Below, in pieces: positions 1 through 64,000 of a DNA stretch of 64,000 bases. Source of the stretch: Armatimonadota bacterium (GTDB lineage: Bacteria; Armatimonadota; HRBIN16). The stretch lies in assembly GCA_963677485.1 (NCBI GenBank), contig OY781964.1, positions 2,336,001-2,400,000 on the forward strand, given 5' to 3'. The translations under genes and the position numbers were made by a program. A model generated the notes under the pieces. That model searched no databases. It was not told the origin of the DNA and was given only the letters and a program-made list of their open reading frames with translations. Each line of letters opens with the position of its first letter. The first letter of the stretch is position 1.

Positions 1-1
1 T

Positions 2-505
2 ATGCGGACATTACTCTACTGTGGATCGAGCACTGTGGTGAAGATGGTCAACGGTAAGTCGAAAAAGCTTGGCCAGAGCATGCACGACTTCGTGAAGGAA
101 CTGCAGCATCCGAATTTGGTAAAGAATCCCAATAAGAAACCGAAGTCCAAGCGAGTTGTCCGGTGCGCAATCATGCGCAAGCAGCTGGTGCTCATGTGGT
201 CGGTATTAATCAGCCGTCAGCCATATGATCCAAACTTCGGCATCGAACAAGCTTCAAATGCGGCCAACCAGCAACCGCTGACCGACGCGAACGGACATGT
301 CCAGGATCGTGCCGGAGCGGCCCATGATATAGCCGGTGTAGGCAATGATCCTGGGCTGGACGTGAGCGTTCCAAGACGGGGATGCGTGGATGGAAATCCC
401 ACCAATGAGCCCACTCCTGCCGGCGGTGGTCGGCCCGCATCCCGAAACCGGCCATCGCGCAGTCGGGTGGGCAACAAACCGAGGGTTCTGACACCAGTAT
501 CCTAG
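2..505 (+). CDS. IS110-family transposase/recombinase, C-terminal fragment (5'-truncated) with low-complexity tail
   Basis: RTLLY...K-SKRVVRCAIMRKQLVLMWSVLISRQPYDP fits the IS110 C-terminal pattern (R..LY ... K.KK.A..A..RKL....W..L.....YDP). Confidence 0.8.
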   Translation: MRTLLYCGSSTVVKMVNGKSKKLGQSMHDFVKELQHPNLVKNPNKKPKSKRVVRCAIMRKQLVLMWSVLISRQPYDPNFGIEQASNAANQQPLTDANGHVQDRAGAAHDIAGVGNDPGLDVSVPRRGCVDGNPTNEPTPAGGGRPASRNRPSRSRVGNKPRVLTPVS

Positions 506-757
506 CTGCGGCAGTCTGCCGATAGCACGCATCGAAGCATAACGATATCTTTCGAAGCCACGAAGATGTCGCACGTCCGTTCGCGACTCCGAGCGTCATG
601 TGAGGTGCTACGGACCAACTGATGCCATCTGAGCCTGTTTCTGTCGCGGATCCAGGTTTGGTCTATATGCCACAAACATCACATTAACGTTATTCTACGT
701 GGTCTAGAGCCAGTGTCTGATATTCAGGTCCAAATCCCCAGATTTGCCCCTGGGGAC

Positions 758-778
758 TTGACAAAAGCCACAGTATCT
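758..778 (+). promoter_or_regulatory. -35 half of IS110 circle-junction promoter
   Basis: Perfect TTGACA ending 15 nt before the end of the CT core; a 17-nt spacer would put the -10 box just inside the left end after circularisation, as in IS621. Confidence 0.65.
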
Positions 779-915
779 ATGTGGCCCCATGCGGGCTGCA
801 ACGCACTGTATCCCGCGTATCCCCCCAATCTATGCAGGAAACACGGCCTTGCATAGGGAACACTAACCACAACAACACGCCCCATCGGGGTGTGAAACGA
901 GGGGGATGCACATAG

Positions 916-3876
916 ATGCAACCGATCAGTCCGATTATCTGTATGATCACGATGCTGTTTATGGCGATACTAGCCATCGTCACCAGCAAACCCGCAAACG
1001 CCGCAGAAGGCGGCGTGCCTGAGAACTTGTACAAGGGTGAGCTGATCAGCTACCCGGGTGCTTATGCATTTGAGCTGCCAAGAGCCGGCATCATTCTGGT
1101 AAGAGATGCAGACCTTGATGCTCTGCAGGACCCCGACACGGTGGTTGACCTCTCCACCACATTCGACAAATACGACCGCAGCCTGCGCCAAATCTGCGAA
1201 GAAGCGCAGAAGCGAGGCTGCCGCACCCTCATCGTCGCCTACGACCACTTCTTTGAACAATATCGGCCTGGGCAGCACGCCCCGCGTAAATACACCTCAG
1301 ACAGCGATGAGTTCATCACCCGCATCGCCAAGATCGGCGCCTTCGCCCAGAACTACGGGCTGGGGCTTGAGCTCAGCGTGATCAGCCCGCTGGAGCTGGG
1401 TGTGGTGTTTGCTGAGAAGACCGGCCAAAGCGGCAAGTGGGTCCACTACCGCGAAGGCAGCCGCGACCCCTCCACAGGCAACTACAACGTGGCTTTCTGG
1501 CGTCAGAAGGAGTGGACCAACAACAAAGGCATCATCGACATCGTGCCCGATGGCGTCCGCGTGCTGGCTTTCCGGGAAACGGACAAGGAAGGATCCCAGG
1601 ATGTCAATCCTGATGAGATCATCGACATCACCGAGACCTGCAAAGTGGACGAATCCGCCGGCGTGACCAAACAGGGGGCCGGCATCCCCGTGCAGCGCAT
1701 CATCGTCTCCGGCACGGGCCGCACCGACCTGAAAGATTACAACCGCGTGATGGTGATCCAGCGCTACAAAACACCCGAAATGGACTACTTCAGCCCCGAG
1801 GCGTTGAAGTTTATGAAGCAGATCATCGACAAGTACGCCGCCGCCGGTGTCAAACTCAACGCACTTTACAGCGACGAGATGCACATCCAGCAGGACTGGT
1901 CGTATTTTGCGCACCATGACAACGGCGAGTTCGCGCTGCGATACCTCACCGACAACATGGCCGCCCGATATGCGGAGCTGTATGGCGACAAATACCGCGA
2001 TATGGAAAAGATGATGGTCTACATGGCCTCCGGTCAGCACGACATGTCCGTCGGCACCTGGGCGAAGGACACCGACGGCCACGTGTTTGATAAGTCCGCG
2101 GCTGGTGTGGCGGAGACGGCGCTTTTCCGCTCCCGTTACTTCAAGCTGCTTCAGGACCAGGTGACGGATATCTTCGCCGCGGCAAAACACTACGCCGAGG
2201 AGAAGATGGGCCATACCCTGGAATCAAGGGCGCATGCTACTTGGGCAGAGAGCCCCACAATCGACTACGTGGCCAACAAGGGCACGCTGTATGAATACAC
2301 CGACAGCTTCACCTGGAGCTGCACGGTGCATCAAGCCGCGGCGGCCTGCGCCGACTACTTCAAGTGGGGCGATTACCTCACCGGCAACGGCAACGACACC
2401 GCGGAGTGCGGCTTCCTCGACCGCAACTACTGGGGGCTGTCGCTGGCCTGCTCTCTTGGCAGCATCAACGATGTCTCCTGCGCCTATGCCGCGCACTGGG
2501 GCATGCCGGGTGCGGTGCATCAGCGCCGGACGATGCTGGCGGATGCCGTCGGTGCCACGGGGCACTCGCTTTATGGTTCCATACAGGATATGCAGCACCG
2601 AAAGATCGACGTGCTGACGCTGTATCCCATCAACTTGCACGCCTGGGATGAGCGGTTTGGCAGTTGGATGACCCAGTATGCCTATACTAACTACATCACC
2701 CAGCAGAAGCTGCTCGAGTTGGCCAAATGGACGGCGGGCACAGTGGAGGTCCGCGGCTACAAATACACCACCCTTTGCGTGCATTTTGAGCCATTCCCCA
2801 CCAAGAAGCTGCTTCAGCAGATGTCCCGCTTCGTGGATACCGGCGGTAAGCTGGTTTGGAGCGGCCCGATCCCTATTTTGACAGCCGAAGGCGACTCCGC
2901 TCTGCCATACTGGCAAAGCCTGTTCGGCGTGACGGTCGATGAGAAGACCGTTCTGGGCGACATCGCCTGCGGACGGCGCGTCAGCTTCGAGGGCACCCTC
3001 GCCGGGCTGCAGGAGATGACCATCCTGACCGACAAAGTGGTGGACCGCATCTACAGCGTAGCCCCTCGCCCCGGCACTCAAGTAGTGGCCAAGCTGATGG
3101 GCAAAACCATCGGAACATACAAGGCAGGCAAGAACGGTGGAATGGCGATCTTCCTGGGTTTCCGCCCGCGAGACGACCAGGCCGCCAGCCTTGGCTACGA
3201 AACCCGCGTCTGGTTTGATGTGCTGAACCGGATCAACGCCTACCCCTCAACCGGTAAGTATGCCGGGATCAATGACAACCCGGAATACGTAAGCCGGAAC
3301 AGCGAATACTTCGCCAACCGCTTCCCGAACGGCGCGGTGATGATCGTGCCGCACCTGAAGGACCTGGTGGAAGACTGGGATGCTAACTTCGCGCGTGATG
3401 CCAAGAAGGATGCCGAGATCATGAAGGGGCTGGACATGCCCTCCGCCGAGATGAAGTTCAAGGACTACCATGTGGATGGTCACGTCATCAACGGAACAGT
3501 CAGCGACGGTCTGTGCTTCAAGCTGGGGCAGGACGGTCAGTTGGTGGCCATCTCAGCCGGTATGATCAGCGAGCTCAGCATCGACGGACGCAAGTGGAAG
3601 CTGACCGAGAAGCCGGTGGAGCAGATCGCCTTCACCATGGTGTCCAAGGAACGCAAGGTGCCATCCGGTGCGGTGAGCATGCTGCGCATACAGGCAGCCG
3701 AGGGAGCGACCGCCACTATTCCGGCCTCGTTGGTGCCAGAGGGGGCCAAACTCTACGCTCAAGGCGCGCAACCCGGCAGCAAGGGCGATGAGATCGCCTA
3801 CAGCCGCAAGGGCAGCACCGTGGTCGTGAAGATGGACGCCAAGTACAGCCGCCGTTGGCTGTATTTCGTGAAGTAG
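916..3876 (+). CDS. Large secreted hypothetical protein, probably glycoside hydrolase-like
   Basis: 986 aa; signal peptide (..PANA-AE); LYSDEMH strand-end acidic motif; mid/C-terminal region resembles a GH42-type trimerisation-like domain (FVDTGGKLVW). Family not resolved. Confidence 0.55.
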   Translation: MQPISPIICMITMLFMAILAIVTSKPANAAEGGVPENLYKGELISYPGAYAFELPRAGIILVRDADLDALQDPDTVVDLSTTFDKYDRSLRQICEEAQKRGCRTLIVAYDHFFEQYRPGQHAPRKYTSDSDEFITRIAKIGAFAQNYGLGLELSVISPLELGVVFAEKTGQSGKWVHYREGSRDPSTGNYNVAFWRQKEWTNNKGIIDIVPDGVRVLAFRETDKEGSQDVNPDEIIDITETCKVDESAGVTKQGAGIPVQRIIVSGTGRTDLKDYNRVMVIQRYKTPEMDYFSPEALKFMKQIIDKYAAAGVKLNALYSDEMHIQQDWSYFAHHDNGEFALRYLTDNMAARYAELYGDKYRDMEKMMVYMASGQHDMSVGTWAKDTDGHVFDKSAAGVAETALFRSRYFKLLQDQVTDIFAAAKHYAEEKMGHTLESRAHATWAESPTIDYVANKGTLYEYTDSFTWSCTVHQAAAACADYFKWGDYLTGNGNDTAECGFLDRNYWGLSLACSLGSINDVSCAYAAHWGMPGAVHQRRTMLADAVGATGHSLYGSIQDMQHRKIDVLTLYPINLHAWDERFGSWMTQYAYTNYITQQKLLELAKWTAGTVEVRGYKYTTLCVHFEPFPTKKLLQQMSRFVDTGGKLVWSGPIPILTAEGDSALPYWQSLFGVTVDEKTVLGDIACGRRVSFEGTLAGLQEMTILTDKVVDRIYSVAPRPGTQVVAKLMGKTIGTYKAGKNGGMAIFLGFRPRDDQAASLGYETRVWFDVLNRINAYPSTGKYAGINDNPEYVSRNSEYFANRFPNGAVMIVPHLKDLVEDWDANFARDAKKDAEIMKGLDMPSAEMKFKDYHVDGHVINGTVSDGLCFKLGQDGQLVAISAGMISELSIDGRKWKLTEKPVEQIAFTMVSKERKVPSGAVSMLRIQAAEGATATIPASLVPEGAKLYAQGAQPGSKGDEIAYSRKGSTVVVKMDAKYSRRWLYFVK

Positions 3877-3890
3877 GAAATCGATCCGAA

Positions 3891-4550
3891 ATGCCTAAGA
3901 CCGGGGCGGTGTGGGAATGTCGCTCCGGTCTTAGGCATTAACCACGAATGGTCACGAATGGCTTGAATGCATCCACCGGTTACGCTGATACCGCAGATTA
4001 TGCGATCTGGAGTGGCTATGTCCGGGGCGGTCTGACAGTACGCTAGCGGCTGCAGAAGGCTCAAGACCGCGCCGGTCTGGCGGATAGCCCGAAGTCAATC
4101 GTCACGCCTTGAAAAAGACCGGCGCGGTTAGGGGAAAACCGCCCCGGACTTTGGCAATCCAGACCGGTTGGGGAACATCCCGCCGGTTTTTCTTTATGAA
4201 CCACGAATGGACACGAATAGACACGAATGGCTTGAATGCATCCACCGGTTACGCCGATACCACAAATCAAGTTTGGCTGGTGCGGTCTGGAATGGCTATG
4301 TCCGGGGCGGTCTGACGGTACGCTATCGGCTACAGAAGGCTCAAGACCGCGCCGGTCTGGCGGATAGCCCGAAACCAATCGTCACGCCTCGAACAAGACC
4401 GGCGCGGTTAGGGAAAACCGCCCCGGACATAGGCAATCAAGACCGGCGCGGTTAGGGGAAAACCGCCCCGGACTTTGGCAATCAAGACCGGCGCGGTTAG
4501 GGAAAACCGCCCCGGACATTGGCAATCAAAACCGCCCCGGACGGTGGCAA
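3891..4550. repeat. Mosaic REP/MITE cluster (family A plus 9-10-mer ACACGAAT repeats); contains a ~280-bp tandem duplication
   Basis: Family A: ggctatgtccggggcggtctg...agaccgcgccggtct...aagaccggcgcggttagggaaaaccgccccggac, at about 4014-4157 and 4294-4550. The lead-in cacgaatggcttgaatgcatccaccggttacg occurs twice. Confidence 0.9.
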
Positions 4551-4576
4551 AATAGACCCGCGCAGCCGAAAAGCGG

Positions 4577-6142
4577 TTACTCGCCTAGCAGACGCTGCAG
4601 CTCTGCGGTGTATTCGCGCACGATCAGCTCGATGCGCTGGGGGTTGGCGGGCATGCGGTTGTTGCCATACTGGCGCTCTACGTCGGGGGCCATGCGCAGC
4701 AGTAGTTGGAGGCTTTTATGCGCTTTCAACCCAATCACGGTGCGTTCCTCCACGGAACTGCCATTGGCGAGCATGTTGCGCAACTGAACGATGCGTAAAA
4801 GGGCGATCTGCTGCAGTTCCGCTACATCCGCACTCGTCTTCATCAACTCAAACTGCTGCTTCAACAGGGCCGCGTTTTCGGCGGAAAGACATGGTCCCAG
4901 GGCCGTCAACTCATCAACGCTTCGTCGGCACAGTTCCCTTGCCAGCTCCTTTTCGGAGTGGAGTTCGAGGATGATGTCGTCATTGGGGTTTTGAAGCCGT
5001 TGGTACTGGTAGATCAAATGTGGGCTGGAGACCCAGCCTGCCATCGCAAAGGAGATGTCGCTGATATGCGCGGTACCGTGTGCGAGTGAACTGAGCTGAG
5101 AGTGTTCTGTCAGCCAGTGGTTCAGCGGGAACATGATGCGGTTCACGATGTCGAAACTGCGAGCCAGAATACGCGCGACCTCTGCGCCGGCTTCCGTGCC
5201 AAAACGCTCGATGCACCAGTTTTGATATAACTGCTCCGCCGTGCTGTCTGTGCCTTGCACCATCTGGTTATAGACCGAAATGTTGGCTTCGTTCAGGGTG
5301 CCGAATGCGTGCGATGAGTACCGTTCCACTCTCGCCACCATGCCGATGACCGCTTGCTGTTCACAATACTCCAGCGTATTCCCGATGGTGTGGTGCATCA
5401 TATATGGCATGGTGCTGCGCCCGGTGAACTCGTTACCCAGGTCCATCTCCACTACCATCTTCATGCCGTTGCAGTTGCCGATGAAGGGGTGGAATGGGAA
5501 ATAGGGGTGCCAGTCATACGGCACGTATTTTTCCATCACAAACAGGTTTTGCCTGTTGCCCAGACGTTTGGCGATGATCGCTAAGGCGCGCTCCATCATA
5601 CGCAGCTCGTCGGGCCCCCAAACAAAGGGCCTAAGGAAAAGGGGCCGCCGTTTACGTTCGCAAACGTTGCTGATGGCTTCAGTGATACGGGCCACACGTT
5701 CTACAGGCGGTAGTTCGGAGATGACGCCTTCGTCTTGGTAAAGACTCACTTCGGATTCGGCAAAAGTCAGCACGATACCGTCTAGTTCAGGCAAGACACC
5801 GAAAAGGCGATCATATTTCCGCTCAATGTAACGCTGAAGCTCAGGAACAAACTTGACTTTGCCACCCACGGTGAACTGCTCCGGCACACGGCAGAGTTCG
5901 TGTGTCCAGATGTCTACCTTCAGACCATGCTGGTGCGCCAGTGCTATGCAGTCACTCACCAGTTGCCGCTTGGCCTCCGCGCCGGGTTCGTCCAGCAGTT
6001 CGTCGGCGCGCATGATGATGCCATGAGAGAGTTGAATTCGGTTCATGCCGCTTTGGGCTGCCAGAGGGATCGCCGTTTGCAAATAGCCCCAGTCAGAATC
6101 CTGGAACTGCCAGGCTCTCATCTCCATGGTGCTGTTACTCAT
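4577..6142 (-). CDS. Hypothetical protein, probable TIM-barrel glycoside hydrolase-like
   Basis: 521 aa; GGAGG RBS upstream; GMNRIQL, HGLKVDIWTHE and PELDGIVLTFAE resemble barrel strands. No family assignable. Confidence 0.5.
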   Translation of the reverse strand: MSNSTMEMRAWQFQDSDWGYLQTAIPLAAQSGMNRIQLSHGIIMRADELLDEPGAEAKRQLVSDCIALAHQHGLKVDIWTHELCRVPEQFTVGGKVKFVPELQRYIERKYDRLFGVLPELDGIVLTFAESEVSLYQDEGVISELPPVERVARITEAISNVCERKRRPLFLRPFVWGPDELRMMERALAIIAKRLGNRQNLFVMEKYVPYDWHPYFPFHPFIGNCNGMKMVVEMDLGNEFTGRSTMPYMMHHTIGNTLEYCEQQAVIGMVARVERYSSHAFGTLNEANISVYNQMVQGTDSTAEQLYQNWCIERFGTEAGAEVARILARSFDIVNRIMFPLNHWLTEHSQLSSLAHGTAHISDISFAMAGWVSSPHLIYQYQRLQNPNDDIILELHSEKELARELCRRSVDELTALGPCLSAENAALLKQQFELMKTSADVAELQQIALLRIVQLRNMLANGSSVEERTVIGLKAHKSLQLLLRMAPDVERQYGNNRMPANPQRIELIVREYTAELQRLLGE

Positions 6143-6292
6143 TGTCGCCTCCGCGCGTTTGCCATCTGAAGGTATTTTACGGCTATCTGGCCGGTGTGTG
6201 CCATCTGTGTGAACGATGGAACTAGTTGGTAGTTCCGACAGTCTAATTTCCTGTGGTTAACTGATTATCGCGTGCACGATATCCGTTATCAT

Positions 6293-6328
6293 AAAAGCCC
6301 CGTCAGAACTGGTGATTCTGACGGGGCT
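6293..6328 (-). terminator. Intrinsic terminator of tRNA operon
   Basis: Stem agccccgtcagaa/ttctgacggggct with a U-run on the minus strand. Confidence 0.8.
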
Positions 6329-6347
6329 AATGATTGCAAAAAGGAAA

Positions 6348-6423
6348 TGGAGCGGGAGACGGGGCTCGAACCCGCGACCTTCTGCATGGCAAGCAGATGC
6401 TCTACCAACTGAGCTACTCCCGC
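6348..6423 (-). tRNA. tRNA-Gly(GCC)
   Basis: GCGGGAGTAGCTCAGTTGGTAGAGC...TT-GCC-AT...GGTTCGAGCCC...CGCTCCA; 76 nt with encoded CCA. Confidence 0.98.
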
Positions 6424-6457
6424 CCGCGTGGGCGGCTTCGTATTCGGAACGTCAAAA

Positions 6458-6533
6458 TGGAGCGGGAGACGGGGCTCGAACCCGCGACCTTCTGCATGGC
6501 AAGCAGATGCTCTACCAACTGAGCTACTCCCGC
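6458..6533 (-). tRNA. tRNA-Gly(GCC), identical second copy
   Basis: Identical to 6348-6423. Confidence 0.98.
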
Positions 6534-6546
6534 CCGACGGACTATA

Positions 6547-6631
6547 TGGTGGGCGAGAGGAGACTTGAACTCCTACGCCTTGCGGCACTAGATCCTAAAT
6601 CTAGCGTGTATACCAATTTCACCACTCGCCC
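6547..6631 (-). tRNA. tRNA-Leu(TAG)
   Basis: GGGCGAGTGGTGAAATTGG...CTAGA-TT-TAG-GA-TCTAG, variable arm GCC-GCAA-GGC, ends CCA; 85 nt. Confidence 0.97.
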
Positions 6632-6651
6632 AAAGCCGAACAGCATGAAAT

Positions 6652-6680
6652 AGTATACGAAGGCTAGCCGAAAAAGTCAA
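6652..6680 (-). promoter_or_regulatory. Sigma70 promoter of tRNA operon
   Basis: TTGACT-N17-TATACT on the minus strand, 20 nt upstream of tRNA-Leu. Confidence 0.85.
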
Positions 6681-6771
6681 GTGCCCGCCTTCCTTCTCAA
6701 TCTACACCCCATAAATTCCGTACTAATAAGGTGATGAGTGGGGTACAGTAATGAAGTAATATGGTCTACTC

Positions 6772-7518
6772 ATGGAAGAGTTCATTACACGCACGGAAAG
6801 GCGGTCCACTATGCGAAGCACAGACTACTCGGATCTCGTTGACAAACAGATGATGGAAGCGATCCTCCGCAGCCGGATTGAAGAGGCGGGTTCGTCAGAA
6901 GAACACAAAGAAGTTGAGAAAGCGGTGATCACATTTTCGCGGGAGAGCTGGGCGCTAGGCGATGAGGTGCTTCAACTTTTAATGACAATGCTGCCCGCGA
7001 CATGGAAATACTGGGACAAAGAGATACTCAACTGGATAGCGGTGCATGCTGGCGAAAAAGTCAGCGATGTCTCTCGGATAGACGACGCTCACGATTCGCA
7101 GATTTCATCGACCATGCGTCATCTCATGGGGATCGGAGACATGGAGCCGCTGAAATACAAAAAATACCTCATGCGTGCGATTCGAGTGATTGCCAAAGAG
7201 GGAAAATCTGTGATCGTAGGCCGCGGTGCCAACCTCGTCTTGCCTCTTTCGCTGAATGTGAGGATCGTCAGTCAGTATGAGAACCGCGTCCAACGTTGTG
7301 TCAGTGGGAGCGGAATCACTGAGAAAGAGGCGCGAAAGCAGATTTCTGAGAAAGACAAGTTACGGGAATGCTTTATCCACCGGATTTACAATCGCGATAT
7401 TCATGATGTGAACACCTACGATGTGTTATTCTGCACCGACCACCTGGCCCCAGAGCAGGTTGCCAGGAGCATCTATGAACTGGCAGTTCAACTGTGGGAA
7501 AGCAAGCATCTGTTATAA
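6772..7518 (+). CDS. Cytidylate kinase-like family protein (alternative start 6811)
   Basis: VITFSRE, WDKEIL, VIVGRGAN, DK.R..F and YDVLFCTD match the Cytidylate_kin2 pattern; the P-loop is degenerate. Confidence 0.85.
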   Translation: MEEFITRTERRSTMRSTDYSDLVDKQMMEAILRSRIEEAGSSEEHKEVEKAVITFSRESWALGDEVLQLLMTMLPATWKYWDKEILNWIAVHAGEKVSDVSRIDDAHDSQISSTMRHLMGIGDMEPLKYKKYLMRAIRVIAKEGKSVIVGRGANLVLPLSLNVRIVSQYENRVQRCVSGSGITEKEARKQISEKDKLRECFIHRIYNRDIHDVNTYDVLFCTDHLAPEQVARSIYELAVQLWESKHLL

Positions 7519-7759
7519 AGGCATTTCGGATACGGCGTAATACACAACAGCCGCACTCCAAGTTGCATGACACTGAAGTCAACCACACCTACCTCCGCCA
7601 AGGGGTAGGCGTGGCGTTTTTGGTTTTTGTAGCTCGCCCATCGCTACCCTTTCCCAGCCGGTATCCCGCACGAAACCAAGTCCACATGCGTGTTGAATTC
7701 GATTTATTACTCTTTTCTTGCTATCCGACCGACTCCAGTTCATCTTAGCCAGATATTAC

Positions 7760-7810
7760 TTGACATATGCTCAGCGAGTGGGCAATCATTAAACGAGTAC
7801 TCACTGAGTA
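7760..7810 (+). promoter_or_regulatory. Putative promoter/operator of efflux operon
   Basis: TTGACA at 7760-7765 and inverted repeat ctcagcgagt (7770-7779) / actcactgag (7799-7808) flanking the expected -10 region. Confidence 0.45.
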
Positions 7811-7918
7811 AGGGCTCATTTTTGAGCCAGTACAGAGGCCGTTGGTCACAGAACGCTAGACCTAAAACATCAAGATGATAACCATACATTTCAACCTGCA
7901 TAGAGGGGAACGAAATAG

Positions 7919-9226
7919 ATGACCATAAAATACATGCTGGGCTTTGTGATGATTTCGGCTATGGCATTGCCAATGGCTGTATTGGCACAACAGCCCGAAA
8001 TGCTGAACTTGCAGCAAGGTATAGAGACGGCACTCAAGAACAACAGGACGATCAGGAAAATCTACCTTCTAGATCAAAAAGCCCAAATCAATGACAAAGG
8101 TGCTAAGAACGCCTATTTGCCCACGCTGGGTGTGAGCGGTAACTATACGCTGTTGGATAAGGCGGGCACGGTTGATGTGAATGGTGATACCATCACGACC
8201 AGCCCGAAAGACAACATCACCGCTGGAGCGACCTGGACGGTGCCTATAGACATCAGTGGCATGATCCGCAATGGGGTGCTGGTGGCCAAAAGCAACAGCC
8301 TGGCGGCGCGGTTATCGCTGCAGATGGAGCAAAACAACCTGGTGCTGACGGTGCGTGAGGCCTACTTCCAGATATTGCGAAACAAGGCCAGCCTGGCGGT
8401 CGCAGATGAGGCTGTCAAGAACGCAAAGGACCGTCTGCGGACGGCGCAGGCTCTGGTGGATGCCGGTGTGAGCCCTCGGCTGGATATCAGCCGTGCGGAA
8501 GCAGCCGTGGCCGCGGCAGAGCAAGTGCGCATCAGTGCTGAAAACGGGTTGGAGATAAGCAAGGCATCGCTAAACAGCACTTTAGGGCGTGATGTCAACA
8601 CAGTGTATGATGTGCAGCCTGTTGAAGATGCGGTATTGCCTACTGCTGGCTACGACGCGGCTGTGGCGGAGGCACTAGTGGCAAGGCCGGAAATGGCCTT
8701 GTCGGATGTCAACATTGAATTGGCGAAGCGAGGAATCCTCTATGCTCGCAGAGGCAGTATGCCCACACTGGGTGTGAGCGGCAGTTGGCAGCTCAACCTC
8801 ACACCAAGTGCGTTTGCCAATAGAGACATCCAGTATGCCACCACCGCCTCTATGTCATTACCTGTGTTTGATGCCCATGCGACACGAGATGCCGTCAAAC
8901 AAGCGAAGTTGAGCGTTGATGAGGCAGACATCAATAAGCAAGATATGGAAGAAGCCGTCAAGCTCGAGGTCCGCCAGGTGACGCTGCTGATTAAGGAGGC
9001 ATCGGAAAAGGTGACCTCCGCAAACAAGGGAGCCGAACAAGCTGGAGAGGCGTTAAGGGTTTCGCGCGTGCGGTATGAAGAGGGTGTGGCGGACCAGATC
9101 GAGCTGAGTGACTCAGAGTTGATGTATACACAGGCGCAGTTGAACCTGGTCAATGCGAGGTTCGATCTGCTGACTGCCGTTTCGAGGTTTGACCGCGCGC
9201 TTGGCAAATACGCCATAACGGAATAG
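7919..9226 (+). CDS. TolC-family outer membrane efflux protein
   Basis: Signal peptide; two OEP repeats (ALKNN..YLPTL; RPE..MPTL; RYEEG); first gene of a tripartite operon. Confidence 0.93.
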   Translation: MTIKYMLGFVMISAMALPMAVLAQQPEMLNLQQGIETALKNNRTIRKIYLLDQKAQINDKGAKNAYLPTLGVSGNYTLLDKAGTVDVNGDTITTSPKDNITAGATWTVPIDISGMIRNGVLVAKSNSLAARLSLQMEQNNLVLTVREAYFQILRNKASLAVADEAVKNAKDRLRTAQALVDAGVSPRLDISRAEAAVAAAEQVRISAENGLEISKASLNSTLGRDVNTVYDVQPVEDAVLPTAGYDAAVAEALVARPEMALSDVNIELAKRGILYARRGSMPTLGVSGSWQLNLTPSAFANRDIQYATTASMSLPVFDAHATRDAVKQAKLSVDEADINKQDMEEAVKLEVRQVTLLIKEASEKVTSANKGAEQAGEALRVSRVRYEEGVADQIELSDSELMYTQAQLNLVNARFDLLTAVSRFDRALGKYAITE

Positions 9227-9237
9227 GGAGAGACTAC

Positions 9238-10689
9238 GTGAATTCAGTTAACCCTTCATATAGAGTTCCTGTGATCGCTGTAGCCACGCTGTTTTTATTT
9301 GCTGGTTGTGCCGGCAAAAAGAAGGTTGAGAAGGCCGAATCGGCTTTACCAACCGTAGGTGTTGTGGCTGCCACCAGGGGAGATATCCCATTTACCATCT
9401 CGGTGACTGGTGCCTTGAGTGCCGAACGCGATGTCGTGTTGTCTCCCAAGAACACCGGCCGAGTGAAGTCTGTGACTGTGCGCGAAGGTGATCGCGTGAG
9501 TGCTGGCCAGATAGTCATGGTTCAGGAGAGCTCGATGAGCAACCTGAGCGTTCAGGAGGCCCGTGCCGCTGTGGCGATGGCTGAAGCCCGTCTGGCAAGA
9601 TCCATCACCGGCATGAAGGTGCAACCGGCATCAACTGATGCCAGCATCCGCGGCGCAAAGGCCACGCTGGATGCAGCAGAGGCCCGCATGAGAGCGGTAG
9701 ACGCCGGAGCCAGGCCCCAGGAGCGCGCAGCTGCTGAGGAGGCCGTGAATGTGGCCCAGGCCAACATGGAGAATGCCCGACAGAACTACGTGCGCATCAA
9801 AGGGCTGTTTGAGCGTGACGCCATTGGCCGCCAGCAGTTGGATGTGGCGAAGGCTAACCTGACTGCTGCGGAGGCGCAGCACCGCAGCGCACAGCAGAAC
9901 TTGAATATGGTGCAAGAGGGCTCCCGTCAGGAAGATATAGATGCCGCCCGTGCGAATGTGCAGCAGGCCAAGGAAGCACTGGCCGCAGCCGAAACTGGCC
10001 GCAGTCAGAACAGTCTGAGGGTTCAGGAAGTTGCGGAAGCCAAGGCGGCTGTGGCTCAAGCCAAGACCGGGCTGGCTCAGTCGATGCAGGTTGTTGATGA
10101 CTGCATCACCCGCAGCAGTATCAGCGGTGTCGTTGCCCAACGTGACACAGAACCAGGAGCCATGCTGGATGGCGGTAAACCGGCCATGCGTATTGTGGAT
10201 ATGAACAGCATCTATTATGAGGCACGGGTTCCTGAAAACCTGGTGCGCTATGTGCGTTCCGGGCAGGCGGTCCATGTGAGTGTGGATGCATTCCCTGGCC
10301 AATCTTTCAAGGGTGTCGTCGCAAAAATCTACCCTGTGGGCCAGGCTGGCAGCCGTGACTTCACAGTGCGTGTCAATATCGCGAACGCGAACGGTAAGCT
10401 AAGGCCTGAGATGTTTGCCAGGGGCGAAATTGTGGCCGACATCCATCACGATGTGGTGGTCGTGCCGCGTGATGCGCTGCTTCAGCGGACATCCGGAGTA
10501 TCGGTGTTCGTGGTAAGCAAGGATGGCATTGCGAAAGAGCTGGATGTCTCCATGGGATACACCAACCCGAGCTCTGCAGAGGTGACCCTTGTCAAGGCGG
10601 GCGATATGGTGGTGGTTCAAGGGCAAGAGAACCTGGCCGATGGCGATAAAGTGAAGGCTGAAAAGACAGTATCCAATATCAACAACTAA
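9238..10689 (+). CDS. RND efflux periplasmic adaptor (MFP), lipoprotein with long coiled coil
   Basis: Lipobox FAGC; GRVKSVTVREGDRV lipoyl half; LRPEMFA; VVVPRDA. Confidence 0.93.
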   Translation: MNSVNPSYRVPVIAVATLFLFAGCAGKKKVEKAESALPTVGVVAATRGDIPFTISVTGALSAERDVVLSPKNTGRVKSVTVREGDRVSAGQIVMVQESSMSNLSVQEARAAVAMAEARLARSITGMKVQPASTDASIRGAKATLDAAEARMRAVDAGARPQERAAAEEAVNVAQANMENARQNYVRIKGLFERDAIGRQQLDVAKANLTAAEAQHRSAQQNLNMVQEGSRQEDIDAARANVQQAKEALAAAETGRSQNSLRVQEVAEAKAAVAQAKTGLAQSMQVVDDCITRSSISGVVAQRDTEPGAMLDGGKPAMRIVDMNSIYYEARVPENLVRYVRSGQAVHVSVDAFPGQSFKGVVAKIYPVGQAGSRDFTVRVNIANANGKLRPEMFARGEIVADIHHDVVVVPRDALLQRTSGVSVFVVSKDGIAKELDVSMGYTNPSSAEVTLVKAGDMVVVQGQENLADGDKVKAEKTVSNINN

Positions 10690-10707
10690 CGAGAGGTTAG
10701 ACCCCCT

Positions 10708-13700
10708 ATGTGGTTAACAAACTTAGCCATCAAGAGGCCGGTGTTGATCTGGATGATCTTCTCGGCGTTGGCGGTGATGGGACTGTTGGCGTTGTCCAGC
10801 ATGAAACGCGAACTTGAGCCCAAAGTGGATTTTCCTTATGTGACTGTCGCGACCGTATACGTAGGTGCGGGACCTCAGGAAGTGGAGACTCTCATCTCCA
10901 AACCGCTTGAGGACGCCGTGAACAGCGTTAACGGTGTGAAGCACGTGGACAGCACCAGTCAGGAAGGCATGTCGCTCATCTTTATCGAGTTCAAACTTGG
11001 TACTGATGTGGATGTAGCCGTGAACGACGTGCGCAGTAAGGTGGACCGTGTGCGGGCGTCCCTGCCGGAAGATGCCAAGACGCCAACCATCAGCAAGCTG
11101 GATGCAAACTCCAGCCCCGTCTTCCGGTTTGGCATGACGGGCAAGCGCGAGCAGCGTCAGTTGCGGTATCTAGCCGAAGAGGTGGTCACCAACCGCCTGG
11201 CGCGTGTCTCTGGCGTGGCTGCCGTCAACGTCATCGGCGGTGCCAAACGCGAGATCAAAGTCATTCTTCGACCAGAGCGGTTGAATGCAACCAGCCTGAG
11301 CCCTGATTACGTTGTGGCCGCGATGAAAATGCAGAACCTGAGCGTGCCTGGTGGACGTATCGAGCAGAGCCGGCACGAGTATGCGCTGCGGTTGTTTGGC
11401 GAGTTCCGGTCGCTAGACCAGATTCGGCAGCTTCGCATAGGGGTGCCTGGATATGCCGGTCAGAGTGTGCAGTTGGGCGACATCGCCACCATACTCGATG
11501 CCCAGGAGGAGAAGACGCAGGAGAGCCGTCTGAACGGGCGCAGCACGGTGACAGTAACCGTGCAGAAGACCTCCGATGCGAACACGGCTGAGGTTTGCGA
11601 CGGCGTAATGCTGGAGCTGGCGCAGTTACGGCGTGATTTACCCAAAGATGTGACCTTCCAGGTGACGAATGACGACAGCAAGCGCATCAACGAGAACCTG
11701 CTGGACGTGCAGATATCGCTGATCCTGGCGATCATCCTGGCAGTGCTGGTGGTGTATACCTTCCTTCACAACCTGAGGGGCACCTTCATCGTATCGATGG
11801 CGATCCCGATCTCATTTGTCAGCACCTTCCTGGTGATGAACTCTATGGGGCTGACATTGAATACTATGACCTTGATGGCATTATCACTGGCCACAGGTAT
11901 TTTGGTTGATGACTCCATTGTGGTGCTTGAGAACATCTTCCGGCACCTCTCCAATGGCGAACGTCCGCGTGAGGCAGCCCTCAACGGGCGCTCTGAGATT
12001 GGGCTGGCTGCGGTGACGATCACCCTGGTGGACGTGGTGGTGTTCGTGCCCATCGCGTTTATGGGTGGTATCGCTGGCATGTTTTTCAAGGCGTTTGGTA
12101 TCACCATCGCGGTGGCTACACTGTTCTCGCTGTTCGTCAGCTTCACTCTGACCCCCATGCTGGCCAGCAGATGGTTTAAGGGTGGCGAACACCTGGAGGA
12201 AGCGAAAACCGGCTTCTTCGGATTGTTTGAACGCAACTACGGCAAACTGGAAAAGGGCTACCGAAGGCTGCTGGAGCGTGTTCTGACCCATCGCTGGATT
12301 ACGGTCGGCTTCGGTGTCTGCCTGCTGCTGACCATCTTCATGTTGATCGCCGGTTCACTGGCCGGAAAAACAGAAGCCTCCAAGATGGGCGTCTCGCTGC
12401 TCGGGAGTTTCTTGATACTAGCGGTCATCATAGCGGTAGGCGGTTTCGTGCGGCGTGCGATATGGAACCATCCCGTGGCCCCGGCGATCAAGGGCGCCAT
12501 CGGTCTGGCCGTGATTGGTGCCATCGCCTTTGGCGGTGCGCTGGTTGGCGGAAGCATGACCCACCCACTGCTGCCCTTCCGGTTCTTCGGACAGAGCGAT
12601 AGCGGAGCGGTTGGGGTCAGCGTGGAGCTGCCGGCGGGCACGTCGCTGGCCACGACTGACCGTGTACTGAAAACTCTGGAAAGCCGGATCAAGGCGGATA
12701 AGAACTTGATCCGTGACGTGGCCTCGATCAGCAGCATCGTGGGAGGCACCTCTTCGGGGATGTGGAGTGCTGGTGGGACCGGCTCCAACGTGGGCGAAAT
12801 CTCACTTGAGCTGGCCGAGAAGAGAGCACTGATGGATCAGTTAGCCTTCTGGCGAGAGCATGAGTATCTGCGCACCCGTAAAGACACCGACCTGGTGGAC
12901 ATCACCCGCAAGGCTGTGGGCAGTATTCCGGGCGCGAAGATCACCATTTCGGCGTCAGGTGGTGAAGGCGGCGGCGGGGCACCAATTGAGATCGACCTAC
13001 AGGGCTCTAACACCAACCAACTGGTCACCTCCGCGGCGAAGATTCGTCAAGTGCTTGATAGAACCGAAGGTTGTGTGGATGCCGATGTAAGCTGGAAGCT
13101 GGGTAAGCCTGAACTGCAGTTCACGTTGGATCAAAATCGAGCGGCCGACCTGGGGGTGAACCTGGTGACGGTGGCGACAGCCGTGCGAACCTATATCGAG
13201 GGCAACACGGACGTGAAATACCGCGATGCAGGGAAGGAATACGACATCAGGGTGCAGCTGCCGAAGGACATGCGCACTGACCTCGATGGCGTGGGAGACC
13301 TGGTGATCACTTACGTAAACGGGGCACCTGTCAGGTTAGTCGATTTGGGAAGCGTCCGGCTGACCAGCGGTCCCACCAAAATTGACAGACGTGACCGGGA
13401 ACGACAGGTCGCCGTCACCTGCAACCTTAAGCCTGGGTATCTGCCCGGCAACATGCAGGGGGTGATCGACGCCGCGATTGCTAAGGCGAAGGTGGTGCCG
13501 CCTGGCGTGAGACTAGCCTGGTCGGGTGAGAACCAGCTCATGGCGGAAGAGGGAACCTTCATGATGCGTGCGCTGATGCTGGCGATCATTTTGGTCTACA
13601 TGCTGATGGCTTCGCTGTTCAACTCGCTGCTGACGCCGTTAATCATCATGCTTAGCCTGCCGATGGCACTGATCGGCGCGCTGGTGGCGTTGATTTTGTG

Positions 13701-14106
13701 CTACAACGCTGGGGTAGATGCCTCGGTGCTGAATGTGGTGGCATTTATCGGTGTGATCATGCTGATGGGACTGGTGACCAAGAACGCCATCTTGATGGTG
13801 GACTATACCAACACCCTGAGAGCCCGCGGGTATGAACGCCATGAAGCATTGCTGACGGCGGGGCCAACCCGTATGCGGCCCATTTTGATGACCGCCTTCG
13901 CGGCGATATTCGGCACGCTGCCCACCGCATTGGCACTGGGACGCGGATCGGAGTTCCGGCAGCCGATGGGCATCACGGTCATCGGAGGGTTGCTGCTGGG
14001 CACCATGCTCACACTGCTGGTGATTCCGGCCGTCTACACCATCTTCGATGATGCGGGGCAATGGCTGAGCGGTCTGGGTCATCGCAAAGCGAAACCGAAG
14101 AGCTAA
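10708..14106 (+). CDS. RND efflux permease (AcrB/AcrD/AcrF family)
   Basis: AIKRPV, GILVDDSIVVLENI, TLTPML, GLVTKNAILMVD, RMRPILMT. Confidence 0.96.
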   Translation: MWLTNLAIKRPVLIWMIFSALAVMGLLALSSMKRELEPKVDFPYVTVATVYVGAGPQEVETLISKPLEDAVNSVNGVKHVDSTSQEGMSLIFIEFKLGTDVDVAVNDVRSKVDRVRASLPEDAKTPTISKLDANSSPVFRFGMTGKREQRQLRYLAEEVVTNRLARVSGVAAVNVIGGAKREIKVILRPERLNATSLSPDYVVAAMKMQNLSVPGGRIEQSRHEYALRLFGEFRSLDQIRQLRIGVPGYAGQSVQLGDIATILDAQEEKTQESRLNGRSTVTVTVQKTSDANTAEVCDGVMLELAQLRRDLPKDVTFQVTNDDSKRINENLLDVQISLILAIILAVLVVYTFLHNLRGTFIVSMAIPISFVSTFLVMNSMGLTLNTMTLMALSLATGILVDDSIVVLENIFRHLSNGERPREAALNGRSEIGLAAVTITLVDVVVFVPIAFMGGIAGMFFKAFGITIAVATLFSLFVSFTLTPMLASRWFKGGEHLEEAKTGFFGLFERNYGKLEKGYRRLLERVLTHRWITVGFGVCLLLTIFMLIAGSLAGKTEASKMGVSLLGSFLILAVIIAVGGFVRRAIWNHPVAPAIKGAIGLAVIGAIAFGGALVGGSMTHPLLPFRFFGQSDSGAVGVSVELPAGTSLATTDRVLKTLESRIKADKNLIRDVASISSIVGGTSSGMWSAGGTGSNVGEISLELAEKRALMDQLAFWREHEYLRTRKDTDLVDITRKAVGSIPGAKITISASGGEGGGGAPIEIDLQGSNTNQLVTSAAKIRQVLDRTEGCVDADVSWKLGKPELQFTLDQNRAADLGVNLVTVATAVRTYIEGNTDVKYRDAGKEYDIRVQLPKDMRTDLDGVGDLVITYVNGAPVRLVDLGSVRLTSGPTKIDRRDRERQVAVTCNLKPGYLPGNMQGVIDAAIAKAKVVPPGVRLAWSGENQLMAEEGTFMMRALMLAIILVYMLMASLFNSLLTPLIIMLSLPMALIGALVALILCYNAGVDASVLNVVAFIGVIMLMGLVTKNAILMVDYTNTLRARGYERHEALLTAGPTRMRPILMTAFAAIFGTLPTALALGRGSEFRQPMGITVIGGLLLGTMLTLLVIPAVYTIFDDAGQWLSGLGHRKAKPKS

Positions 14107-14120
14107 ACGGCTCTGCCACG

Positions 14121-14154
14121 GGGCGGCTGCAGTTTGCAGCCGCCCTTTTTTTTT
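14121..14154 (+). terminator. Intrinsic terminator of RND operon
   Basis: gggcggctgca-gtt-tgcagccgccc followed by T9. Confidence 0.92.
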
Positions 14155-14222
14155 GTCTTGCAGGAAATGATTGCATGGTTGTGGTAGTATTTACATAATT
14201 ACCCTCAGGTGGTGTGTAAAGT

Positions 14223-15512
14223 ATGCCTAAGTTTCTGCTCTTATTGCTGCGTTTGCTGGCATTTCCGCTTAAGGTGTACATGATGCTTGCTTGGTGGTTC
14301 CGAGGTCGAACGAAATGGATTGACCAGGTACTTTATCCCGGCATGTATTACCCATTGGTGTTAACCAGTCTGATTGGCAGTCTATACGCACAGTTGAACC
14401 AAGTGTCGAGTGGCCTTACCCCTCACAATGCGTTGCTGAATGGGTTGTCAACATCACCTATCCTATGCGGGTTACTTGCTTTGATCATGCTGGTGCCAAC
14501 GGCTATTGTGCTGGCGCGTGGCCGAACGCAGTTTCTATTAGCTCTGTTCATCTGCTCATCAACTGTGAGTGCTTTGTCGGGCAAATGGTACGCCGTGGTG
14601 GCTGTGGTCATTGCATATGCGTTACTCGTTGGGTTGCTTAAAAGACTCATGGTAAACGGCGATCTGATGATAACTAAACTCCACTTTGTGCTGGCGCTGA
14701 CCCTGATGATTCTCTTGGTAGTTGCCGTTGTCATGCCTTACACCCGTACATATGTCTATTTTGGAATGGTCTGTGTGATGGTGCTACTGTCGTACTGGTG
14801 TATCATCCCCTCGAACGTATCGACGTCTCCACGAATATCAATGATCCAACGGGCAAGGTCCACCGATGATGCCTGTCCACCATTTGCCAATGATGTGGCT
14901 ACAGTAGATGGCTGGGTGCAGGCTACACCAATCGAGTTTTGGGAACATCTGTGCCACAACTGGGAAATGAGTATCGTACGAAAAGATGAAACTACCGATA
15001 TTGACATGCAGTATATAAACCCACTCGATGAAGGTGTAGAAATTGCATGTGAAGCTCGATGGAGCCGTTTACTTAAAGAAAGTGAACTCGACCCAGATGA
15101 AGACGAATACGAATATGATGAGATATGGCACAGTTTCATCACCGGAAAGCGCGAGGTCAACGCGCATTGTGACGGTGGCAAATGTAAATGGCAGCTAGAT
15201 GAACTCAAGCCAAAATATGCCGCTAGCGATGTGACGGATGAATTAATGGCTCAGATGGACCACATCCTACAGGACAATATCACTCTGCTGAAGCAGATGC
15301 CGGTGGAGATGGTGCTGAACAGCCAACCCATAGTTTTATGTTACGGAGAGCCTAGGTCGAAAGTACATACGCTGTGGGAGTTGCAGACGCTTGACGGTGA
15401 GATTATGGTCAAGGAAAAGCCTACAGTCAACGTGACCGTATATACAGTTGCGTCTGGTAGCGACGGACAAAAATCTCTAGCGATTAAAACTGAGATGGTG
15501 CAACTTGGCTAA
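14223..15512 (+). CDS. Hypothetical membrane protein (multi-TM N-terminus, acidic soluble C-terminus)
   Basis: 429-aa ORF with about 6 hydrophobic segments; visibly more AT-rich than neighbours. Confidence 0.65.
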   Translation: MPKFLLLLLRLLAFPLKVYMMLAWWFRGRTKWIDQVLYPGMYYPLVLTSLIGSLYAQLNQVSSGLTPHNALLNGLSTSPILCGLLALIMLVPTAIVLARGRTQFLLALFICSSTVSALSGKWYAVVAVVIAYALLVGLLKRLMVNGDLMITKLHFVLALTLMILLVVAVVMPYTRTYVYFGMVCVMVLLSYWCIIPSNVSTSPRISMIQRARSTDDACPPFANDVATVDGWVQATPIEFWEHLCHNWEMSIVRKDETTDIDMQYINPLDEGVEIACEARWSRLLKESELDPDEDEYEYDEIWHSFITGKREVNAHCDGGKCKWQLDELKPKYAASDVTDELMAQMDHILQDNITLLKQMPVEMVLNSQPIVLCYGEPRSKVHTLWELQTLDGEIMVKEKPTVNVTVYTVASGSDGQKSLAIKTEMVQLG

Positions 15513-15589
15513 CAGGTGGTCGGTTGTTTCGTAATTACAAACACCCGCCTGTGCATGCACGGCAGCACAAGCTGTAACTGATACTGTTC

Positions 15590-15667
15590 GTAGGGGCCAC
15601 CCTTGTGGTGGCCCTTATCGTTGTTCGATCGATTGTTTTTTAGGGCGCCCACAAGGGACGCCCCTAC
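15590..15667. repeat. GTAG-type REP doublet (REPIN-like)
   Basis: GTAGgggccacccttgtggtggccct ... agggcgcccacaagggacgcccCTAC; related doublet at 40626-40707. Confidence 0.85.
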
Positions 15668-15838
15668 AAGCAGTTACAAGCATATCCGCTTCGAGCCAAA
15701 CCGTTTGGGTTGATCGGGCGGATCAGACCGATTCGGGTGATTCGCCTGATCCGCCCTATCCGTCCTTTAAAACCCATCCCCCCCTCAAACCGGACGCTGA
15801 ACCCCATAAACCGCCCATAGGATATGGGGGTGAACCAT

Positions 15839-16543
15839 ATGGTGAAACGTATAGCGAAGCTTTTTGAAGCAGGCCACTACCCCGAGCGCGGTCTTCAGAT
15901 CGAACCTCAGCAGATATCCCAAATCGTACAGCAGTTCCAGGCACCCATCCCCATCACGGTGGAGCACCTTGGGGGCCAATGGCGGCTAGGGGAGCTGGTA
16001 GAGGTGTGGCCGCACGGCGAGGAGCTGCTGGGCAGGCTGGAGCTGAGCACAGAGGCCGACGCGCTGCTTCAACGGCTGGGTATCTTCGGGCTGAGCGTGG
16101 GGCTAGACCCGGGCTGCGAGCGTCTGCTTGAGCTCTCGGTGACCGAGGCGCCGCGTGTGCCGGATGCCCGTATCTTTCGCAAGCAACAGGATCGCATATT
16201 TGGAGGTGAAATCCTGATGGAATCAACACATGAACTGCTTCATGTGGACCGGCAGTTGGAGCAGTGGCTTCAACAGGGGCGAATCACACCGGCGGCAGAG
16301 CCGTTCGCGCGTGCTCTGCTGGAGATGGGTGAGACGATGCAGTTTCGAGAGGGTCAGAACAGCGTGGCGGCTTTGTTCAGCCAGTTTGTGTCCGCGATGC
16401 CGCAGGCGGTGGTGTTCGGCGAGCTCACTCCTGGACAGGCAGCGGCGGGCGATGGGCTGAGCAGCACGCAGCGAGAGTTTCTGGCGAAGCACTGGTCGGA
16501 TGTGCCTGCGGAGCAGATTGCAGCGCATCTGGACCGAGAGTAG
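15839..16543 (+). CDS. Phage prohead protease/scaffold (Mu I-like)
   Basis: PITVEH (His) and GLSVGL (Ser) motifs, ELSVTEAP, GRITPA, VVFGE; position directly upstream of cement and capsid genes; RBS GGGGTG before ATG 15839 (ORF track start 15824). Confidence 0.8.
   Translation: MVKRIAKLFEAGHYPERGLQIEPQQISQIVQQFQAPIPITVEHLGGQWRLGELVEVWPHGEELLGRLELSTEADALLQRLGIFGLSVGLDPGCERLLELSVTEAPRVPDARIFRKQQDRIFGGEILMESTHELLHVDRQLEQWLQQGRITPAAEPFARALLEMGETMQFREGQNSVAALFSQFVSAMPQAVVFGELTPGQAAAGDGLSSTQREFLAKHWSDVPAEQIAAHLDRE
16217..16543 (+). CDS. Nested in-frame scaffold protein (Mu Z-like), 108 aa
   Basis: Strong RBS GGAGGTG at 16202-16208 before in-frame ATG 16217 (MESTHELL...). Confidence 0.65.
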   Translation: MESTHELLHVDRQLEQWLQQGRITPAAEPFARALLEMGETMQFREGQNSVAALFSQFVSAMPQAVVFGELTPGQAAAGDGLSSTQREFLAKHWSDVPAEQIAAHLDRE

Positions 16544-16552
16544 GAGGCGAAA

Positions 16553-16960
16553 ATGGCACGACTATCTGAGAACTGGGACACCCGCATGAGCGAGGGCCGG
16601 GTGATCTGCTATCCGGTGAAAGCCGATGCTGTGATCTACACCGGGGCGATACTGGTGCTGGACGCCGGTTATGTGCGACCCTCCGGTGCTGCGGAGACGG
16701 GCCTATTTGTAGGAATCGCCGCAGACAACGTGGATGCCACTGATCATACGAGCGGGGATTTGAAGGTGCGGGTGATCAAAACCGGCGCCCATAACTTCCA
16801 GGCCACTGGGCTGGTGGCAGCCGACCTTGGCAAGCTAACCTACGCCCCCAACGACGCCAGCGTCAGTCTGAGCGACACCGCTGGCCCCGAGGTGGGTTAT
16901 CTGGTTGGGCTGAACGCCAACGGCACGGTACGGGTGCGTATCGACCGCTCGGTATGCTAG
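16553..16960 (+). CDS. Capsid cement/decoration protein (DUF2190-like)
   Basis: 135 aa; YPVKADAVIYTGA, FVGIA, DLGKLTYA, VGYLV, VRVRI; lies between protease and capsid; AGGAGG RBS. Confidence 0.75.
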   Translation: MARLSENWDTRMSEGRVICYPVKADAVIYTGAILVLDAGYVRPSGAAETGLFVGIAADNVDATDHTSGDLKVRVIKTGAHNFQATGLVAADLGKLTYAPNDASVSLSDTAGPEVGYLVGLNANGTVRVRIDRSVC

Positions 16961-16975
16961 CGAAGGGAGAAGGCG

Positions 16976-17902
16976 ATGTTATCTAAATCCGAAATCGGTC
17001 CGCTTCTTCAAGCGGGGCTTCGAGCAGACTTCCATCGGGCTTACAGTGCCGCGATGGCCGATCTGCTGTATGGGCGTTTGGCCACGGTGATCAGCACCGA
17101 CCGCAGCGTGCAACGTTACGGCTGGTTGGGTGATGTGCCCACCATGCGCGAGTTTGTGGATGAGCGTCAGCCCGCCGGGCTACGCAGCCACGAATACAGC
17201 ATCGAGGACAAGGTGTGGGAGAGCAGCATCGCCGTCGACCGGCGTGCGATGGAGGACGACCAGTTGGGGGCTATCCGGCTGCGGGTGCAGGGGCTGGGAC
17301 GTGAGGCGGCCCGTCACAAAGACCGCGTGGTGGTGGGGTTGATCACCGGCGGTTTCACCGATCTTTGCTACGATGGCACGCCGCTGATCGGCAACACGCA
17401 TAGCGAAGGCGACAGCGGCACCCAGAGCAACGTGGGCAGCGATGGGCTCTCCGCAGAAAGCCTGCAGACGGCCATCGCCGCGATGATGGGTGTGAAGAAC
17501 GACCGAGCGGAGCCGCTGGGCATCCGGCCGGACTTGATGCTGGTGGGGCCTCAACTGATGTTCACCGCGCGCGAGCTGCTTCAAAGCGCGGTGGTGGTGG
17601 AGAAGGGCGACTCGTTGCGCACCCCCTACACCAACGTGCTGAAGGGGCTGGTCGATCTGGTGGTGTCGCCGGACATCACCGACACCAGTTGGTATCTGAT
17701 GGATACCAGTCGTCCGATGCGCGGCGTGATCCTGCAGGAGCGCAGCGATGTGCCGGTGGAGCTGGTGTCGTTGGAGGATGCCTCCCGCAGTGAGAGCGTG
17801 TTCCTGCGCGACCAATACCTGTTTGGCGTGCGAAGCCGGTTCGGCGCCGGTTACGGCCTCTGGCAGGCCGTGTGGGGCAGTACAGGCGGTTCCGGCGCGT
17901 AG
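16976..17902 (+). CDS. Mu-like major capsid protein (gpT family)
   Basis: 308 aa; YGWLGDVPTMREFVDER, WESSIAVDRRAMEDDQLG, CYDG, PLGIRPDLMLVGP, WYLMDTS, GYGLWQ. Confidence 0.93.
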   Translation: MLSKSEIGPLLQAGLRADFHRAYSAAMADLLYGRLATVISTDRSVQRYGWLGDVPTMREFVDERQPAGLRSHEYSIEDKVWESSIAVDRRAMEDDQLGAIRLRVQGLGREAARHKDRVVVGLITGGFTDLCYDGTPLIGNTHSEGDSGTQSNVGSDGLSAESLQTAIAAMMGVKNDRAEPLGIRPDLMLVGPQLMFTARELLQSAVVVEKGDSLRTPYTNVLKGLVDLVVSPDITDTSWYLMDTSRPMRGVILQERSDVPVELVSLEDASRSESVFLRDQYLFGVRSRFGAGYGLWQAVWGSTGGSGA

Positions 17903-17953
17903 GATGAGCCTCGCCCTGATGGAATATCGGGCGATCTGGTGATATTGGGGGTC

Positions 17954-17988
17954 AACACCGGCGCAGAATGTATATCCGCGCCGGTGTT
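17954..17988 (+). terminator. Stem-loop after capsid gene (possible terminator or mRNA stabiliser)
   Basis: aacaccggcgc-N13-gcgccggtgtt; weak U tract. Confidence 0.45.
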
Positions 17989-18023
17989 TCTGTGACAATG
18001 AGCGATCGAAAGGGAGGTGCGAG

Positions 18024-18311
18024 GTGGACCAACAGGCGTTCACGCAAGTGCTGACACTTCTGAGCGCAGTGCTGTCGGCACAGTGGGCTTTCACACGCTA
18101 TACGCTGCGCGCGTTGGAGCGTGTGATCCAGGCGCAGGAGGCCACGCTGCAGCAGCGGCTGGTTTCGGTGGAGTCGGCGGTGCAATGCAACGCGGAGGCG
18201 ATGTCCGAGCTGCGGGAGACGATCCGTGAGCTGAGCATGGTCATCGCCCTGCGGAACGGCAGCCCGACACTGGAGCCATCTGCACATCGTATGAAGGAGG
18301 AGACGAGATGA
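18024..18311 (+). CDS. Small membrane protein, 1 TM + coiled coil (holin-like)
   Basis: GTG start with GGAGGT RBS; N-terminal hydrophobic helix then heptad-rich region. Confidence 0.5.
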   Translation: MDQQAFTQVLTLLSAVLSAQWAFTRYTLRALERVIQAQEATLQQRLVSVESAVQCNAEAMSELRETIRELSMVIALRNGSPTLEPSAHRMKEETR

Positions 18312-18484
18312 ACCTGCTGACTAGTTGCTTCGGCAGAAAGATTTTGGAGGCTGCGAAACAGGCTTTGATTACACACATCAGTGAAGAGGTACGCCGGCTT
18401 GTGGACAAATACGCTCACGACCCTGAAGTGCTCTGCCAACAGCTTACGCAGTTCATCCTGCGCACGCTGAAGCTGGTGCAGTGA
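18308..18484 (+). CDS. 58-aa hypothetical protein absent from ORF track (MNLLTSCFGRKILEAAKQ...LKLVQ)
   Basis: AAGGAGG RBS at 18294-18300; ATGA overlap with the upstream gene and TGATG overlap with the downstream gene. Confidence 0.8.
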   Translation: MNLLTSCFGRKILEAAKQALITHISEEVRRLVDKYAHDPEVLCQQLTQFILRTLKLVQ

Positions 18485-18879
18485 TGAGCATCACCGTGAC
18501 GCTGGCCGATGTGAAGCTGCTGGCTTATGAAGAGGGCAGCACCAATGACGCTGCGGTGACGGCTTTGATGGAGCTACTTGTTCCTGCGATCGAGGAGCGG
18601 CTGGACAGCAGCCGCGTGACCGAATACTCCAGCACCAACTGGGTAAAACTGGCCGTCACCAAGATCATCGCAGGTGAGTGGGTGGCACGACGGGCCAGGC
18701 TGGTCGATCCTGAGAGCACCGTTGTTGACAGCACGGCCAGTTTGCCGTTAGCCGACCGGCGCGATGACCCCAGCGGTTTGATCAGCGCGGGCTGGAACGC
18801 TCTGCTTCCGCTGGTGAAGGACGAGTTCTTCTGGCTGGGTTCCGCCGAGTGGCTGGAGGGTTTGGATATGGAGGGGTAA
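18484..18879 (+). CDS. Probable head-tail adaptor/connector-like protein
   Basis: 131 aa; N-terminal VTLADVK, helical, VKLAVTKII; downstream of capsid. Confidence 0.5.
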   Translation: MSITVTLADVKLLAYEEGSTNDAAVTALMELLVPAIEERLDSSRVTEYSSTNWVKLAVTKIIAGEWVARRARLVDPESTVVDSTASLPLADRRDDPSGLISAGWNALLPLVKDEFFWLGSAEWLEGLDMEG

Positions 18880-18959
18880 GGGGCGAGGAGATGAGGAGAG
18901 CAACCATCGTTTCCTACTCGTCCTACTCATCTGACTTGTCGTACCTGCCAAAGCCCCTA

Positions 18960-19350
18960 TTGCCACTGTCCGGGGCGGTCTGTGCGCAGGCTTACGGCTA
19001 CGGAAGGTAATAGACCGCGCCGGTCTAGCGGTTAGCCAACTAGATTGGTTTCGGGATCAAGACCGGCGCGGTTAGGGGAAAACCGCCCCGGACATAGGCA
19101 AATCTTCCCTGCTAAAGCCCAGAATGGCTGTGTCCGGGGCGGTCGGTGCGCAGGCTAGCGGCTGCAATGGGCTCGAGACCGCGCCGGTCTGGCGGATAGC
19201 CATGAAGATATGTTTCGGCAATCAAGACCGGCGCGGTTAGGAGAAAACCGCCCCGGACATAGGCAATCAAGGCCGGCGCAGTGGGAAAACCGTCTTGTTC
19301 CCATCCTCCCCATCCGTGTCATCCGCGTAATCCGTGATTCAGACAGTCCG
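18960..19350. repeat. Mosaic cluster: two family A MITEs plus 9-mer ATCCGTGTA..TTCAGACA repeat
   Basis: tgtccggggcggtc...accgccccggacataggc twice; atccgtgtcatccgcgtaatccgtgattcagaca at about 19312-19345. Confidence 0.9.
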
Positions 19351-19400
19351 GGTATGCCCCCGGTCTCAGGCAATCAGGCCTGCGCTTTGCTACAATAGGG

Positions 19401-20684
19401 TTGATGACAAACAGCGATATTCCACATAGTGTGCCCCTCTCTTCAGAGGGCCTTTGCGCGGGTTACGACCGGCGGGAGGTGCTGCGTAACATCAGCTTTG
19501 AACTGCACTCTGGCGAGTTTGTGGGCATCATTGGTCCCAACGGATGCGGCAAATCTACGCTCATCAAGGCGCTGACAGGTATCCTGAAGCCCACTGGCGG
19601 ACGTGTTCTGGTTCAAGGACAGCCGTTGAGCGAACTGAGCGTGCGCGAGGTGGCCAGACGGATGGCGGTGGTGCCTCAGCATGAGCAGGTGGCGTTTGGC
19701 TTCAGTTGCCGCGATGTGGTGATGATGGGCCGCGCCGCCTACACAGGCATGATGGGCCACTATACAAACAAAGATAAACTGGCCGCTCAGGCAGCTATGG
19801 AGCGTATGAGTGTTTGGGAGTTTCGCGACCGGCCTGTGCAGCAGCTTTCGGGCGGTGAACGCCAACGGGTGGGTCTGGCCCGAGCGTTGGCGCAGCAGTG
19901 CGACCTGCTTCTGCTGGATGAGCCGACCTCGCACCTGGATATCAGCCACCAGATCAGCCTGTTAAGCGAAATACAGAGCCTGCGTAACGAGGACGGGCAC
20001 ACGGTAGTGGCGGTGTTGCATGAGATCAACATGGCAGCCGAGTTCTGTGACCGCATCCTGGTGATGCATAAAGGCAGCGTCGTAGCGGATGGCAGCCCGG
20101 CTGAGGTGATCACCCCGCGGATGTTGAAGCGGGTGTTCGCACTCGATGCGCTGGTGCGGATGAACCCGGTGACCGGGCGTCCGCATATCCTGCCCAAAGG
20201 TTTGCCGGTGGTCGACACGGCTGGCGAGGGTGCGCGGGTGCATATGGTGATTGGCGGTGGCAGCAGCACGCCTTGGATGGCCGCGCTGGTGTCTGCCGGA
20301 TACAGCGTATCCGCCGGGGTGGTAAACCTGCTGGACAGCGACGAGCAGAGCGCGCATGAGATGGGTGTGGAGCTGGTGGTGGAAGCCCCTTTCACGCCGA
20401 TCAGCGAGGAGAGCATCCAGCAGCTTCGCGATGTGGTGCGTTTGTGCCGTGCTGTGGTGGTTGGTCCTGCCTGGCTGGGTTTCGGTAATCTGGCCAACCT
20501 GCATGTGGTGCTGGAGGCGCTTCGGAGTGGTGCCTGTGTGCTTCTGGCCGGTGCCGATCTGGAGGGGCGCGACTACACCGACGGTGAGGCCAGCCGCATC
20601 TGGGCGGAGCTGATCCGTTTAGGAGCCGTGGTGGTAGAGACGCCCGATCAGGCCGTGGCCATATTGCAACAGCGCATCGGTTAG
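19401..20684 (+). CDS. ABC transporter ATP-binding protein, cobalamin/iron-siderophore (BtuD/FecE-like) with C-terminal extension
   Basis: Walker A GPNGCGKST, LSGGERQR, LLLLDEPTSHLD; C-terminal VHMVIGGGS..GVVNLLDSD domain. Confidence 0.9.
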   Translation: MMTNSDIPHSVPLSSEGLCAGYDRREVLRNISFELHSGEFVGIIGPNGCGKSTLIKALTGILKPTGGRVLVQGQPLSELSVREVARRMAVVPQHEQVAFGFSCRDVVMMGRAAYTGMMGHYTNKDKLAAQAAMERMSVWEFRDRPVQQLSGGERQRVGLARALAQQCDLLLLDEPTSHLDISHQISLLSEIQSLRNEDGHTVVAVLHEINMAAEFCDRILVMHKGSVVADGSPAEVITPRMLKRVFALDALVRMNPVTGRPHILPKGLPVVDTAGEGARVHMVIGGGSSTPWMAALVSAGYSVSAGVVNLLDSDEQSAHEMGVELVVEAPFTPISEESIQQLRDVVRLCRAVVVGPAWLGFGNLANLHVVLEALRSGACVLLAGADLEGRDYTDGEASRIWAELIRLGAVVVETPDQAVAILQQRIG

Positions 20685-20751
20685 TAGGTTGCAGCCCGGT
20701 GACATCCCCTGGGCACGTTAATCTCCTGATTGGCATATCGGCATGATTCTT

Positions 20752-20782
20752 GGGGGAGGTTTTTCGGAACCTCCCCCTTTTT
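20752..20782 (+). terminator. Intrinsic terminator between ABC ATPase and portal genes
   Basis: gggggaggtt-N6-aacctccccc followed by T5. Confidence 0.75.
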
Positions 20783-20818
20783 GCGTATCTATGGTTCTGG
20801 TGAAACAGAGGTGCGGCG

Positions 20819-21925
20819 ATGGAGTTCTTTTCCGAGATTTGGCGGCGTCTGCAGCGCCGAAAAATGACGCATGAGCAGGTGCCTGTGTGCGACGGGATAG
20901 GCTGGAGTGGCGCGCTGGTCTGGGATGGCGGATTGAAACAGCCCAGCCTGACGGAATGCCTTGAAATGCTGCAGGACGCCCAGGTTCAGGCGGCGCTTCA
21001 GACCAAGAAGCTAGGCGCTCTGAACGCCGAGTGGCATATCGAGCCGGGTTATGACACCGAAGCCAGTCTGCGCGCAGCCCGACTGGTGAAGTATGCTCTG
21101 GAGCAGTTGAAGGGCAGCCTGGGGCGAGTGCTGTGGAACGCAATGGATGCGCTGGCGTTTGGTTATTCCGTGCAGGAGATCAACTACCGGTTGTGTCAGA
21201 AGGGGGAATTCGCCGGCAGCGTGATCTGGCAGAGTGTCAAGGCGAAGGACCCTCGGTTGGTCAGTCTGAAGGTGGATGAGTATCTTAACCTCACCGGTAT
21301 CGGATGCACCGATGCGGAGGGGCGCGAACTTCAGGTGCCGATGGAGAAGTTCGCGGTGTATATCTACAACCCGCGGTTTGAGAACCCCACTGGTCAAAGC
21401 GACTTGCGAGCCGCTTTGATGCACTGGAAGGCGAAACGGCGGCTGCTTCAGAGCTGGCAGCTCAGCCTGGAGCGGTTTGGCGCCCCTACCATGAAGGGCA
21501 CATTGCCGCGTAATGTTTCCGACTACGAACGTGAGGAACTGCTGCATGTGCTGCAGAGGGTTCACGAAAACAGTGCGATTGTGGTTCCAGACGACACGAA
21601 GGTTGAGCTGCTGGAAGGGCAGCCAAGCATCAACAACAGCTACCTGACCGCCGTGCAGTTTCACAACAAAGAGATCGCCAAAGCGATCATGGGGCAGACC
21701 CTCACCACAGACGAAGGATCGCGGGTGGGCAGTCTGGCTCTGGGCAAAATCCACTTCGAGGTGCTGCAGTTCTACATGCGCTGGCTGAGGCGTGAGCTGG
21801 CGGAGCAGCTGGTGGAGGAACAGTTGATGCGCCGGCTGGTGGAAATGAACATCCCCGATGCCGCGGTTCCTAAGTTGGTTTGGGTCGAATCGAAACAGGA
21901 GGCGGATAGTGAGCTCCATTCTTAG
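20819..21925 (+). CDS. Phage portal protein (DUF935 / Mu gp29-like), compact 368 aa
   Basis: DAQVQAAL, DALAFGYSVQEI, NPTGQSDL, ERFGAP, EIAKAIMGQTLTT, GSLALGKIH; GAGGTG RBS. Confidence 0.92.
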   Translation: MEFFSEIWRRLQRRKMTHEQVPVCDGIGWSGALVWDGGLKQPSLTECLEMLQDAQVQAALQTKKLGALNAEWHIEPGYDTEASLRAARLVKYALEQLKGSLGRVLWNAMDALAFGYSVQEINYRLCQKGEFAGSVIWQSVKAKDPRLVSLKVDEYLNLTGIGCTDAEGRELQVPMEKFAVYIYNPRFENPTGQSDLRAALMHWKAKRRLLQSWQLSLERFGAPTMKGTLPRNVSDYEREELLHVLQRVHENSAIVVPDDTKVELLEGQPSINNSYLTAVQFHNKEIAKAIMGQTLTTDEGSRVGSLALGKIHFEVLQFYMRWLRRELAEQLVEEQLMRRLVEMNIPDAAVPKLVWVESKQEADSELHS

Positions 21926-22382
21926 TGTTCAAGATCGTGATCATCTGATCAATCACCCTACGGTGAAAGCCGCGCTCGCGAGCCGGTTCAAGCGTCTGTT
22001 GTCGGATGTCCGTGCCAAGGGATATCCCCTGCTGGTTTGGGAGGTATACCGCAGCGAACAGCACCAGCAGGAGCTCTATTGCCAGGGTCGGAGCAGTGTC
22101 TACCTTCGCAAGATGGGTGTGCCAGCCAACCTGATCGCACAGGCCCGATTGATGGGATACAACCCCGATAAGCCTCGCATCACCAAACAACGGTTGGCTG
22201 GGATGCACTCCCAAGGCCGTGCGATGGATTGTGTATGGCTTATCAAGGGCCAGCCGAGTTGGAATGCACCCGACGAGTGGTGGCAGTGCTACAGCGCTGT
22301 GGCTAAACGCCTGGGCCTGAGCTGGGGCGGCGACTGGAAGATGCGCGACATGGCGCATGTTCAGTGGGAAAAGAAGCTGTGA
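21909..22382 (+). CDS. M15-family peptidoglycan peptidase (L-Ala-D-Glu endopeptidase type), endolysin-like
   Basis: EVYRS..QQELYCQGR, H-x6-D (HSQGRAMD), WGGDW..DMAH; AGGAGG RBS before GTG 21909 overlapping the portal end. Confidence 0.9.
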   Translation: MSSILSVQDRDHLINHPTVKAALASRFKRLLSDVRAKGYPLLVWEVYRSEQHQQELYCQGRSSVYLRKMGVPANLIAQARLMGYNPDKPRITKQRLAGMHSQGRAMDCVWLIKGQPSWNAPDEWWQCYSAVAKRLGLSWGGDWKMRDMAHVQWEKKL

Positions 22383-23115
22383 GGAGCGGAGGAGTGGAGG
22401 AGAACGGGAGGCAGGAGAGCAGGAGGCAGGAGAGCAGGAGATGAGGAGAGAGGAGAATGGAGACAGGAGAATGGAGACAGGAGAATGGAGACAGGAGGCT
22501 GCTCCCTGGGAACGCCAATCTCCCGATTGGCATCTCCCGTCCCTATCCTCCCCATCCGTGTAATCCGTGGTTCAGACAATACGGGCGGGTCGGACGTAGG
22601 CAATTATTACCTGTCAAAGCCCGTACTGCCTATGTCCGGGGCGGTCTGTGCGTAGGCTAGCGGTTGCAGAAGGCTCGAGACCGCGCCGGTCTGGCGGTTA
22701 GCCTGAAGTCATTTGTCTCGCCTTGGATCAAGACCGGCGCGGTTAGGGGAAAACCGCCCCGGACGTAGGCAATTATTACCAGCCAAAGCCCAGAATGGCC
22801 ATGTCCGGGGCGGTCTGTGCGCAGGCTAGCGGCTACGGAAGGCTCGAGACCGCGCCGGTCTGGCGGTTAGCCATGAAGCAGCTTGTCACGCCTTGGATCA
22901 AGACCGGCGCGGTTAGGAGAAAACCGCCCCGGACTTAGGCAATCAAGACCGGCACGGTTGGGGAAAACCGCCCCGGACGTAGGCAATCAAGACCGGCACG
23001 GTTGGGGAAAACCGCCCCGGACGTAGGCAATCAAGACCGGCACGGTTGGGGAAAACCGCCCCGGACGTAGGCAATCAGGACCAGTGTAGCGTGGGAAACT
23101 GCCCCGGACATTGGC
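22383..23115. repeat. Mosaic cluster: GGAG heptamer run, CCTGGGAACGCCAATCTCCCGATTGGC REP, 9-mer repeat, two family A MITEs and tandem ~45-bp units
   Basis: ggagaca/ggagaat run at 22383-22500; REP at 22506-22531; family A from about 22628 to 23112. Confidence 0.9.
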
Positions 23116-23126
23116 GGGGCGGTACG

Positions 23127-23163
23127 AAAAAGCGGGCCGGGATTTCTCCCGGCCCGCTTTTTT
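23127..23163. terminator. Bidirectional intrinsic terminator
   Basis: A5-gcgggccggga-tttc-tcccggcccgc-T6. Confidence 0.92.
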
Positions 23164-23179
23164 GATTCAAGGATCAGGA

Positions 23180-26098
23180 CTAGAGGGCTGCGCCTGCAGC
23201 TCCGAAGTTCTGGTCGATGATGACGTAGTCGAACAGGTTCACTGAACCGGTGCAATCAAGGTCAGCCATTGCGTCTGCTGAACCGAAGTTCTGGTCAAGA
23301 ACTACGATGTCAAACAGGTTGACTTGGTTGTCGCCGTCAGCGTCGCCGTTCACTGGGGCCATGGCCACAGGAACGTCAACATCACCAACCACTACGCCTG
23401 CGGATTTAACTCGCAGCCAGTGGGTGCTCTTGGCGAGTACGTCGTAGGTGCCGGGTACAACATCGGCCACTACGAACTTGGCATCGGCATCCAAAGTAGC
23501 GGTGACGGTCTTCTTGACGTCCGCACCCTGCTTCAGAACGACATCAATGGACTTGCCTGCCATGTTAGCAGCGGTTAGTGCTGCGTCAAGGTAGGTTCCA
23601 GTGATGGAGCCGATGGTCTGGTTGTATTCGTAAGCACCGATGTCAGGCTTGGTGCCTGCGGGCATCGGGCGGACGTTGTCGTTCACGTCAAAGGTTCGGA
23701 TGCTGTCGATCGCTTTTCCGAAAGCAAGCTTCGAATCGGCGGTCAGGTAACCGGTTGCTGGGTCTAGCTTCGCATCGCCAACCACCGTGTCAGCAGGCAT
23801 GCCGAGAAGGAAGTCACCAGCGGTTCCACCGCGGACGATGTTTCCTTTTCCTACTAGAGGAACAGTGGCTGAGCACTGCAGGCCGCCGGTTGCATCAAAG
23901 ATGCAGTAGTTGGCGGTGACAACGTCGTTTCGAGCTGCCTGGCCAGAGACCAGGTTAGCAGGGGTTCCACCATAGATGGTGCAGTTGTCAAGGGTAATGG
24001 TGGAAGGTGCAGTTGAGTTACTGGTCAGGTTCAGGAGAGAACCGCCGTAACCGGTGCCCTGCCAGATGGTGTTTCCAGCGGTCATAGAGATAGGAGTTGC
24101 ATTAGCGGCGGCACCAGCGATGGCGCGATAGCCACCGGAACCACCGTAGAATGCGCATTTGCTGTATGTCGTGATGGACGGGCCAGAAAGAGCTGCACCG
24201 TCGTTGTTGCAACTGACAAACTCATTGGTGGCTGGGACTTTCGAACAAGTCAGCCATTTGAGGTTCAGTGTGCCGCCAGCGTTGCGTACGAACACGATGG
24301 CGCGGTCAGTTCCGTCTGTTGGGTTTTTCAGCAGTGGATCAAGGTTCAGCTTCTGGGTTGCAGATACACCGTTGATGTTCAAGACACCTGTGGCACTTCG
24401 CATGATCGCGAATAGTGCGCCGCACTTGCCCTGGACGTCCATGTCATTAACGGTGAGTGTGCCATCGCCAAGCAGAATGAAGTTGTTGACAGCGCAGTCT
24501 TTGATGACTGGCTTATTCATGACGGCAACATGCCCGGTAGCGCAGTTGATATTTGCGCCTCCCTGGAAGACAGCACCGTTGAATGTGGTGGTTCCACCAA
24601 CCATGTTAATCCCAGACTGGAAGATGGAGCCATTGAAGGTGCTGGTGCCATTCTGTAGTTGCTGGCCGCCTTCGAACTTGGTGGTGGCATCGCAGGTCAC
24701 GTTACCGCCGTTGTTCAAAATGCCGATGCCGCCGCCGTTCCAGTTGGTGCCCACTACAGTAGCGTTACCGCCCTGGTTGAGCATGGCCCAACCTGTGTCG
24801 CTAAGGGTGCAACCGGTCAGGTTGACCTGTGCGCCGCCGGCCAGGTTCATGATACCCACGTTGGAGTTACCAAACGTGGTGTTAGTTATGTTGTATGTTC
24901 CTGGTAAGCCCACATATATGCCCCACCACTTGTTTAGCAGCAGTGCATAGTCTTTGCTGTTGGTCAGGGTGCAGCCGGTGGCATTCACAGTCAGTGATGC
25001 AGGGACTGTTCCTTGCGCGTTGATAGCACCGACCGTCACGTTTCCGGCGACAGTGGTGTTAGTTAAGCCAACAGTTAAGTTGCTTGTTGCGGCGGCGGGG
25101 GCAATGTTGATTCCGCTGTTGTTGTTAAGAGAAGCAGTACCGCCGGTCAGGCTAACGGTGCCGTCGGAAACTTGCACACCGTTGGTGACGTTGGATTCAA
25201 AGTTGCTTCCAGTCGATGTCAGAGAACCACCAGCGACTGATACGCCGTTAGCTCCAGCCTTCTTCAGTCGTACATTGGTCAGAGTGATGGCGCAGTTACT
25301 GCCATTGAGGAGGTTGGTGCCCAGTCGTGGGCCGTTGGTGGGAAGACAGCCGCCGTCCAGCGTCAGGTCTTGGAATGTCATGTTGCTTACGCCGGCAGCG
25401 ATTGGCTTGCCTTGGAAGCGCATGTAGTTCAGGATGTAGTAGCCGTTGGTGCCAGGGCCGTCAATCCTAAAGTTGGCGGCGGTACCGAGTGCGGGCATGT
25501 CAAAAGTGAAGATGTTCCATGCACCAGCAGTGGCTGTGAAGTGTTTGGAGTTACCTTCAGAGATACCGCCAGTGGAACCCATCCAGAAAATCTGGAAATC
25601 GCCACCGATGGAGCTCCATACACGCCATGTGCAGGTTACAGGAGCGCTGCCCAGGTTGATGTTAGGCGTCGGTGCGAATGGGTCACCACCGGTGACGTCC
25701 CAGCGGATACCGCCGTCAGCACCAGCCACATAGGACTTGGTGACGTTGTTACCAGCAGGCCATCCGGTCACGACTGATTCTGTGGTGAACTCAAATCCGG
25801 GAAGGTTGGCACCCGGCTGTGGACCAACAAGATTGAAATAGCACTGGATCGAAGTTAAATCCTTGCCGCGACCCTTAATGGTGAGGTTTTTAGTAGGCGC
25901 TAAAATTGCGATGTTGCTGTCACCTATTTCGAGGTGGGTAGCTTTGTCTACGAAAATGGTGTCACCGGCTGCTGCTGAGTTAATCGCGGAGGCGATAGTT
26001 CCGCCACCCGAAACTGTAATGGTGGCAGCTTGCAGACCCATAGTGAGACCCATCGCGCAGATGGTAGCCAACGCGAAGGCGAATGGCTTGTTGCTCAT
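23180..26098 (-). CDS. Secreted right-handed beta-helix protein with inserted CBM-like domain, choice-of-anchor-Q-like motif and C-terminal dockerin-like domain
   Basis: Start MSNKPFAF with RBS AAGGGAGAGG; signal peptide; TIASAINSAAAGDTI; N/G/T-rich repeats; RP..PDIGAYE; GDADGDNQVNLFD...ADLDCTGSVNLFD. Confidence 0.82.
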   Translation of the reverse strand: MSNKPFAFALATICAMGLTMGLQAATITVSGGGTIASAINSAAAGDTIFVDKATHLEIGDSNIAILAPTKNLTIKGRGKDLTSIQCYFNLVGPQPGANLPGFEFTTESVVTGWPAGNNVTKSYVAGADGGIRWDVTGGDPFAPTPNINLGSAPVTCTWRVWSSIGGDFQIFWMGSTGGISEGNSKHFTATAGAWNIFTFDMPALGTAANFRIDGPGTNGYYILNYMRFQGKPIAAGVSNMTFQDLTLDGGCLPTNGPRLGTNLLNGSNCAITLTNVRLKKAGANGVSVAGGSLTSTGSNFESNVTNGVQVSDGTVSLTGGTASLNNNSGINIAPAAATSNLTVGLTNTTVAGNVTVGAINAQGTVPASLTVNATGCTLTNSKDYALLLNKWWGIYVGLPGTYNITNTTFGNSNVGIMNLAGGAQVNLTGCTLSDTGWAMLNQGGNATVVGTNWNGGGIGILNNGGNVTCDATTKFEGGQQLQNGTSTFNGSIFQSGINMVGGTTTFNGAVFQGGANINCATGHVAVMNKPVIKDCAVNNFILLGDGTLTVNDMDVQGKCGALFAIMRSATGVLNINGVSATQKLNLDPLLKNPTDGTDRAIVFVRNAGGTLNLKWLTCSKVPATNEFVSCNNDGAALSGPSITTYSKCAFYGGSGGYRAIAGAAANATPISMTAGNTIWQGTGYGGSLLNLTSNSTAPSTITLDNCTIYGGTPANLVSGQAARNDVVTANYCIFDATGGLQCSATVPLVGKGNIVRGGTAGDFLLGMPADTVVGDAKLDPATGYLTADSKLAFGKAIDSIRTFDVNDNVRPMPAGTKPDIGAYEYNQTIGSITGTYLDAALTAANMAGKSIDVVLKQGADVKKTVTATLDADAKFVVADVVPGTYDVLAKSTHWLRVKSAGVVVGDVDVPVAMAPVNGDADGDNQVNLFDIVVLDQNFGSADAMADLDCTGSVNLFDYVIIDQNFGAAGAAL

Positions 26099-26465
26099 TG
26101 AGAATGACCTCTCCCTTAGAAAATTAGTAGTGATAGATTCATCCCTTTGCACGGGGACGGTCGGGCTGCATGAGCAAGTGCCAGCGAACCACAACCATAT
26201 CTCTATTATTTACCAGATTTAGTGGAAAACCCTTGCATTTCTGATAATTTAGTATGTTACATATTATCATGTTTATGTAACATGCGGGGTGGTGTGTGGA
26301 ATATGACAGGTGATAACGATAAGTTTATCACGGGCTGGTGCTTTGGATTGGATTGTGGGAGAGGCTATTTACGGGCGATGATTAATGTTAGACGTCTGTT
26401 TTGGCGGCATGTATTCAAAATTGATGATACAGATCCGGTGGGATGGCCTTTGTGAGCCATTTGGC

Positions 26466-27890
26466 TGCCTATGTCCGGAGCGGTCTTGTTCCCGAAAGCA
26501 AACCAGAGGGGCTAACCGCCAGACCGGCGCGGTCTCGAGCCATCTGCAACCGCTAACCTGCGCACAGACCGCCCCGGACTTAGGCAATCTGGGCTTTAGC
26601 AGGTAAGAATAGCCACAGTCCGGGGCGATTTTCCCGTAACCGCGCCGGTCATGTAAGTGACTTGGCGTTATAAAGGTCATTCATCCTAACTGCGACGGGT
26701 TCCATCAGCCCGCTAAAGCAGGCCTCGTCACCCGTTGCTTATCATCTGGCGGTCCGCTGAAGCGGACGCGGGGATACTCCCTGCGCCGGCCGGAGCGTAG
26801 CGACGCCGGCCGCTAATGATCAGCCATGCGGTGAGGAAACCCCTTAGGGACGCCAGTCCCGTGGGGTGACCGAACCCGTGGCCAGTTGCCGACATCATTA
26901 GTTGCAGCCTGGGCTGCTGTGCATGCATGGGCGGGTGCTCGTTCCCGAAATCAAACCTGAGGGGCTATCCGCCAGACCGGCGCGGTCTCGAGCCATCTGC
27001 AACCGCTAGCCTACGCACAGACCGCCCCGGACATAGGCAACGCTTGGCGTTATAAAGGTCATTCATCCTGACTGCGACGGGTTCCATCAGCCCGCTAAAG
27101 CAGGCCTCGTCACCCGTCGCTTATTATCTGGCGGTCCGCTGAAGCGGACGCGGGGATACTCCCTGCGCCGGCCGGAGCGTAGCGACGCCGGCCGCTAATG
27201 ATCAGCCATGCGGTGAGGAAACCCCTTAGGGACGCCAGTCCCGTGGGGTGACTGAACCCGTGGCCAGTTGCTGACATCATTAGTCGCAGCCTGGGCTGTC
27301 GTGCATGCACGTTTTCGGTCTCGTTCCCGAAATCAAACCTAAGGGGCTAACCGCCAGACCGGGGCGGTCTCAAGCCATCCGCAACCGCTAGCCTGCGCAC
27401 AGACCGCCCCGGCCATAGGCAAATGAAGCTGTGGCAGGTAGCAGTCGCCACAGTCCGGGGTGGTTTTCCCCACACCGCGCCGGTCATGTAAGTCACTTGG
27501 CTTTATAAAGGTCATTCTGCCTAACTGCGACGGGTTCCATCAGCCCGCTAAAGCAGGCCTCGTCACCCAGGGCGATTCGCGAATCGCCCCTACCTGCGTC
27601 CGCTGAAGCGGACGCGGGGTACTCCCTGCGCCGACCGGAGCGTAGCGACGCCGGCCGCTAATGATCAGCCATGCGGTGAGGAAACCCCTTAGGGACGCCA
27701 GTCCCGTGGGGTGACCGAACCCGTGGCCAGTTGCCGACATCATGAGTTGCAGCCTGGGCTGCCGTGCATGCATGAGCGGGTGCTCGTTTCCGAAAACAAA
27801 CCTAAGGGGCTAACCGCCAGACCGGCGCGGTCTCAAGCCATCTGCAACCGCTAGCCTGCGCACAGACCGCCCGGACTTAGGCAACGCTTG
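26466..27890. repeat. Tandem array alternating family A MITEs with three copies of a ~265-nt structured element (family B: 26661-26927, 27043-27309, 27496-27772)
   Basis: Each B copy begins cttggc.ttataaaggtcattc and ends gcatgca; copies are nearly identical except one segment in copy 3. Confidence 0.92.
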
Positions 27891-27986
27891 GCGTGAAATG
27901 GGGCTGTCTTCCTGACCAGGAATGGACACCGCACGCGATGTCCCTACTTCGCCATATCCGAAAGGTCCACTCTGATAAACTTATAT

Positions 27987-29849
27987 GTGATGAAACTCAC
28001 AGATTTCGATGTTTTGGTGGTCGGGGCCGGGCACGCAGGCTGCGAAGCGGCACTGGCATCGCATCGGATGGGGCTGCACACCGCGGCTGTCACGCTGGAC
28101 ATCCACCGAATCGGCCATCTACCCTGTAATTGCAGCTTTGGTGGACCAGCCAAGGGCCAGTTGGTTCGGGAAATCGACGCGTTGGGCGGTCAGATGGCAC
28201 TCAATGCTGACATCTGCTGCACCCATGTGCGGCATGTGGGAACCAGCAAAGGGCCGGCCATCCAAACACTGCGCGTTCATGTGGAAACGGTGCTTTACCC
28301 GCAGCTCATGCGGCGCACGCTGGACGAAGCTGGTGTGACGGTTATGCAGGCTGAGGTGCTGACACTGACCTCTGAAGAGGCATACTGGCGGGTGGGGTTT
28401 GCCGATGGCAGCACAGCTCTGTGCGGTGCAGTCGTGGTGACCTCAGGCACTTTTCTGAACGGGGTCACACGCATCGGCGATCAGAGCTGGGAGGAAGGCC
28501 GAAGCGGAGAGCCTCCGGCCCGCGGGTTGTCAAACAGCCTCCGCCAGCTTGACCTCAATCTGGGCAGGTTCAAGACAGGCACCACCGCCCGCATCAACAA
28601 GCACAGCGTCGATTGGGACCAACTGACCGTCACCCCCTCAGAGCCTGACTGCCCGCCCTTCTCCAACGAGTTGGAAACCCGGCCCAATATTGAAAAACTA
28701 CTGCCGTGCTGGCTAACCCGCACCACTGAGCGTACGCACCAGATCATCCGAGATAACCTCACACGCTCCTCGCTGTATGGCGGTTTTATCACCGGTGTGG
28801 GTCCGCGCTATTGCCCCTCAATAGAGGACAAGATAGTGCGTTTCCCCGATAAGACTACCCACCCCATCTTTCTGGAGCAGGAGAGCTGGCAGCGCGATGA
28901 GTTATATGTTCAGGGCGCCAGCACCAGCCTGCCTGCCGATGTGCAGTTGTTGATGCTTCAAAGTATGCCAGGTTTGGCGAATGTGGAGATCATGAAACCC
29001 GGGTATGCGGTTGAGTATGACATGATCTACCCCGATCAGCTCACACCATACTTGCAGAGTAAGGCGCATCTTGGGCTGTTTTTCGCGGGTCAGGTGAACG
29101 GCACCTCCGGTTATGAGGAGGCCGCCGCACAAGGTATTGTGGCGGGTATCAATGCCGCACGCTACCTGCAGAAGGAATCACCGGTGGTCATCACACGCCA
29201 GCAGGCCTACATAGGGGTCTTGGTCGATGATCTGGTGACGAAGGGTGTGCAGGACCCGTACCGCATGTTGACCAGCAGGGCGGAATTCCGGCTAAGCCTC
29301 CGGCATGACAATGCGGACATGCGTTTGAGTGAGCTGGGGCATAAGATCGGTCTGCTGAGCGCTCATCGCACGGAAAAGTGGCAGCGTAAACTCCAGCAGG
29401 TGCAGCTCATAAAGCAGCTGCTGCAGGGCGTCTTCTTAAGCGGGCAAGACAACCCGAGGCTTCTGGAACTAGGCATCGCGCCGTTGCATGACCGCACTCC
29501 GTTTATGGAGCTTTTACGGCGGCCAGAGGTGGAGCTGTCAGAGCTTAGCGACTGGTGGCCTGATGGCTGCCCGACCGATGGCGAGGCGCTGGATGAGGTG
29601 CTGCTGAACAACCGGTACCATGGCTACATCAAAATGCAGCAGCGGCAGATGAAACAGCACATCAGGCATGAGCAGATGCCCATCGCCGAAGATTTCGACT
29701 ATCAAGCGATCCCAGCCCTCAGCTATGAGACCAGGGAAAAGCTCAGCCGAATCCGGCCGTTGAGTGTGGGTCAGGCCAGCCGCGTGCCGGGCATACGGCC
29801 TTCTGACATCGCCGTGCTGATGGTCTGGCTCAAACGGCAGTCGGGGTAG
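27987..29849 (+). CDS. mnmG: tRNA uridine-5-carboxymethylaminomethyl(34) synthesis enzyme MnmG (GidA)
   Basis: VVGAGHAGCEAA, GRFKTGT, GPRYCPSIEDK, GQVNGTSGYEEAAAQG, PYRMLTSRAEFRL. Confidence 0.98.
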   Translation: MMKLTDFDVLVVGAGHAGCEAALASHRMGLHTAAVTLDIHRIGHLPCNCSFGGPAKGQLVREIDALGGQMALNADICCTHVRHVGTSKGPAIQTLRVHVETVLYPQLMRRTLDEAGVTVMQAEVLTLTSEEAYWRVGFADGSTALCGAVVVTSGTFLNGVTRIGDQSWEEGRSGEPPARGLSNSLRQLDLNLGRFKTGTTARINKHSVDWDQLTVTPSEPDCPPFSNELETRPNIEKLLPCWLTRTTERTHQIIRDNLTRSSLYGGFITGVGPRYCPSIEDKIVRFPDKTTHPIFLEQESWQRDELYVQGASTSLPADVQLLMLQSMPGLANVEIMKPGYAVEYDMIYPDQLTPYLQSKAHLGLFFAGQVNGTSGYEEAAAQGIVAGINAARYLQKESPVVITRQQAYIGVLVDDLVTKGVQDPYRMLTSRAEFRLSLRHDNADMRLSELGHKIGLLSAHRTEKWQRKLQQVQLIKQLLQGVFLSGQDNPRLLELGIAPLHDRTPFMELLRRPEVELSELSDWWPDGCPTDGEALDEVLLNNRYHGYIKMQQRQMKQHIRHEQMPIAEDFDYQAIPALSYETREKLSRIRPLSVGQASRVPGIRPSDIAVLMVWLKRQSG

Positions 29850-29902
29850 GTATGTCTTACTCGTCTTGTAGGGGCCTTCTCGTCTTGTAGGGGCCTTTTT
29901 TT

Positions 29903-30946
29903 AACCGCGAATGAACGCGAATGAACGCGAATGGGAAGGTGCGAAGGGATGCGTTGCCGCTTGAGACCCGTTCGTTTGGCTGTGTCCGGGGCGGTCTGTC
30001 CGTAGGCTAGCGGTTACAGAAGGCAATAGACCGCGCCGGTCTGGCGGATAGCCTGAAGTCGCTTGTCCCACCTTGATTTTAGACCGGCGCGGTGTGGGAA
30101 AACCGCCCCGGACTTAGGCAATCAAGATCGGCACTAGGATGCGTGGACGCTCGAGTCCCGCACAATTGGCTATGTCCGGGGCGGTCTGTCCGTAGGCTAG
30201 CGGCTGCAGAAGGTAATAGACCGCGCCGGTCTGGCGGATAGCCTGAAGCCGCTTGTCCCACCTTGATTTTAGACCGGCGCGGTTAGGGAAAACCGCCCCG
30301 GACTTAGGCAATCAAGACCGGCGCGAGGATGCGTGGACGCCCGACACCCGCACGTTTGGCTGTGTCCGAGGCGGTCTGTCCGTAGGCTAGCGGCTACAGA
30401 AGGCAATAGACCGCGCCGGTCTGGCGGATAGTCTGAAACCGCTTGTCCCGCCTTGATTTTAGACCGGCGCGGTGAGGGAAAACCGCCCCGGACACAGGCA
30501 GTCAAGACCGGTGCGGTTGCGGAAAACCGCCCCGGACTTAGGCATTCAAGACCGGCGCGGTTAGGGAAAACCGCCCCGGACACAGGCAACTAAGACCGGC
30601 ACTAGGATGCGTTGCCGCTTGAGACCCGCTCGTTTGGCTGTGTCCGGGGCGGTCTGTCCGTAGGCTAGCGGTTACAGAAGGCAATAGACCGCGCCGGTCT
30701 GGCGGATAGCCTGAAACCGCTTGTCCCGCCTTGAATTTAGACCGGCGCGGTTAAGGAAAACTGCCCCGGACTTAGGCATTCAAGACCGGCGCGGTTAGGA
30801 GAAAACCGCCCCGGACTTAGGCATTCAAGACCGGCGCGGTTAGGGAAAACTGCCCCGGACAGTGGCAATCAAGACCGGCGCGGTTAGGGAAAACCGCCCC
30901 GGACACAGGCAACTAAGACCGGCGCGGTGGGGAAAACCGCCCCGGA
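29903..30946. repeat. Large family A cluster (four long units plus several short units) preceded by AACGCGAATG x3
   Basis: Repeated tttggctgtgtccggggcggtctgtccgtaggctagcgg...accgccccggac. Confidence 0.92.
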
Positions 30947-31149
30947 TGGTGGCGTTCCTGCCATCTGAAATCGCGGTGCTGATGGTGCGGCCCAAACGGC
31001 AATCGGGCGAGTTTTGCTCTGATTGCTGTGGTAAGTGCAAAAAAACGTATATATGGGTTGAAGTTCCAGTCCTGTGTGATGCATCATGAAAAAGAGTACG
31101 TGCTCCCCACGTCGGAAAACACGACTGTGTTAGATTGCGAGGCAGCCGA

Positions 31150-32622
31150 TTGGTCTTCAGCTCTCATATCTTTGTCTATTACTTCATGCCGATCGCGCTG
31201 GCTATCATCTATTCCCTGTACAAAGCTCCGCAAAGATGGCGTAACTTCGCACTGATCATCCTGGGTTATATCTTCTACGGCTGGGCCAACCCCAAGTTTA
31301 TTTTCCTCATGTTCGGCACCACATTTCTGGACTGGCTGCTCAGCCTGATCATCGCCACCGATAGCTGGCATCCCATCCGCGCCAGTCACAGCAACATCGT
31401 GCCGCTTCCCAAAGGTCCGCGTACGAAAACTCAGCGGACCGCGCTGGTGCTGTCGGTGGTCTCCAACCTCACCATGCTGGGCTTCTTCAAATATTTTAAC
31501 TTCGGCGTAGACAGCTATAACTCGTTGATGCAGACCCTGGGGCTCAGCCAGTATGTGGCCCATGACTTTTTGCGCGTGGTACTGCCGCTGGGCATCAGCT
31601 TCTATACTTTTCAGTCTCTGAGCTATATTATCGACGTCTACCGCGGTGATGCGAAAGCGATGCGCAACTTCACCGACTTTAGCTGCTTCGTGTCGATGTT
31701 CCCGCACCTGGTGGCCGGGCCTATCCTGAAGTTCAGCTATCTGGCTGACCAGTTAGAGCACCGCACCCTCACCCTGGATAAGTTTGCCCGAGGCAGTGCC
31801 TTCTTCTGCCTGGGAATGGCAAAAAAAATCCTTCTGGCGAACCCCTGCGGAAAAGTGGCCGATACGGTGTTCAACGCCGGGCATATCAGCACGCTGGATT
31901 CCTGGGTGGGCGTGTTTGGCTACTCGTTCCAGATTTACTTTGACTTCAGCGGTTACAGCGACATGGCGATTGGCTTAGGGCTGATGCTGGGGTTTGTGTT
32001 CGCCCGAAACTTCGATAACCCGTATCGCTCGCAAAGCATCTCCGAATTCTGGCGGCGATGGCACATCTCGCTCAGCACATGGCTCAGGGAGTATCTATAT
32101 ATCCCGTTGGGCGGCAACCGCAAGGGCAAAGTTCGCACCTATGTGAATTTGATGCTGACCATGCTTCTGGGCGGTTTATGGCATGGGGCCAGTTGGAACT
32201 ATGTCATCTGGGGTGCGATCCACGGTGGTATGCTTGCCTTTGAGCGCAGCCTGGGCAAGAAGGGCCCCTATATGGGTCTGCCGGTATTTCTGCGGGTGGG
32301 CATCACATACATCGTGGTGCTCATCACCTGGGTGTTTTTCCGCTCTGCCGATTTGGGGGCATCGGCTCACTATGTGGGCACGATGTTCGGGTTTGGCAGT
32401 CAGGCGCCCAGTGTCAGCCTGCTTAGCGGGCTGCTGTTCAAGCCCTACTACATCATCTGCATGTTGATATCGGCTGTGGTGGTGTGGAAGTTGCCCGACA
32501 CCTGGGACTTTACGCAGAAGCTCACCTGGCCCAAAGCTGTGGTCTGTGTGCTGCTGCTCTGGCTGGCACTGGGCGTTCTGGCCACACAAGAATACAACCC
32601 GTTCATCTACTTCATATTCTAA
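31150..32622 (+). CDS. MBOAT O-acetyltransferase (AlgI/PatA family)
   Basis: VFSS, PLGISFYTFQ, FPHLVAGPI, QIYFDFSGYSDMAIG, FWRRWHISLS, GLWHGA; probable TTG start at 31150. Confidence 0.95.
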   Translation: MVFSSHIFVYYFMPIALAIIYSLYKAPQRWRNFALIILGYIFYGWANPKFIFLMFGTTFLDWLLSLIIATDSWHPIRASHSNIVPLPKGPRTKTQRTALVLSVVSNLTMLGFFKYFNFGVDSYNSLMQTLGLSQYVAHDFLRVVLPLGISFYTFQSLSYIIDVYRGDAKAMRNFTDFSCFVSMFPHLVAGPILKFSYLADQLEHRTLTLDKFARGSAFFCLGMAKKILLANPCGKVADTVFNAGHISTLDSWVGVFGYSFQIYFDFSGYSDMAIGLGLMLGFVFARNFDNPYRSQSISEFWRRWHISLSTWLREYLYIPLGGNRKGKVRTYVNLMLTMLLGGLWHGASWNYVIWGAIHGGMLAFERSLGKKGPYMGLPVFLRVGITYIVVLITWVFFRSADLGASAHYVGTMFGFGSQAPSVSLLSGLLFKPYYIICMLISAVVVWKLPDTWDFTQKLTWPKAVVCVLLLWLALGVLATQEYNPFIYFIF

Positions 32623-32642
32623 ACGGCGAAGGAGGCTAACCA

Positions 32643-34058
32643 ATGACTGATAAACAACCGTATGTGCCCCTTTACGAGCCGAACAGCCGTGAAGAAGAGG
32701 CCGAACTGAGCCTTAAATACACCAAGTTCTCCAAGGGTGTGCAGATATTCTTCGTCGTGATTCTGCTGCTGACCATCTTATCCGAAAGCGGCGTGCAGAT
32801 GGTTGCTGACATCACGGCCTCGCGTGCCTACCAGGACGACAGTACGAAGGTTCCCGAGCGCAAGCTGTTCCGATGGGTGGAGTTCTGGCAGCTTGGTCCC
32901 AGGACCGAGCAGATCAAGTCGGCTAAAGGCTTCTGGGATTACTGGGGGCTGCTGCCGCAGGTCAGCAAAATCAAGGAATACGAAACAGGGCTTGAGGACG
33001 ACTCGATCATAGGGGAGGCCTTGCGTCCCAAGGCGCAGCAGTTCCTGACCAATGTGCTTGGAGCCGGTAACGAGCAGGTGTTTGTGGGCCGAGACGGATG
33101 GCTTTACTACCGTCCTGAGGTGGAATATCTGACTGGCCGCGGCTTTTTGACGCCCGCGGAGCAGATGAAGCGCCTTCGCAGCGGAACCGAAGCTGTGCAG
33201 CCGGACCCCATTAAGGCGATTCTTCAGTTCGACAGATACCTCAGAGCTCGGGGCATCGTCATGGTGGTGATGCCAGTGGCCTGCAAGCCGATGACCATGA
33301 GCGAAATGCTGTCCTGGCCTGCCAATGTGCAGCAGCAGCCGTTGCAGAACGACAGTTATGCTCAGTTTGTGCAGAAGCTGACCGATGCAGGTGTGCTTGT
33401 GATGGACACCACACGGCTGTTTTGGGATGTGAAGACGGGCGCCGCGCCACAGCCAACGCATCTCCGCACCGACACGCACTGGACACCCCAGACCATGCAG
33501 TCCACCGCCAGCGTGCTGGCGGCATATATCAAAATGAATAACTTGCTTGGTAAATACCCACCGGTGGCGTACCGCACCAAACCGTTGAAGGTGAAGGGTG
33601 AAGGTGACATCGCTGTGATGTTGAAACTGGCAGACGGCGACAAGAGCTTCCCCAAACAAGAGGTGGAGTTGTCACAGGTATTGAATCCCGACGGCTCACT
33701 TTGGTTTCCTGACCGTGCGGCGCCGATTCTGCTGATGGGCGACAGCTACAGCAATATCTACTCATTGGGCACCATGGGCTGGGGTGAAAGTGCCGGTTTT
33801 GGAGAGCATCTTAGCGAACGGCTGAGCTGCCCGGTGGATATGATCGCGGTGAATGCGGGCGGGTCGTATGCCTCGCGTCAGCAGCTCATGAAAGAGATGT
33901 CCAGGGGTGATGACCGTCTGGCAGGCAAGCGGGTGGTGGTTTATGAGTTCGCCATGCGTGACTTGAGTTCGGGTGATTGGAAGCTGTTCAACCTGCCAAA
34001 ACCGAAAAACGCGCCAAAACCTCCGGTGCCGGTGCAAACAAACCCAGGTCCGCAGTAG
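32643..34058 (+). CDS. AlgJ/AlgX-family SGNH-like O-acetyltransferase, membrane-anchored
   Basis: VGRDGWLYY, RTDTHWT (D-x-H), LLMGDSY; downstream of the MBOAT gene. Confidence 0.9.
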   Translation: MTDKQPYVPLYEPNSREEEAELSLKYTKFSKGVQIFFVVILLLTILSESGVQMVADITASRAYQDDSTKVPERKLFRWVEFWQLGPRTEQIKSAKGFWDYWGLLPQVSKIKEYETGLEDDSIIGEALRPKAQQFLTNVLGAGNEQVFVGRDGWLYYRPEVEYLTGRGFLTPAEQMKRLRSGTEAVQPDPIKAILQFDRYLRARGIVMVVMPVACKPMTMSEMLSWPANVQQQPLQNDSYAQFVQKLTDAGVLVMDTTRLFWDVKTGAAPQPTHLRTDTHWTPQTMQSTASVLAAYIKMNNLLGKYPPVAYRTKPLKVKGEGDIAVMLKLADGDKSFPKQEVELSQVLNPDGSLWFPDRAAPILLMGDSYSNIYSLGTMGWGESAGFGEHLSERLSCPVDMIAVNAGGSYASRQQLMKEMSRGDDRLAGKRVVVYEFAMRDLSSGDWKLFNLPKPKNAPKPPVPVQTNPGPQ

Positions 34059-34087
34059 TCCAATTTTATACACAAGCCGCCATTAGT

Positions 34088-34426
34088 GGGAGGAGACAGG
34101 AGTTTATCCCGAGGAGTCAGGAGTTAGGAGAGTAGGAGTCAGGAGCCCTGGGAACGCCAATCTCCTGATTGGCTACTCGTGGGGAGGTCTCACGCGAAGA
34201 CGCGATGGGAAGACGGTTGGCGATTTGACCGGGGCGGTCTGTGCGCGGGCTATTGGTTACAGAAGGCTCAAGACCGCGCCGGTCTGGCGGTTAGCCCCTG
34301 GGAACGCCAATCACCCGATTGGCCTCCTGTCGGTAGGTCTCACGCGAAGATCGCGAAGGGAAGGCGGATAGCCTGAGGGGCAATCAAGACCGGCGCGGTA
34401 AGGAAAACCGCCCGGACTGTGGCAAC
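34088..34426. repeat. Mosaic cluster: heptamers, two CCTGGGAACGCCAATC REPs, CTCACGCGAAGA repeats, split family A element
   Basis: Same modules as in 22383-23115. Confidence 0.85.
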
Positions 34427-34469
34427 CATGTCATGTTCACACCCGGATGACCGATCAAGGAGATATATC

Positions 34470-35486
34470 ATGAATTGGAAATATCCCGTTGCATTCATAG
34501 CCCTGCTTTCATGCGCCGTTGGCTCGCAGGCTCAGGTGACCCCAGCGCAGGCCAATGAACTGCTGAAGGCGAAGCTGAACAACACCAATGTGGTTCCAGG
34601 GAGTGACGGCTGGCTGTTCTTTACTCCAGAGTTGCAATATCTCACCGCAGGCACATTCTGGGGAGCGCAGGCCGCGTCAGTCAGCAAGGCCACGAACAAG
34701 GCGGATGCGGATCCACTTCCGGCCATACTGGACTTCAAAGCACAACTAGCCAAAGCGGGCATCGACCTACTGATGGTGCCCGTGCCAGCCAAAGCGCAGA
34801 TTTATCCCGAGATGCTGGATGCCCGCCTGAAGGGTGCTGTACTGGATGAGACCCAGAAGAGCTTCTACAGCCTGTTGGCGAAGAATGGTGTGAAAGTGCT
34901 GGACCTGGCACCGGTGTTCCGCACCGGTAAAACCACCACTTCTGCGCCGTTATACTGCAAGCAGGACACTCACTGGAGCAGTGCGGCATGCCAGATCGCT
35001 GCCCGGCAGATCGCCCAGCTAGTGGTGAAGGCTCCCTGGTTCAAGGCTGTGCCCAAACGGCAGTATGTACAGAACAATAAAAACATCACCATCACCGGTG
35101 ACCTGTGGGGCATGCTGAACGACAAGACCGTAGCCAAAGAGACGCTGTCGGTGAACATCATACAGGAGAAGAACGCCCAGGGTCTGGCCCCAGTGGGGTC
35201 ATGGCGTGAGAGCCCAGTGGTCTTACTGGGTGACAGCCATAACCTGGTGTTCAGCACCGGCGGGGATATGCTGGTGTCTGGCGCGGGTCTGCCCGATCAA
35301 CTAGCCGGAGCTCTTGGTATGCCAGTTGATGTGGTGGCGGTTCGCGGCAGTGGGGCCACTCCGGCGCGTGTGGTTCTACTGCGCCGCGGAGATAATCTGG
35401 CGGGCAAGAAGCAGGTCATCTGGTGCTTCACCGTGCGCGAGTTCACCGAAGGTCAGGGCTGGAAGAAGGTCCCGGTCATCAAGTAG
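34470..35486 (+). CDS. Second AlgX/AlgJ-family O-acetyltransferase, secreted
   Basis: AAGGAG RBS, signal peptide, GSDGWLFF, PVPAK, KQDTHWS, LLGDSH. Confidence 0.9.
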   Translation: MNWKYPVAFIALLSCAVGSQAQVTPAQANELLKAKLNNTNVVPGSDGWLFFTPELQYLTAGTFWGAQAASVSKATNKADADPLPAILDFKAQLAKAGIDLLMVPVPAKAQIYPEMLDARLKGAVLDETQKSFYSLLAKNGVKVLDLAPVFRTGKTTTSAPLYCKQDTHWSSAACQIAARQIAQLVVKAPWFKAVPKRQYVQNNKNITITGDLWGMLNDKTVAKETLSVNIIQEKNAQGLAPVGSWRESPVVLLGDSHNLVFSTGGDMLVSGAGLPDQLAGALGMPVDVVAVRGSGATPARVVLLRRGDNLAGKKQVIWCFTVREFTEGQGWKKVPVIK

Positions 35487-35543
35487 CCTGCGGGGACAGG
35501 ATCAACTATGCGAAGAGCCGGTCGTCTCACCACCTGCAAGCGT

Positions 35544-35682
35544 TGCCTATGTCCGGGGCGGTCTGTGCGTGGGCTAGCGGTTGCAGATGGCTCGAGACCG
35601 CGCCGGTCTGGCGGTTAGTCCCTCAGGTTTGTTTTCGGGAACAAGACCGGCGCGGTTAGGGAAAACCGCCCCGGACTGTGGC
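35544..35682. repeat. Single family A MITE with terminal inverted repeats
   Basis: gcctatgtccggggcggt ... accgccccggactgtggc. Confidence 0.88.
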
Positions 35683-35733
35683 CACCAAGTTATTCAGAAG
35701 AGAAAACCGCCCTCAACCCAGCCTAATTGTTGT

Positions 35734-37893
35734 CTACACAACTTGCTGGGTGCGGTTGATGATCATATCCTGCCACTGTTTGTTGAGCGTGGCGAAACGG
35801 GCACTCCATCCTGAGACCCTGACGGAGAGGTTGGGATACTTCTCCGGGTGACGCTGCGCATCGATGAGCGTGGACGAATCCACCACGTCGAGGTGCAAGA
35901 AGCAGCCACCCATCTCCAAGAACACCTTCAGCAGGCCCACCATCGTATCAAGCCCCTTCTCTCCTTCCACACTGGCTGGCAGCAGCTTAAGCTCAAACGG
36001 CCCTACCCCTGGCAGCTTGGTGAAGTCCATCTTGCAGTAGCTCAGCAGCGCGGCGGTCGGACCGTATTTTTCGCTGCCAGGCGAAGGCGAGAAGTTGGTG
36101 GCCAGGATATCTCCGGCGTGGTGACCGTCTGCGGTGGCTTTACGCTGAGGGCTCCAGAGTATCTCGCGGCCGAAGGTGCTGATGCCCGCTGGTCGGAATA
36201 CGCCCTTGCGGAACTTGGTCTCCGCCACCAGACCCGTGAAGCTGTCGAATACCCGTTGCATCATCGCATCTGCCAGCTCATTGTCGTTGCCGTAGGTGGG
36301 CACGCGGCTGGAGAGCAGACGGCGGAGGCTTTCGGCGTCTTCCCAGTCGTTGCGCATGGCCTGAACCATCTCTTCCCACGACACCAGCTTGGTGTCAAAC
36401 ACGGCTTGCTTGATGGCGGTCAGGCTGTTGGCGGTATCCGCCATGCCACCTGCGTGGCAGGCCAGCTCGTTGTATTTCGAGCCGCGGTTGTTGTAGTCTG
36501 CCCCGTTCTCGATGCACCCCTCCACAAACAGCGAGGGCACCACTGCCGGCACACCGCCGGTCATCCAGGTGTCGCAGACCTCGTTGTGGTAGTCCACATG
36601 CTTCGCCAGACGTGCTTCAAAGGCGGCGTAGAGCTGATCGAAGCTCTCATACTGCGAGATGGGGGCATCGGGGTTGAGCACGCCCAGCACCTCCTGCAGA
36701 AGCTGCAGCAGGTCGAAAGGCCAGTATCCAAAGGTGGTTTTGCCGGGGATGAGCACCTCCCAGCAGCCGTCATTCGCGAAGTTGCGTGCTTCCTCAACTG
36801 GGAAGCCCAGCCGCGTCATGGCCTCCAACACGATTGGCTCGTTGTAGCAGGCGATGATTCCGCCACCCAGCCGCTGCACCTCCGCCATGCGGCGGATCAA
36901 GGCTTCAGGGCTGTTGGGGCTTAGCCGCAGCGCGATGGGGAAGTCCGCCAACCGCAGCTCCTCGACCACGTCTAGCACGAGGTAGGTCACCGCATTGGTG
37001 ATGTCCTCGCCCGATTCGTCGATGCCAGAAAGCACGATGTTCTGGTAGAATTGCGCATCGCCGCTCTCGCCTGGTTCGTTGCGGGTCCATTCGGCGCCCA
37101 TCAGCCAGAAGTGCGCCACCAGTTCGCGCGCCTCGTCGATGGTGATGGTGCCTTCCGCCAGGTCTTTTTCTAGCAGCGGTCCCAGCATCTTGTCGAATCG
37201 GCCGATCGCGCTCCAGTTGCCGCAAAGGCGGGTCCATGTCCAGACCAGCCGCAGTGCGATGATGGCCTCGAAGAAGCTCGTGGGAGGGAGCTCGGGCACG
37301 CGCCGCATCGCTTGCGCGATGGCCGTTTCGCCCATCTGCTCCACCAGCTCCAGGTTGCGCTGATGCCACATATCGTAGGAATCCAGGCAGATTTTCATCG
37401 ATTCTAGATAGTCGCGCTGATCTGCGCTGAGGTCAGACGCCTTCAGCCGTTCTGTGAGCCGTTCGTCGATCTCCGCCATGCCCGTCTGCAACACCTGCTC
37501 AAAGCCCAGTGTGGTATGGCTGAGGCTGATCTGCCCGTAGATGGGCACATAGTGGGTGGCGGCTTCGTAGACCGTGGCGCAGCCGATCAGCTTCATGCCG
37601 GGCTCGAAGCGCAATGGGGCGTGTTCGGAGATCAACCGCACGCTGTGGGCGTATTTCATGGGCTCGCTCATGCCGGTTGTGTCCACGTGATCTTCCAGCT
37701 TGATGTTCAGCGACTTCATCTCACGGCCCCATTCGCCGCAGATCGCTTTCATCGTCAGCTCGTGCGTCCGCTCGCTGAGGCGTATCCGCTTGGGAAGAGC
37801 CGAAAAACTGCTATTCTCACTCTCTGTAAGGTCTGGTGTGATTTTTGGTACAATTGTGCGCTGCGTGGAGTTGGTCAGGTCTGCGATTCCCAT
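35734..37893 (-). CDS. Glycyl radical enzyme (pyruvate formate-lyase-like family), unknown substrate
   Basis: IGRFD, NDGCWE Cys loop, YGNDNELAD, ATADG, LIDAQRHPEKYPNLSVRVSGWS. Confidence 0.92.
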   Translation of the reverse strand: MGIADLTNSTQRTIVPKITPDLTESENSSFSALPKRIRLSERTHELTMKAICGEWGREMKSLNIKLEDHVDTTGMSEPMKYAHSVRLISEHAPLRFEPGMKLIGCATVYEAATHYVPIYGQISLSHTTLGFEQVLQTGMAEIDERLTERLKASDLSADQRDYLESMKICLDSYDMWHQRNLELVEQMGETAIAQAMRRVPELPPTSFFEAIIALRLVWTWTRLCGNWSAIGRFDKMLGPLLEKDLAEGTITIDEARELVAHFWLMGAEWTRNEPGESGDAQFYQNIVLSGIDESGEDITNAVTYLVLDVVEELRLADFPIALRLSPNSPEALIRRMAEVQRLGGGIIACYNEPIVLEAMTRLGFPVEEARNFANDGCWEVLIPGKTTFGYWPFDLLQLLQEVLGVLNPDAPISQYESFDQLYAAFEARLAKHVDYHNEVCDTWMTGGVPAVVPSLFVEGCIENGADYNNRGSKYNELACHAGGMADTANSLTAIKQAVFDTKLVSWEEMVQAMRNDWEDAESLRRLLSSRVPTYGNDNELADAMMQRVFDSFTGLVAETKFRKGVFRPAGISTFGREILWSPQRKATADGHHAGDILATNFSPSPGSEKYGPTAALLSYCKMDFTKLPGVGPFELKLLPASVEGEKGLDTMVGLLKVFLEMGGCFLHLDVVDSSTLIDAQRHPEKYPNLSVRVSGWSARFATLNKQWQDMIINRTQQVV

Positions 37894-38120
37894 GAGTTAT
37901 GATCTCCCAGAATGATGAATTAGGGCGTGTACTTTTACTATACGTCGGAGTGGCACGAAAGCAAAGTGGGAGGAGGTGGTTTGTATGTTGTATAGCTGCG
38001 TCGTTCAGGTACATTTTAGGTGTCGAACCACCATACCCGTCGGCTTCAATTTCAGCTGGCGAGGTGTGGGAGGGCTTCATAGCGAGTGTGAACAAGATCG
38101 GTAAAGGAGGAACGACTCTC

Positions 38121-40580
38121 ATGCGCACACATTGTCTGGTCATTGGGCTTCTGATGACCATCACGGCCCTCGCAGCGCAAGCAGGGCAGATTCCTGGACA
38201 TATCTACACAGCCATGCAGTCGCGGGCCGGACTGACCGGACCGGCGAAGACAGCGGTAGATAACAACCTTGCCTACTATCTCACCGGCGCACAGGGGCCG
38301 GATACCATCGGCATAATCCAGTATGAGCTAAAGAAGATATCGTTCTTTAGCTCGGTGGGCGAAGAGACCCATTACAGCCCACTCAAAGCACTGCTGGCTT
38401 TCAACATTCTTCTCAAAGCTGCCAACGATAAGGAGCGTGCATACGCCCTGGGCTGGCTGACCCACTACGTTAACGACACCAACATTCACCCGGTGGTGAA
38501 TAACTGGGGCGGGTTCTACGGCAAAAACCCGAAGCATCACAAGGAGCTGGAACAGCTTGAGACCAAGCATGTCTTCATGAAGCACAGCGATGTGGTGACG
38601 AAGGAGCTGGCCACCACCATCCCCACAGTTTTCGGCAAGGATTTCGCGGGGTTTATCTTCGACGCCTACGGCGAAACCTATCCGAACGAAAAGAAATACC
38701 AGGAGGGCAACGACTGGGGTGTCTACCCAAACCGCGAATACTTTATGGACCAGGAAGACAAGGCCGCAGACTGGTGCCTGTCTGCCGAAAAGACCTTCTA
38801 CAACTCCCACATTGACGGCACCGGCAAGCACGGCTACTGGCCGTCTACAGTGCCCATCCCCAACGAGCCGAGTAACGATGCCTACGCGAAACTGATGAAG
38901 GCCATCGAGATCGTCGGCATTGATACCTACGCCGACCGTATCGCGGTGACGGTCAGAGTGAACGACAGCAAGCTCTACGGGCGTTTCACAGCCGACTGGG
39001 AGAAAGCCGCTGCGCAGTCTATCGAGCAAGGTAAAACGCTACTCGCGACCGCCTCCGCCTATGTCGCGAATCCCACGCCGGACACGCGCGCGTCGCTGCT
39101 GCGCCTCATCCCCAACGCCAACCTTGACCAGCCGATTACGAACTATGACGACGCCGCAGTTTTCCCAGGCAATTCCACAGTAGATAAGATCAAGTACCGG
39201 CTGACCGTAACACCACAGGCCGCGGCGGGCAAACCAGCGAAAGCGCCGATCGTGCTGGAAGGCGCTTACTCCCCGATTATCTATGGTACTGACGATCTAT
39301 ACGGATCATTATCTGGCACGGCGATCATGAATATCCCTCTAGGTGCGGCCGTCGCCCCTTACAAGTTCAATATAGCGGTGGGGCTGAGCGGCACAAAGCC
39401 GGAAACTCGTCCAGAATTCAAGGATGTAGACTGGACGGACGCCAAGGGCAGTCACCCCGATGCCTGGATGAGCAGCGCCGGCACGGTGGCTCTGGGCGCC
39501 CCATTCAAAGTCAGCATGAGCATTCCGCCTGCGCTGAAGAGCAAGGGTGTCCGCCGCTGGGCCGTCATGAACCCTGGTTACGAACTTACGACCAGCGATT
39601 TGAACGCCCTCGACATGCACACCTGGAGCAAAGAGCTGCGTCCTGACGTGGTCGTGCTGGACGAGAGCATTTCTGACACCATCCTGACCACCACCCTGCA
39701 GATCACCGGTATGGACAATCTGAGCCAGCAACAGATCGGCGAAAACCAGTTGGTGCTCATCTGGTCCAAGAATGGCGAGCCGGGTGACCTGCGTGGTATG
39801 GATGCTGTCGGGCAGGCGCAGGAGGAGTATTCGGCCGCGTTAAGCCGTTTAGCTGCCAACCCCAATCTCGCGAAGTTGGAAGACCAGATCACCAAATACG
39901 TGGCAGAGCTGGACAAGAAGGGTCTGAGCCTTGACGAGAAGAAGAAGCTGGCTGAGAAGAAATCAGTCGAGTTGATCCCGCAACTCGGTCTGACGAAGGC
40001 TTACGCCGACGTCGACAATGCGCAAAAGGAACTGACTGCCCTGGAAGGTGTCCCCTTCCACGTGACTACTAGCATCAACGTGCGGCCCACAGCACTGTCC
40101 TTCCCGATTGCGACAGGATGGACGGAGAAGACGACTGACCCACCACCAGCCTTCCGTACCAAGCAGCGTGTGGAGAAAATGGCTTCTCAGAAGAATGAAA
40201 ATGGCAAGCTGAAATGGTCGGTTTCGGCCGGGCTGGAGCTAGGCTGGGACAGATGGAGCCCGGAAGCCGAGACTCGTCTGAAGACGTCTCATTCCGATTG
40301 CGTGGAGTCTACGTTGACCATCGGCGAGTTCACAGGCTCCATCTACACCCAAACCAAGGAGACCTCGCCGCGTGATCGCAGCGTAATGGTCTATGGTCTG
40401 TTGCACAAGGGTCAAGCCGGGCTATCTGTGTTCAGCTACAATCAAGGTTACGGGGCGGAGATATTCGACCAGGGAACCAAAATCTACGACGGCGCTGAGG
40501 ATTTGTCGCTGAATATGCGGACCACCCAGGAGGAGATGCAGAACATGATTCAAGGCCTCACCACCGCTCAGGTGCCGTAA
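38121..40580 (+). CDS. Secreted protein with N-terminal Zn-dependent phospholipase C/nuclease P1-like domain
   Basis: AAAGGAGG RBS before ATG 38121; signal peptide; YYLTGAQGPD, ETH, YALGWLTHYVNDTNIHP, HKELE metal-ligand pattern. Confidence 0.75.
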   Translation: MRTHCLVIGLLMTITALAAQAGQIPGHIYTAMQSRAGLTGPAKTAVDNNLAYYLTGAQGPDTIGIIQYELKKISFFSSVGEETHYSPLKALLAFNILLKAANDKERAYALGWLTHYVNDTNIHPVVNNWGGFYGKNPKHHKELEQLETKHVFMKHSDVVTKELATTIPTVFGKDFAGFIFDAYGETYPNEKKYQEGNDWGVYPNREYFMDQEDKAADWCLSAEKTFYNSHIDGTGKHGYWPSTVPIPNEPSNDAYAKLMKAIEIVGIDTYADRIAVTVRVNDSKLYGRFTADWEKAAAQSIEQGKTLLATASAYVANPTPDTRASLLRLIPNANLDQPITNYDDAAVFPGNSTVDKIKYRLTVTPQAAAGKPAKAPIVLEGAYSPIIYGTDDLYGSLSGTAIMNIPLGAAVAPYKFNIAVGLSGTKPETRPEFKDVDWTDAKGSHPDAWMSSAGTVALGAPFKVSMSIPPALKSKGVRRWAVMNPGYELTTSDLNALDMHTWSKELRPDVVVLDESISDTILTTTLQITGMDNLSQQQIGENQLVLIWSKNGEPGDLRGMDAVGQAQEEYSAALSRLAANPNLAKLEDQITKYVAELDKKGLSLDEKKKLAEKKSVELIPQLGLTKAYADVDNAQKELTALEGVPFHVTTSINVRPTALSFPIATGWTEKTTDPPPAFRTKQRVEKMASQKNENGKLKWSVSAGLELGWDRWSPEAETRLKTSHSDCVESTLTIGEFTGSIYTQTKETSPRDRSVMVYGLLHKGQAGLSVFSYNQGYGAEIFDQGTKIYDGAEDLSLNMRTTQEEMQNMIQGLTTAQVP

Positions 40581-40625
40581 TAAACTAGTACCTGCCGGCA
40601 CAAGGTCCAATATGATATGGAACCC

Positions 40626-40707
40626 GTAGGGGCCATCCCTTGTGGTGGCCCTAACTGTTGCGCATGCGATCGTTCATGTTTCTGCCGGCACGAGGCGCGG
40701 CCCCTAC
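40626..40707. repeat. GTAG-type REP doublet between convergent genes
   Basis: GTAGgggccatcccttgtggtggccct ... gcggcccCTAC. Confidence 0.8.
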
Positions 40708-40712
40708 GGCGA

Positions 40713-41765
40713 TCAGCCCACAATCTCCCGCATGATCTCAACAACCCTGTCCATATCTTCATCGGTGCCGATGCTGATGCGCAGGAAGTTCTCAATTCGA
40801 GGCGCCGTGAAATGCCGCACGAGCACACCGCGTTCTTTCAGTTTCGCGAATATCTCAACGGCGGGCATACACGCGTGCGATGCAAATACGAAATTCGCAG
40901 TCGAGGGTAATACATTGAACCCCATCGCCGTGATTGCATCTACAAAACGGCCGCGAGTATCCGCCACCATCCCGTTGGTGCGCTGATAATACTCGGTGTC
41001 CAGCACCGCGGCTTTAGCAGCCGATGCGGCGAGACGGTCAACAGGATAAGAGTTGAAGGAATCTTTAACCCGCCGAAGAGCATTTATCAGCTGAGGCTGG
41101 CCCAGCGCATATCCCACCCGCAGACCGGCTAACGCATGCGACTTGCTTAGGGTGCGCACCACCAGCAGGTTGGGGTAGCTTTTGATAAGCGGTGCCATGC
41201 TCTGTCCGCCGAACGCGATATACGCCTCATCCACTACCACGACTTTATCGGAGTGATACTCCAGAAGCTTGCAGATGTCATCGCACCCGAGATACATGCC
41301 GGTGGGTGCATTGGGGTTCGGGAATATCACCCCGCAGGCCGGTGTGTGGTAATCGGCGGGGTTGATTTCAAACTTTTCATTGAGCGGCAACAATTGAACG
41401 GGAATGCCGTAGAACTTCGCAAAAACAGGGTAGAAGCTGTATGTGATGTCAGGGAACAGCAACGGCAGCTCCGTATCGAAAAAGGCGTAGAAGGCAAACG
41501 AGAGCACTTCGTCACTGCCGTTGCCGCAGAAGACACAATCTGCGCTCAGGCCTTCAACCGACGCGATGGCAGCGCAGAGTTCCGTGGAATTGGAGTCGGG
41601 GTAGAGCGACAGCCTGGCCATCGCAGCCGTGATCTCAGCGGCGATTTTTGGTGACGGCGGATACGGGTTCTCGTTAGTGTTGAGTTTGATATAATCCGCA
41701 TTTTTAGGCTGTTCACCCGCGACATAGGGTGTTAACTGACTGGCGCGTGTCGACATGAAGTTCAT
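40713..41765 (-). CDS. hisC: Histidinol-phosphate aminotransferase
   Basis: KLNTNENPY, GNGSDE, NPNAPTG, VVDEAY, RTLSKSHALAGLRVGY, LRISIGT; alternative start 41789. Confidence 0.95.
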   Translation of the reverse strand: MNFMSTRASQLTPYVAGEQPKNADYIKLNTNENPYPPSPKIAAEITAAMARLSLYPDSNSTELCAAIASVEGLSADCVFCGNGSDEVLSFAFYAFFDTELPLLFPDITYSFYPVFAKFYGIPVQLLPLNEKFEINPADYHTPACGVIFPNPNAPTGMYLGCDDICKLLEYHSDKVVVVDEAYIAFGGQSMAPLIKSYPNLLVVRTLSKSHALAGLRVGYALGQPQLINALRRVKDSFNSYPVDRLAASAAKAAVLDTEYYQRTNGMVADTRGRFVDAITAMGFNVLPSTANFVFASHACMPAVEIFAKLKERGVLVRHFTAPRIENFLRISIGTDEDMDRVVEIMREIVG

Positions 41766-41890
41766 ATTGTGGCATTTCCTTTCGCTCATATATATATTTT
41801 ACACGGCTATAGGAAAGGCGAGGGATGGCGTGCTACGGGCTTTGTCTGCCGAAGTGGATGACCGAACCTGGGCAGCCCGTTGATAACAGG

Positions 41891-42109
41891 CGGTTAGCCA
41901 CGCTACCGCGGGTTTAGTCACCCCACGGGACTGCGTCCCTGAACGGGGTTCCCTCACCGCGCGTCTAAACATTCGCGGCCCGCAAGCGGGCGCATGGTGC
42001 CCTCCGCCAGCGCCCGCAGGAGCGAAGCGACGCGGGCAGCCATCTGATCAGCGACGGGTGATGGAGCCCCCTGAAGCGATGTAACCCGTCGACTCGGGGC
42101 TAACCGCCC
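41891..42109 (+). repeat. Diverged family B structured element (opposite orientation to the 26.6-27.8 kb copies)
   Basis: gggtttagtcaccccacgggactgcgtccct...cctcaccgc...cagccatctgatcagcgacgggtgat...aacccgtcg, enclosed by ggcggttagcc/ggctaaccgcc. Confidence 0.8.
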
Positions 42110-42173
42110 ACATCGCAGGTTATCAGCCACGCTTCCGGATGTTTAGTCACAGGCGGTCATATCGAATCGCCAG

Positions 42174-42596
42174 CTATGATCTTCGCTTACTGAACGTGAG
42201 CATCTGCTGTGCAAAAGCCAGCAGCTCATCTAGCCGATTGGTGATCACATCCTGCACGATCTCAGCCTGAAGGTTCTGGTAGTCGTGAACAGCCACATTA
42301 CGAAATCCGACCATCCGCTTCAACGTCGCTGCTAAACTGGTGCTGATGATATTGTGGTCAGCCATGAGCGTGTAGACATCCCTGGCACTCTGGGGCATTC
42401 CTATCTTCAGATCGCGCACCACACTGTTTGCCAGGTCAAGCGCCGCCTGACAGGCCCGCTGGATGTTCAAAATAGTCGCATCCTGACGTGTGTAGTCGGA
42501 GGCGAAATTCGTGGGGTCCAGGTCATATTCTTCGTGTACTCTTGCGACACATCGCTCAATCACGGCCACCTTATTCAGCACCACATCGTCAACCAT
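42174..42596 (-). CDS. hepT: HepT-like HEPN ribonuclease toxin (DUF86), type VII TA
   Basis: RNVAVHDY = RX4HXY; start ATG 42596 overlaps the upstream antitoxin end. Confidence 0.92.
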   Translation of the reverse strand: MVDDVVLNKVAVIERCVARVHEEYDLDPTNFASDYTRQDATILNIQRACQAALDLANSVVRDLKIGMPQSARDVYTLMADHNIISTSLAATLKRMVGFRNVAVHDYQNLQAEIVQDVITNRLDELLAFAQQMLTFSKRRS

Positions 42597-42993
42597 AAAC
42601 TTTACCCCGCTTTTCGATGTCTTCCAGGATGCCTTTGTTCCGCTCGTCCAAGTCCCACTTCTCACTGAAGATGAAGCACTCATACAGCTTGGCGCGTACA
42701 TCGCTTTCCCACAGCCGCTCTCCGTAGGCCACAACCTGATGCTGCATCACGGTGGACGCAGCGCGTAGGTCCAGTAAATCTACCTCACAGCCCGCTATCT
42801 CCGCCAGATCGCTGGAGAGATCGAAAAGCAGGATGGGGTCCGCATATCCCTCTACCAGCACGGCAAGGTCGAGGTCACTCTCGGCGTTGGCGGTGCCCGC
42901 GACCTGACTGCCAAAAGCGTATATTGCCATCAGCTTTGGCACCGACTGCCGAAGCTGCTCTACGATGCGATCTATGGGGATGTGAGTGTCCAT
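42589..42993 (-). CDS. mntA: MntA-family nucleotidyltransferase antitoxin, type VII TA
   Basis: FGSQVAGTANAESDLDLAV = GSX10DXD; EVDLLDL. Confidence 0.92.
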   Translation of the reverse strand: MDTHIPIDRIVEQLRQSVPKLMAIYAFGSQVAGTANAESDLDLAVLVEGYADPILLFDLSSDLAEIAGCEVDLLDLRAASTVMQHQVVAYGERLWESDVRAKLYECFIFSEKWDLDERNKGILEDIEKRGKVYG

Positions 42994-43046
42994 TCTAGAT
43001 GTAGTATACCCGGGAGGTTAGGCATAGGACCGGTATGACGAGCCCC

Positions 43047-43200
43047 ACCACGCGCTAAAGCACATGGCTATTGACCTGCCAAGCCTGATGAAGCAGGCTG
43101 CAGGGCTTCGCCCTGTTTGTCTGCGGCAGATGTATTGTAGCTGCACCCAGACTGCTTCAGCAGGCTTGGCAGGTCAATAGCCGAGACATTTATGTCGCGG
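43047..43200. repeat. Long inverted-repeat (REPIN-like) element
   Basis: Arms 43066-43100 and 43148-43182 match at 33/35 positions, each containing an AGCCTGCTGAAGCAGGCT-type hairpin. Confidence 0.85.
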
Positions 43201-43284
43201 AATCGGAGGCTACATATCTGTAATTCATCTGTGGTCATTTGACTGCGCCTATCACCGGCGGGGCACACCAGTTATAATTTAAAC

Positions 43285-44907
43285 ATGAAGCGTCATAAAA
43301 TCCCGCCGGTCGTATGGCTCGCGCTGATCCCCCTGCTGGGGTTGGTCTGGCGCGCTTTGCTGGTGGGATGGGGGCTGCCCTCAGGCGACCGATTTGCCTC
43401 TTTCCACCCCGATGAGCCGGTGATGCTGGCGTCAATCCTGAAACTGAACATCGCCAAGGGGCAGTTCGATACCGGCTTCTACAACTACGGCACTCTAAGC
43501 CTTTACATCATGAACCTGGCCGTGATGATGGGTGAGGTCTACGGCTGGATCCATTCGGCAACCACGCGAATGGACTGGGCAGGCCTCTACCTGGCCGGGC
43601 GGTGGGTGAGCCTGCTGGCGAATATCGGCACCTGCTGCGTGGTGATGGCCATGGCCTACCGTCTGCGCGGGCTGTGGACCGCCGCCGTGAGTGGGCTGCT
43701 GGCGATTGGCTGCCTCTCGATGCTGGTGAACAGCATCTATCTGACGGTGGACAGCACCGCCACCCTGTTTGTGAGCTTGAGCCTGTGGATGAGCCTGCTC
43801 TATTATCGTGAGGCGACATGGAAGCATCTGCTGCTGGCAGCCCTCTTTTGCGGAATGGCGACCGCCACGCGGTATAACAGCGCACTGACCATCGTACCGC
43901 TGGCATTGGCTGTGTCCTATCATCCTGCATCTTCACATCACCTGAAACTGAAGCAGTTTTCCGCAGCGGTCGTGCTGGCGGGATGTAGTTTTTTGCTCTT
44001 CTGCCCAGGACCGATCATCAACCCGACCGCGTTTTGGCGCGACCTTGGGTTTGAGAGCCAGCATGTGCGCGCGGGGCACGGCCTGCTGTTTGAGGGTAAT
44101 GGGCCAGGTTGGTTTCGGCATCTGGTGAACCTCAGCTGGTGCGTGGGGCTGTTAGCTATGCTGGCCGGTGTGGCTGCCATCTGGGGGGCCTTCCGGCGGT
44201 TCCGCACCGATCGGGCAGATGGTCTGTGGCTGTTGGCTGGCTGGTGTGTGCTGCTGTTTGGGTTTCAAAGCCTGTTTGCGGTGCGGTTCAGCCGTTACCT
44301 GATGCCGCTGGTACCCGCGTTGTGTGTGCTGGTGGCGTGTGAGGTGTGGCAGTTGCGTGACTGGCGCAAAAATGCGCATCTGGCGGCTGCCGCGCTGGTG
44401 CTGCTAGGGGCGTGGATACCCTCACTGCTGTATAGCTGCGCGCTGCGGCAGCCCGACGCCCGCATGCAGGTGATGCAGTGGATGGACATCAACCTGCCGA
44501 GTGGAGCCACTGTGGGTTTTGGAACGACGCCGTGGTTTTACTCACCCCCGTTGATGGCGGATTTTGGGGCCATCGAGCCCATCCGCAGACGCGAGGCCTG
44601 TGCGGGTATCAGCCGCTGGCGTATTATCTGCGCGGAAGACGAATGGCAGCCAATGATCTTGGACCAGAGCCAGGTGATCGTCGTGAGTGACTTCGAGTAT
44701 GCCGATGCGCTGCGGTTAAAAAAGCCGGAGGCGGTGGATTTCTTCGCGCGCCTGCACAGCGACTTCAACCTGGACGCGGTGTATGATTACCGCGGAGTGC
44801 TGCTTCAGGCACTGCCGCACGACATGCTTTATCCGGTGCCCCACCTGGAGGTATGGCACCGCATCGGTGTTGAGACCAAACCTGATGGAATGAATACAAA
44901 GGACTAG
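43285..44907 (+). CDS. GT-C membrane glycosyltransferase (ArnT/PMT-like, GT39/83)
   Basis: HPDE in first periplasmic loop, FYNYGTL, LTVD, ATRYN, RYLMPLVP; many TM helices. Confidence 0.85.
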   Translation: MKRHKIPPVVWLALIPLLGLVWRALLVGWGLPSGDRFASFHPDEPVMLASILKLNIAKGQFDTGFYNYGTLSLYIMNLAVMMGEVYGWIHSATTRMDWAGLYLAGRWVSLLANIGTCCVVMAMAYRLRGLWTAAVSGLLAIGCLSMLVNSIYLTVDSTATLFVSLSLWMSLLYYREATWKHLLLAALFCGMATATRYNSALTIVPLALAVSYHPASSHHLKLKQFSAAVVLAGCSFLLFCPGPIINPTAFWRDLGFESQHVRAGHGLLFEGNGPGWFRHLVNLSWCVGLLAMLAGVAAIWGAFRRFRTDRADGLWLLAGWCVLLFGFQSLFAVRFSRYLMPLVPALCVLVACEVWQLRDWRKNAHLAAAALVLLGAWIPSLLYSCALRQPDARMQVMQWMDINLPSGATVGFGTTPWFYSPPLMADFGAIEPIRRREACAGISRWRIICAEDEWQPMILDQSQVIVVSDFEYADALRLKKPEAVDFFARLHSDFNLDAVYDYRGVLLQALPHDMLYPVPHLEVWHRIGVETKPDGMNTKD

Positions 44908-44915
44908 ATATATAG

Positions 44916-45722
44916 ATGAAACAACTCCCTTTCGACCTGATAGCGGTAGACCTGGACGGCACGATTGTGGACCTCAACAACGAGTGCCCGCAAGAGGAGA
45001 CCGAGACGATCCGTGAAATCCAAAAGATGGGTGTCAAGGTGGTCATCGCCACCGGCCGTATGTATGCCTGCAGCACCAAGTTCTGGCACAGCATCGGCCT
45101 CAACGCACCGATCTTGTGCTATAACGGCGCGATGATCAAACACCCAGCAAACAACTTCGAGTGGTTCCACCTGCCCATGCAGGCTAATAAGGCCGCTGAG
45201 GTGATGGAGTTCTGCGAAGAGCACCACCTGCACCTAAATGTGTATCTTGATGACAAGCTGTTGATCCACAAGCAGACCAAGTGGGGTGACCTGTATTGCA
45301 AACAGACCGGCAGCACCTTCACGGAAGTGGGTGATGTGCGGCAGTTTAAGGGCAAATCGCCCACGAAACTGATTATCGTCGACACCACCGAATACACCAA
45401 TGAGCTGCTGGTGGAGTTCAAGCACCGGTTTGGCGCCACAGTGAATGTCACCAAAAGCAACGAGGAATATCTGGAGTTCATGCACCCCGCCGCCAACAAG
45501 GCCAAAACGCTGGGACGGCTGGCACACCGCATCGGAACCACGCGCGAGCGAACCCTGGCACTGGGTGACGGCCTGAACGACATGCAGATGCTGAAGTGGG
45601 CAGGAACCTCTGTGGCCATGGGCCAGAGCCGTGATGAGTTGAAAGCACGCTGTGACATCATCGCACCAGATTTCAATGACCACGGAGCCGCCAAAGTGCT
45701 ACAACAGATATTTGGTCTGTAA
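44916..45722 (+). CDS. Cof-type HAD-IIB hydrolase
   Basis: AVDLDGT, IATGR, YNGA, NK, LGDGLNDMQML. Confidence 0.95.
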   Translation: MKQLPFDLIAVDLDGTIVDLNNECPQEETETIREIQKMGVKVVIATGRMYACSTKFWHSIGLNAPILCYNGAMIKHPANNFEWFHLPMQANKAAEVMEFCEEHHLHLNVYLDDKLLIHKQTKWGDLYCKQTGSTFTEVGDVRQFKGKSPTKLIIVDTTEYTNELLVEFKHRFGATVNVTKSNEEYLEFMHPAANKAKTLGRLAHRIGTTRERTLALGDGLNDMQMLKWAGTSVAMGQSRDELKARCDIIAPDFNDHGAAKVLQQIFGL

Positions 45723-45726
45723 ACAT

Positions 45727-46896
45727 ATGAAAAAGATCATCACAAAACTGAAGGATCCGAGCAATCGCGACTGGATCCTGTTCAGTGCGATGACCTTCTG
45801 TTTCATGTTCGGATTCAGTAGCTATACCGGGATTTTTCAGAACTTTTTCAATACGAACATGCACGGTCAGCCCCAGCAATTGGGCATATTGGAGACCTTC
45901 CGTGAAATCCCTGGATTGCTGGCGGCACCGATCGCTGCCACGCTTGCCTTTCTGCATGCTCCTGTGCTGGCTGGGCTGACCTTACTGGGCAGCGGGATCG
46001 GCATATTGGCGACCGGCCATGTGAATGCGTTTTGGCAGCTTGTGCTGGTCAGCATCGGCTGGTCGGTGCCTATGCACCTGTGGTTTACCATATCGCCAGC
46101 GATTGTCATGAACCTGGCTCAAGGTAAAAATGGCGGCAAGCATCTGGGACGCAATAGCGGAATAGGCGCCGCCGCAGTCTTGAGCGCGCTGCTTCTCAGC
46201 CGCGTACTCAAACCTCATGTGACATATCAGTTCATGTTCACGCTGGCAGGTGTGATGATATCATCTGCTGGTCTGTTGGGTTTGCTACTCAGCAACAAGG
46301 CGGGTGTGGCCACCAAACCCAGGTTGTTCCTGCGGAAGCAGTATTGGCTATACTACGTTTTAAACTTCCTTGAGGGAAGCCGAAGGCAGACGTTTGGCGT
46401 ATTCAGCACCTTTGTGCTCATCAAGGTCTACCATATGACCGTAGAGAATATGCTGTTGTTGCTGCTGGTGAACAGTGCCATCACCATGTCATTTGCGCCC
46501 ATAGTGGGCCGGATTATCGATCGAATCGGCGAGAAACGTGTGTTGACCATCTATTACATACTCGGGGCGATCGTGTTCGCAGCATACGGATCAATCGGCA
46601 GCCGAGAGGTGCTGATCGGTCTATTCGTGCTGGATAACCTGCTGATGACGCACAGCATGGGCATCACCACATACATCACCAAAATTGCTGCGCCCAGTGA
46701 GCTGCGGCCGTCGCTGGCGATGGGGGTGAGCGTGAACCACATCAGCGCGGTCACCGTGCCGCTGATTGGCGGCTGGCTGTGGGCGCACTACAACAACTAC
46801 AGCATCCCGTTCTGGGTGGGCAGTTTTCTGGCCATTGTATCCCTCTATTTCGTGCAGCGTTTGCCGAGGGGTCTTGAGGCCGTCCGCTGCGAATAG
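45727..46896 (+). CDS. MFS transporter
   Basis: About 12 TM; REIPG, GRIIDRIGEKR; start ATG 45727 just after the HAD stop. Confidence 0.9.
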   Translation: MKKIITKLKDPSNRDWILFSAMTFCFMFGFSSYTGIFQNFFNTNMHGQPQQLGILETFREIPGLLAAPIAATLAFLHAPVLAGLTLLGSGIGILATGHVNAFWQLVLVSIGWSVPMHLWFTISPAIVMNLAQGKNGGKHLGRNSGIGAAAVLSALLLSRVLKPHVTYQFMFTLAGVMISSAGLLGLLLSNKAGVATKPRLFLRKQYWLYYVLNFLEGSRRQTFGVFSTFVLIKVYHMTVENMLLLLLVNSAITMSFAPIVGRIIDRIGEKRVLTIYYILGAIVFAAYGSIGSREVLIGLFVLDNLLMTHSMGITTYITKIAAPSELRPSLAMGVSVNHISAVTVPLIGGWLWAHYNNYSIPFWVGSFLAIVSLYFVQRLPRGLEAVRCE

Positions 46897-47175
46897 TTAT
46901 CCACAGATTTCGCAGATGGGAGATCGGGAGTGTCACGCGGAGACGCGGAGACGCGTACTAGGGGCGGTACCCTGTGTTTAATTTGGGAATGCCTTAACCG
47001 CGGATGAACGCAGATGGACACGGATGGGGAGGGCACCATACCGCGTGGCTGACTATTCGCATTCCGCAAGCGGGAGCAGGGGGCGTCCGGGAGGCGTCCG
47101 CTTCAGCGGACAGCCAACTGATTAGCGATGGGTGACAAGGCCTGCTTTAGCAGGTTGATGGAACCCGTCGCCGAT
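46897..47175. repeat. Mosaic cluster: 8-10-mer repeats plus a partial family B element (about 47040-47172)
   Basis: cacgcggagacgcggagacgcg; aaccgcggatgaacgcagatggacacggat; gtccgcttcagcggacagcc...gggtgacaaggcctgctttagcagg..gaacccgtcg. Confidence 0.82.
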
Positions 47176-47303
47176 GGCTGGGTAGTTACAAGGCTAACAG
47201 CCCTTCATCCAATCCGGTTAACCCTTATTGCGTATCAAGGATTCCCGCAGCCCGTTGGTGAATGTAGTACAAATCACGCCACCAAATCAGGGGGGTATCC
47301 AAC

Positions 47304-49973
47304 ATGCACAAATTCGTTCTCGTCGCCGCTCTGCTCGCGGCACAAATAACCGCCTTTGCTGCTCCAGATAACAGCGTCTTTTTCGACTTCAAAAAGCCCG
47401 AGGTTGTGGCCGAGTGGAAAGCCGCAAATGACATCTCGAAACTCACCCACACCCCGCAAGGGATGCTCGTGGTGCCGAGTGGTGCAGATCCGTATCTCCG
47501 AGGACCGATGCGGAAATACCCAGTCGGCTGGTCGGTACGCGCCACCGTGCGCCTCAACACGCCTATCGGCGGAAGCACGGAGCTGTTCTGGTTCACCCCC
47601 ACTAAAGGCACAGACGCCGCCAACATGGTGCAGATCAACACCTCGGCAGGCAAGGGAATTGAAGCCAGTGCCTGGATCACTTCTTTACCAGCCATCACCG
47701 GTATCCGTATCGATCCGCCCTGCAATAAGCCCGTCACCATAGAGTGGCTGCGGTTAACACCCATGGCTCCACTGCCCAAACTCACCTTGAAACCCTCAAA
47801 CTGGGCCAACTGGAATGTGGAAAAAAGTCTGACCAGCGGAGCTCTGAAGATGGAGATGGGCCAGCCAGCCCTTGGTAACTACAAGCTGAACTACCGCGGG
47901 AAAATGGTCGCTCAGGGATGGAACCGCCCGGCGATCAGTTGGGTGGACAAGAGCGGTGCTAACCGTCTGCTGAACATCGGCAGCAAGGCCACCATCAGCA
48001 GCTCTGCATCTGCCATCAAACTGACCAGCAAGACCACCGATCTCGAAGGTGCCACCTGGACCTATGTGCAGACATTCGCGACCGTGACTGGCCGTAGTGA
48101 ACTACTGAAGGTCAGCACCACGGTGAGCGTAAACCGCGACCGCAAGGTTCGGATGCTGCCTGCGATGGTGTTCTTCAGCCCCAAACGGGAGCGGGCACTC
48201 TTCCCCGGCCTGGAGTATCTTGATCCGAAGGATACCAGCAGCAGCAAAGCGGACATCGAAAGCCCTGGCTATCAGCGGCTGACGCCCGACCCGCTGCGTG
48301 TGACGGTACCGGTGATGGTGATGCAGGCCGACAACAAGTATGTGGCTATGGCGTATCAACCAAGCCCGAATACCCAACCGGTGTTTGACAGTCCCGACCG
48401 GCAGTTTGGATCTATAACCCACGTGATGGGGCTGCTGGTCAGCAACTTCATTAAAACGGAGCGTGATTCTGGACAACTGCTCAGCCGAATGCCGGATGAG
48501 ATCAAGGCCAACAAGCCCATCACCATCACGGCCTGGATGATGGCCGGTGACTCACCCGATGTGCTGACCGCCGTGCAGCGTTGGGTGCAGATCAATGGCT
48601 TGCCGAAAATACCCAACAGCGGATTCGACGTGAAGTCCTACTCGCGGTTGACCGCGCATTCCTGGCTGGACACCGATATCCGTGACGGCTTGAAATACAG
48701 ACACGCCACTTGGCCTGGCATGATTTGGCCAGCGAATAACGCCGTTGATGGCCCCATGATGCAGCTCTGGTTGGCCGACCAGGTGCAGGATGCCTACCTG
48801 GCAGACCGGTTGCGCAAGAACACAAAAGAGACAATGCAGCAGATCGCACCGGCTGACTACTGGTTCGCATCGGTGGGGCACATCCGAACCTATGCGGAGA
48901 CGCTGGTATTTGGTGACATCCCCCAAAACCAGGCCAAAGTTCATCAGGTGGGGCTGGATGCCATCAAGACTTTCGAGCCCAACGGCACATTAATATATAG
49001 GAAACCCGCTGGCAAAGACGATCTAGCACGCACCCAATGGGAGCGTCACGCCAACGGCTTCGCCAGCCGACCGATCCAATATCTCTACACGCAGGCAATG
49101 TACACCGGTGACCGCAAGATGCTGGCCGAAGCGGTTCGATTGACCGACGCCCTCGACCGCTATGACTACTCCGCTCCGCGCGGTGCACAGACCTGGGAGA
49201 TGCCTCTGCATTGCCCGGACATCATGGGCAGCGCGCAAATGGTGGAGTGCTATCTGAGTGCCTATAAAGTCACTGCCGACAAGAAGTATCTCGAAAGGGC
49301 CATCCGATGGGCATGGAGCGGCGTGCCATTCCTCTACCTCATACCCCCCACCGACAAACCCATCGGGCTGTACGCCAGCGTGGGCGTCTGGGGTGCCACG
49401 CAGTGGATATCACCCGACTGGATGGGTCGGCCAGTGCAATGGTGCGGCATGATGTATGCCGAAGCCATGCGTAAACTGGCTCAGGTTGACCCCAAGGGAC
49501 CCTGGGATCAGATATGGCGCGGTGTGACCACCAGTGCCATCCAGCAGGGCATCACGCCCGAATATGATCCCAAACTGCAGGGGCTGTTCCCCGATTCCGT
49601 GGATCTGAGAATGCAGACACCGTTCCCCGTGGCCATCAACCCGGGCACGGTTCAGAGCCAAGCCGCACCCATGTATACCGGAGTGCCATTGGGCGACAAT
49701 GTCTACATCCGCGAGCGGAGCTGGTCAGTGTTCGCACCCGGCAAAATCAACAAGCCGCGCGTCTCACCTGACTCCATCACCATCCAAGTCGACCTTTGGC
49801 ATGAAGGCACCGTGCTGGTGACGAGTGTCAACAAAGCGGTCACGGTGTTACTTGATGGCAATCTTGTGGAAGGTTCCTACAATCGCTCCAAAAACTATGC
49901 TGGTGATACCGGCAACTGTCTGATCCCTGTCGGCAAAGGGCAGCACACCATAGAACTCTCAGGAGGCCGGTAG
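47304..49973 (+). CDS. Large secreted hypothetical protein: CBM-like N-terminus plus probable (alpha/alpha)-barrel glycan-active domain
   Basis: 889 aa; signal peptide; YKVTADKKYLERAIRWA helix-barrel motif; first gene of the operon with the four paralogs. Confidence 0.55.
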   Translation: MHKFVLVAALLAAQITAFAAPDNSVFFDFKKPEVVAEWKAANDISKLTHTPQGMLVVPSGADPYLRGPMRKYPVGWSVRATVRLNTPIGGSTELFWFTPTKGTDAANMVQINTSAGKGIEASAWITSLPAITGIRIDPPCNKPVTIEWLRLTPMAPLPKLTLKPSNWANWNVEKSLTSGALKMEMGQPALGNYKLNYRGKMVAQGWNRPAISWVDKSGANRLLNIGSKATISSSASAIKLTSKTTDLEGATWTYVQTFATVTGRSELLKVSTTVSVNRDRKVRMLPAMVFFSPKRERALFPGLEYLDPKDTSSSKADIESPGYQRLTPDPLRVTVPVMVMQADNKYVAMAYQPSPNTQPVFDSPDRQFGSITHVMGLLVSNFIKTERDSGQLLSRMPDEIKANKPITITAWMMAGDSPDVLTAVQRWVQINGLPKIPNSGFDVKSYSRLTAHSWLDTDIRDGLKYRHATWPGMIWPANNAVDGPMMQLWLADQVQDAYLADRLRKNTKETMQQIAPADYWFASVGHIRTYAETLVFGDIPQNQAKVHQVGLDAIKTFEPNGTLIYRKPAGKDDLARTQWERHANGFASRPIQYLYTQAMYTGDRKMLAEAVRLTDALDRYDYSAPRGAQTWEMPLHCPDIMGSAQMVECYLSAYKVTADKKYLERAIRWAWSGVPFLYLIPPTDKPIGLYASVGVWGATQWISPDWMGRPVQWCGMMYAEAMRKLAQVDPKGPWDQIWRGVTTSAIQQGITPEYDPKLQGLFPDSVDLRMQTPFPVAINPGTVQSQAAPMYTGVPLGDNVYIRERSWSVFAPGKINKPRVSPDSITIQVDLWHEGTVLVTSVNKAVTVLLDGNLVEGSYNRSKNYAGDTGNCLIPVGKGQHTIELSGGR

Positions 49974-49977
49974 GCAT

Positions 49978-52155
49978 ATGAGCCTACTACGACAAGTGGT
50001 CCTTGCCGCCTGCATTTCATTAAGCAGCTGGCAAGCTGTCTCGGCAGCCCCTGTGAAGATCAGCATCGCGGTTGATAAAGCGACCATCGGCATGGGGCAG
50101 TGCGTGCAGCTCACTGCCTCAGCGAAGACCGCGGATTGCAAACCCGCCGTCGGCTGGACTCTGCTGCCCTACGTCAACGGCCAGCGATGGGGCGCGCACG
50201 AGATCGCCGATGCGAAGGGCAAAGCCGCCTTCCAGATCCCGCTGCCGAGAGTCGGCATCCAGCAGATCACGGTAGGTGCGGTGCAGCAGCTTGACGACAC
50301 CGCGCACTGGATATGGGCGCAGCGTTCGGTAGAAAACCAGATCATCAGCGCGTCGCGCAGCTATGAGCTACCCTGGCAGCCCACCAAAGCGGTGCTCTGG
50401 GCCGCCGCCGACAATCAGGCCACCATGACGATCAACGGTAAACCCGCCGGAATTTTCACGGGCTGGACTGATGCTAAGGCCACAACGCTTGATCCGAAGC
50501 TGTTCCAAACGGGCTCCAACAAGTTCGAAGCTCGGGTGGAGAACTCCAACGGCCCAGGCGGCTTCATCATGCGACTGGAGCTGAGCAACGGACAGAAGCT
50601 GCTGACGCTGGTCACCGACGGTAGTTGGATGTACACCGAGGGTAGTTCATACCCCGCCGCGGTCAAAGACCTAGGCGCGGCTCATTCCGCCATCTGGACC
50701 ATGCCGGGGTGGCCCAACGCCAACCTCAGGCAGCAGCTCTACACTGCCGCCGTGTGCCCGAAGGAGATGCCCCTTAGCAACATGGTGGCCGTTCAAGTCG
50801 ACCGACGGAAGCTGCAGGCACCGCCTAAGGATCCCGACCACCTGGTCATCATGCAGTGGGAAAACTGGTATGGCCCCACCATGTATAACTGGCAAACATC
50901 GCACGCGGTGCCCTTGATGGGCTTCTATCAAACCGCAGACGAGAACGTGCTGCGCCAGCAGATTATCTGGATGATCGAGGCCGGCACGGATATCATCCAG
51001 TGCGACATGAGCAACAACATCTGGGACGCTAAAACCTGGGATGAGCGCAGCGGAATGTCCGACAACCTCATCTTTGTGAACGGCCTGATGATGGAGACCC
51101 TGGCAAAGATGCGTGAGGAAGGCATCGATGTGCCGAAATTTATCGCCCTTTCCGGCGTGAACAACACCCCGAACGCCTTGACGGTCATCAATGGCCAGCT
51201 CAACCACCTGTATCAAAGCTATATCAATAACAGCCGTTTCAGCGATCTCTGGTACCGCTACGAGGGCAAGCCGCTGATAGTGATTCTAGACCCGCCCAGC
51301 TTTCTGAAAGACAAACTCGACAAGACCGATCAGCGTTGGACAATCCGGCCATGCAACGTGCATATGGAGAAGTTCAGTTGGCAGCGAGACATCGGCTACT
51401 GGAGCTGGATGGACACCGACGCCACCCTGATCCGAAACAGCAAGGGCGAAGCGGAACAGATCACTGCCTCCATCGGTTGCTTCACCGAAAAGGGCTGGAA
51501 GGATCCGCTCACCCGCGGACGACGCGGCGGAGCCACGCTGGTTGAGGACTGGGCTCTGGTGATGAAGGAGCGTCCGCGCTTTGTGAACATCCACCAGTTC
51601 CAGGAGTTTGCCGGGCAGATAGAGGGCGAGGGCTCCGGTGGCAATCCCGAGATGTATGTCGATAGCTACAGCGTAGATCTGAGCGATGACCTTGAGCCTG
51701 CATCGCTGACCGCACCTGGGTATCGGGGCAACGGCGGCTGGGGTTACTTCTACTTGAACCTTAATAAAGCGCTGGTCGACCTGTATAGGCAGAAGACCCC
51801 GCAAACCACTGTGATGGTCATCGCCAAACCCGACCGTCGCCACGAAGTTTCCGGTAACAGCATGGAGCTTCAGTGGCGCAGCGTCGGCAAGCCAATCGCC
51901 AAAGGAGTGACGGTCGCCATTGACGGTAAAGTGGTCGTAACTGGCCTCAAGCAGCAGAACGGCCCACTGGATATCAGCAAGCTGAGCGCAGGACTGCACA
52001 CCCTCACGCTCACTGCGCCTGGGACGAGACAGCGGCACCGACTGTCCTGGACTGACGACAGCCTGCCACTGCAGAAGCTGGAACCATCGACCGTGACCAT
52101 GGAGTTCATCAAATCAGCCGCCGCACCTAAGGAGAAAGCGCCTAATGCTCGCTAA
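49978..52155 (+). CDS. Secreted multidomain GH99/GH71-like protein, paralog 1
   Basis: Signal peptide, Ig-like segment, jelly-roll (AADN), PLMGFY..DENVLRQ, YEGKPL, HQFQEF, C-terminal beta domain. Confidence 0.6.
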   Translation: MSLLRQVVLAACISLSSWQAVSAAPVKISIAVDKATIGMGQCVQLTASAKTADCKPAVGWTLLPYVNGQRWGAHEIADAKGKAAFQIPLPRVGIQQITVGAVQQLDDTAHWIWAQRSVENQIISASRSYELPWQPTKAVLWAAADNQATMTINGKPAGIFTGWTDAKATTLDPKLFQTGSNKFEARVENSNGPGGFIMRLELSNGQKLLTLVTDGSWMYTEGSSYPAAVKDLGAAHSAIWTMPGWPNANLRQQLYTAAVCPKEMPLSNMVAVQVDRRKLQAPPKDPDHLVIMQWENWYGPTMYNWQTSHAVPLMGFYQTADENVLRQQIIWMIEAGTDIIQCDMSNNIWDAKTWDERSGMSDNLIFVNGLMMETLAKMREEGIDVPKFIALSGVNNTPNALTVINGQLNHLYQSYINNSRFSDLWYRYEGKPLIVILDPPSFLKDKLDKTDQRWTIRPCNVHMEKFSWQRDIGYWSWMDTDATLIRNSKGEAEQITASIGCFTEKGWKDPLTRGRRGGATLVEDWALVMKERPRFVNIHQFQEFAGQIEGEGSGGNPEMYVDSYSVDLSDDLEPASLTAPGYRGNGGWGYFYLNLNKALVDLYRQKTPQTTVMVIAKPDRRHEVSGNSMELQWRSVGKPIAKGVTVAIDGKVVVTGLKQQNGPLDISKLSAGLHTLTLTAPGTRQRHRLSWTDDSLPLQKLEPSTVTMEFIKSAAAPKEKAPNAR

Positions 52156-54319
52156 AGGTGTGTGTGCTGTGATGACGGCCACCATTGCGATATCCGCCAT
52201 GGCTCAGGCACAGAATCCGGTCATTAAAATATCGGTCAACAAGAAGACGGTGGGCATGGGCCTGCCCATCGAGTTGAAAGCCACAGCCACACTGCCAAAT
52301 GGTAAACCGGCCGTCGGCTGGATGATCTTGCCCTACGTCAACGGCCAACGCTGGGGAGCTCATGATTACGCCGATGCGAACGGCAAGGCCGTCTTCCAGA
52401 TACCACTACCCCGTGTGGGCAAGCAGCTCATCACTGCTAGCGCGATGAGCGCTGCAGAGGACCCCTCACATTGGATATGGGCTGATGTCGCTGCGGATGA
52501 GCAGAACGTCACACTACGCCACACCTTTAGCATCAAAGGCAAGCCGCTGAGTGCCCAACTCTGGGTCGCTGTGGATAATGACGGCATCACCAAAATCAAC
52601 GGCAAGCCCGTCGGTGATACAAGTGGCTTTTACGGCAACCGGCTTCTGCGTGTGCCATCCGGCGTGCTGGTAAGCGGAGAGAACAAAATCGAAGTGGTCG
52701 CTCATAACGCCTCCGGTCCGGCTGGCTATCTGCTGCGCATGGAAGTGAAGTCCGACGCAGGCAAGCAGCTTGTTGTATCGGATAAAAGTTGGACTGTGCA
52801 ACAAGGGGATACCTCACCTGTCGCGGTCAGGGACCTGGGGCCTGCTAACCTCTGCCAATGGAGCATGGATCAGTGGCCTACCACCCCCAGCAAGGCGCCG
52901 ATGTTCACAGGTTCTGTCATCAGCCCCGACATGCCCGTGTCCAACCAACTAGTAGTTGATGTGCAGCGTCGCAACCTGCAAGCACCTCCAAAAGACCCGA
53001 AACATTTGGTGGTGACGCAGTGGGAGTGCTGGTACAGCCCCACCATCTACAGTTGGGGTACCGCACAAGCCGTTCCGCTCATGGGCTTCTACCGCACCAG
53101 CGATGAGAACGTGATGCGGCAGCACATCATATGGATGATAGAGGCCGGCATCGACATCATCCAGTGCGATATGAGCAACAACATCTGGAATGCCCAGGAT
53201 TGGGATGACCGATCCGGTGGAACGAATGAACTGCTGTTTCTAAACCAGCTCATGATGGAAACTTTGTCTAAAATGAAGGATGAGGGCATCAACGTGCCTA
53301 AGTTCATGATCTTGTCAGGTGCCAACACAACAGTGAACGGCCTTAAGGTCATAAACCAGCAGCTCAATGCGCTATATCAGCTTTACGTTCAAAACCCGCG
53401 ATGGGGTGATCTCTACTACAAACTGGACGGCAAGCCGGTTGTTCTGATGCTCGACCTTACGGGTACGTTCTACGCCGATCGTGCGAAGATTGATAACCGC
53501 TGGAACCTCAGGATCGCCAGTGTCAACATGGAGACCAACGTCGACCAACGCAACAAGGGATTCTGGAGCTGGATGGATAACGGGGCCACCAGTGTGCCTG
53601 GACCAGACGGCAAGCCAGAAGCCATAACTGCTTCGGTCGGTTGCTTCAACAGCGGCGGATGGCTCGATCCGGGCAGCCATGGCCGACGGGGTGGGGCTAC
53701 GTTCGTTGAAGACTGGCAGTCGGTGATGAAAGACAAACCGCAGCATATCTTCATCCACCAGTTTCAGGAGTTTGCTGGTCAGCCGGAGGGTCAGGGCTAC
53801 GGTGACAAACACGATCTCTACCAAGATAGCTACAGCGTGGACCTCAGCGACGACCTGGAGCCGGTCTCCCTCACCACTCCCGCCTACCGAGGTAAGGGTG
53901 GCTGGGGATACTTCTACCTGAACTTGACCAAGGCTTTAGTGGATATGGTGCAGCAAAAGAGGCTGGATACTACCGTGCTGGTGGTGGCGAAACCCGACCG
54001 TCGGCACGAAGTTTCCGGTAACAGCATGGAGCTTCAGTGGCGCAGTGTAGGCAAGCCTCTAGCGCAGGGTGTGACGGTCTCCATCGATGGCAAGTTGGTG
54101 AAGACGGGCCTCAAGCAGCAATCTGCTAACCTGGACATCAGCAAGCTGAACGCAGGCCTGCACACCATCACGCTCACCGCGCCAGGTGCCATGCAGCGCT
54201 ACCGGCTGCTATGGAATGATGACAGCCTGCCGCTGCAGAAACTGGAGCCCTCGACGGTTACTATGGAGTTCATCAAAACTTCAGCAGCACCTAAGGAGAA
54301 AGCACCCAATGCTCGCTAA
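52145..54319 (+). CDS. Secreted multidomain GH99/GH71-like protein, paralog 2
   Basis: Colinear with paralog 1; 11-nt overlap and AAGGAG RBS inside the upstream gene. Confidence 0.6.
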   Translation: MLAKGVCAVMTATIAISAMAQAQNPVIKISVNKKTVGMGLPIELKATATLPNGKPAVGWMILPYVNGQRWGAHDYADANGKAVFQIPLPRVGKQLITASAMSAAEDPSHWIWADVAADEQNVTLRHTFSIKGKPLSAQLWVAVDNDGITKINGKPVGDTSGFYGNRLLRVPSGVLVSGENKIEVVAHNASGPAGYLLRMEVKSDAGKQLVVSDKSWTVQQGDTSPVAVRDLGPANLCQWSMDQWPTTPSKAPMFTGSVISPDMPVSNQLVVDVQRRNLQAPPKDPKHLVVTQWECWYSPTIYSWGTAQAVPLMGFYRTSDENVMRQHIIWMIEAGIDIIQCDMSNNIWNAQDWDDRSGGTNELLFLNQLMMETLSKMKDEGINVPKFMILSGANTTVNGLKVINQQLNALYQLYVQNPRWGDLYYKLDGKPVVLMLDLTGTFYADRAKIDNRWNLRIASVNMETNVDQRNKGFWSWMDNGATSVPGPDGKPEAITASVGCFNSGGWLDPGSHGRRGGATFVEDWQSVMKDKPQHIFIHQFQEFAGQPEGQGYGDKHDLYQDSYSVDLSDDLEPVSLTTPAYRGKGGWGYFYLNLTKALVDMVQQKRLDTTVLVVAKPDRRHEVSGNSMELQWRSVGKPLAQGVTVSIDGKLVKTGLKQQSANLDISKLNAGLHTITLTAPGAMQRYRLLWNDDSLPLQKLEPSTVTMEFIKTSAAPKEKAPNAR

Positions 54320-56483
54320 AGGAGTTTGTGCCATGATGATGGCCAGCATCGCGGTATCGGCTTTGGCCAATGCGCAACAACCATCGGTCAAGATAGCGGT
54401 GAATAAGCGCAGCACTGGGATGGGCCAGGGCATCGAACTATACGCGAAAGCCACCTTGCCGGATGGTAAGCCCGCTGTGGGTTGGACCATCCTGCCCTAT
54501 GTGAACGGTCAGCGATGGGGTGCGCACGAGATTGCCGACAAAGCGGGTAAGGCGGTATTCCAGATACCGCTGCCGAGGGTAGGCCAGCAGATAGTGACCG
54601 CCAGTGTGCTGCCCAGCGTGAAGGACGTTTCGCAATGGATATGGGCATTCACCACATCAGATCAGCAAGTGCTCACCCTGCGACGAAGCTTCCAGATCAA
54701 GGGCAAGCCGACGGGTGCACAGATATGGCTGGCGGTCGATGACATCGCCAAGCTCAGTATCAACGGCAAACCTGTGGGCGACTGGGCTGGCTGGCTGGGC
54801 GACAAGATGAAGCGCGTGCCTGCGGGCATCCTGGTGAGCGGCGAGAACAAGATCGAAGCCACCGCCACCAACGGCAGCGGCCCGGCTGGCTTCCTATTCC
54901 GCATGGAGGTGGCGACCGACCTGGGCACCGTCTCTGTCGGTTCAGACAGCTCCTGGACCGCGCAACAGGAGGGTAAACCCATCGAACCGGTGGAAGAAAC
55001 CGGTGCGCCAAAAGTGGTGCAGCCCGCACTCGACCAATGGCCCATCGATGCGCATCTGGCCCAGATGTATACCAGCACGGTAATGGCACCCGACCAGCCG
55101 GTGTCCAACCAGATCATTGTGGATGTAAAGTTTCGCAAACTCCAAGCACCGCCAAAAAACCCAAAGAGCCTGGTGGTGATGCAGTATGAGGAGTGGTTCA
55201 GTCCTACCATCTACAACTGGGGCACGGCTCAGGCGGTGCCTTTGATGGGCTTCTACCGATGCTCCGACGAGAATGTGCTGCGCCAGCACATCATCTGGAT
55301 GATCGAGGCGGGCACGGACATCATCCAATGCGATATGAGCAACAATATCTGGTTCACCGATGATTGGAACAACGTGAGCGGTATCGTGCGTGAGCTGTTG
55401 TTCATCAACGAGCTCATGATGGAGACGCTGGCAAAGATGCGGGATGAGGGCATCGACGTGCCCAAGTTCATGATTTTGTCTGGCGTAAGCTGGACTCCGA
55501 ACGGCCTGCAGGTGGTCAACCATCAGCTCAACGCGCTGTATCAACTCTATATCAACAACCCACGGTATGGCGACATCTACTACAAGCTGGACGGAAAGCC
55601 CGTGGTGCTGTTGCTCGATCTACCTGGCAGGTTCCACCCGCAGCTGAAGGATATCGATAACCGCTGGAATATCCGCTTCGCCAGCGTGAACATGGAGACA
55701 AATGTAGAGCAGCGCGAGAAGGGCTTTTGGAGCTGGATGGATAATGAAGCCACCAGCGTGCCAGGCCCCGACGGCAAACCGGAGTCGATCACCGCATCAG
55801 TCGGCTGCTTCAACGGCGGTGGATGGAAGGACCCCGGGAGCCGCGGACGCCGAGGCGGAGCCACACTGGTGGAAGACTGGCAGGCGGTGCTGCGCGACAG
55901 GCCGAAGCATGTTTTCATCCACCAGTTCCAGGAGTTCGCCGGTCAGCTTGAGAGCCAGGGACGCGGCCCTAACCGCGACATCTTCGGCGACAGCTACAGC
56001 GTAGACCTGAGCGATGACATAGAACCCACCTCGCTCACAAAAACCGCCTACCGCGGTAACGGTGGCTGGGGATACTTCTACCTAAACCTGAACAAGGCAC
56101 TAATGGACATGCTCCGCCAAAAAACGCCTGAAACCACCGTGCTGGTGGTGGCAAAGCCAGACCGCCGTCACGAGGTCTCCGGCAACAGCATGGAGCTCCA
56201 GTGGCGCAGCGTGGGTAAGTCGCTGGCCGATGGTGTGACAGTGGTCTTAGATGGCAAAGTGGTGAAGTCAGGCCTCATGGAGCAGTCCACCATCCTGGAT
56301 ATCAGCAAGCTGAAGCCAGGTCTGCACACCATCACGCTGACGGCTCCCGGGGCAATGCAGCGGTACCGGCTATCGTGGACAGACGACAGCCTGCCTCTAA
56401 GCAGCCTGGAGCCATCAACGGTCATAATGGAATTCATCAAAACGCAACCCGGACTAAAGGAGAAATCAACGAATGCTCAATAA
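54309..56483 (+). CDS. Secreted multidomain GH99/GH71-like protein, paralog 3
   Basis: True start ATG 54309 (MLAKGVCA) by homology and RBS; the ORF-track start 54186 is an over-extension. Confidence 0.6.
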   Translation: MLAKGVCAMMMASIAVSALANAQQPSVKIAVNKRSTGMGQGIELYAKATLPDGKPAVGWTILPYVNGQRWGAHEIADKAGKAVFQIPLPRVGQQIVTASVLPSVKDVSQWIWAFTTSDQQVLTLRRSFQIKGKPTGAQIWLAVDDIAKLSINGKPVGDWAGWLGDKMKRVPAGILVSGENKIEATATNGSGPAGFLFRMEVATDLGTVSVGSDSSWTAQQEGKPIEPVEETGAPKVVQPALDQWPIDAHLAQMYTSTVMAPDQPVSNQIIVDVKFRKLQAPPKNPKSLVVMQYEEWFSPTIYNWGTAQAVPLMGFYRCSDENVLRQHIIWMIEAGTDIIQCDMSNNIWFTDDWNNVSGIVRELLFINELMMETLAKMRDEGIDVPKFMILSGVSWTPNGLQVVNHQLNALYQLYINNPRYGDIYYKLDGKPVVLLLDLPGRFHPQLKDIDNRWNIRFASVNMETNVEQREKGFWSWMDNEATSVPGPDGKPESITASVGCFNGGGWKDPGSRGRRGGATLVEDWQAVLRDRPKHVFIHQFQEFAGQLESQGRGPNRDIFGDSYSVDLSDDIEPTSLTKTAYRGNGGWGYFYLNLNKALMDMLRQKTPETTVLVVAKPDRRHEVSGNSMELQWRSVGKSLADGVTVVLDGKVVKSGLMEQSTILDISKLKPGLHTITLTAPGAMQRYRLSWTDDSLPLSSLEPSTVIMEFIKTQPGLKEKSTNAQ

Positions 56484-58611
56484 AGGAGTGTGCGCCATCA
56501 TGACAGCAGCAATCGCCGCCTCAGCCATGGCTCAGGCACAGAATCCGGCTATCAAAATCTCGGTGAACAACAAGAGCACTGGTATGGGTCAGACGATAGA
56601 ACTCACCGCGAAGTCGAGTCTGCCCAACGGCAAACCCGCCGCTGGCTGGATGATCCTGCCATACGTGAACGGCCAGCGATGGGGCGCTCACGAATTCGCC
56701 GATGCACAAGGCAAAGCCGTGTTCCAGATACCTCTGCCCCGTGTGGGCAAGCAGATCATCACCGCCAGTGCCATGACCACCGCGGAGGACCCCTCCCATT
56801 GGATATGGGCGGACAAGGTGTCGGATGGCCAGACCATCACCGTGCGCCACAGTTTTAACATCAAGGGCAAGCCGCTCAGCTCTCAGCTTTGGGTCGCCGT
56901 TGATGACAACTGCGTGACCAAAATCAACGGCAAGTCACTGGGCGAGTCTGGCGGCTGGTTGGGTAACCGGAAGCTGCGTATACCCTCAAGCCTGCTTGTG
57001 TCCGGCGAGAACAAGATTGAGTCTGTGGTCAATAACGGCAGCGGGCCCGCCGGTTTCCTGCTTCGGCTGGAGATAGAGACAGACGCAGGCCCACAGCTTG
57101 TGGTCTCCGACAAATCCTGGACGGTGCAGGAAGGCGCATCATCAGCCGTCGCCGTGAAAGACCTTGGGCCCGCCAGCGATGGTCAGTGGAGCATGGACAA
57201 GTGGCCAGGCTCTAGCAATAAGGCGCAGATGTATACGGGCGCCGTCATCAGCCCCGACATGCCCGTGTCCAACCCAGTGGTTGTGGATGTGCTGCGCCGT
57301 GAGCTGCAGGCACCGTCGAAAGACCCCAAGCATCTCATAGTGATGCAGTGGGAAAACTGGTATAGCAAAACCATCTATAGCTGGGGCACCGCTCAAGCCG
57401 TGCCAGTGATGGGATTCTACAACTCCGCCGACGAGAACGTGATGCGTCAGCACATCATATGGATGATCGAGGCAGGCACCGACATTATCCAATGCGATAT
57501 GAGCAACAACATCTGGGATGTCAAAGACTGGGATGACCGCGCGGGTATGGTCAACGAGCTGTTCTTCATCAACCAACTGATGCTGGAGACCATGGCCAAG
57601 ATGAAGGATGAGGGCATCGACGTGCCCAAATTCATGATTCTGTCCGGCGTTAACTGGACCGAAAATGGCCCGAAGGTTGTCAACGCGCAGCTCAACGCAC
57701 TCTACCATACGTTTGTGAACAACCCGCGCTGGGCTGATCTTTATTACCGACTAGACGGTAAGCCGGTGGTGTTATTGCTAGACCTGCCCGGTAAATACTA
57801 CGCGGAGCGAGCCATTCTTGACAAACGCTGGAACATACGATTCGCCAGCATCAGCATGGAAAAGAACGTCGACCAGCGCAACAAGGGCTTCTGGAGCTGG
57901 ATGGATAATGAGGCCACCAGTGTGCCAGGCCCGGATGGCAAGCCCGAGGCGATCACCGCATCCATCGGCTGCTTCAACGACGGCGGCTGGCTCGATCCCG
58001 GTAGCCATGGCCGGCGAGGCGGTGCCACCTTCGTAGAGGACTGGCAGACCGTGATGAAGGACAAACCGCAGCATATCTTCATCCACCAGTTCCAAGAGTT
58101 CGCCGGTCAGCCGGAGGGTCAGGGATACGGTGACAAACACGACCGCTACGTAGACAGCTACAGCGTCGACCTCAGCGACGACCTGGAGCCGGTCTCGCTC
58201 ACCACCCCTGCCTACCGCGGCAAGGGCGGCTGGGGATATTTCTACCTCAACTTGAACAAAGCTCTGGTGGACCTGCTGCGACAGAAGACACTCGAGACCT
58301 CCGTGCTGGTGGTCGCGAAGCCAGACCGACGCCACGAGGTCTCCGGTGACAGCATGGAGCTTGAGTGGCGCACAGTGGGCAAACCTCTTGCTGAGGGTGT
58401 CACCATCGCCATCGACGGTAAGGTAGTCGCCACCGGCGTGAAGGATCCTACCTTGAAGTTGGACATCAGCAAGCTCAAGAAGGGCCTGCACACTATCACG
58501 CTGACAGCCCCAGGGGCGATGCAGCGTTACCGTCTGGCTTGGGACGATGACAGCCTGCCGCTGGCCCAGTTGGAGCCAGCCATTGTGAGCATGGAGTTCC
58601 TCCGCAAGTAA
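56473..58611 (+). CDS. Secreted multidomain GH99/GH71-like protein, paralog 4
   Basis: Colinear; lacks the C-terminal KEK-tail that encodes the next RBS in paralogs 1-3. Confidence 0.6.
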   Translation: MLNKGVCAIMTAAIAASAMAQAQNPAIKISVNNKSTGMGQTIELTAKSSLPNGKPAAGWMILPYVNGQRWGAHEFADAQGKAVFQIPLPRVGKQIITASAMTTAEDPSHWIWADKVSDGQTITVRHSFNIKGKPLSSQLWVAVDDNCVTKINGKSLGESGGWLGNRKLRIPSSLLVSGENKIESVVNNGSGPAGFLLRLEIETDAGPQLVVSDKSWTVQEGASSAVAVKDLGPASDGQWSMDKWPGSSNKAQMYTGAVISPDMPVSNPVVVDVLRRELQAPSKDPKHLIVMQWENWYSKTIYSWGTAQAVPVMGFYNSADENVMRQHIIWMIEAGTDIIQCDMSNNIWDVKDWDDRAGMVNELFFINQLMLETMAKMKDEGIDVPKFMILSGVNWTENGPKVVNAQLNALYHTFVNNPRWADLYYRLDGKPVVLLLDLPGKYYAERAILDKRWNIRFASISMEKNVDQRNKGFWSWMDNEATSVPGPDGKPEAITASIGCFNDGGWLDPGSHGRRGGATFVEDWQTVMKDKPQHIFIHQFQEFAGQPEGQGYGDKHDRYVDSYSVDLSDDLEPVSLTTPAYRGKGGWGYFYLNLNKALVDLLRQKTLETSVLVVAKPDRRHEVSGDSMELEWRTVGKPLAEGVTIAIDGKVVATGVKDPTLKLDISKLKKGLHTITLTAPGAMQRYRLAWDDDSLPLAQLEPAIVSMEFLRK

Positions 58612-58619
58612 ACGTGCCT

Positions 58620-58647
58620 GGAGGGGCGGCCAACAGCCGCCCCTCCT
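58620..58647 (+). terminator. Stem-loop after the paralog operon
   Basis: ggaggggcggc-caaca-gccgcccctcc; weak U tract. Confidence 0.55.
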
Positions 58648-58818
58648 GCCAGCTTTCGCTTGGCGGGAACCAACGCAAAGCGGAGTTCCCATCCATCCGA
58701 TCTGTCCGATCCGTCGGATTCTGTGTAGTCCGTCGTTCAGGCACTCACTCTGCTCGGTCCAACCGATGGCCGCAGAACGCACCAAACGCCAGAGGCAAAC
58801 ATCGCAGTCTCCCATCTC

Positions 58819-58848
58819 TTGACAGGAAATTATGTTAAGGAGTATAGT
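58819..58848 (+). promoter_or_regulatory. Sigma70 promoter for RDD gene
   Basis: TTGACA-N18-TATAGT. Confidence 0.65.
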
Positions 58849-58932
58849 CCAACTATGCTGTGCGATAAAAGCTTATTCATTGATAAAGCATAGATGCTGA
58901 TTCCAACAGATTGTTAATATTTCGAGGGGACA

Positions 58933-59688
58933 ATGGATAATAACTCGACAGATCACCCGAATAACACTGATGACCATGCATCACCGAAGGTGTTCACCCC
59001 ACCGGCAGGCGGCTGGCTTGACCTATCGTCCAAAACTAAGAACCGAAATGGGCGTGTATCGAAGCTTATTGATTCATTTAATAGTCCAATAGCATGGGAT
59101 TTACCGATAGAGGGAGTAAGCCCGCGTTTCGCTCTCCTAGTAAGTCGTGCAGGGGCGATGATCACTGACCGCTATTACATTCTAGTAGCGTATCTTCTAT
59201 ACAGTTTTATAATGCATATGTGGACGCCAAATGCTATCACCGCGGATGGACCGAGTGATGCATTATACAACTGCGATCAGTGGAACTGGCTGCTCGTATG
59301 TATCATCATGGCGGTTTATGGTCTTCCATTTCTGCAGGGTACATTGCTCATTTGCATCTATGTTGTGTACGGGGTATGTTTGTGTGGTGCCACCCCGGGC
59401 ATGCGCACCTGGGGTATTCATGTCAGCACAGCCGATAAAACACCATTGACATGGCCCCGAGTTGTCTTATGGCATTTTGTCTCAATCCTGTCGGGTTTCT
59501 GTCTGGGCATCGGGTATCTGTGGGCGCTCATTGACAAGCAGGGTCGAACCTGGCACGATATCGCCGCTGGGGTTGTCGTGACTCGAACGGCCAGGAGCAT
59601 TGAGCACACACCTCGAAGCCAATTCCATGTCAGACGTATGTCAACCACCACCAAGCGTAGACCCGGACGCTCAAGGTTTATCATCTGA
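58933..59688 (+). CDS. RDD family membrane protein
   Basis: RAGAMITD, GATPGMRTWGIHV, GYLWALIDKQGRTWHDIAAG. Confidence 0.88.
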   Translation: MDNNSTDHPNNTDDHASPKVFTPPAGGWLDLSSKTKNRNGRVSKLIDSFNSPIAWDLPIEGVSPRFALLVSRAGAMITDRYYILVAYLLYSFIMHMWTPNAITADGPSDALYNCDQWNWLLVCIIMAVYGLPFLQGTLLICIYVVYGVCLCGATPGMRTWGIHVSTADKTPLTWPRVVLWHFVSILSGFCLGIGYLWALIDKQGRTWHDIAAGVVVTRTARSIEHTPRSQFHVRRMSTTTKRRPGRSRFII

Positions 59689-59744
59689 CACCTTTTGAGC
59701 ACACTGTCCTGGGCGGTCACGATTCGCGCCGAAGGTCTGCTAGG

Positions 59745-59924
59745 AACCCAGCGCAAAGGCGCAATGGTGCAAGGACGCAGAGGCGGGGTGCCCATCCGTC
59801 CTATTGGTCCGATCTGTCCCATCCGTCGGATTCCCGGATTGTCTGAACCACGGATTACGCGGATTACACGGATAGGTTCGGATGGGGACGGGAAATGCCA
59901 ATCGGGAGATTGGCGTTCCCAGGG
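59745..59924. repeat. Mosaic cluster including a reverse copy of the REP + 9-mer composite at 22506-22580
   Basis: Reverse complement of 59838-59923 reads cctgggaacgccaatctcccgattggcat...atccgtgtaatccgcgtaatccgtggttcagacaat. Confidence 0.85.
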
Positions 59925-60009
59925 GAAGATGCGCGTAGGGGTTGACATCCTACTCACCATCATAATTCTTTGTTCAAACAAATGAACACCCCGACCCACG
60001 CCCATCTCC

Positions 60010-61107
60010 CTACCAGACGCGGGAATCCGGCACCGGCAGCCAGGAGCTATCCTGGAGAACCGACTGCTGGCTGACCAAACCCGGCAATGTCATATCCATC
60101 GTCTCATGGATGCCGATCGGCATCTTTCTACCAGAGACGATTGCATCGACGAAATCCACCACCTGCCAGTAGTCACCGCCCCCATGACCGGCTTCGAGGG
60201 CCTCTCTGGGTGGGTCAAGATACTTTTCGGGCAGGAATTCCCCCTCCAGATCAGCTAGCGGCATCCATTCGATCTTCTCTGACTGGCTGCGGAGCCAGAT
60301 TCGGGCCTGGTCTCCGAACCCTCTCCCCGCCTCATAACAACCCTCAGTGCCCTGCAACGAATAGAAGATGCTGCTGGGCCGGTTGGAGAGCATATCCACC
60401 CGCAGCTTCACCAGCGCACCGCTCGCTGTCTTGCCAAGCAGGATGCATCCGTCCTGCGCCTCGTAAGCGGCTCCAGAGGCATCGGTGTAGTGATGGCCGG
60501 AACCCGCGCAACTGACCGACACAATCCGTTCGCCCATCCACTGCAGCAGCGGACCGGTGCTGTGCGTGCCGTATGTGATGCCATCCACACCCGTCTGCCA
60601 CTTTCGACGCCACTTGGTGATCTCATTCAACGCCTTGAGCTCATGCAGATACTCGCCTTCTGCGAAAGAGATGGTGCCAAAAAGACCTGCTTTGACGATG
60701 TTTTCGATCAGCACACTCTCTTTGGTATAACAACAGTTTTCAGCCATCATATACTGGCCTTTGCTCACATTCACCGCTTGTAAAAGCCGCTTGGCCTCAT
60801 CCAAAGAGACTACGGCCGGAACCTCACCCAACACGTGCAGCCCGCGCTCCAGTGCGGCAATGCAGTGATCTGCGTGGCATGGCATTGGGGTTGCGACCAC
60901 CACGATATCGGGCTTCGCTTGATCCAGCATCTGCGTGTAATCGGCGTAGAGCTCCGCACCCTCCGGGTTGTTGGCGATGCCCGCCAACTTCTCACTGTCC
61001 ATGTCGCACAGTGCCACAACCTGCGTACTGGGGTGAGAGCTGAACGGAATCATGAAGCTGCTCCCGCGGCCTGCCGCACCGACAATGGCGACCTTGATAT
61101 CCTTCAT
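60010..61107 (-). CDS. Gfo/Idh/MocA family oxidoreductase
   Basis: KVAIVGAAGRG, VVATP..HADH, HVLGEVP, YMMAENCCY, EGEYLH, GHGGGD. Confidence 0.93.
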   Translation of the reverse strand: MKDIKVAIVGAAGRGSSFMIPFSSHPSTQVVALCDMDSEKLAGIANNPEGAELYADYTQMLDQAKPDIVVVATPMPCHADHCIAALERGLHVLGEVPAVVSLDEAKRLLQAVNVSKGQYMMAENCCYTKESVLIENIVKAGLFGTISFAEGEYLHELKALNEITKWRRKWQTGVDGITYGTHSTGPLLQWMGERIVSVSCAGSGHHYTDASGAAYEAQDGCILLGKTASGALVKLRVDMLSNRPSSIFYSLQGTEGCYEAGRGFGDQARIWLRSQSEKIEWMPLADLEGEFLPEKYLDPPREALEAGHGGGDYWQVVDFVDAIVSGRKMPIGIHETMDMTLPGLVSQQSVLQDSSWLPVPDSRVW

Positions 61108-61199
61108 CTGCGTGCTCCTTCAGGGTGATGTGCTTATAGCAGTATTCGTGATTGGGTGGAGGGAATCATGCATTTGTGGGGCGGTGTCGCCTCGCTTTT

Positions 61200-61415
61200 T
61201 ACCGCAGTTGAACGCGGATGGACGCGGATGGGAGGGAAACAAATCGGGATATTAGCGTTCCAAGGAAAGGCGACGGTAGGGGAGGCCCACCATGATGATC
61301 GGTCCGATCCGTCCCATCCGTCGGATTCGTACCCAAGAAACGGATAGACCGCCCCGGTTAGGAGAAAACCGGCGCAGACATAGGCACGGCGGGGGCGGTT
61401 GGCGAACCGCCCCCA
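61200..61415. repeat. Mosaic cluster (10-mer and 9-mer repeats, family A remnant, terminal hairpin ggggcggttggcgaaccgcccc)
   Basis: accgcagttgaacgcggatggacgcggat; agaccgccccggttaggagaaaaccggcg. Confidence 0.7.
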
Positions 61416-61429
61416 TGATACAGCCGCCC

Positions 61430-64000
<2,571 letters not shown>

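Follow-up and report, generated by a model that had tools for sequence, protein, structure and literature searches.

A putatively ancient, tail-less head and packaging system of phage origin in the chromosomes of Armatimonadota

Introduction

Gene transfer agents (GTAs), such as the RcGTA-type viriforms of Alphaproteobacteria, BaGTA, and VSH-1, are described in three accounts as phage structural and packaging genes that are fixed in the chromosome, inherited vertically over many host families, and held under purifying selection, without integration or replication genes, and which may span several loci together with a lysis function (PMC5026251, PMC5721377, PMC11841831). All of the traits so listed are common to the Armatimonadota system considered here, which differs in belonging to another host phylum, in the apparent loss of the small terminase from the bacterial family concerned, and in having yielded no tail gene. 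To our knowledge, every described GTA has a tail and delivers DNA, and the head of RcGTA is of the HK97 type, as opposed to the Mu gpT type found here. No description of a GTA-like system of such a tail-less kind was found in the literature.

Capsid-forming PICIs (cf-PICIs) are reported to release tail-less, DNA-filled capsids that then acquire foreign tails; the preprint lists a head-only module (capsid, protease, portal, adaptor, connector, and terminases), a tail module being absent, carried by mobile islands of 10–18 kb that also have an integrase/recombinase, an HNH nuclease, and modules for replication and regulation, and mentions them as being without lytic genes (10.1101/2025.02.11.637232). 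The Armatimonadota system likewise comprises a head-only module without tail genes, but in contrast to the cf-PICIs so described it has no nearby tyrosine integrase, is vertically inherited, is split between loci, and includes a wall hydrolase. Its likeness to the head module of Mu-like phages lies in a Portal_Mu portal, a gpT-type capsid, a gpI-like protease-scaffold, and the ancestral order TerL, portal, protease, capsid; unlike in those phages, tail genes are lacking and no gpF homologue was found in the genome outside an unrelated prophage at 4.97 Mb, and the closest sequenced phages reach no more than 38% capsid identity.

Head Genes in the Window

The window, i.e., the 64,000-nucleotide stretch of chromosome that was analysed, holds a phage-derived head-gene set interrupted by MITE-like repeats, an ABC ATPase gene, and a terminator-like hairpin (Table 1), all three of which an earlier note on this DNA had placed between two gene units. 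The open reading frames named there are all open and lie where they had been placed, and the spacing is compatible with the translational coupling proposed (intervals of 9 and 15 nt, and overlaps of 4 nt in two cases and of 68 nt between the portal and M15 genes). The repeat belongs to a genome-wide family, with 241 blastn hits for the 141-nt copy in its own genome.

Table 1. Features of the head-gene locus (window positions)
Feature	Position	Strand	Length	Evidence or remarks
Phage-derived head-gene set	15824-22382			Protease-scaffold, decoration, gpT-type capsid, gp6-like adaptor, Mu-type portal, M15 peptidase
Prohead protease with C-terminal scaffold-like helical domain (predicted)	15824..16543	+	239 aa	AlphaFold/Foldseek; phrog_976
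Capsid decoration/virion structural protein	16553..16960	+	135 aa	phrog_1731, E 2.8e-21, full length
Major capsid protein, Mu gpT type	16976..17902	+	308 aa	PF10124, E 9e-65; phrog_371, E 8e-68
Small protein, possibly holin-like	18024..18311	+	95 aa	Weakly hydrophobic N-terminal helix and coiled coil
Open frame, doubtful as a gene	18308..18484	+	58 aa	
gp6-like head-to-tail adaptor (predicted), would bind portal	18481..18879	+	132 aa	Predicted structure
MITE-like repeat, two copies	18960-19100 and 19131-19265 (span 18960..19265)	.		blastn
FecE/BtuD-type ABC ATPase with C-terminal extension, embedded host gene	19401..20684	+	427 aa	PF00005, E 7e-38; long-form PRK09536-like
Strong terminator-like hairpin, ABC/portal intergenic	20752..20777	+		11-bp stem, 7 G-C pairs, then TTTTT
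Mu-type portal protein	20819..21925	+	368 aa	PF06074 Portal_Mu, E 4e-64, profile 6-307 of 336
M15 (VanY-like) peptidoglycan peptidase, endolysin-like	21858..22382	+	174 aa	PF13539 Peptidase_M15_4, E 2.6e-8; phrog_465 endolysin, E 6e-18
MITE-like repeat, two further copies, 3' of M15 gene	22627-22771 and 22798-22941 (genome 2358627-2358771, 2358798-2358941)	.		blastn

The protease is predicted to adopt the assemblin-type fold: an AlphaFold model built from 23 homologues (mean pLDDT 81.6) returned ten Foldseek matches at E <= 1e-3, all of them herpesvirus assemblin-type proteases, and His48 and Ser91 are invariant in 23 of 23 sequences. Its C-terminal part gave a weak match to the phrog_976 head maturation protease (E 1.8e-4). 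The homologue alignment favours the ATG at 15839 as the probable start, giving the 234 aa previously assumed. The short portal and protease, earlier taken as a sign of streamlining, are indeed short, yet such forms are typical of the whole lineage (354–451 aa and 223–284 aa, respectively, in relatives) and so give no sign of recent streamlining. The decoration gene keeps a constant position across all clusters examined.

Profile searches gave no family match for the 132-, 95-, or 58-aa products. The first of these is predicted to have an adaptor fold, since a VIA-align search of its model (pLDDT 76.9) against 48,161 chains placed phage neck, adaptor, and portal-tail complex chains in nearly all of the top 30 ranks, with Z scores of 8.2 for the P74-26 neck, 6.9 for HK97 gp6, and 5.8 for a Mu neck subunit; a chain of the RcGTA virion ranked 33rd (Z 5.0), and Foldseek returned no significant match for the same model. 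The 95-aa protein shares 62% identity over 60 aa with the product of the same-position gene in genus g2. It had been called a transmembrane protein, and its N-terminal helix is hydrophobic, but only weakly so (maximum Kyte-Doolittle mean of 1.34 in a 19-residue window). The 58-aa frame, listed earlier as a gene, is open in the window, but a 2-nt indel disrupts it in the sister genome G001, and g2 has no homologue; since G001 does not keep the frame, its status as a gene is doubtful.

The M15 gene lies 3' of the portal gene in the window's genus (g1) and in one genome of genus g3 (G006), and no homologue was found in four of the five g2 genomes tested, so lysis by the M15 enzyme cannot be general. 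In five genomes of other families, the cluster ends, or nearly ends, with a hydrolase gene of the M15 or M23 type. As for the ABC ATPase, a host gene does sit inside the locus as the earlier note had it, but its position directly 5' of the portal gene is kept in g1, g2, and g3 (50–54% identity); it is no chance interruption, having occupied this place since the family's common ancestor. The sole strong FecCD permease of the genome (3668676-3669680) has no ATPase gene adjoining it.

The Unlinked Large Terminase

The terminase that the earlier note had suggested seeking elsewhere in the genome is present: a large terminase gene (TerL) was found at G000:C1:94210-95391, 2.26 Mb from the head genes. 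Its product matches phrog_2 (E 4e-38) and is 42% identical to a TerL (G021) that adjoins an orthologous portal gene, and 21 aligned sequences conserve its Walker A and Walker B motifs together with the nuclease Asp motifs. The gene stands alone in a conserved host operon (amidase, GerMN, TerL, RqcH-like), with the amidase and GerMN upstream and the RqcH-like gene downstream in all three genera, and in g3 it starts approximately 40 nt after the GerMN gene. In the window's strain, an in-frame premature TAG just 5' of the C-terminal H-D-D motif, the D-D of which is invariant in 20 full-length sequences, removes the last 42 codons. Two studies, with contigs from three DNA runs, support the TAG; in the one RNA run compared with the locus, coverage was confined to repeats. 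The 42 codons beyond it are still in frame (dN/dS 0.07), so the mutation is very recent.

A TerS-like gene lies upstream of TerL in six of the seven clusters that remain contiguous in other families, while no small terminase was found in 17 of the 18 genomes of the window's family, nor by profile search in the window's own genome. It therefore appears to have been lost in this family.

Conservation within the Bacterial Family

The capsid gene was found in 16 and TerL in all 17 of the other genomes of the family, with all frames intact in 16/17; in the remaining one (G004), TerL is present and neither capsid nor portal was found. The system is single copy in the window's genome. The rearranged gene order, including the ABC gene, is kept in seven genomes of the three genera (G001, G015, G013, G008, G007, G003, and G006), of which G015 also holds extra copies or related Mu-like elements. 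Genus g1 lacks both the gpW-like stopper and a 354-aa protein of g2. Identities to the g2 orthologues (TerL 48–50%, portal 55–58%, capsid 58–62%) compare with 57–59% for the host protein MnmG and 35–47% for flanking host genes.

Against G001, dN/dS spans 0.03–0.14 at dS values of 0.36–0.96 (95-aa gene 0.026, capsid 0.037, portal 0.041, decoration 0.07, adaptor 0.11, protease 0.14), and within g2 it spans 0.03–0.34, the host neighbour genes lying at 0.03–0.19. The values are thus well below 1 for every gene and pair tested, and the conservation across related genomes and the purifying selection that had been proposed as checks on the system were both borne out.

Distribution and Phylogeny across the Phylum

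Among 301 sampled genomes of the same phylum, the capsid gene was detected in 91 and TerL in 98, approximately 30% having both, and the two tallies go together family by family, being equal in f5 (5/5), f18 (6/7), f21 (14/15), f25 (4/5), and f28 (13/19), with some f28 genomes holding two to four capsid copies. Several families keep a contiguous cluster in the order TerS-TerL-portal-protease-decoration-capsid-adaptor-stopper-hydrolase. When the families that carry the system are placed on the MnmG tree, five state changes are required, which calls for several events of loss or gain.

Capsid and TerL trees of 48 genomes from ten host families each need nine label changes, the minimum for ten families, as against a mean of 30.6 with shuffled labels (0 of 200 shuffles as low as nine). 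Both recover every host family and the same deep split, their genes being unlinked, and the correlation between their pairwise distances is r = 0.92 (1128 pairs). Groupings within the window's family also agree with the host MnmG tree, so that the expected congruence with host phylogeny broadly holds. The nearest homologues do not lie in complete prophages, a possibility raised earlier; they are chromosomal genes of other families of the phylum (43–62% identity), whereas the best phage capsid match reaches 38% (321 of 321 matching phage records being below 60%) and IMG/VR capsids 29–44%.

Search for Tail and Integrase Genes

Dispersed tail genes, which the earlier note had proposed to look for, were sought with three Pfam tail-protein families and by neighbourhood inspection, and none was found. 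In the window's genome, matches to sheath, tape-measure, and Mu gpF families were confined to four ordinary tailed prophages located elsewhere; the sheath family was found in none of the 17 other family genomes and the tape-measure family in one, weakly. No tail gene was detected in the seven contiguous clusters, and the three whose surroundings were listed (G149, G229, and G157) are followed by opposite-strand or unrelated genes. The Sipho_tail model missed the genome's own siphovirus-like prophages, and a tail locus of divergent sequence may therefore exist elsewhere. Pfam tyrosine integrases in this genome lie no closer than 84 kb to the head or TerL locus, and none was found within 60 kb of the clusters in five genomes, the nearest being at a distance of at least 66 kb.

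Proposed Mechanism and Alternative Explanations

Conservation, selection, and host-matching trees argue for an old, vertically inherited system rather than a decaying prophage. The earlier reading of a retained, rearranged, multi-locus particle system of phage origin has held in every proposed check that was run, and, no tail genes having been found, the tail-less DNA-packaging particle fits best among the options it had offered. We put at roughly 0.6 the probability that a phage with a Mu-like head gave rise, long ago, to a tail-less system for head building and packaging that became fixed in the chromosome, has since been passed on vertically, and is carried by a large group of families of one phylum; if true, this would make it a tail-less relative of the gene transfer agents. 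Judging from its sequences, the gene set probably builds, and probably also fills, virus heads.

The ancestral order would have been small terminase, large terminase, portal, protease-scaffold, decoration, and capsid, followed by a variable protein (lectin-like in one case), gp6-like adaptor, gpW-like stopper, small membrane proteins, and an M15/M23 hydrolase, with no tail, integrase, or replication genes. In the window's family this set has come apart, leaving TerL alone in a host operon, the small terminase gone, and the portal (with the M15 gene in two of three genera) behind the embedded ABC ATPase gene. Decorated capsids with a portal would still be assembled, and the terminase, with its conserved ATPase and nuclease motifs, would fill them with DNA in a manner that is most likely non-specific, given the lack of a small terminase; the adaptor would close or prepare the portal vertex, and the particles would be released by hydrolase-assisted lysis. 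The truncated TerL and the stopper-less genus suggest that the system may be impaired in the window's strain. We know of no described mechanism by which a tail-less capsid delivers DNA on its own.

It is conceivable, if unlikely, that the heads of a host-fixed element join the tails of resident or infecting phages, with gene transfer, interference with the tail-donor phage, or both as the outcome. The gene set matches the cf-PICI packaging module as listed in the preprint (10.1101/2025.02.11.637232), the adaptor (with the stopper in most lineages) is under purifying selection though no tail is encoded, and the four tailed prophages could act as donors; yet a fit to ever-changing phage tails would be hard to sustain over the divergence of bacterial families, the stopper/connector was lost in the window's genus, and there is neither an integrase nor any sign of movement between hosts. 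We consider rather improbable a use of the capsid without DNA, as a nanocompartment, storage shell, or secreted decoy, the terminase being retained for an unrelated host role. The absence of a tail and of the family's small terminase would suit such a use, as would an unlinked TerL placed in g3 like a member of the host operon, but encapsulin shells are not known to have a portal, whereas portal and adaptor are retained here, and the co-divergence of TerL with the capsid and their joint rise and fall across families are marks of a working packaging machine.

A mobile satellite or recent defective Mu-like prophage, akin to a cf-PICI island and not fixed in its host, is largely refuted and accordingly very improbable: the head-only gene content and the extra copies in f28 and G015 would agree with it, but the shared host operon around TerL, trees that follow host families exactly, divergence equal to that of housekeeping genes, the distant integrases, and capsid matches of at best 38% (phage) and 44% (viral contig) speak against it. 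That the genes are a non-functional remnant, undecayed by chance, is equally hard to credit, and for the lineage taken together it is refuted, because the premature TAG, the unstable 58-aa frame, the genes lost from g1 (stopper and small terminase), and the head genes missing from G004 stand against the nearly universal integrity of the frames, conserved catalytic motifs, a TAG too recent to have left a mark on the codons behind it, and low dN/dS sustained at dS values of up to approximately 1 or more.

Head and packaging genes of the locus

The earlier note had proposed that this region retains a rearranged particle system dispersed over several loci, and the proposal is supported by the split loci, by purifying selection, by family-wide conservation, and by trees that follow the hosts. 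Taken together, the sequences support the view that the head locus would be part of a system for heads and packaging, roughly 9 kb of genes in all, that is tail-less, of Mu-like ancestry, split between loci, and fixed in the host, as old as the divergence of many families. All the reading frames listed for the locus were found to be open at their positions; the features discussed here are collected in the table.

Features of the window and related loci (window coordinates unless stated otherwise; identities are to genus g2 of the same family)
Feature	Position	Match or remark	Identity to g2
429-aa multi-pass membrane protein	14223-15512	no family match	
Head locus	15824-22382		
135-aa protein		virion structural PHROG, end to end, E 2.8e-21	
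Major capsid protein, Mu gpT type	16976-17902	PF10124, E 9e-65	58-62%
MITE-like intergenic repeats	18960-19265, 22627-22941		
ABC ATPase	19401-20684	family search match	50-54%
Mu-type portal	20819-21925	PF06074, E 4e-64	55-58%
M15 peptidase	21858-22382	family search match	
1004-aa protein	23180-26194, minus strand		
Five large ORFs	47304-58611, plus strand		
TerL (large terminase)	genome 94210-95391	phrog_2 (terminase large subunit), E 4e-38	48-50%
TerL stop region	G000:C1:94081-94212		
Host neighbours of TerL			35-47%
Host marker MnmG			57-59%
MITE-like family upstream of TerL	L046 2800-3500		
FecCD permease	genome 3668676-3669680		
HK97-like prophages, nearly identical pair	genome ~0.648-0.662 and 1.786-1.800 Mb	opposite orientation	
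HK97-like prophage, related third	genome 1.474-1.488 Mb		
Myovirus-like prophage	genome ~4.955-4.980 Mb		
Variable gene of G229	L085:553-1323	Laminin_G_3, E 9e-19	
354-aa protein of G015	L025:18149-19213		

The 239-aa protein gave a weak match to head maturation proteases in PHROGs, and its structural model, built from 23 homologues (pLDDT 81.6), displays the assemblin-type protease fold common to herpesviruses and tailed phages. All 10 Foldseek matches of this model at E <= 1e-3 were herpesvirus proteases, and His48 and Ser91 are invariant in 23/23 sequences. On the strength of the model, we read the protein as a putative compact prohead protease carrying a C-terminal scaffold-like domain. 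For the 132-aa protein (model pLDDT 76.9), the best VIA-align matches were phage neck adaptors, with Z values of 8.2 for P74-26, 6.9 for HK97 gp6, 5.8 for the Mu neck subunit, and 5.0 for a virion chain of RcGTA; neck, adaptor, or portal-tail chains filled almost the whole of the top 30 rows, and Foldseek returned no significant match in the PDB. Its predicted assignment as the adaptor is based on VIA-align, with Z values that are middling for a helical protein. The 95-, 58-, and 132-aa proteins had zero matches in Pfam, PHROGs, and NCBIfam. The 58-aa frame that the earlier note had reported is open in the window, but its standing as a gene is doubtful, a 2-nt indel being present there in the sister genome G001.

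The head genes are single copy in the window's own genome (G000), where the M15 peptidase has three paralogues of 39-41% identity, all located inside ordinary HK97-like prophages. A strong terminator-like hairpin separates the ABC ATPase gene from the portal gene, and the intergenic repeats are members of a MITE-like family, for which blastn gave 241 matches in the genome. The gene for the 429-aa membrane protein, directly upstream of the head locus, has a GC content of 0.49-0.51 against approximately 0.58-0.62 in its surroundings and is missing from G001, in which AcrB and the protease gene are separated by only about 190 nt; it looks like a recent insertion. The neighbouring 1004-aa protein, which is secreted and has a beta-helix and a dockerin-like C-terminus, was rejected as a part of the system. 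Its likeness to the product of a g2 gene located between the adaptor region and the ABC ATPase gene is limited to the C-terminal domain, which was read as a shared host domain, and G001 carries a second, partial copy of the beta-helix gene.

The large terminase

In G021, a genome from another family of the phylum, an orthologous portal gene lies directly 3' of a gene encoding a 482-aa TerL (PF03237, PF17289). A dispersed terminase elsewhere in the genome, for which the earlier note had advised a search, was duly found when this TerL was used as the query against the 5.22-Mb G000: a 393-aa homologue of 42% identity is encoded 2.26 Mb from the head locus. TerL and capsid genes are also unlinked in families f28 and f34 and in much of f10. 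The TerL gene is flanked upstream by genes for an amidase, the N-terminus of which is AMIN-like, and for a GerMN-like protein, and downstream by an RqcH/NFACT-like gene, all named from sequence reading and not by family search. This neighbourhood is conserved in all three genera of the family (g1, g2, and g3); in g3 TerL starts about 40 nt past the GerMN gene, and a search for a small-terminase gene upstream of TerL in 11 family genomes showed no conserved ORF on its strand. Given that TerL resides in a host operon megabases away from the capsid genes, such systems would be missed by prophage finders and single-locus scans.

The G000 copy terminates at a TAG where G001 encodes Gln, with the loss of 42 codons. 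The lost end includes an H-D-D motif whose D-D is shared by all 20 of the remaining aligned sequences. The 42 codons past the TAG remain in frame with 93% identity to G001 and a dN/dS of 0.07, from which the TAG must be very recent. Three DNA runs taken from two studies, possibly of one strain, gave contigs that all agree at the site, so that the TAG is not an error of this assembly. Terminase nucleases possess a third acidic residue near the C-terminus; if this residue falls in the lost end here, the TerL nuclease is probably crippled in the window's strain. In view of the TAG and of the stopper and small-terminase genes lost in the genus, the window's own copy of the system may work less well than the copies in related genomes. 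Coverage at the TerL locus in the RNA run X11 is confined to the upstream repeat region and is silent on expression. The MITE-like family of the head locus is also found upstream of TerL, and the summed contig depth from the sequencing runs is about 100-fold there.

Conservation and selection within the family

The capsid gene was found in 16/17 other family genomes (13/13 in g2) and TerL in all 17. The order protease, decoration, capsid, 95-aa gene, adaptor, ABC ATPase, and portal is kept in G001, in five g2 genomes, and in G006 (g3). The g2 loci encode extra proteins of 354, 67, and 105 aa that are absent from G000, the 105-aa protein resembling proteins of about 101 aa encoded next after the adaptor in other families; one of these gave a marginal match to the lambda gpW type (Phage_attach). 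The 354-, 105-, and 139-aa proteins of G015 (g2) had no match in Pfam or PHROGs, nor had the 67-aa protein in PHROGs.

Judged by the identities of element and host genes to g2 (see the table), the element diverges at the pace of host genes. Using our own Nei-Gojobori script, and leaving out the value for the RqcH-like gene (misaligned codon frame), dN/dS between G000 and G001 was 0.03-0.14 for the head genes (dS 0.36-0.96), 0.047 for TerL, and 0.03-0.19 for host neighbours, while four g2 pairs gave 0.03-0.34 over all ten locus genes. For the lineage, these dN/dS values rule out a decaying remnant.

Two contigs of G015 (C6 and C8; loci L137 and L138) carry extra Mu-like elements, with a second capsid gene (46% identity), a terminase (31%), and an M15 peptidase (51%), which indicates that Mu-like phages, active or recent, occur in the family alongside the domesticated set.

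The ABC ATPase

The ATPase encoded within the locus is of the long-form FecE/BtuD type. The genome's only strong FecCD permease has neither an ATPase nor a binding-protein gene adjoining it, and this orphan is likely the partner of the head-locus ATPase. From the gene order kept across G001, g2, and g3, the ABC gene has been in the locus since the family ancestor. The simplest reading is that an ancestral rearrangement trapped the gene of a host transporter subunit inside the locus. A role as a replacement packaging motor was rejected as the main reading, because a true TerL exists and the orphan permease needs such an ATPase. An overlap of 4 nt joins the ABC and portal genes in G006, about 27 nt separate them in G015, and there may be a regulatory or functional tie between the trapped transporter gene and the portal gene.

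Distribution across the phylum

Among 301 sampled genomes of the phylum, scanned at E <= 1e-20, the capsid gene was detected in 91 and TerL in 98. The name of the phylum, Armatimonadota, is taken only from the most frequent taxon in the closest protein-atlas cluster. The two tallies run in parallel, being equal for both genes in f5 (5/5), f18 (6/7), f21 (14/15), f25 (4/5), and f28 (13/19). The capsid gene was not found in f4 (0/27), f17 (0/12), f24 (0/15), f26 (0/15), f23 (0/10), or f19 (0/8). A single copy is usual among the carriers, with two to four in some f28 genomes.

In seven genomes the head and packaging genes are contiguous, in the order (TerS-like), TerL, portal, protease-scaffold, decoration, capsid, a variable gene, adaptor, a stopper-like gene of about 101 aa, and an M15 or M23 hydrolase, TerS denoting the small terminase. 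The TerS-like gene, upstream of TerL in 6/7 clusters, encodes a helix-turn-helix protein of 120-131 aa that matches small-terminase PHROGs (E 1.2e-7); a TerS-like profile found nothing in G000 and a single marginal match (E 0.005) among 18 family genomes. The stopper-like protein gave a marginal gpW-type match in G157, and a small tail-anchored membrane protein is encoded after it in G229 and G157. The hydrolase gene is present in the clusters of five genomes from other families (G149, G107, G021, G229, and G036). The product of the variable gene that separates capsid from adaptor is a lectin-like protein in G229 and, in G015, the 354-aa protein, whose nearest atlas clusters are viral (score 0.92, a lead only); the products of this interval may be head fibres.

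Phylogeny

Capsid and TerL trees were built from 48 genomes whose fetched loci held both genes, comprising 14 of the family and 34 picked from the match tables of nine other families; G259 (partial capsid), G002, G004, and G213 (one gene missing in the fetched DNA), and the f13, f7, and f15 matches were excluded. Each tree needs no more than the minimum of 9 changes for 10 family labels, against a shuffled mean of 30.6 with 0/200 shuffles as low. Both have a common deep split with f1 (the window's family), f10, and f34 on one side, and pairwise distances for capsid and TerL are correlated (r = 0.92, 1128 pairs), the two genes being unlinked in f1 as well as in the families already named.

Congruence with the host phylogeny, a further check put forward in the earlier note, was broadly borne out: the capsid and TerL trees follow the host families, and a host MnmG tree (61 genomes, single gene, quick search) agrees with them in several respects. 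It places f1 with f10 and f34 in a well-supported clade, groups f18 with f43 as the capsid and TerL trees do, and returns the same groupings in g2 (G005 with G009; G008 with G016; G007, G010, and G013). G037, whose row came from a wrong ORF (branch length 10), was disregarded. The MnmG tree nests f7, f26, and f39 among the carrier families; f26 lacks the capsid gene, f7 shows distant matches only (5/17, 36-42% identity), and f39 was given no separate tally. The carrier state needs five changes on this tree, which implies losses or a less simple history.

Tails, integrases, and phage relatives

Neither the seven contiguous clusters and their flanks nor the family loci showed a tail gene, and opposite-strand or unrelated genes follow the cluster in the ORF listings of G149, G229, and G157. 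Matches to the sheath, tape-measure, and Mu gpF families in G000 are confined to four ordinary prophages, and gpF (PF04233) was not found after the portal, its only match being in a separate prophage at 4.974 Mb. With the three families tried in the other family genomes, sheath was found in 0/17, tape measure in 1/17 (weak), and Sipho_tail in 0/17 (0/18 with G000), the last model being insensitive in that it misses the siphovirus-like prophages of G000 itself. No tyrosine integrase lies within 60 kb of the loci in G000, G149, G229, G157, and G085, the nearest being at least 66 kb from the clusters. On whether the nearest homologues lie in complete Mu-like prophages, as the earlier note had asked, the answer was negative: all 321 phage records with a capsid match fall below 60% identity, the best at 38%, and viral contigs reach 29-44% in the capsid.

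Comparison with known systems

In inheritance the system comes closest to a gene transfer agent (GTA), and in its parts to a capsid-forming PICI (cf-PICI). With GTAs it shares phage-derived particle genes in the chromosome without a nearby tyrosine integrase, host-tracking vertical inheritance (in TerL context and trees) under purifying selection (dN/dS 0.03-0.34), and genes at several loci, with TerL apart from the head genes. Unlike in GTAs, tail genes adjoining the head genes were not detected. To our knowledge, the known GTAs are few and all have tails; each is a separate phage domestication.

As in the packaging module of a cf-PICI, G000 encodes a capsid protein, a protease, a portal, an adaptor, and TerL, and a tail module was likewise not detected; searches of G000 for TerS and the connector, both of which other families possess, found neither. 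Unlike cf-PICIs, which are without lytic genes, an M15 or M23 hydrolase is encoded in or beside the clusters of g1, g3, and five genomes from other families, and the integrase or recombinase of a cf-PICI, judged by tyrosine integrase, was not found within 60 kb. The mobility of cf-PICIs, with identical islands across strains and species, also contrasts with trees that track host families and divergence at a housekeeping level. Since defining features of each class were tested and did not hold here, the system belongs to neither. The Portal_Mu portal and gpT capsid protein recall the head module of Mu-like phages, from which it differs by the lack of a detected gpF after the portal. Encapsulin nanocompartments consist of an HK97-fold shell without portal or terminase, unlike the present system with its portal, adaptor, and co-diverging TerL. 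Searches of main texts in the non-subscription literature turned up no report of a GTA or a tail-less domesticated capsid system in Armatimonadota.

What use a cell would make of a DNA-filled capsid unable to inject is the question posed. Candidate uses are tail theft as in cf-PICIs, which are reported to form tail-less DNA-filled capsids that join foreign tails (10.1101/2025.02.11.637232), protected extracellular DNA for uptake, and phage interference, any of which would broaden the view of bacterial reuse of viral parts. It is tentatively proposed, at odds of roughly one in four, that the locus belongs to a host-owned factory of tail-less DNA-filled heads, kept by a whole group of families, which, with stolen phage tails or by tail-free uptake, would constitute a new route of gene exchange, possibly with phage interference, independent of the known GTAs and of comparable evolutionary depth. 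If true, this would add another deep-rooted domestication, in a phylum that has been little studied, with only the head and packaging motor retained.

Other features of the window and genome

Each HK97-like prophage of G000 carries its M15 peptidase gene beside a gp6-like adaptor gene in the head-tail joining region. The myovirus-like prophage encodes a terminase (508-aa frame), a portal (520-aa frame), a gpF domain, a sheath, and a tape measure (1071-aa frame). The five large ORFs downstream in the window follow in succession and encode 889, 725, 724, 765, and 712 aa.
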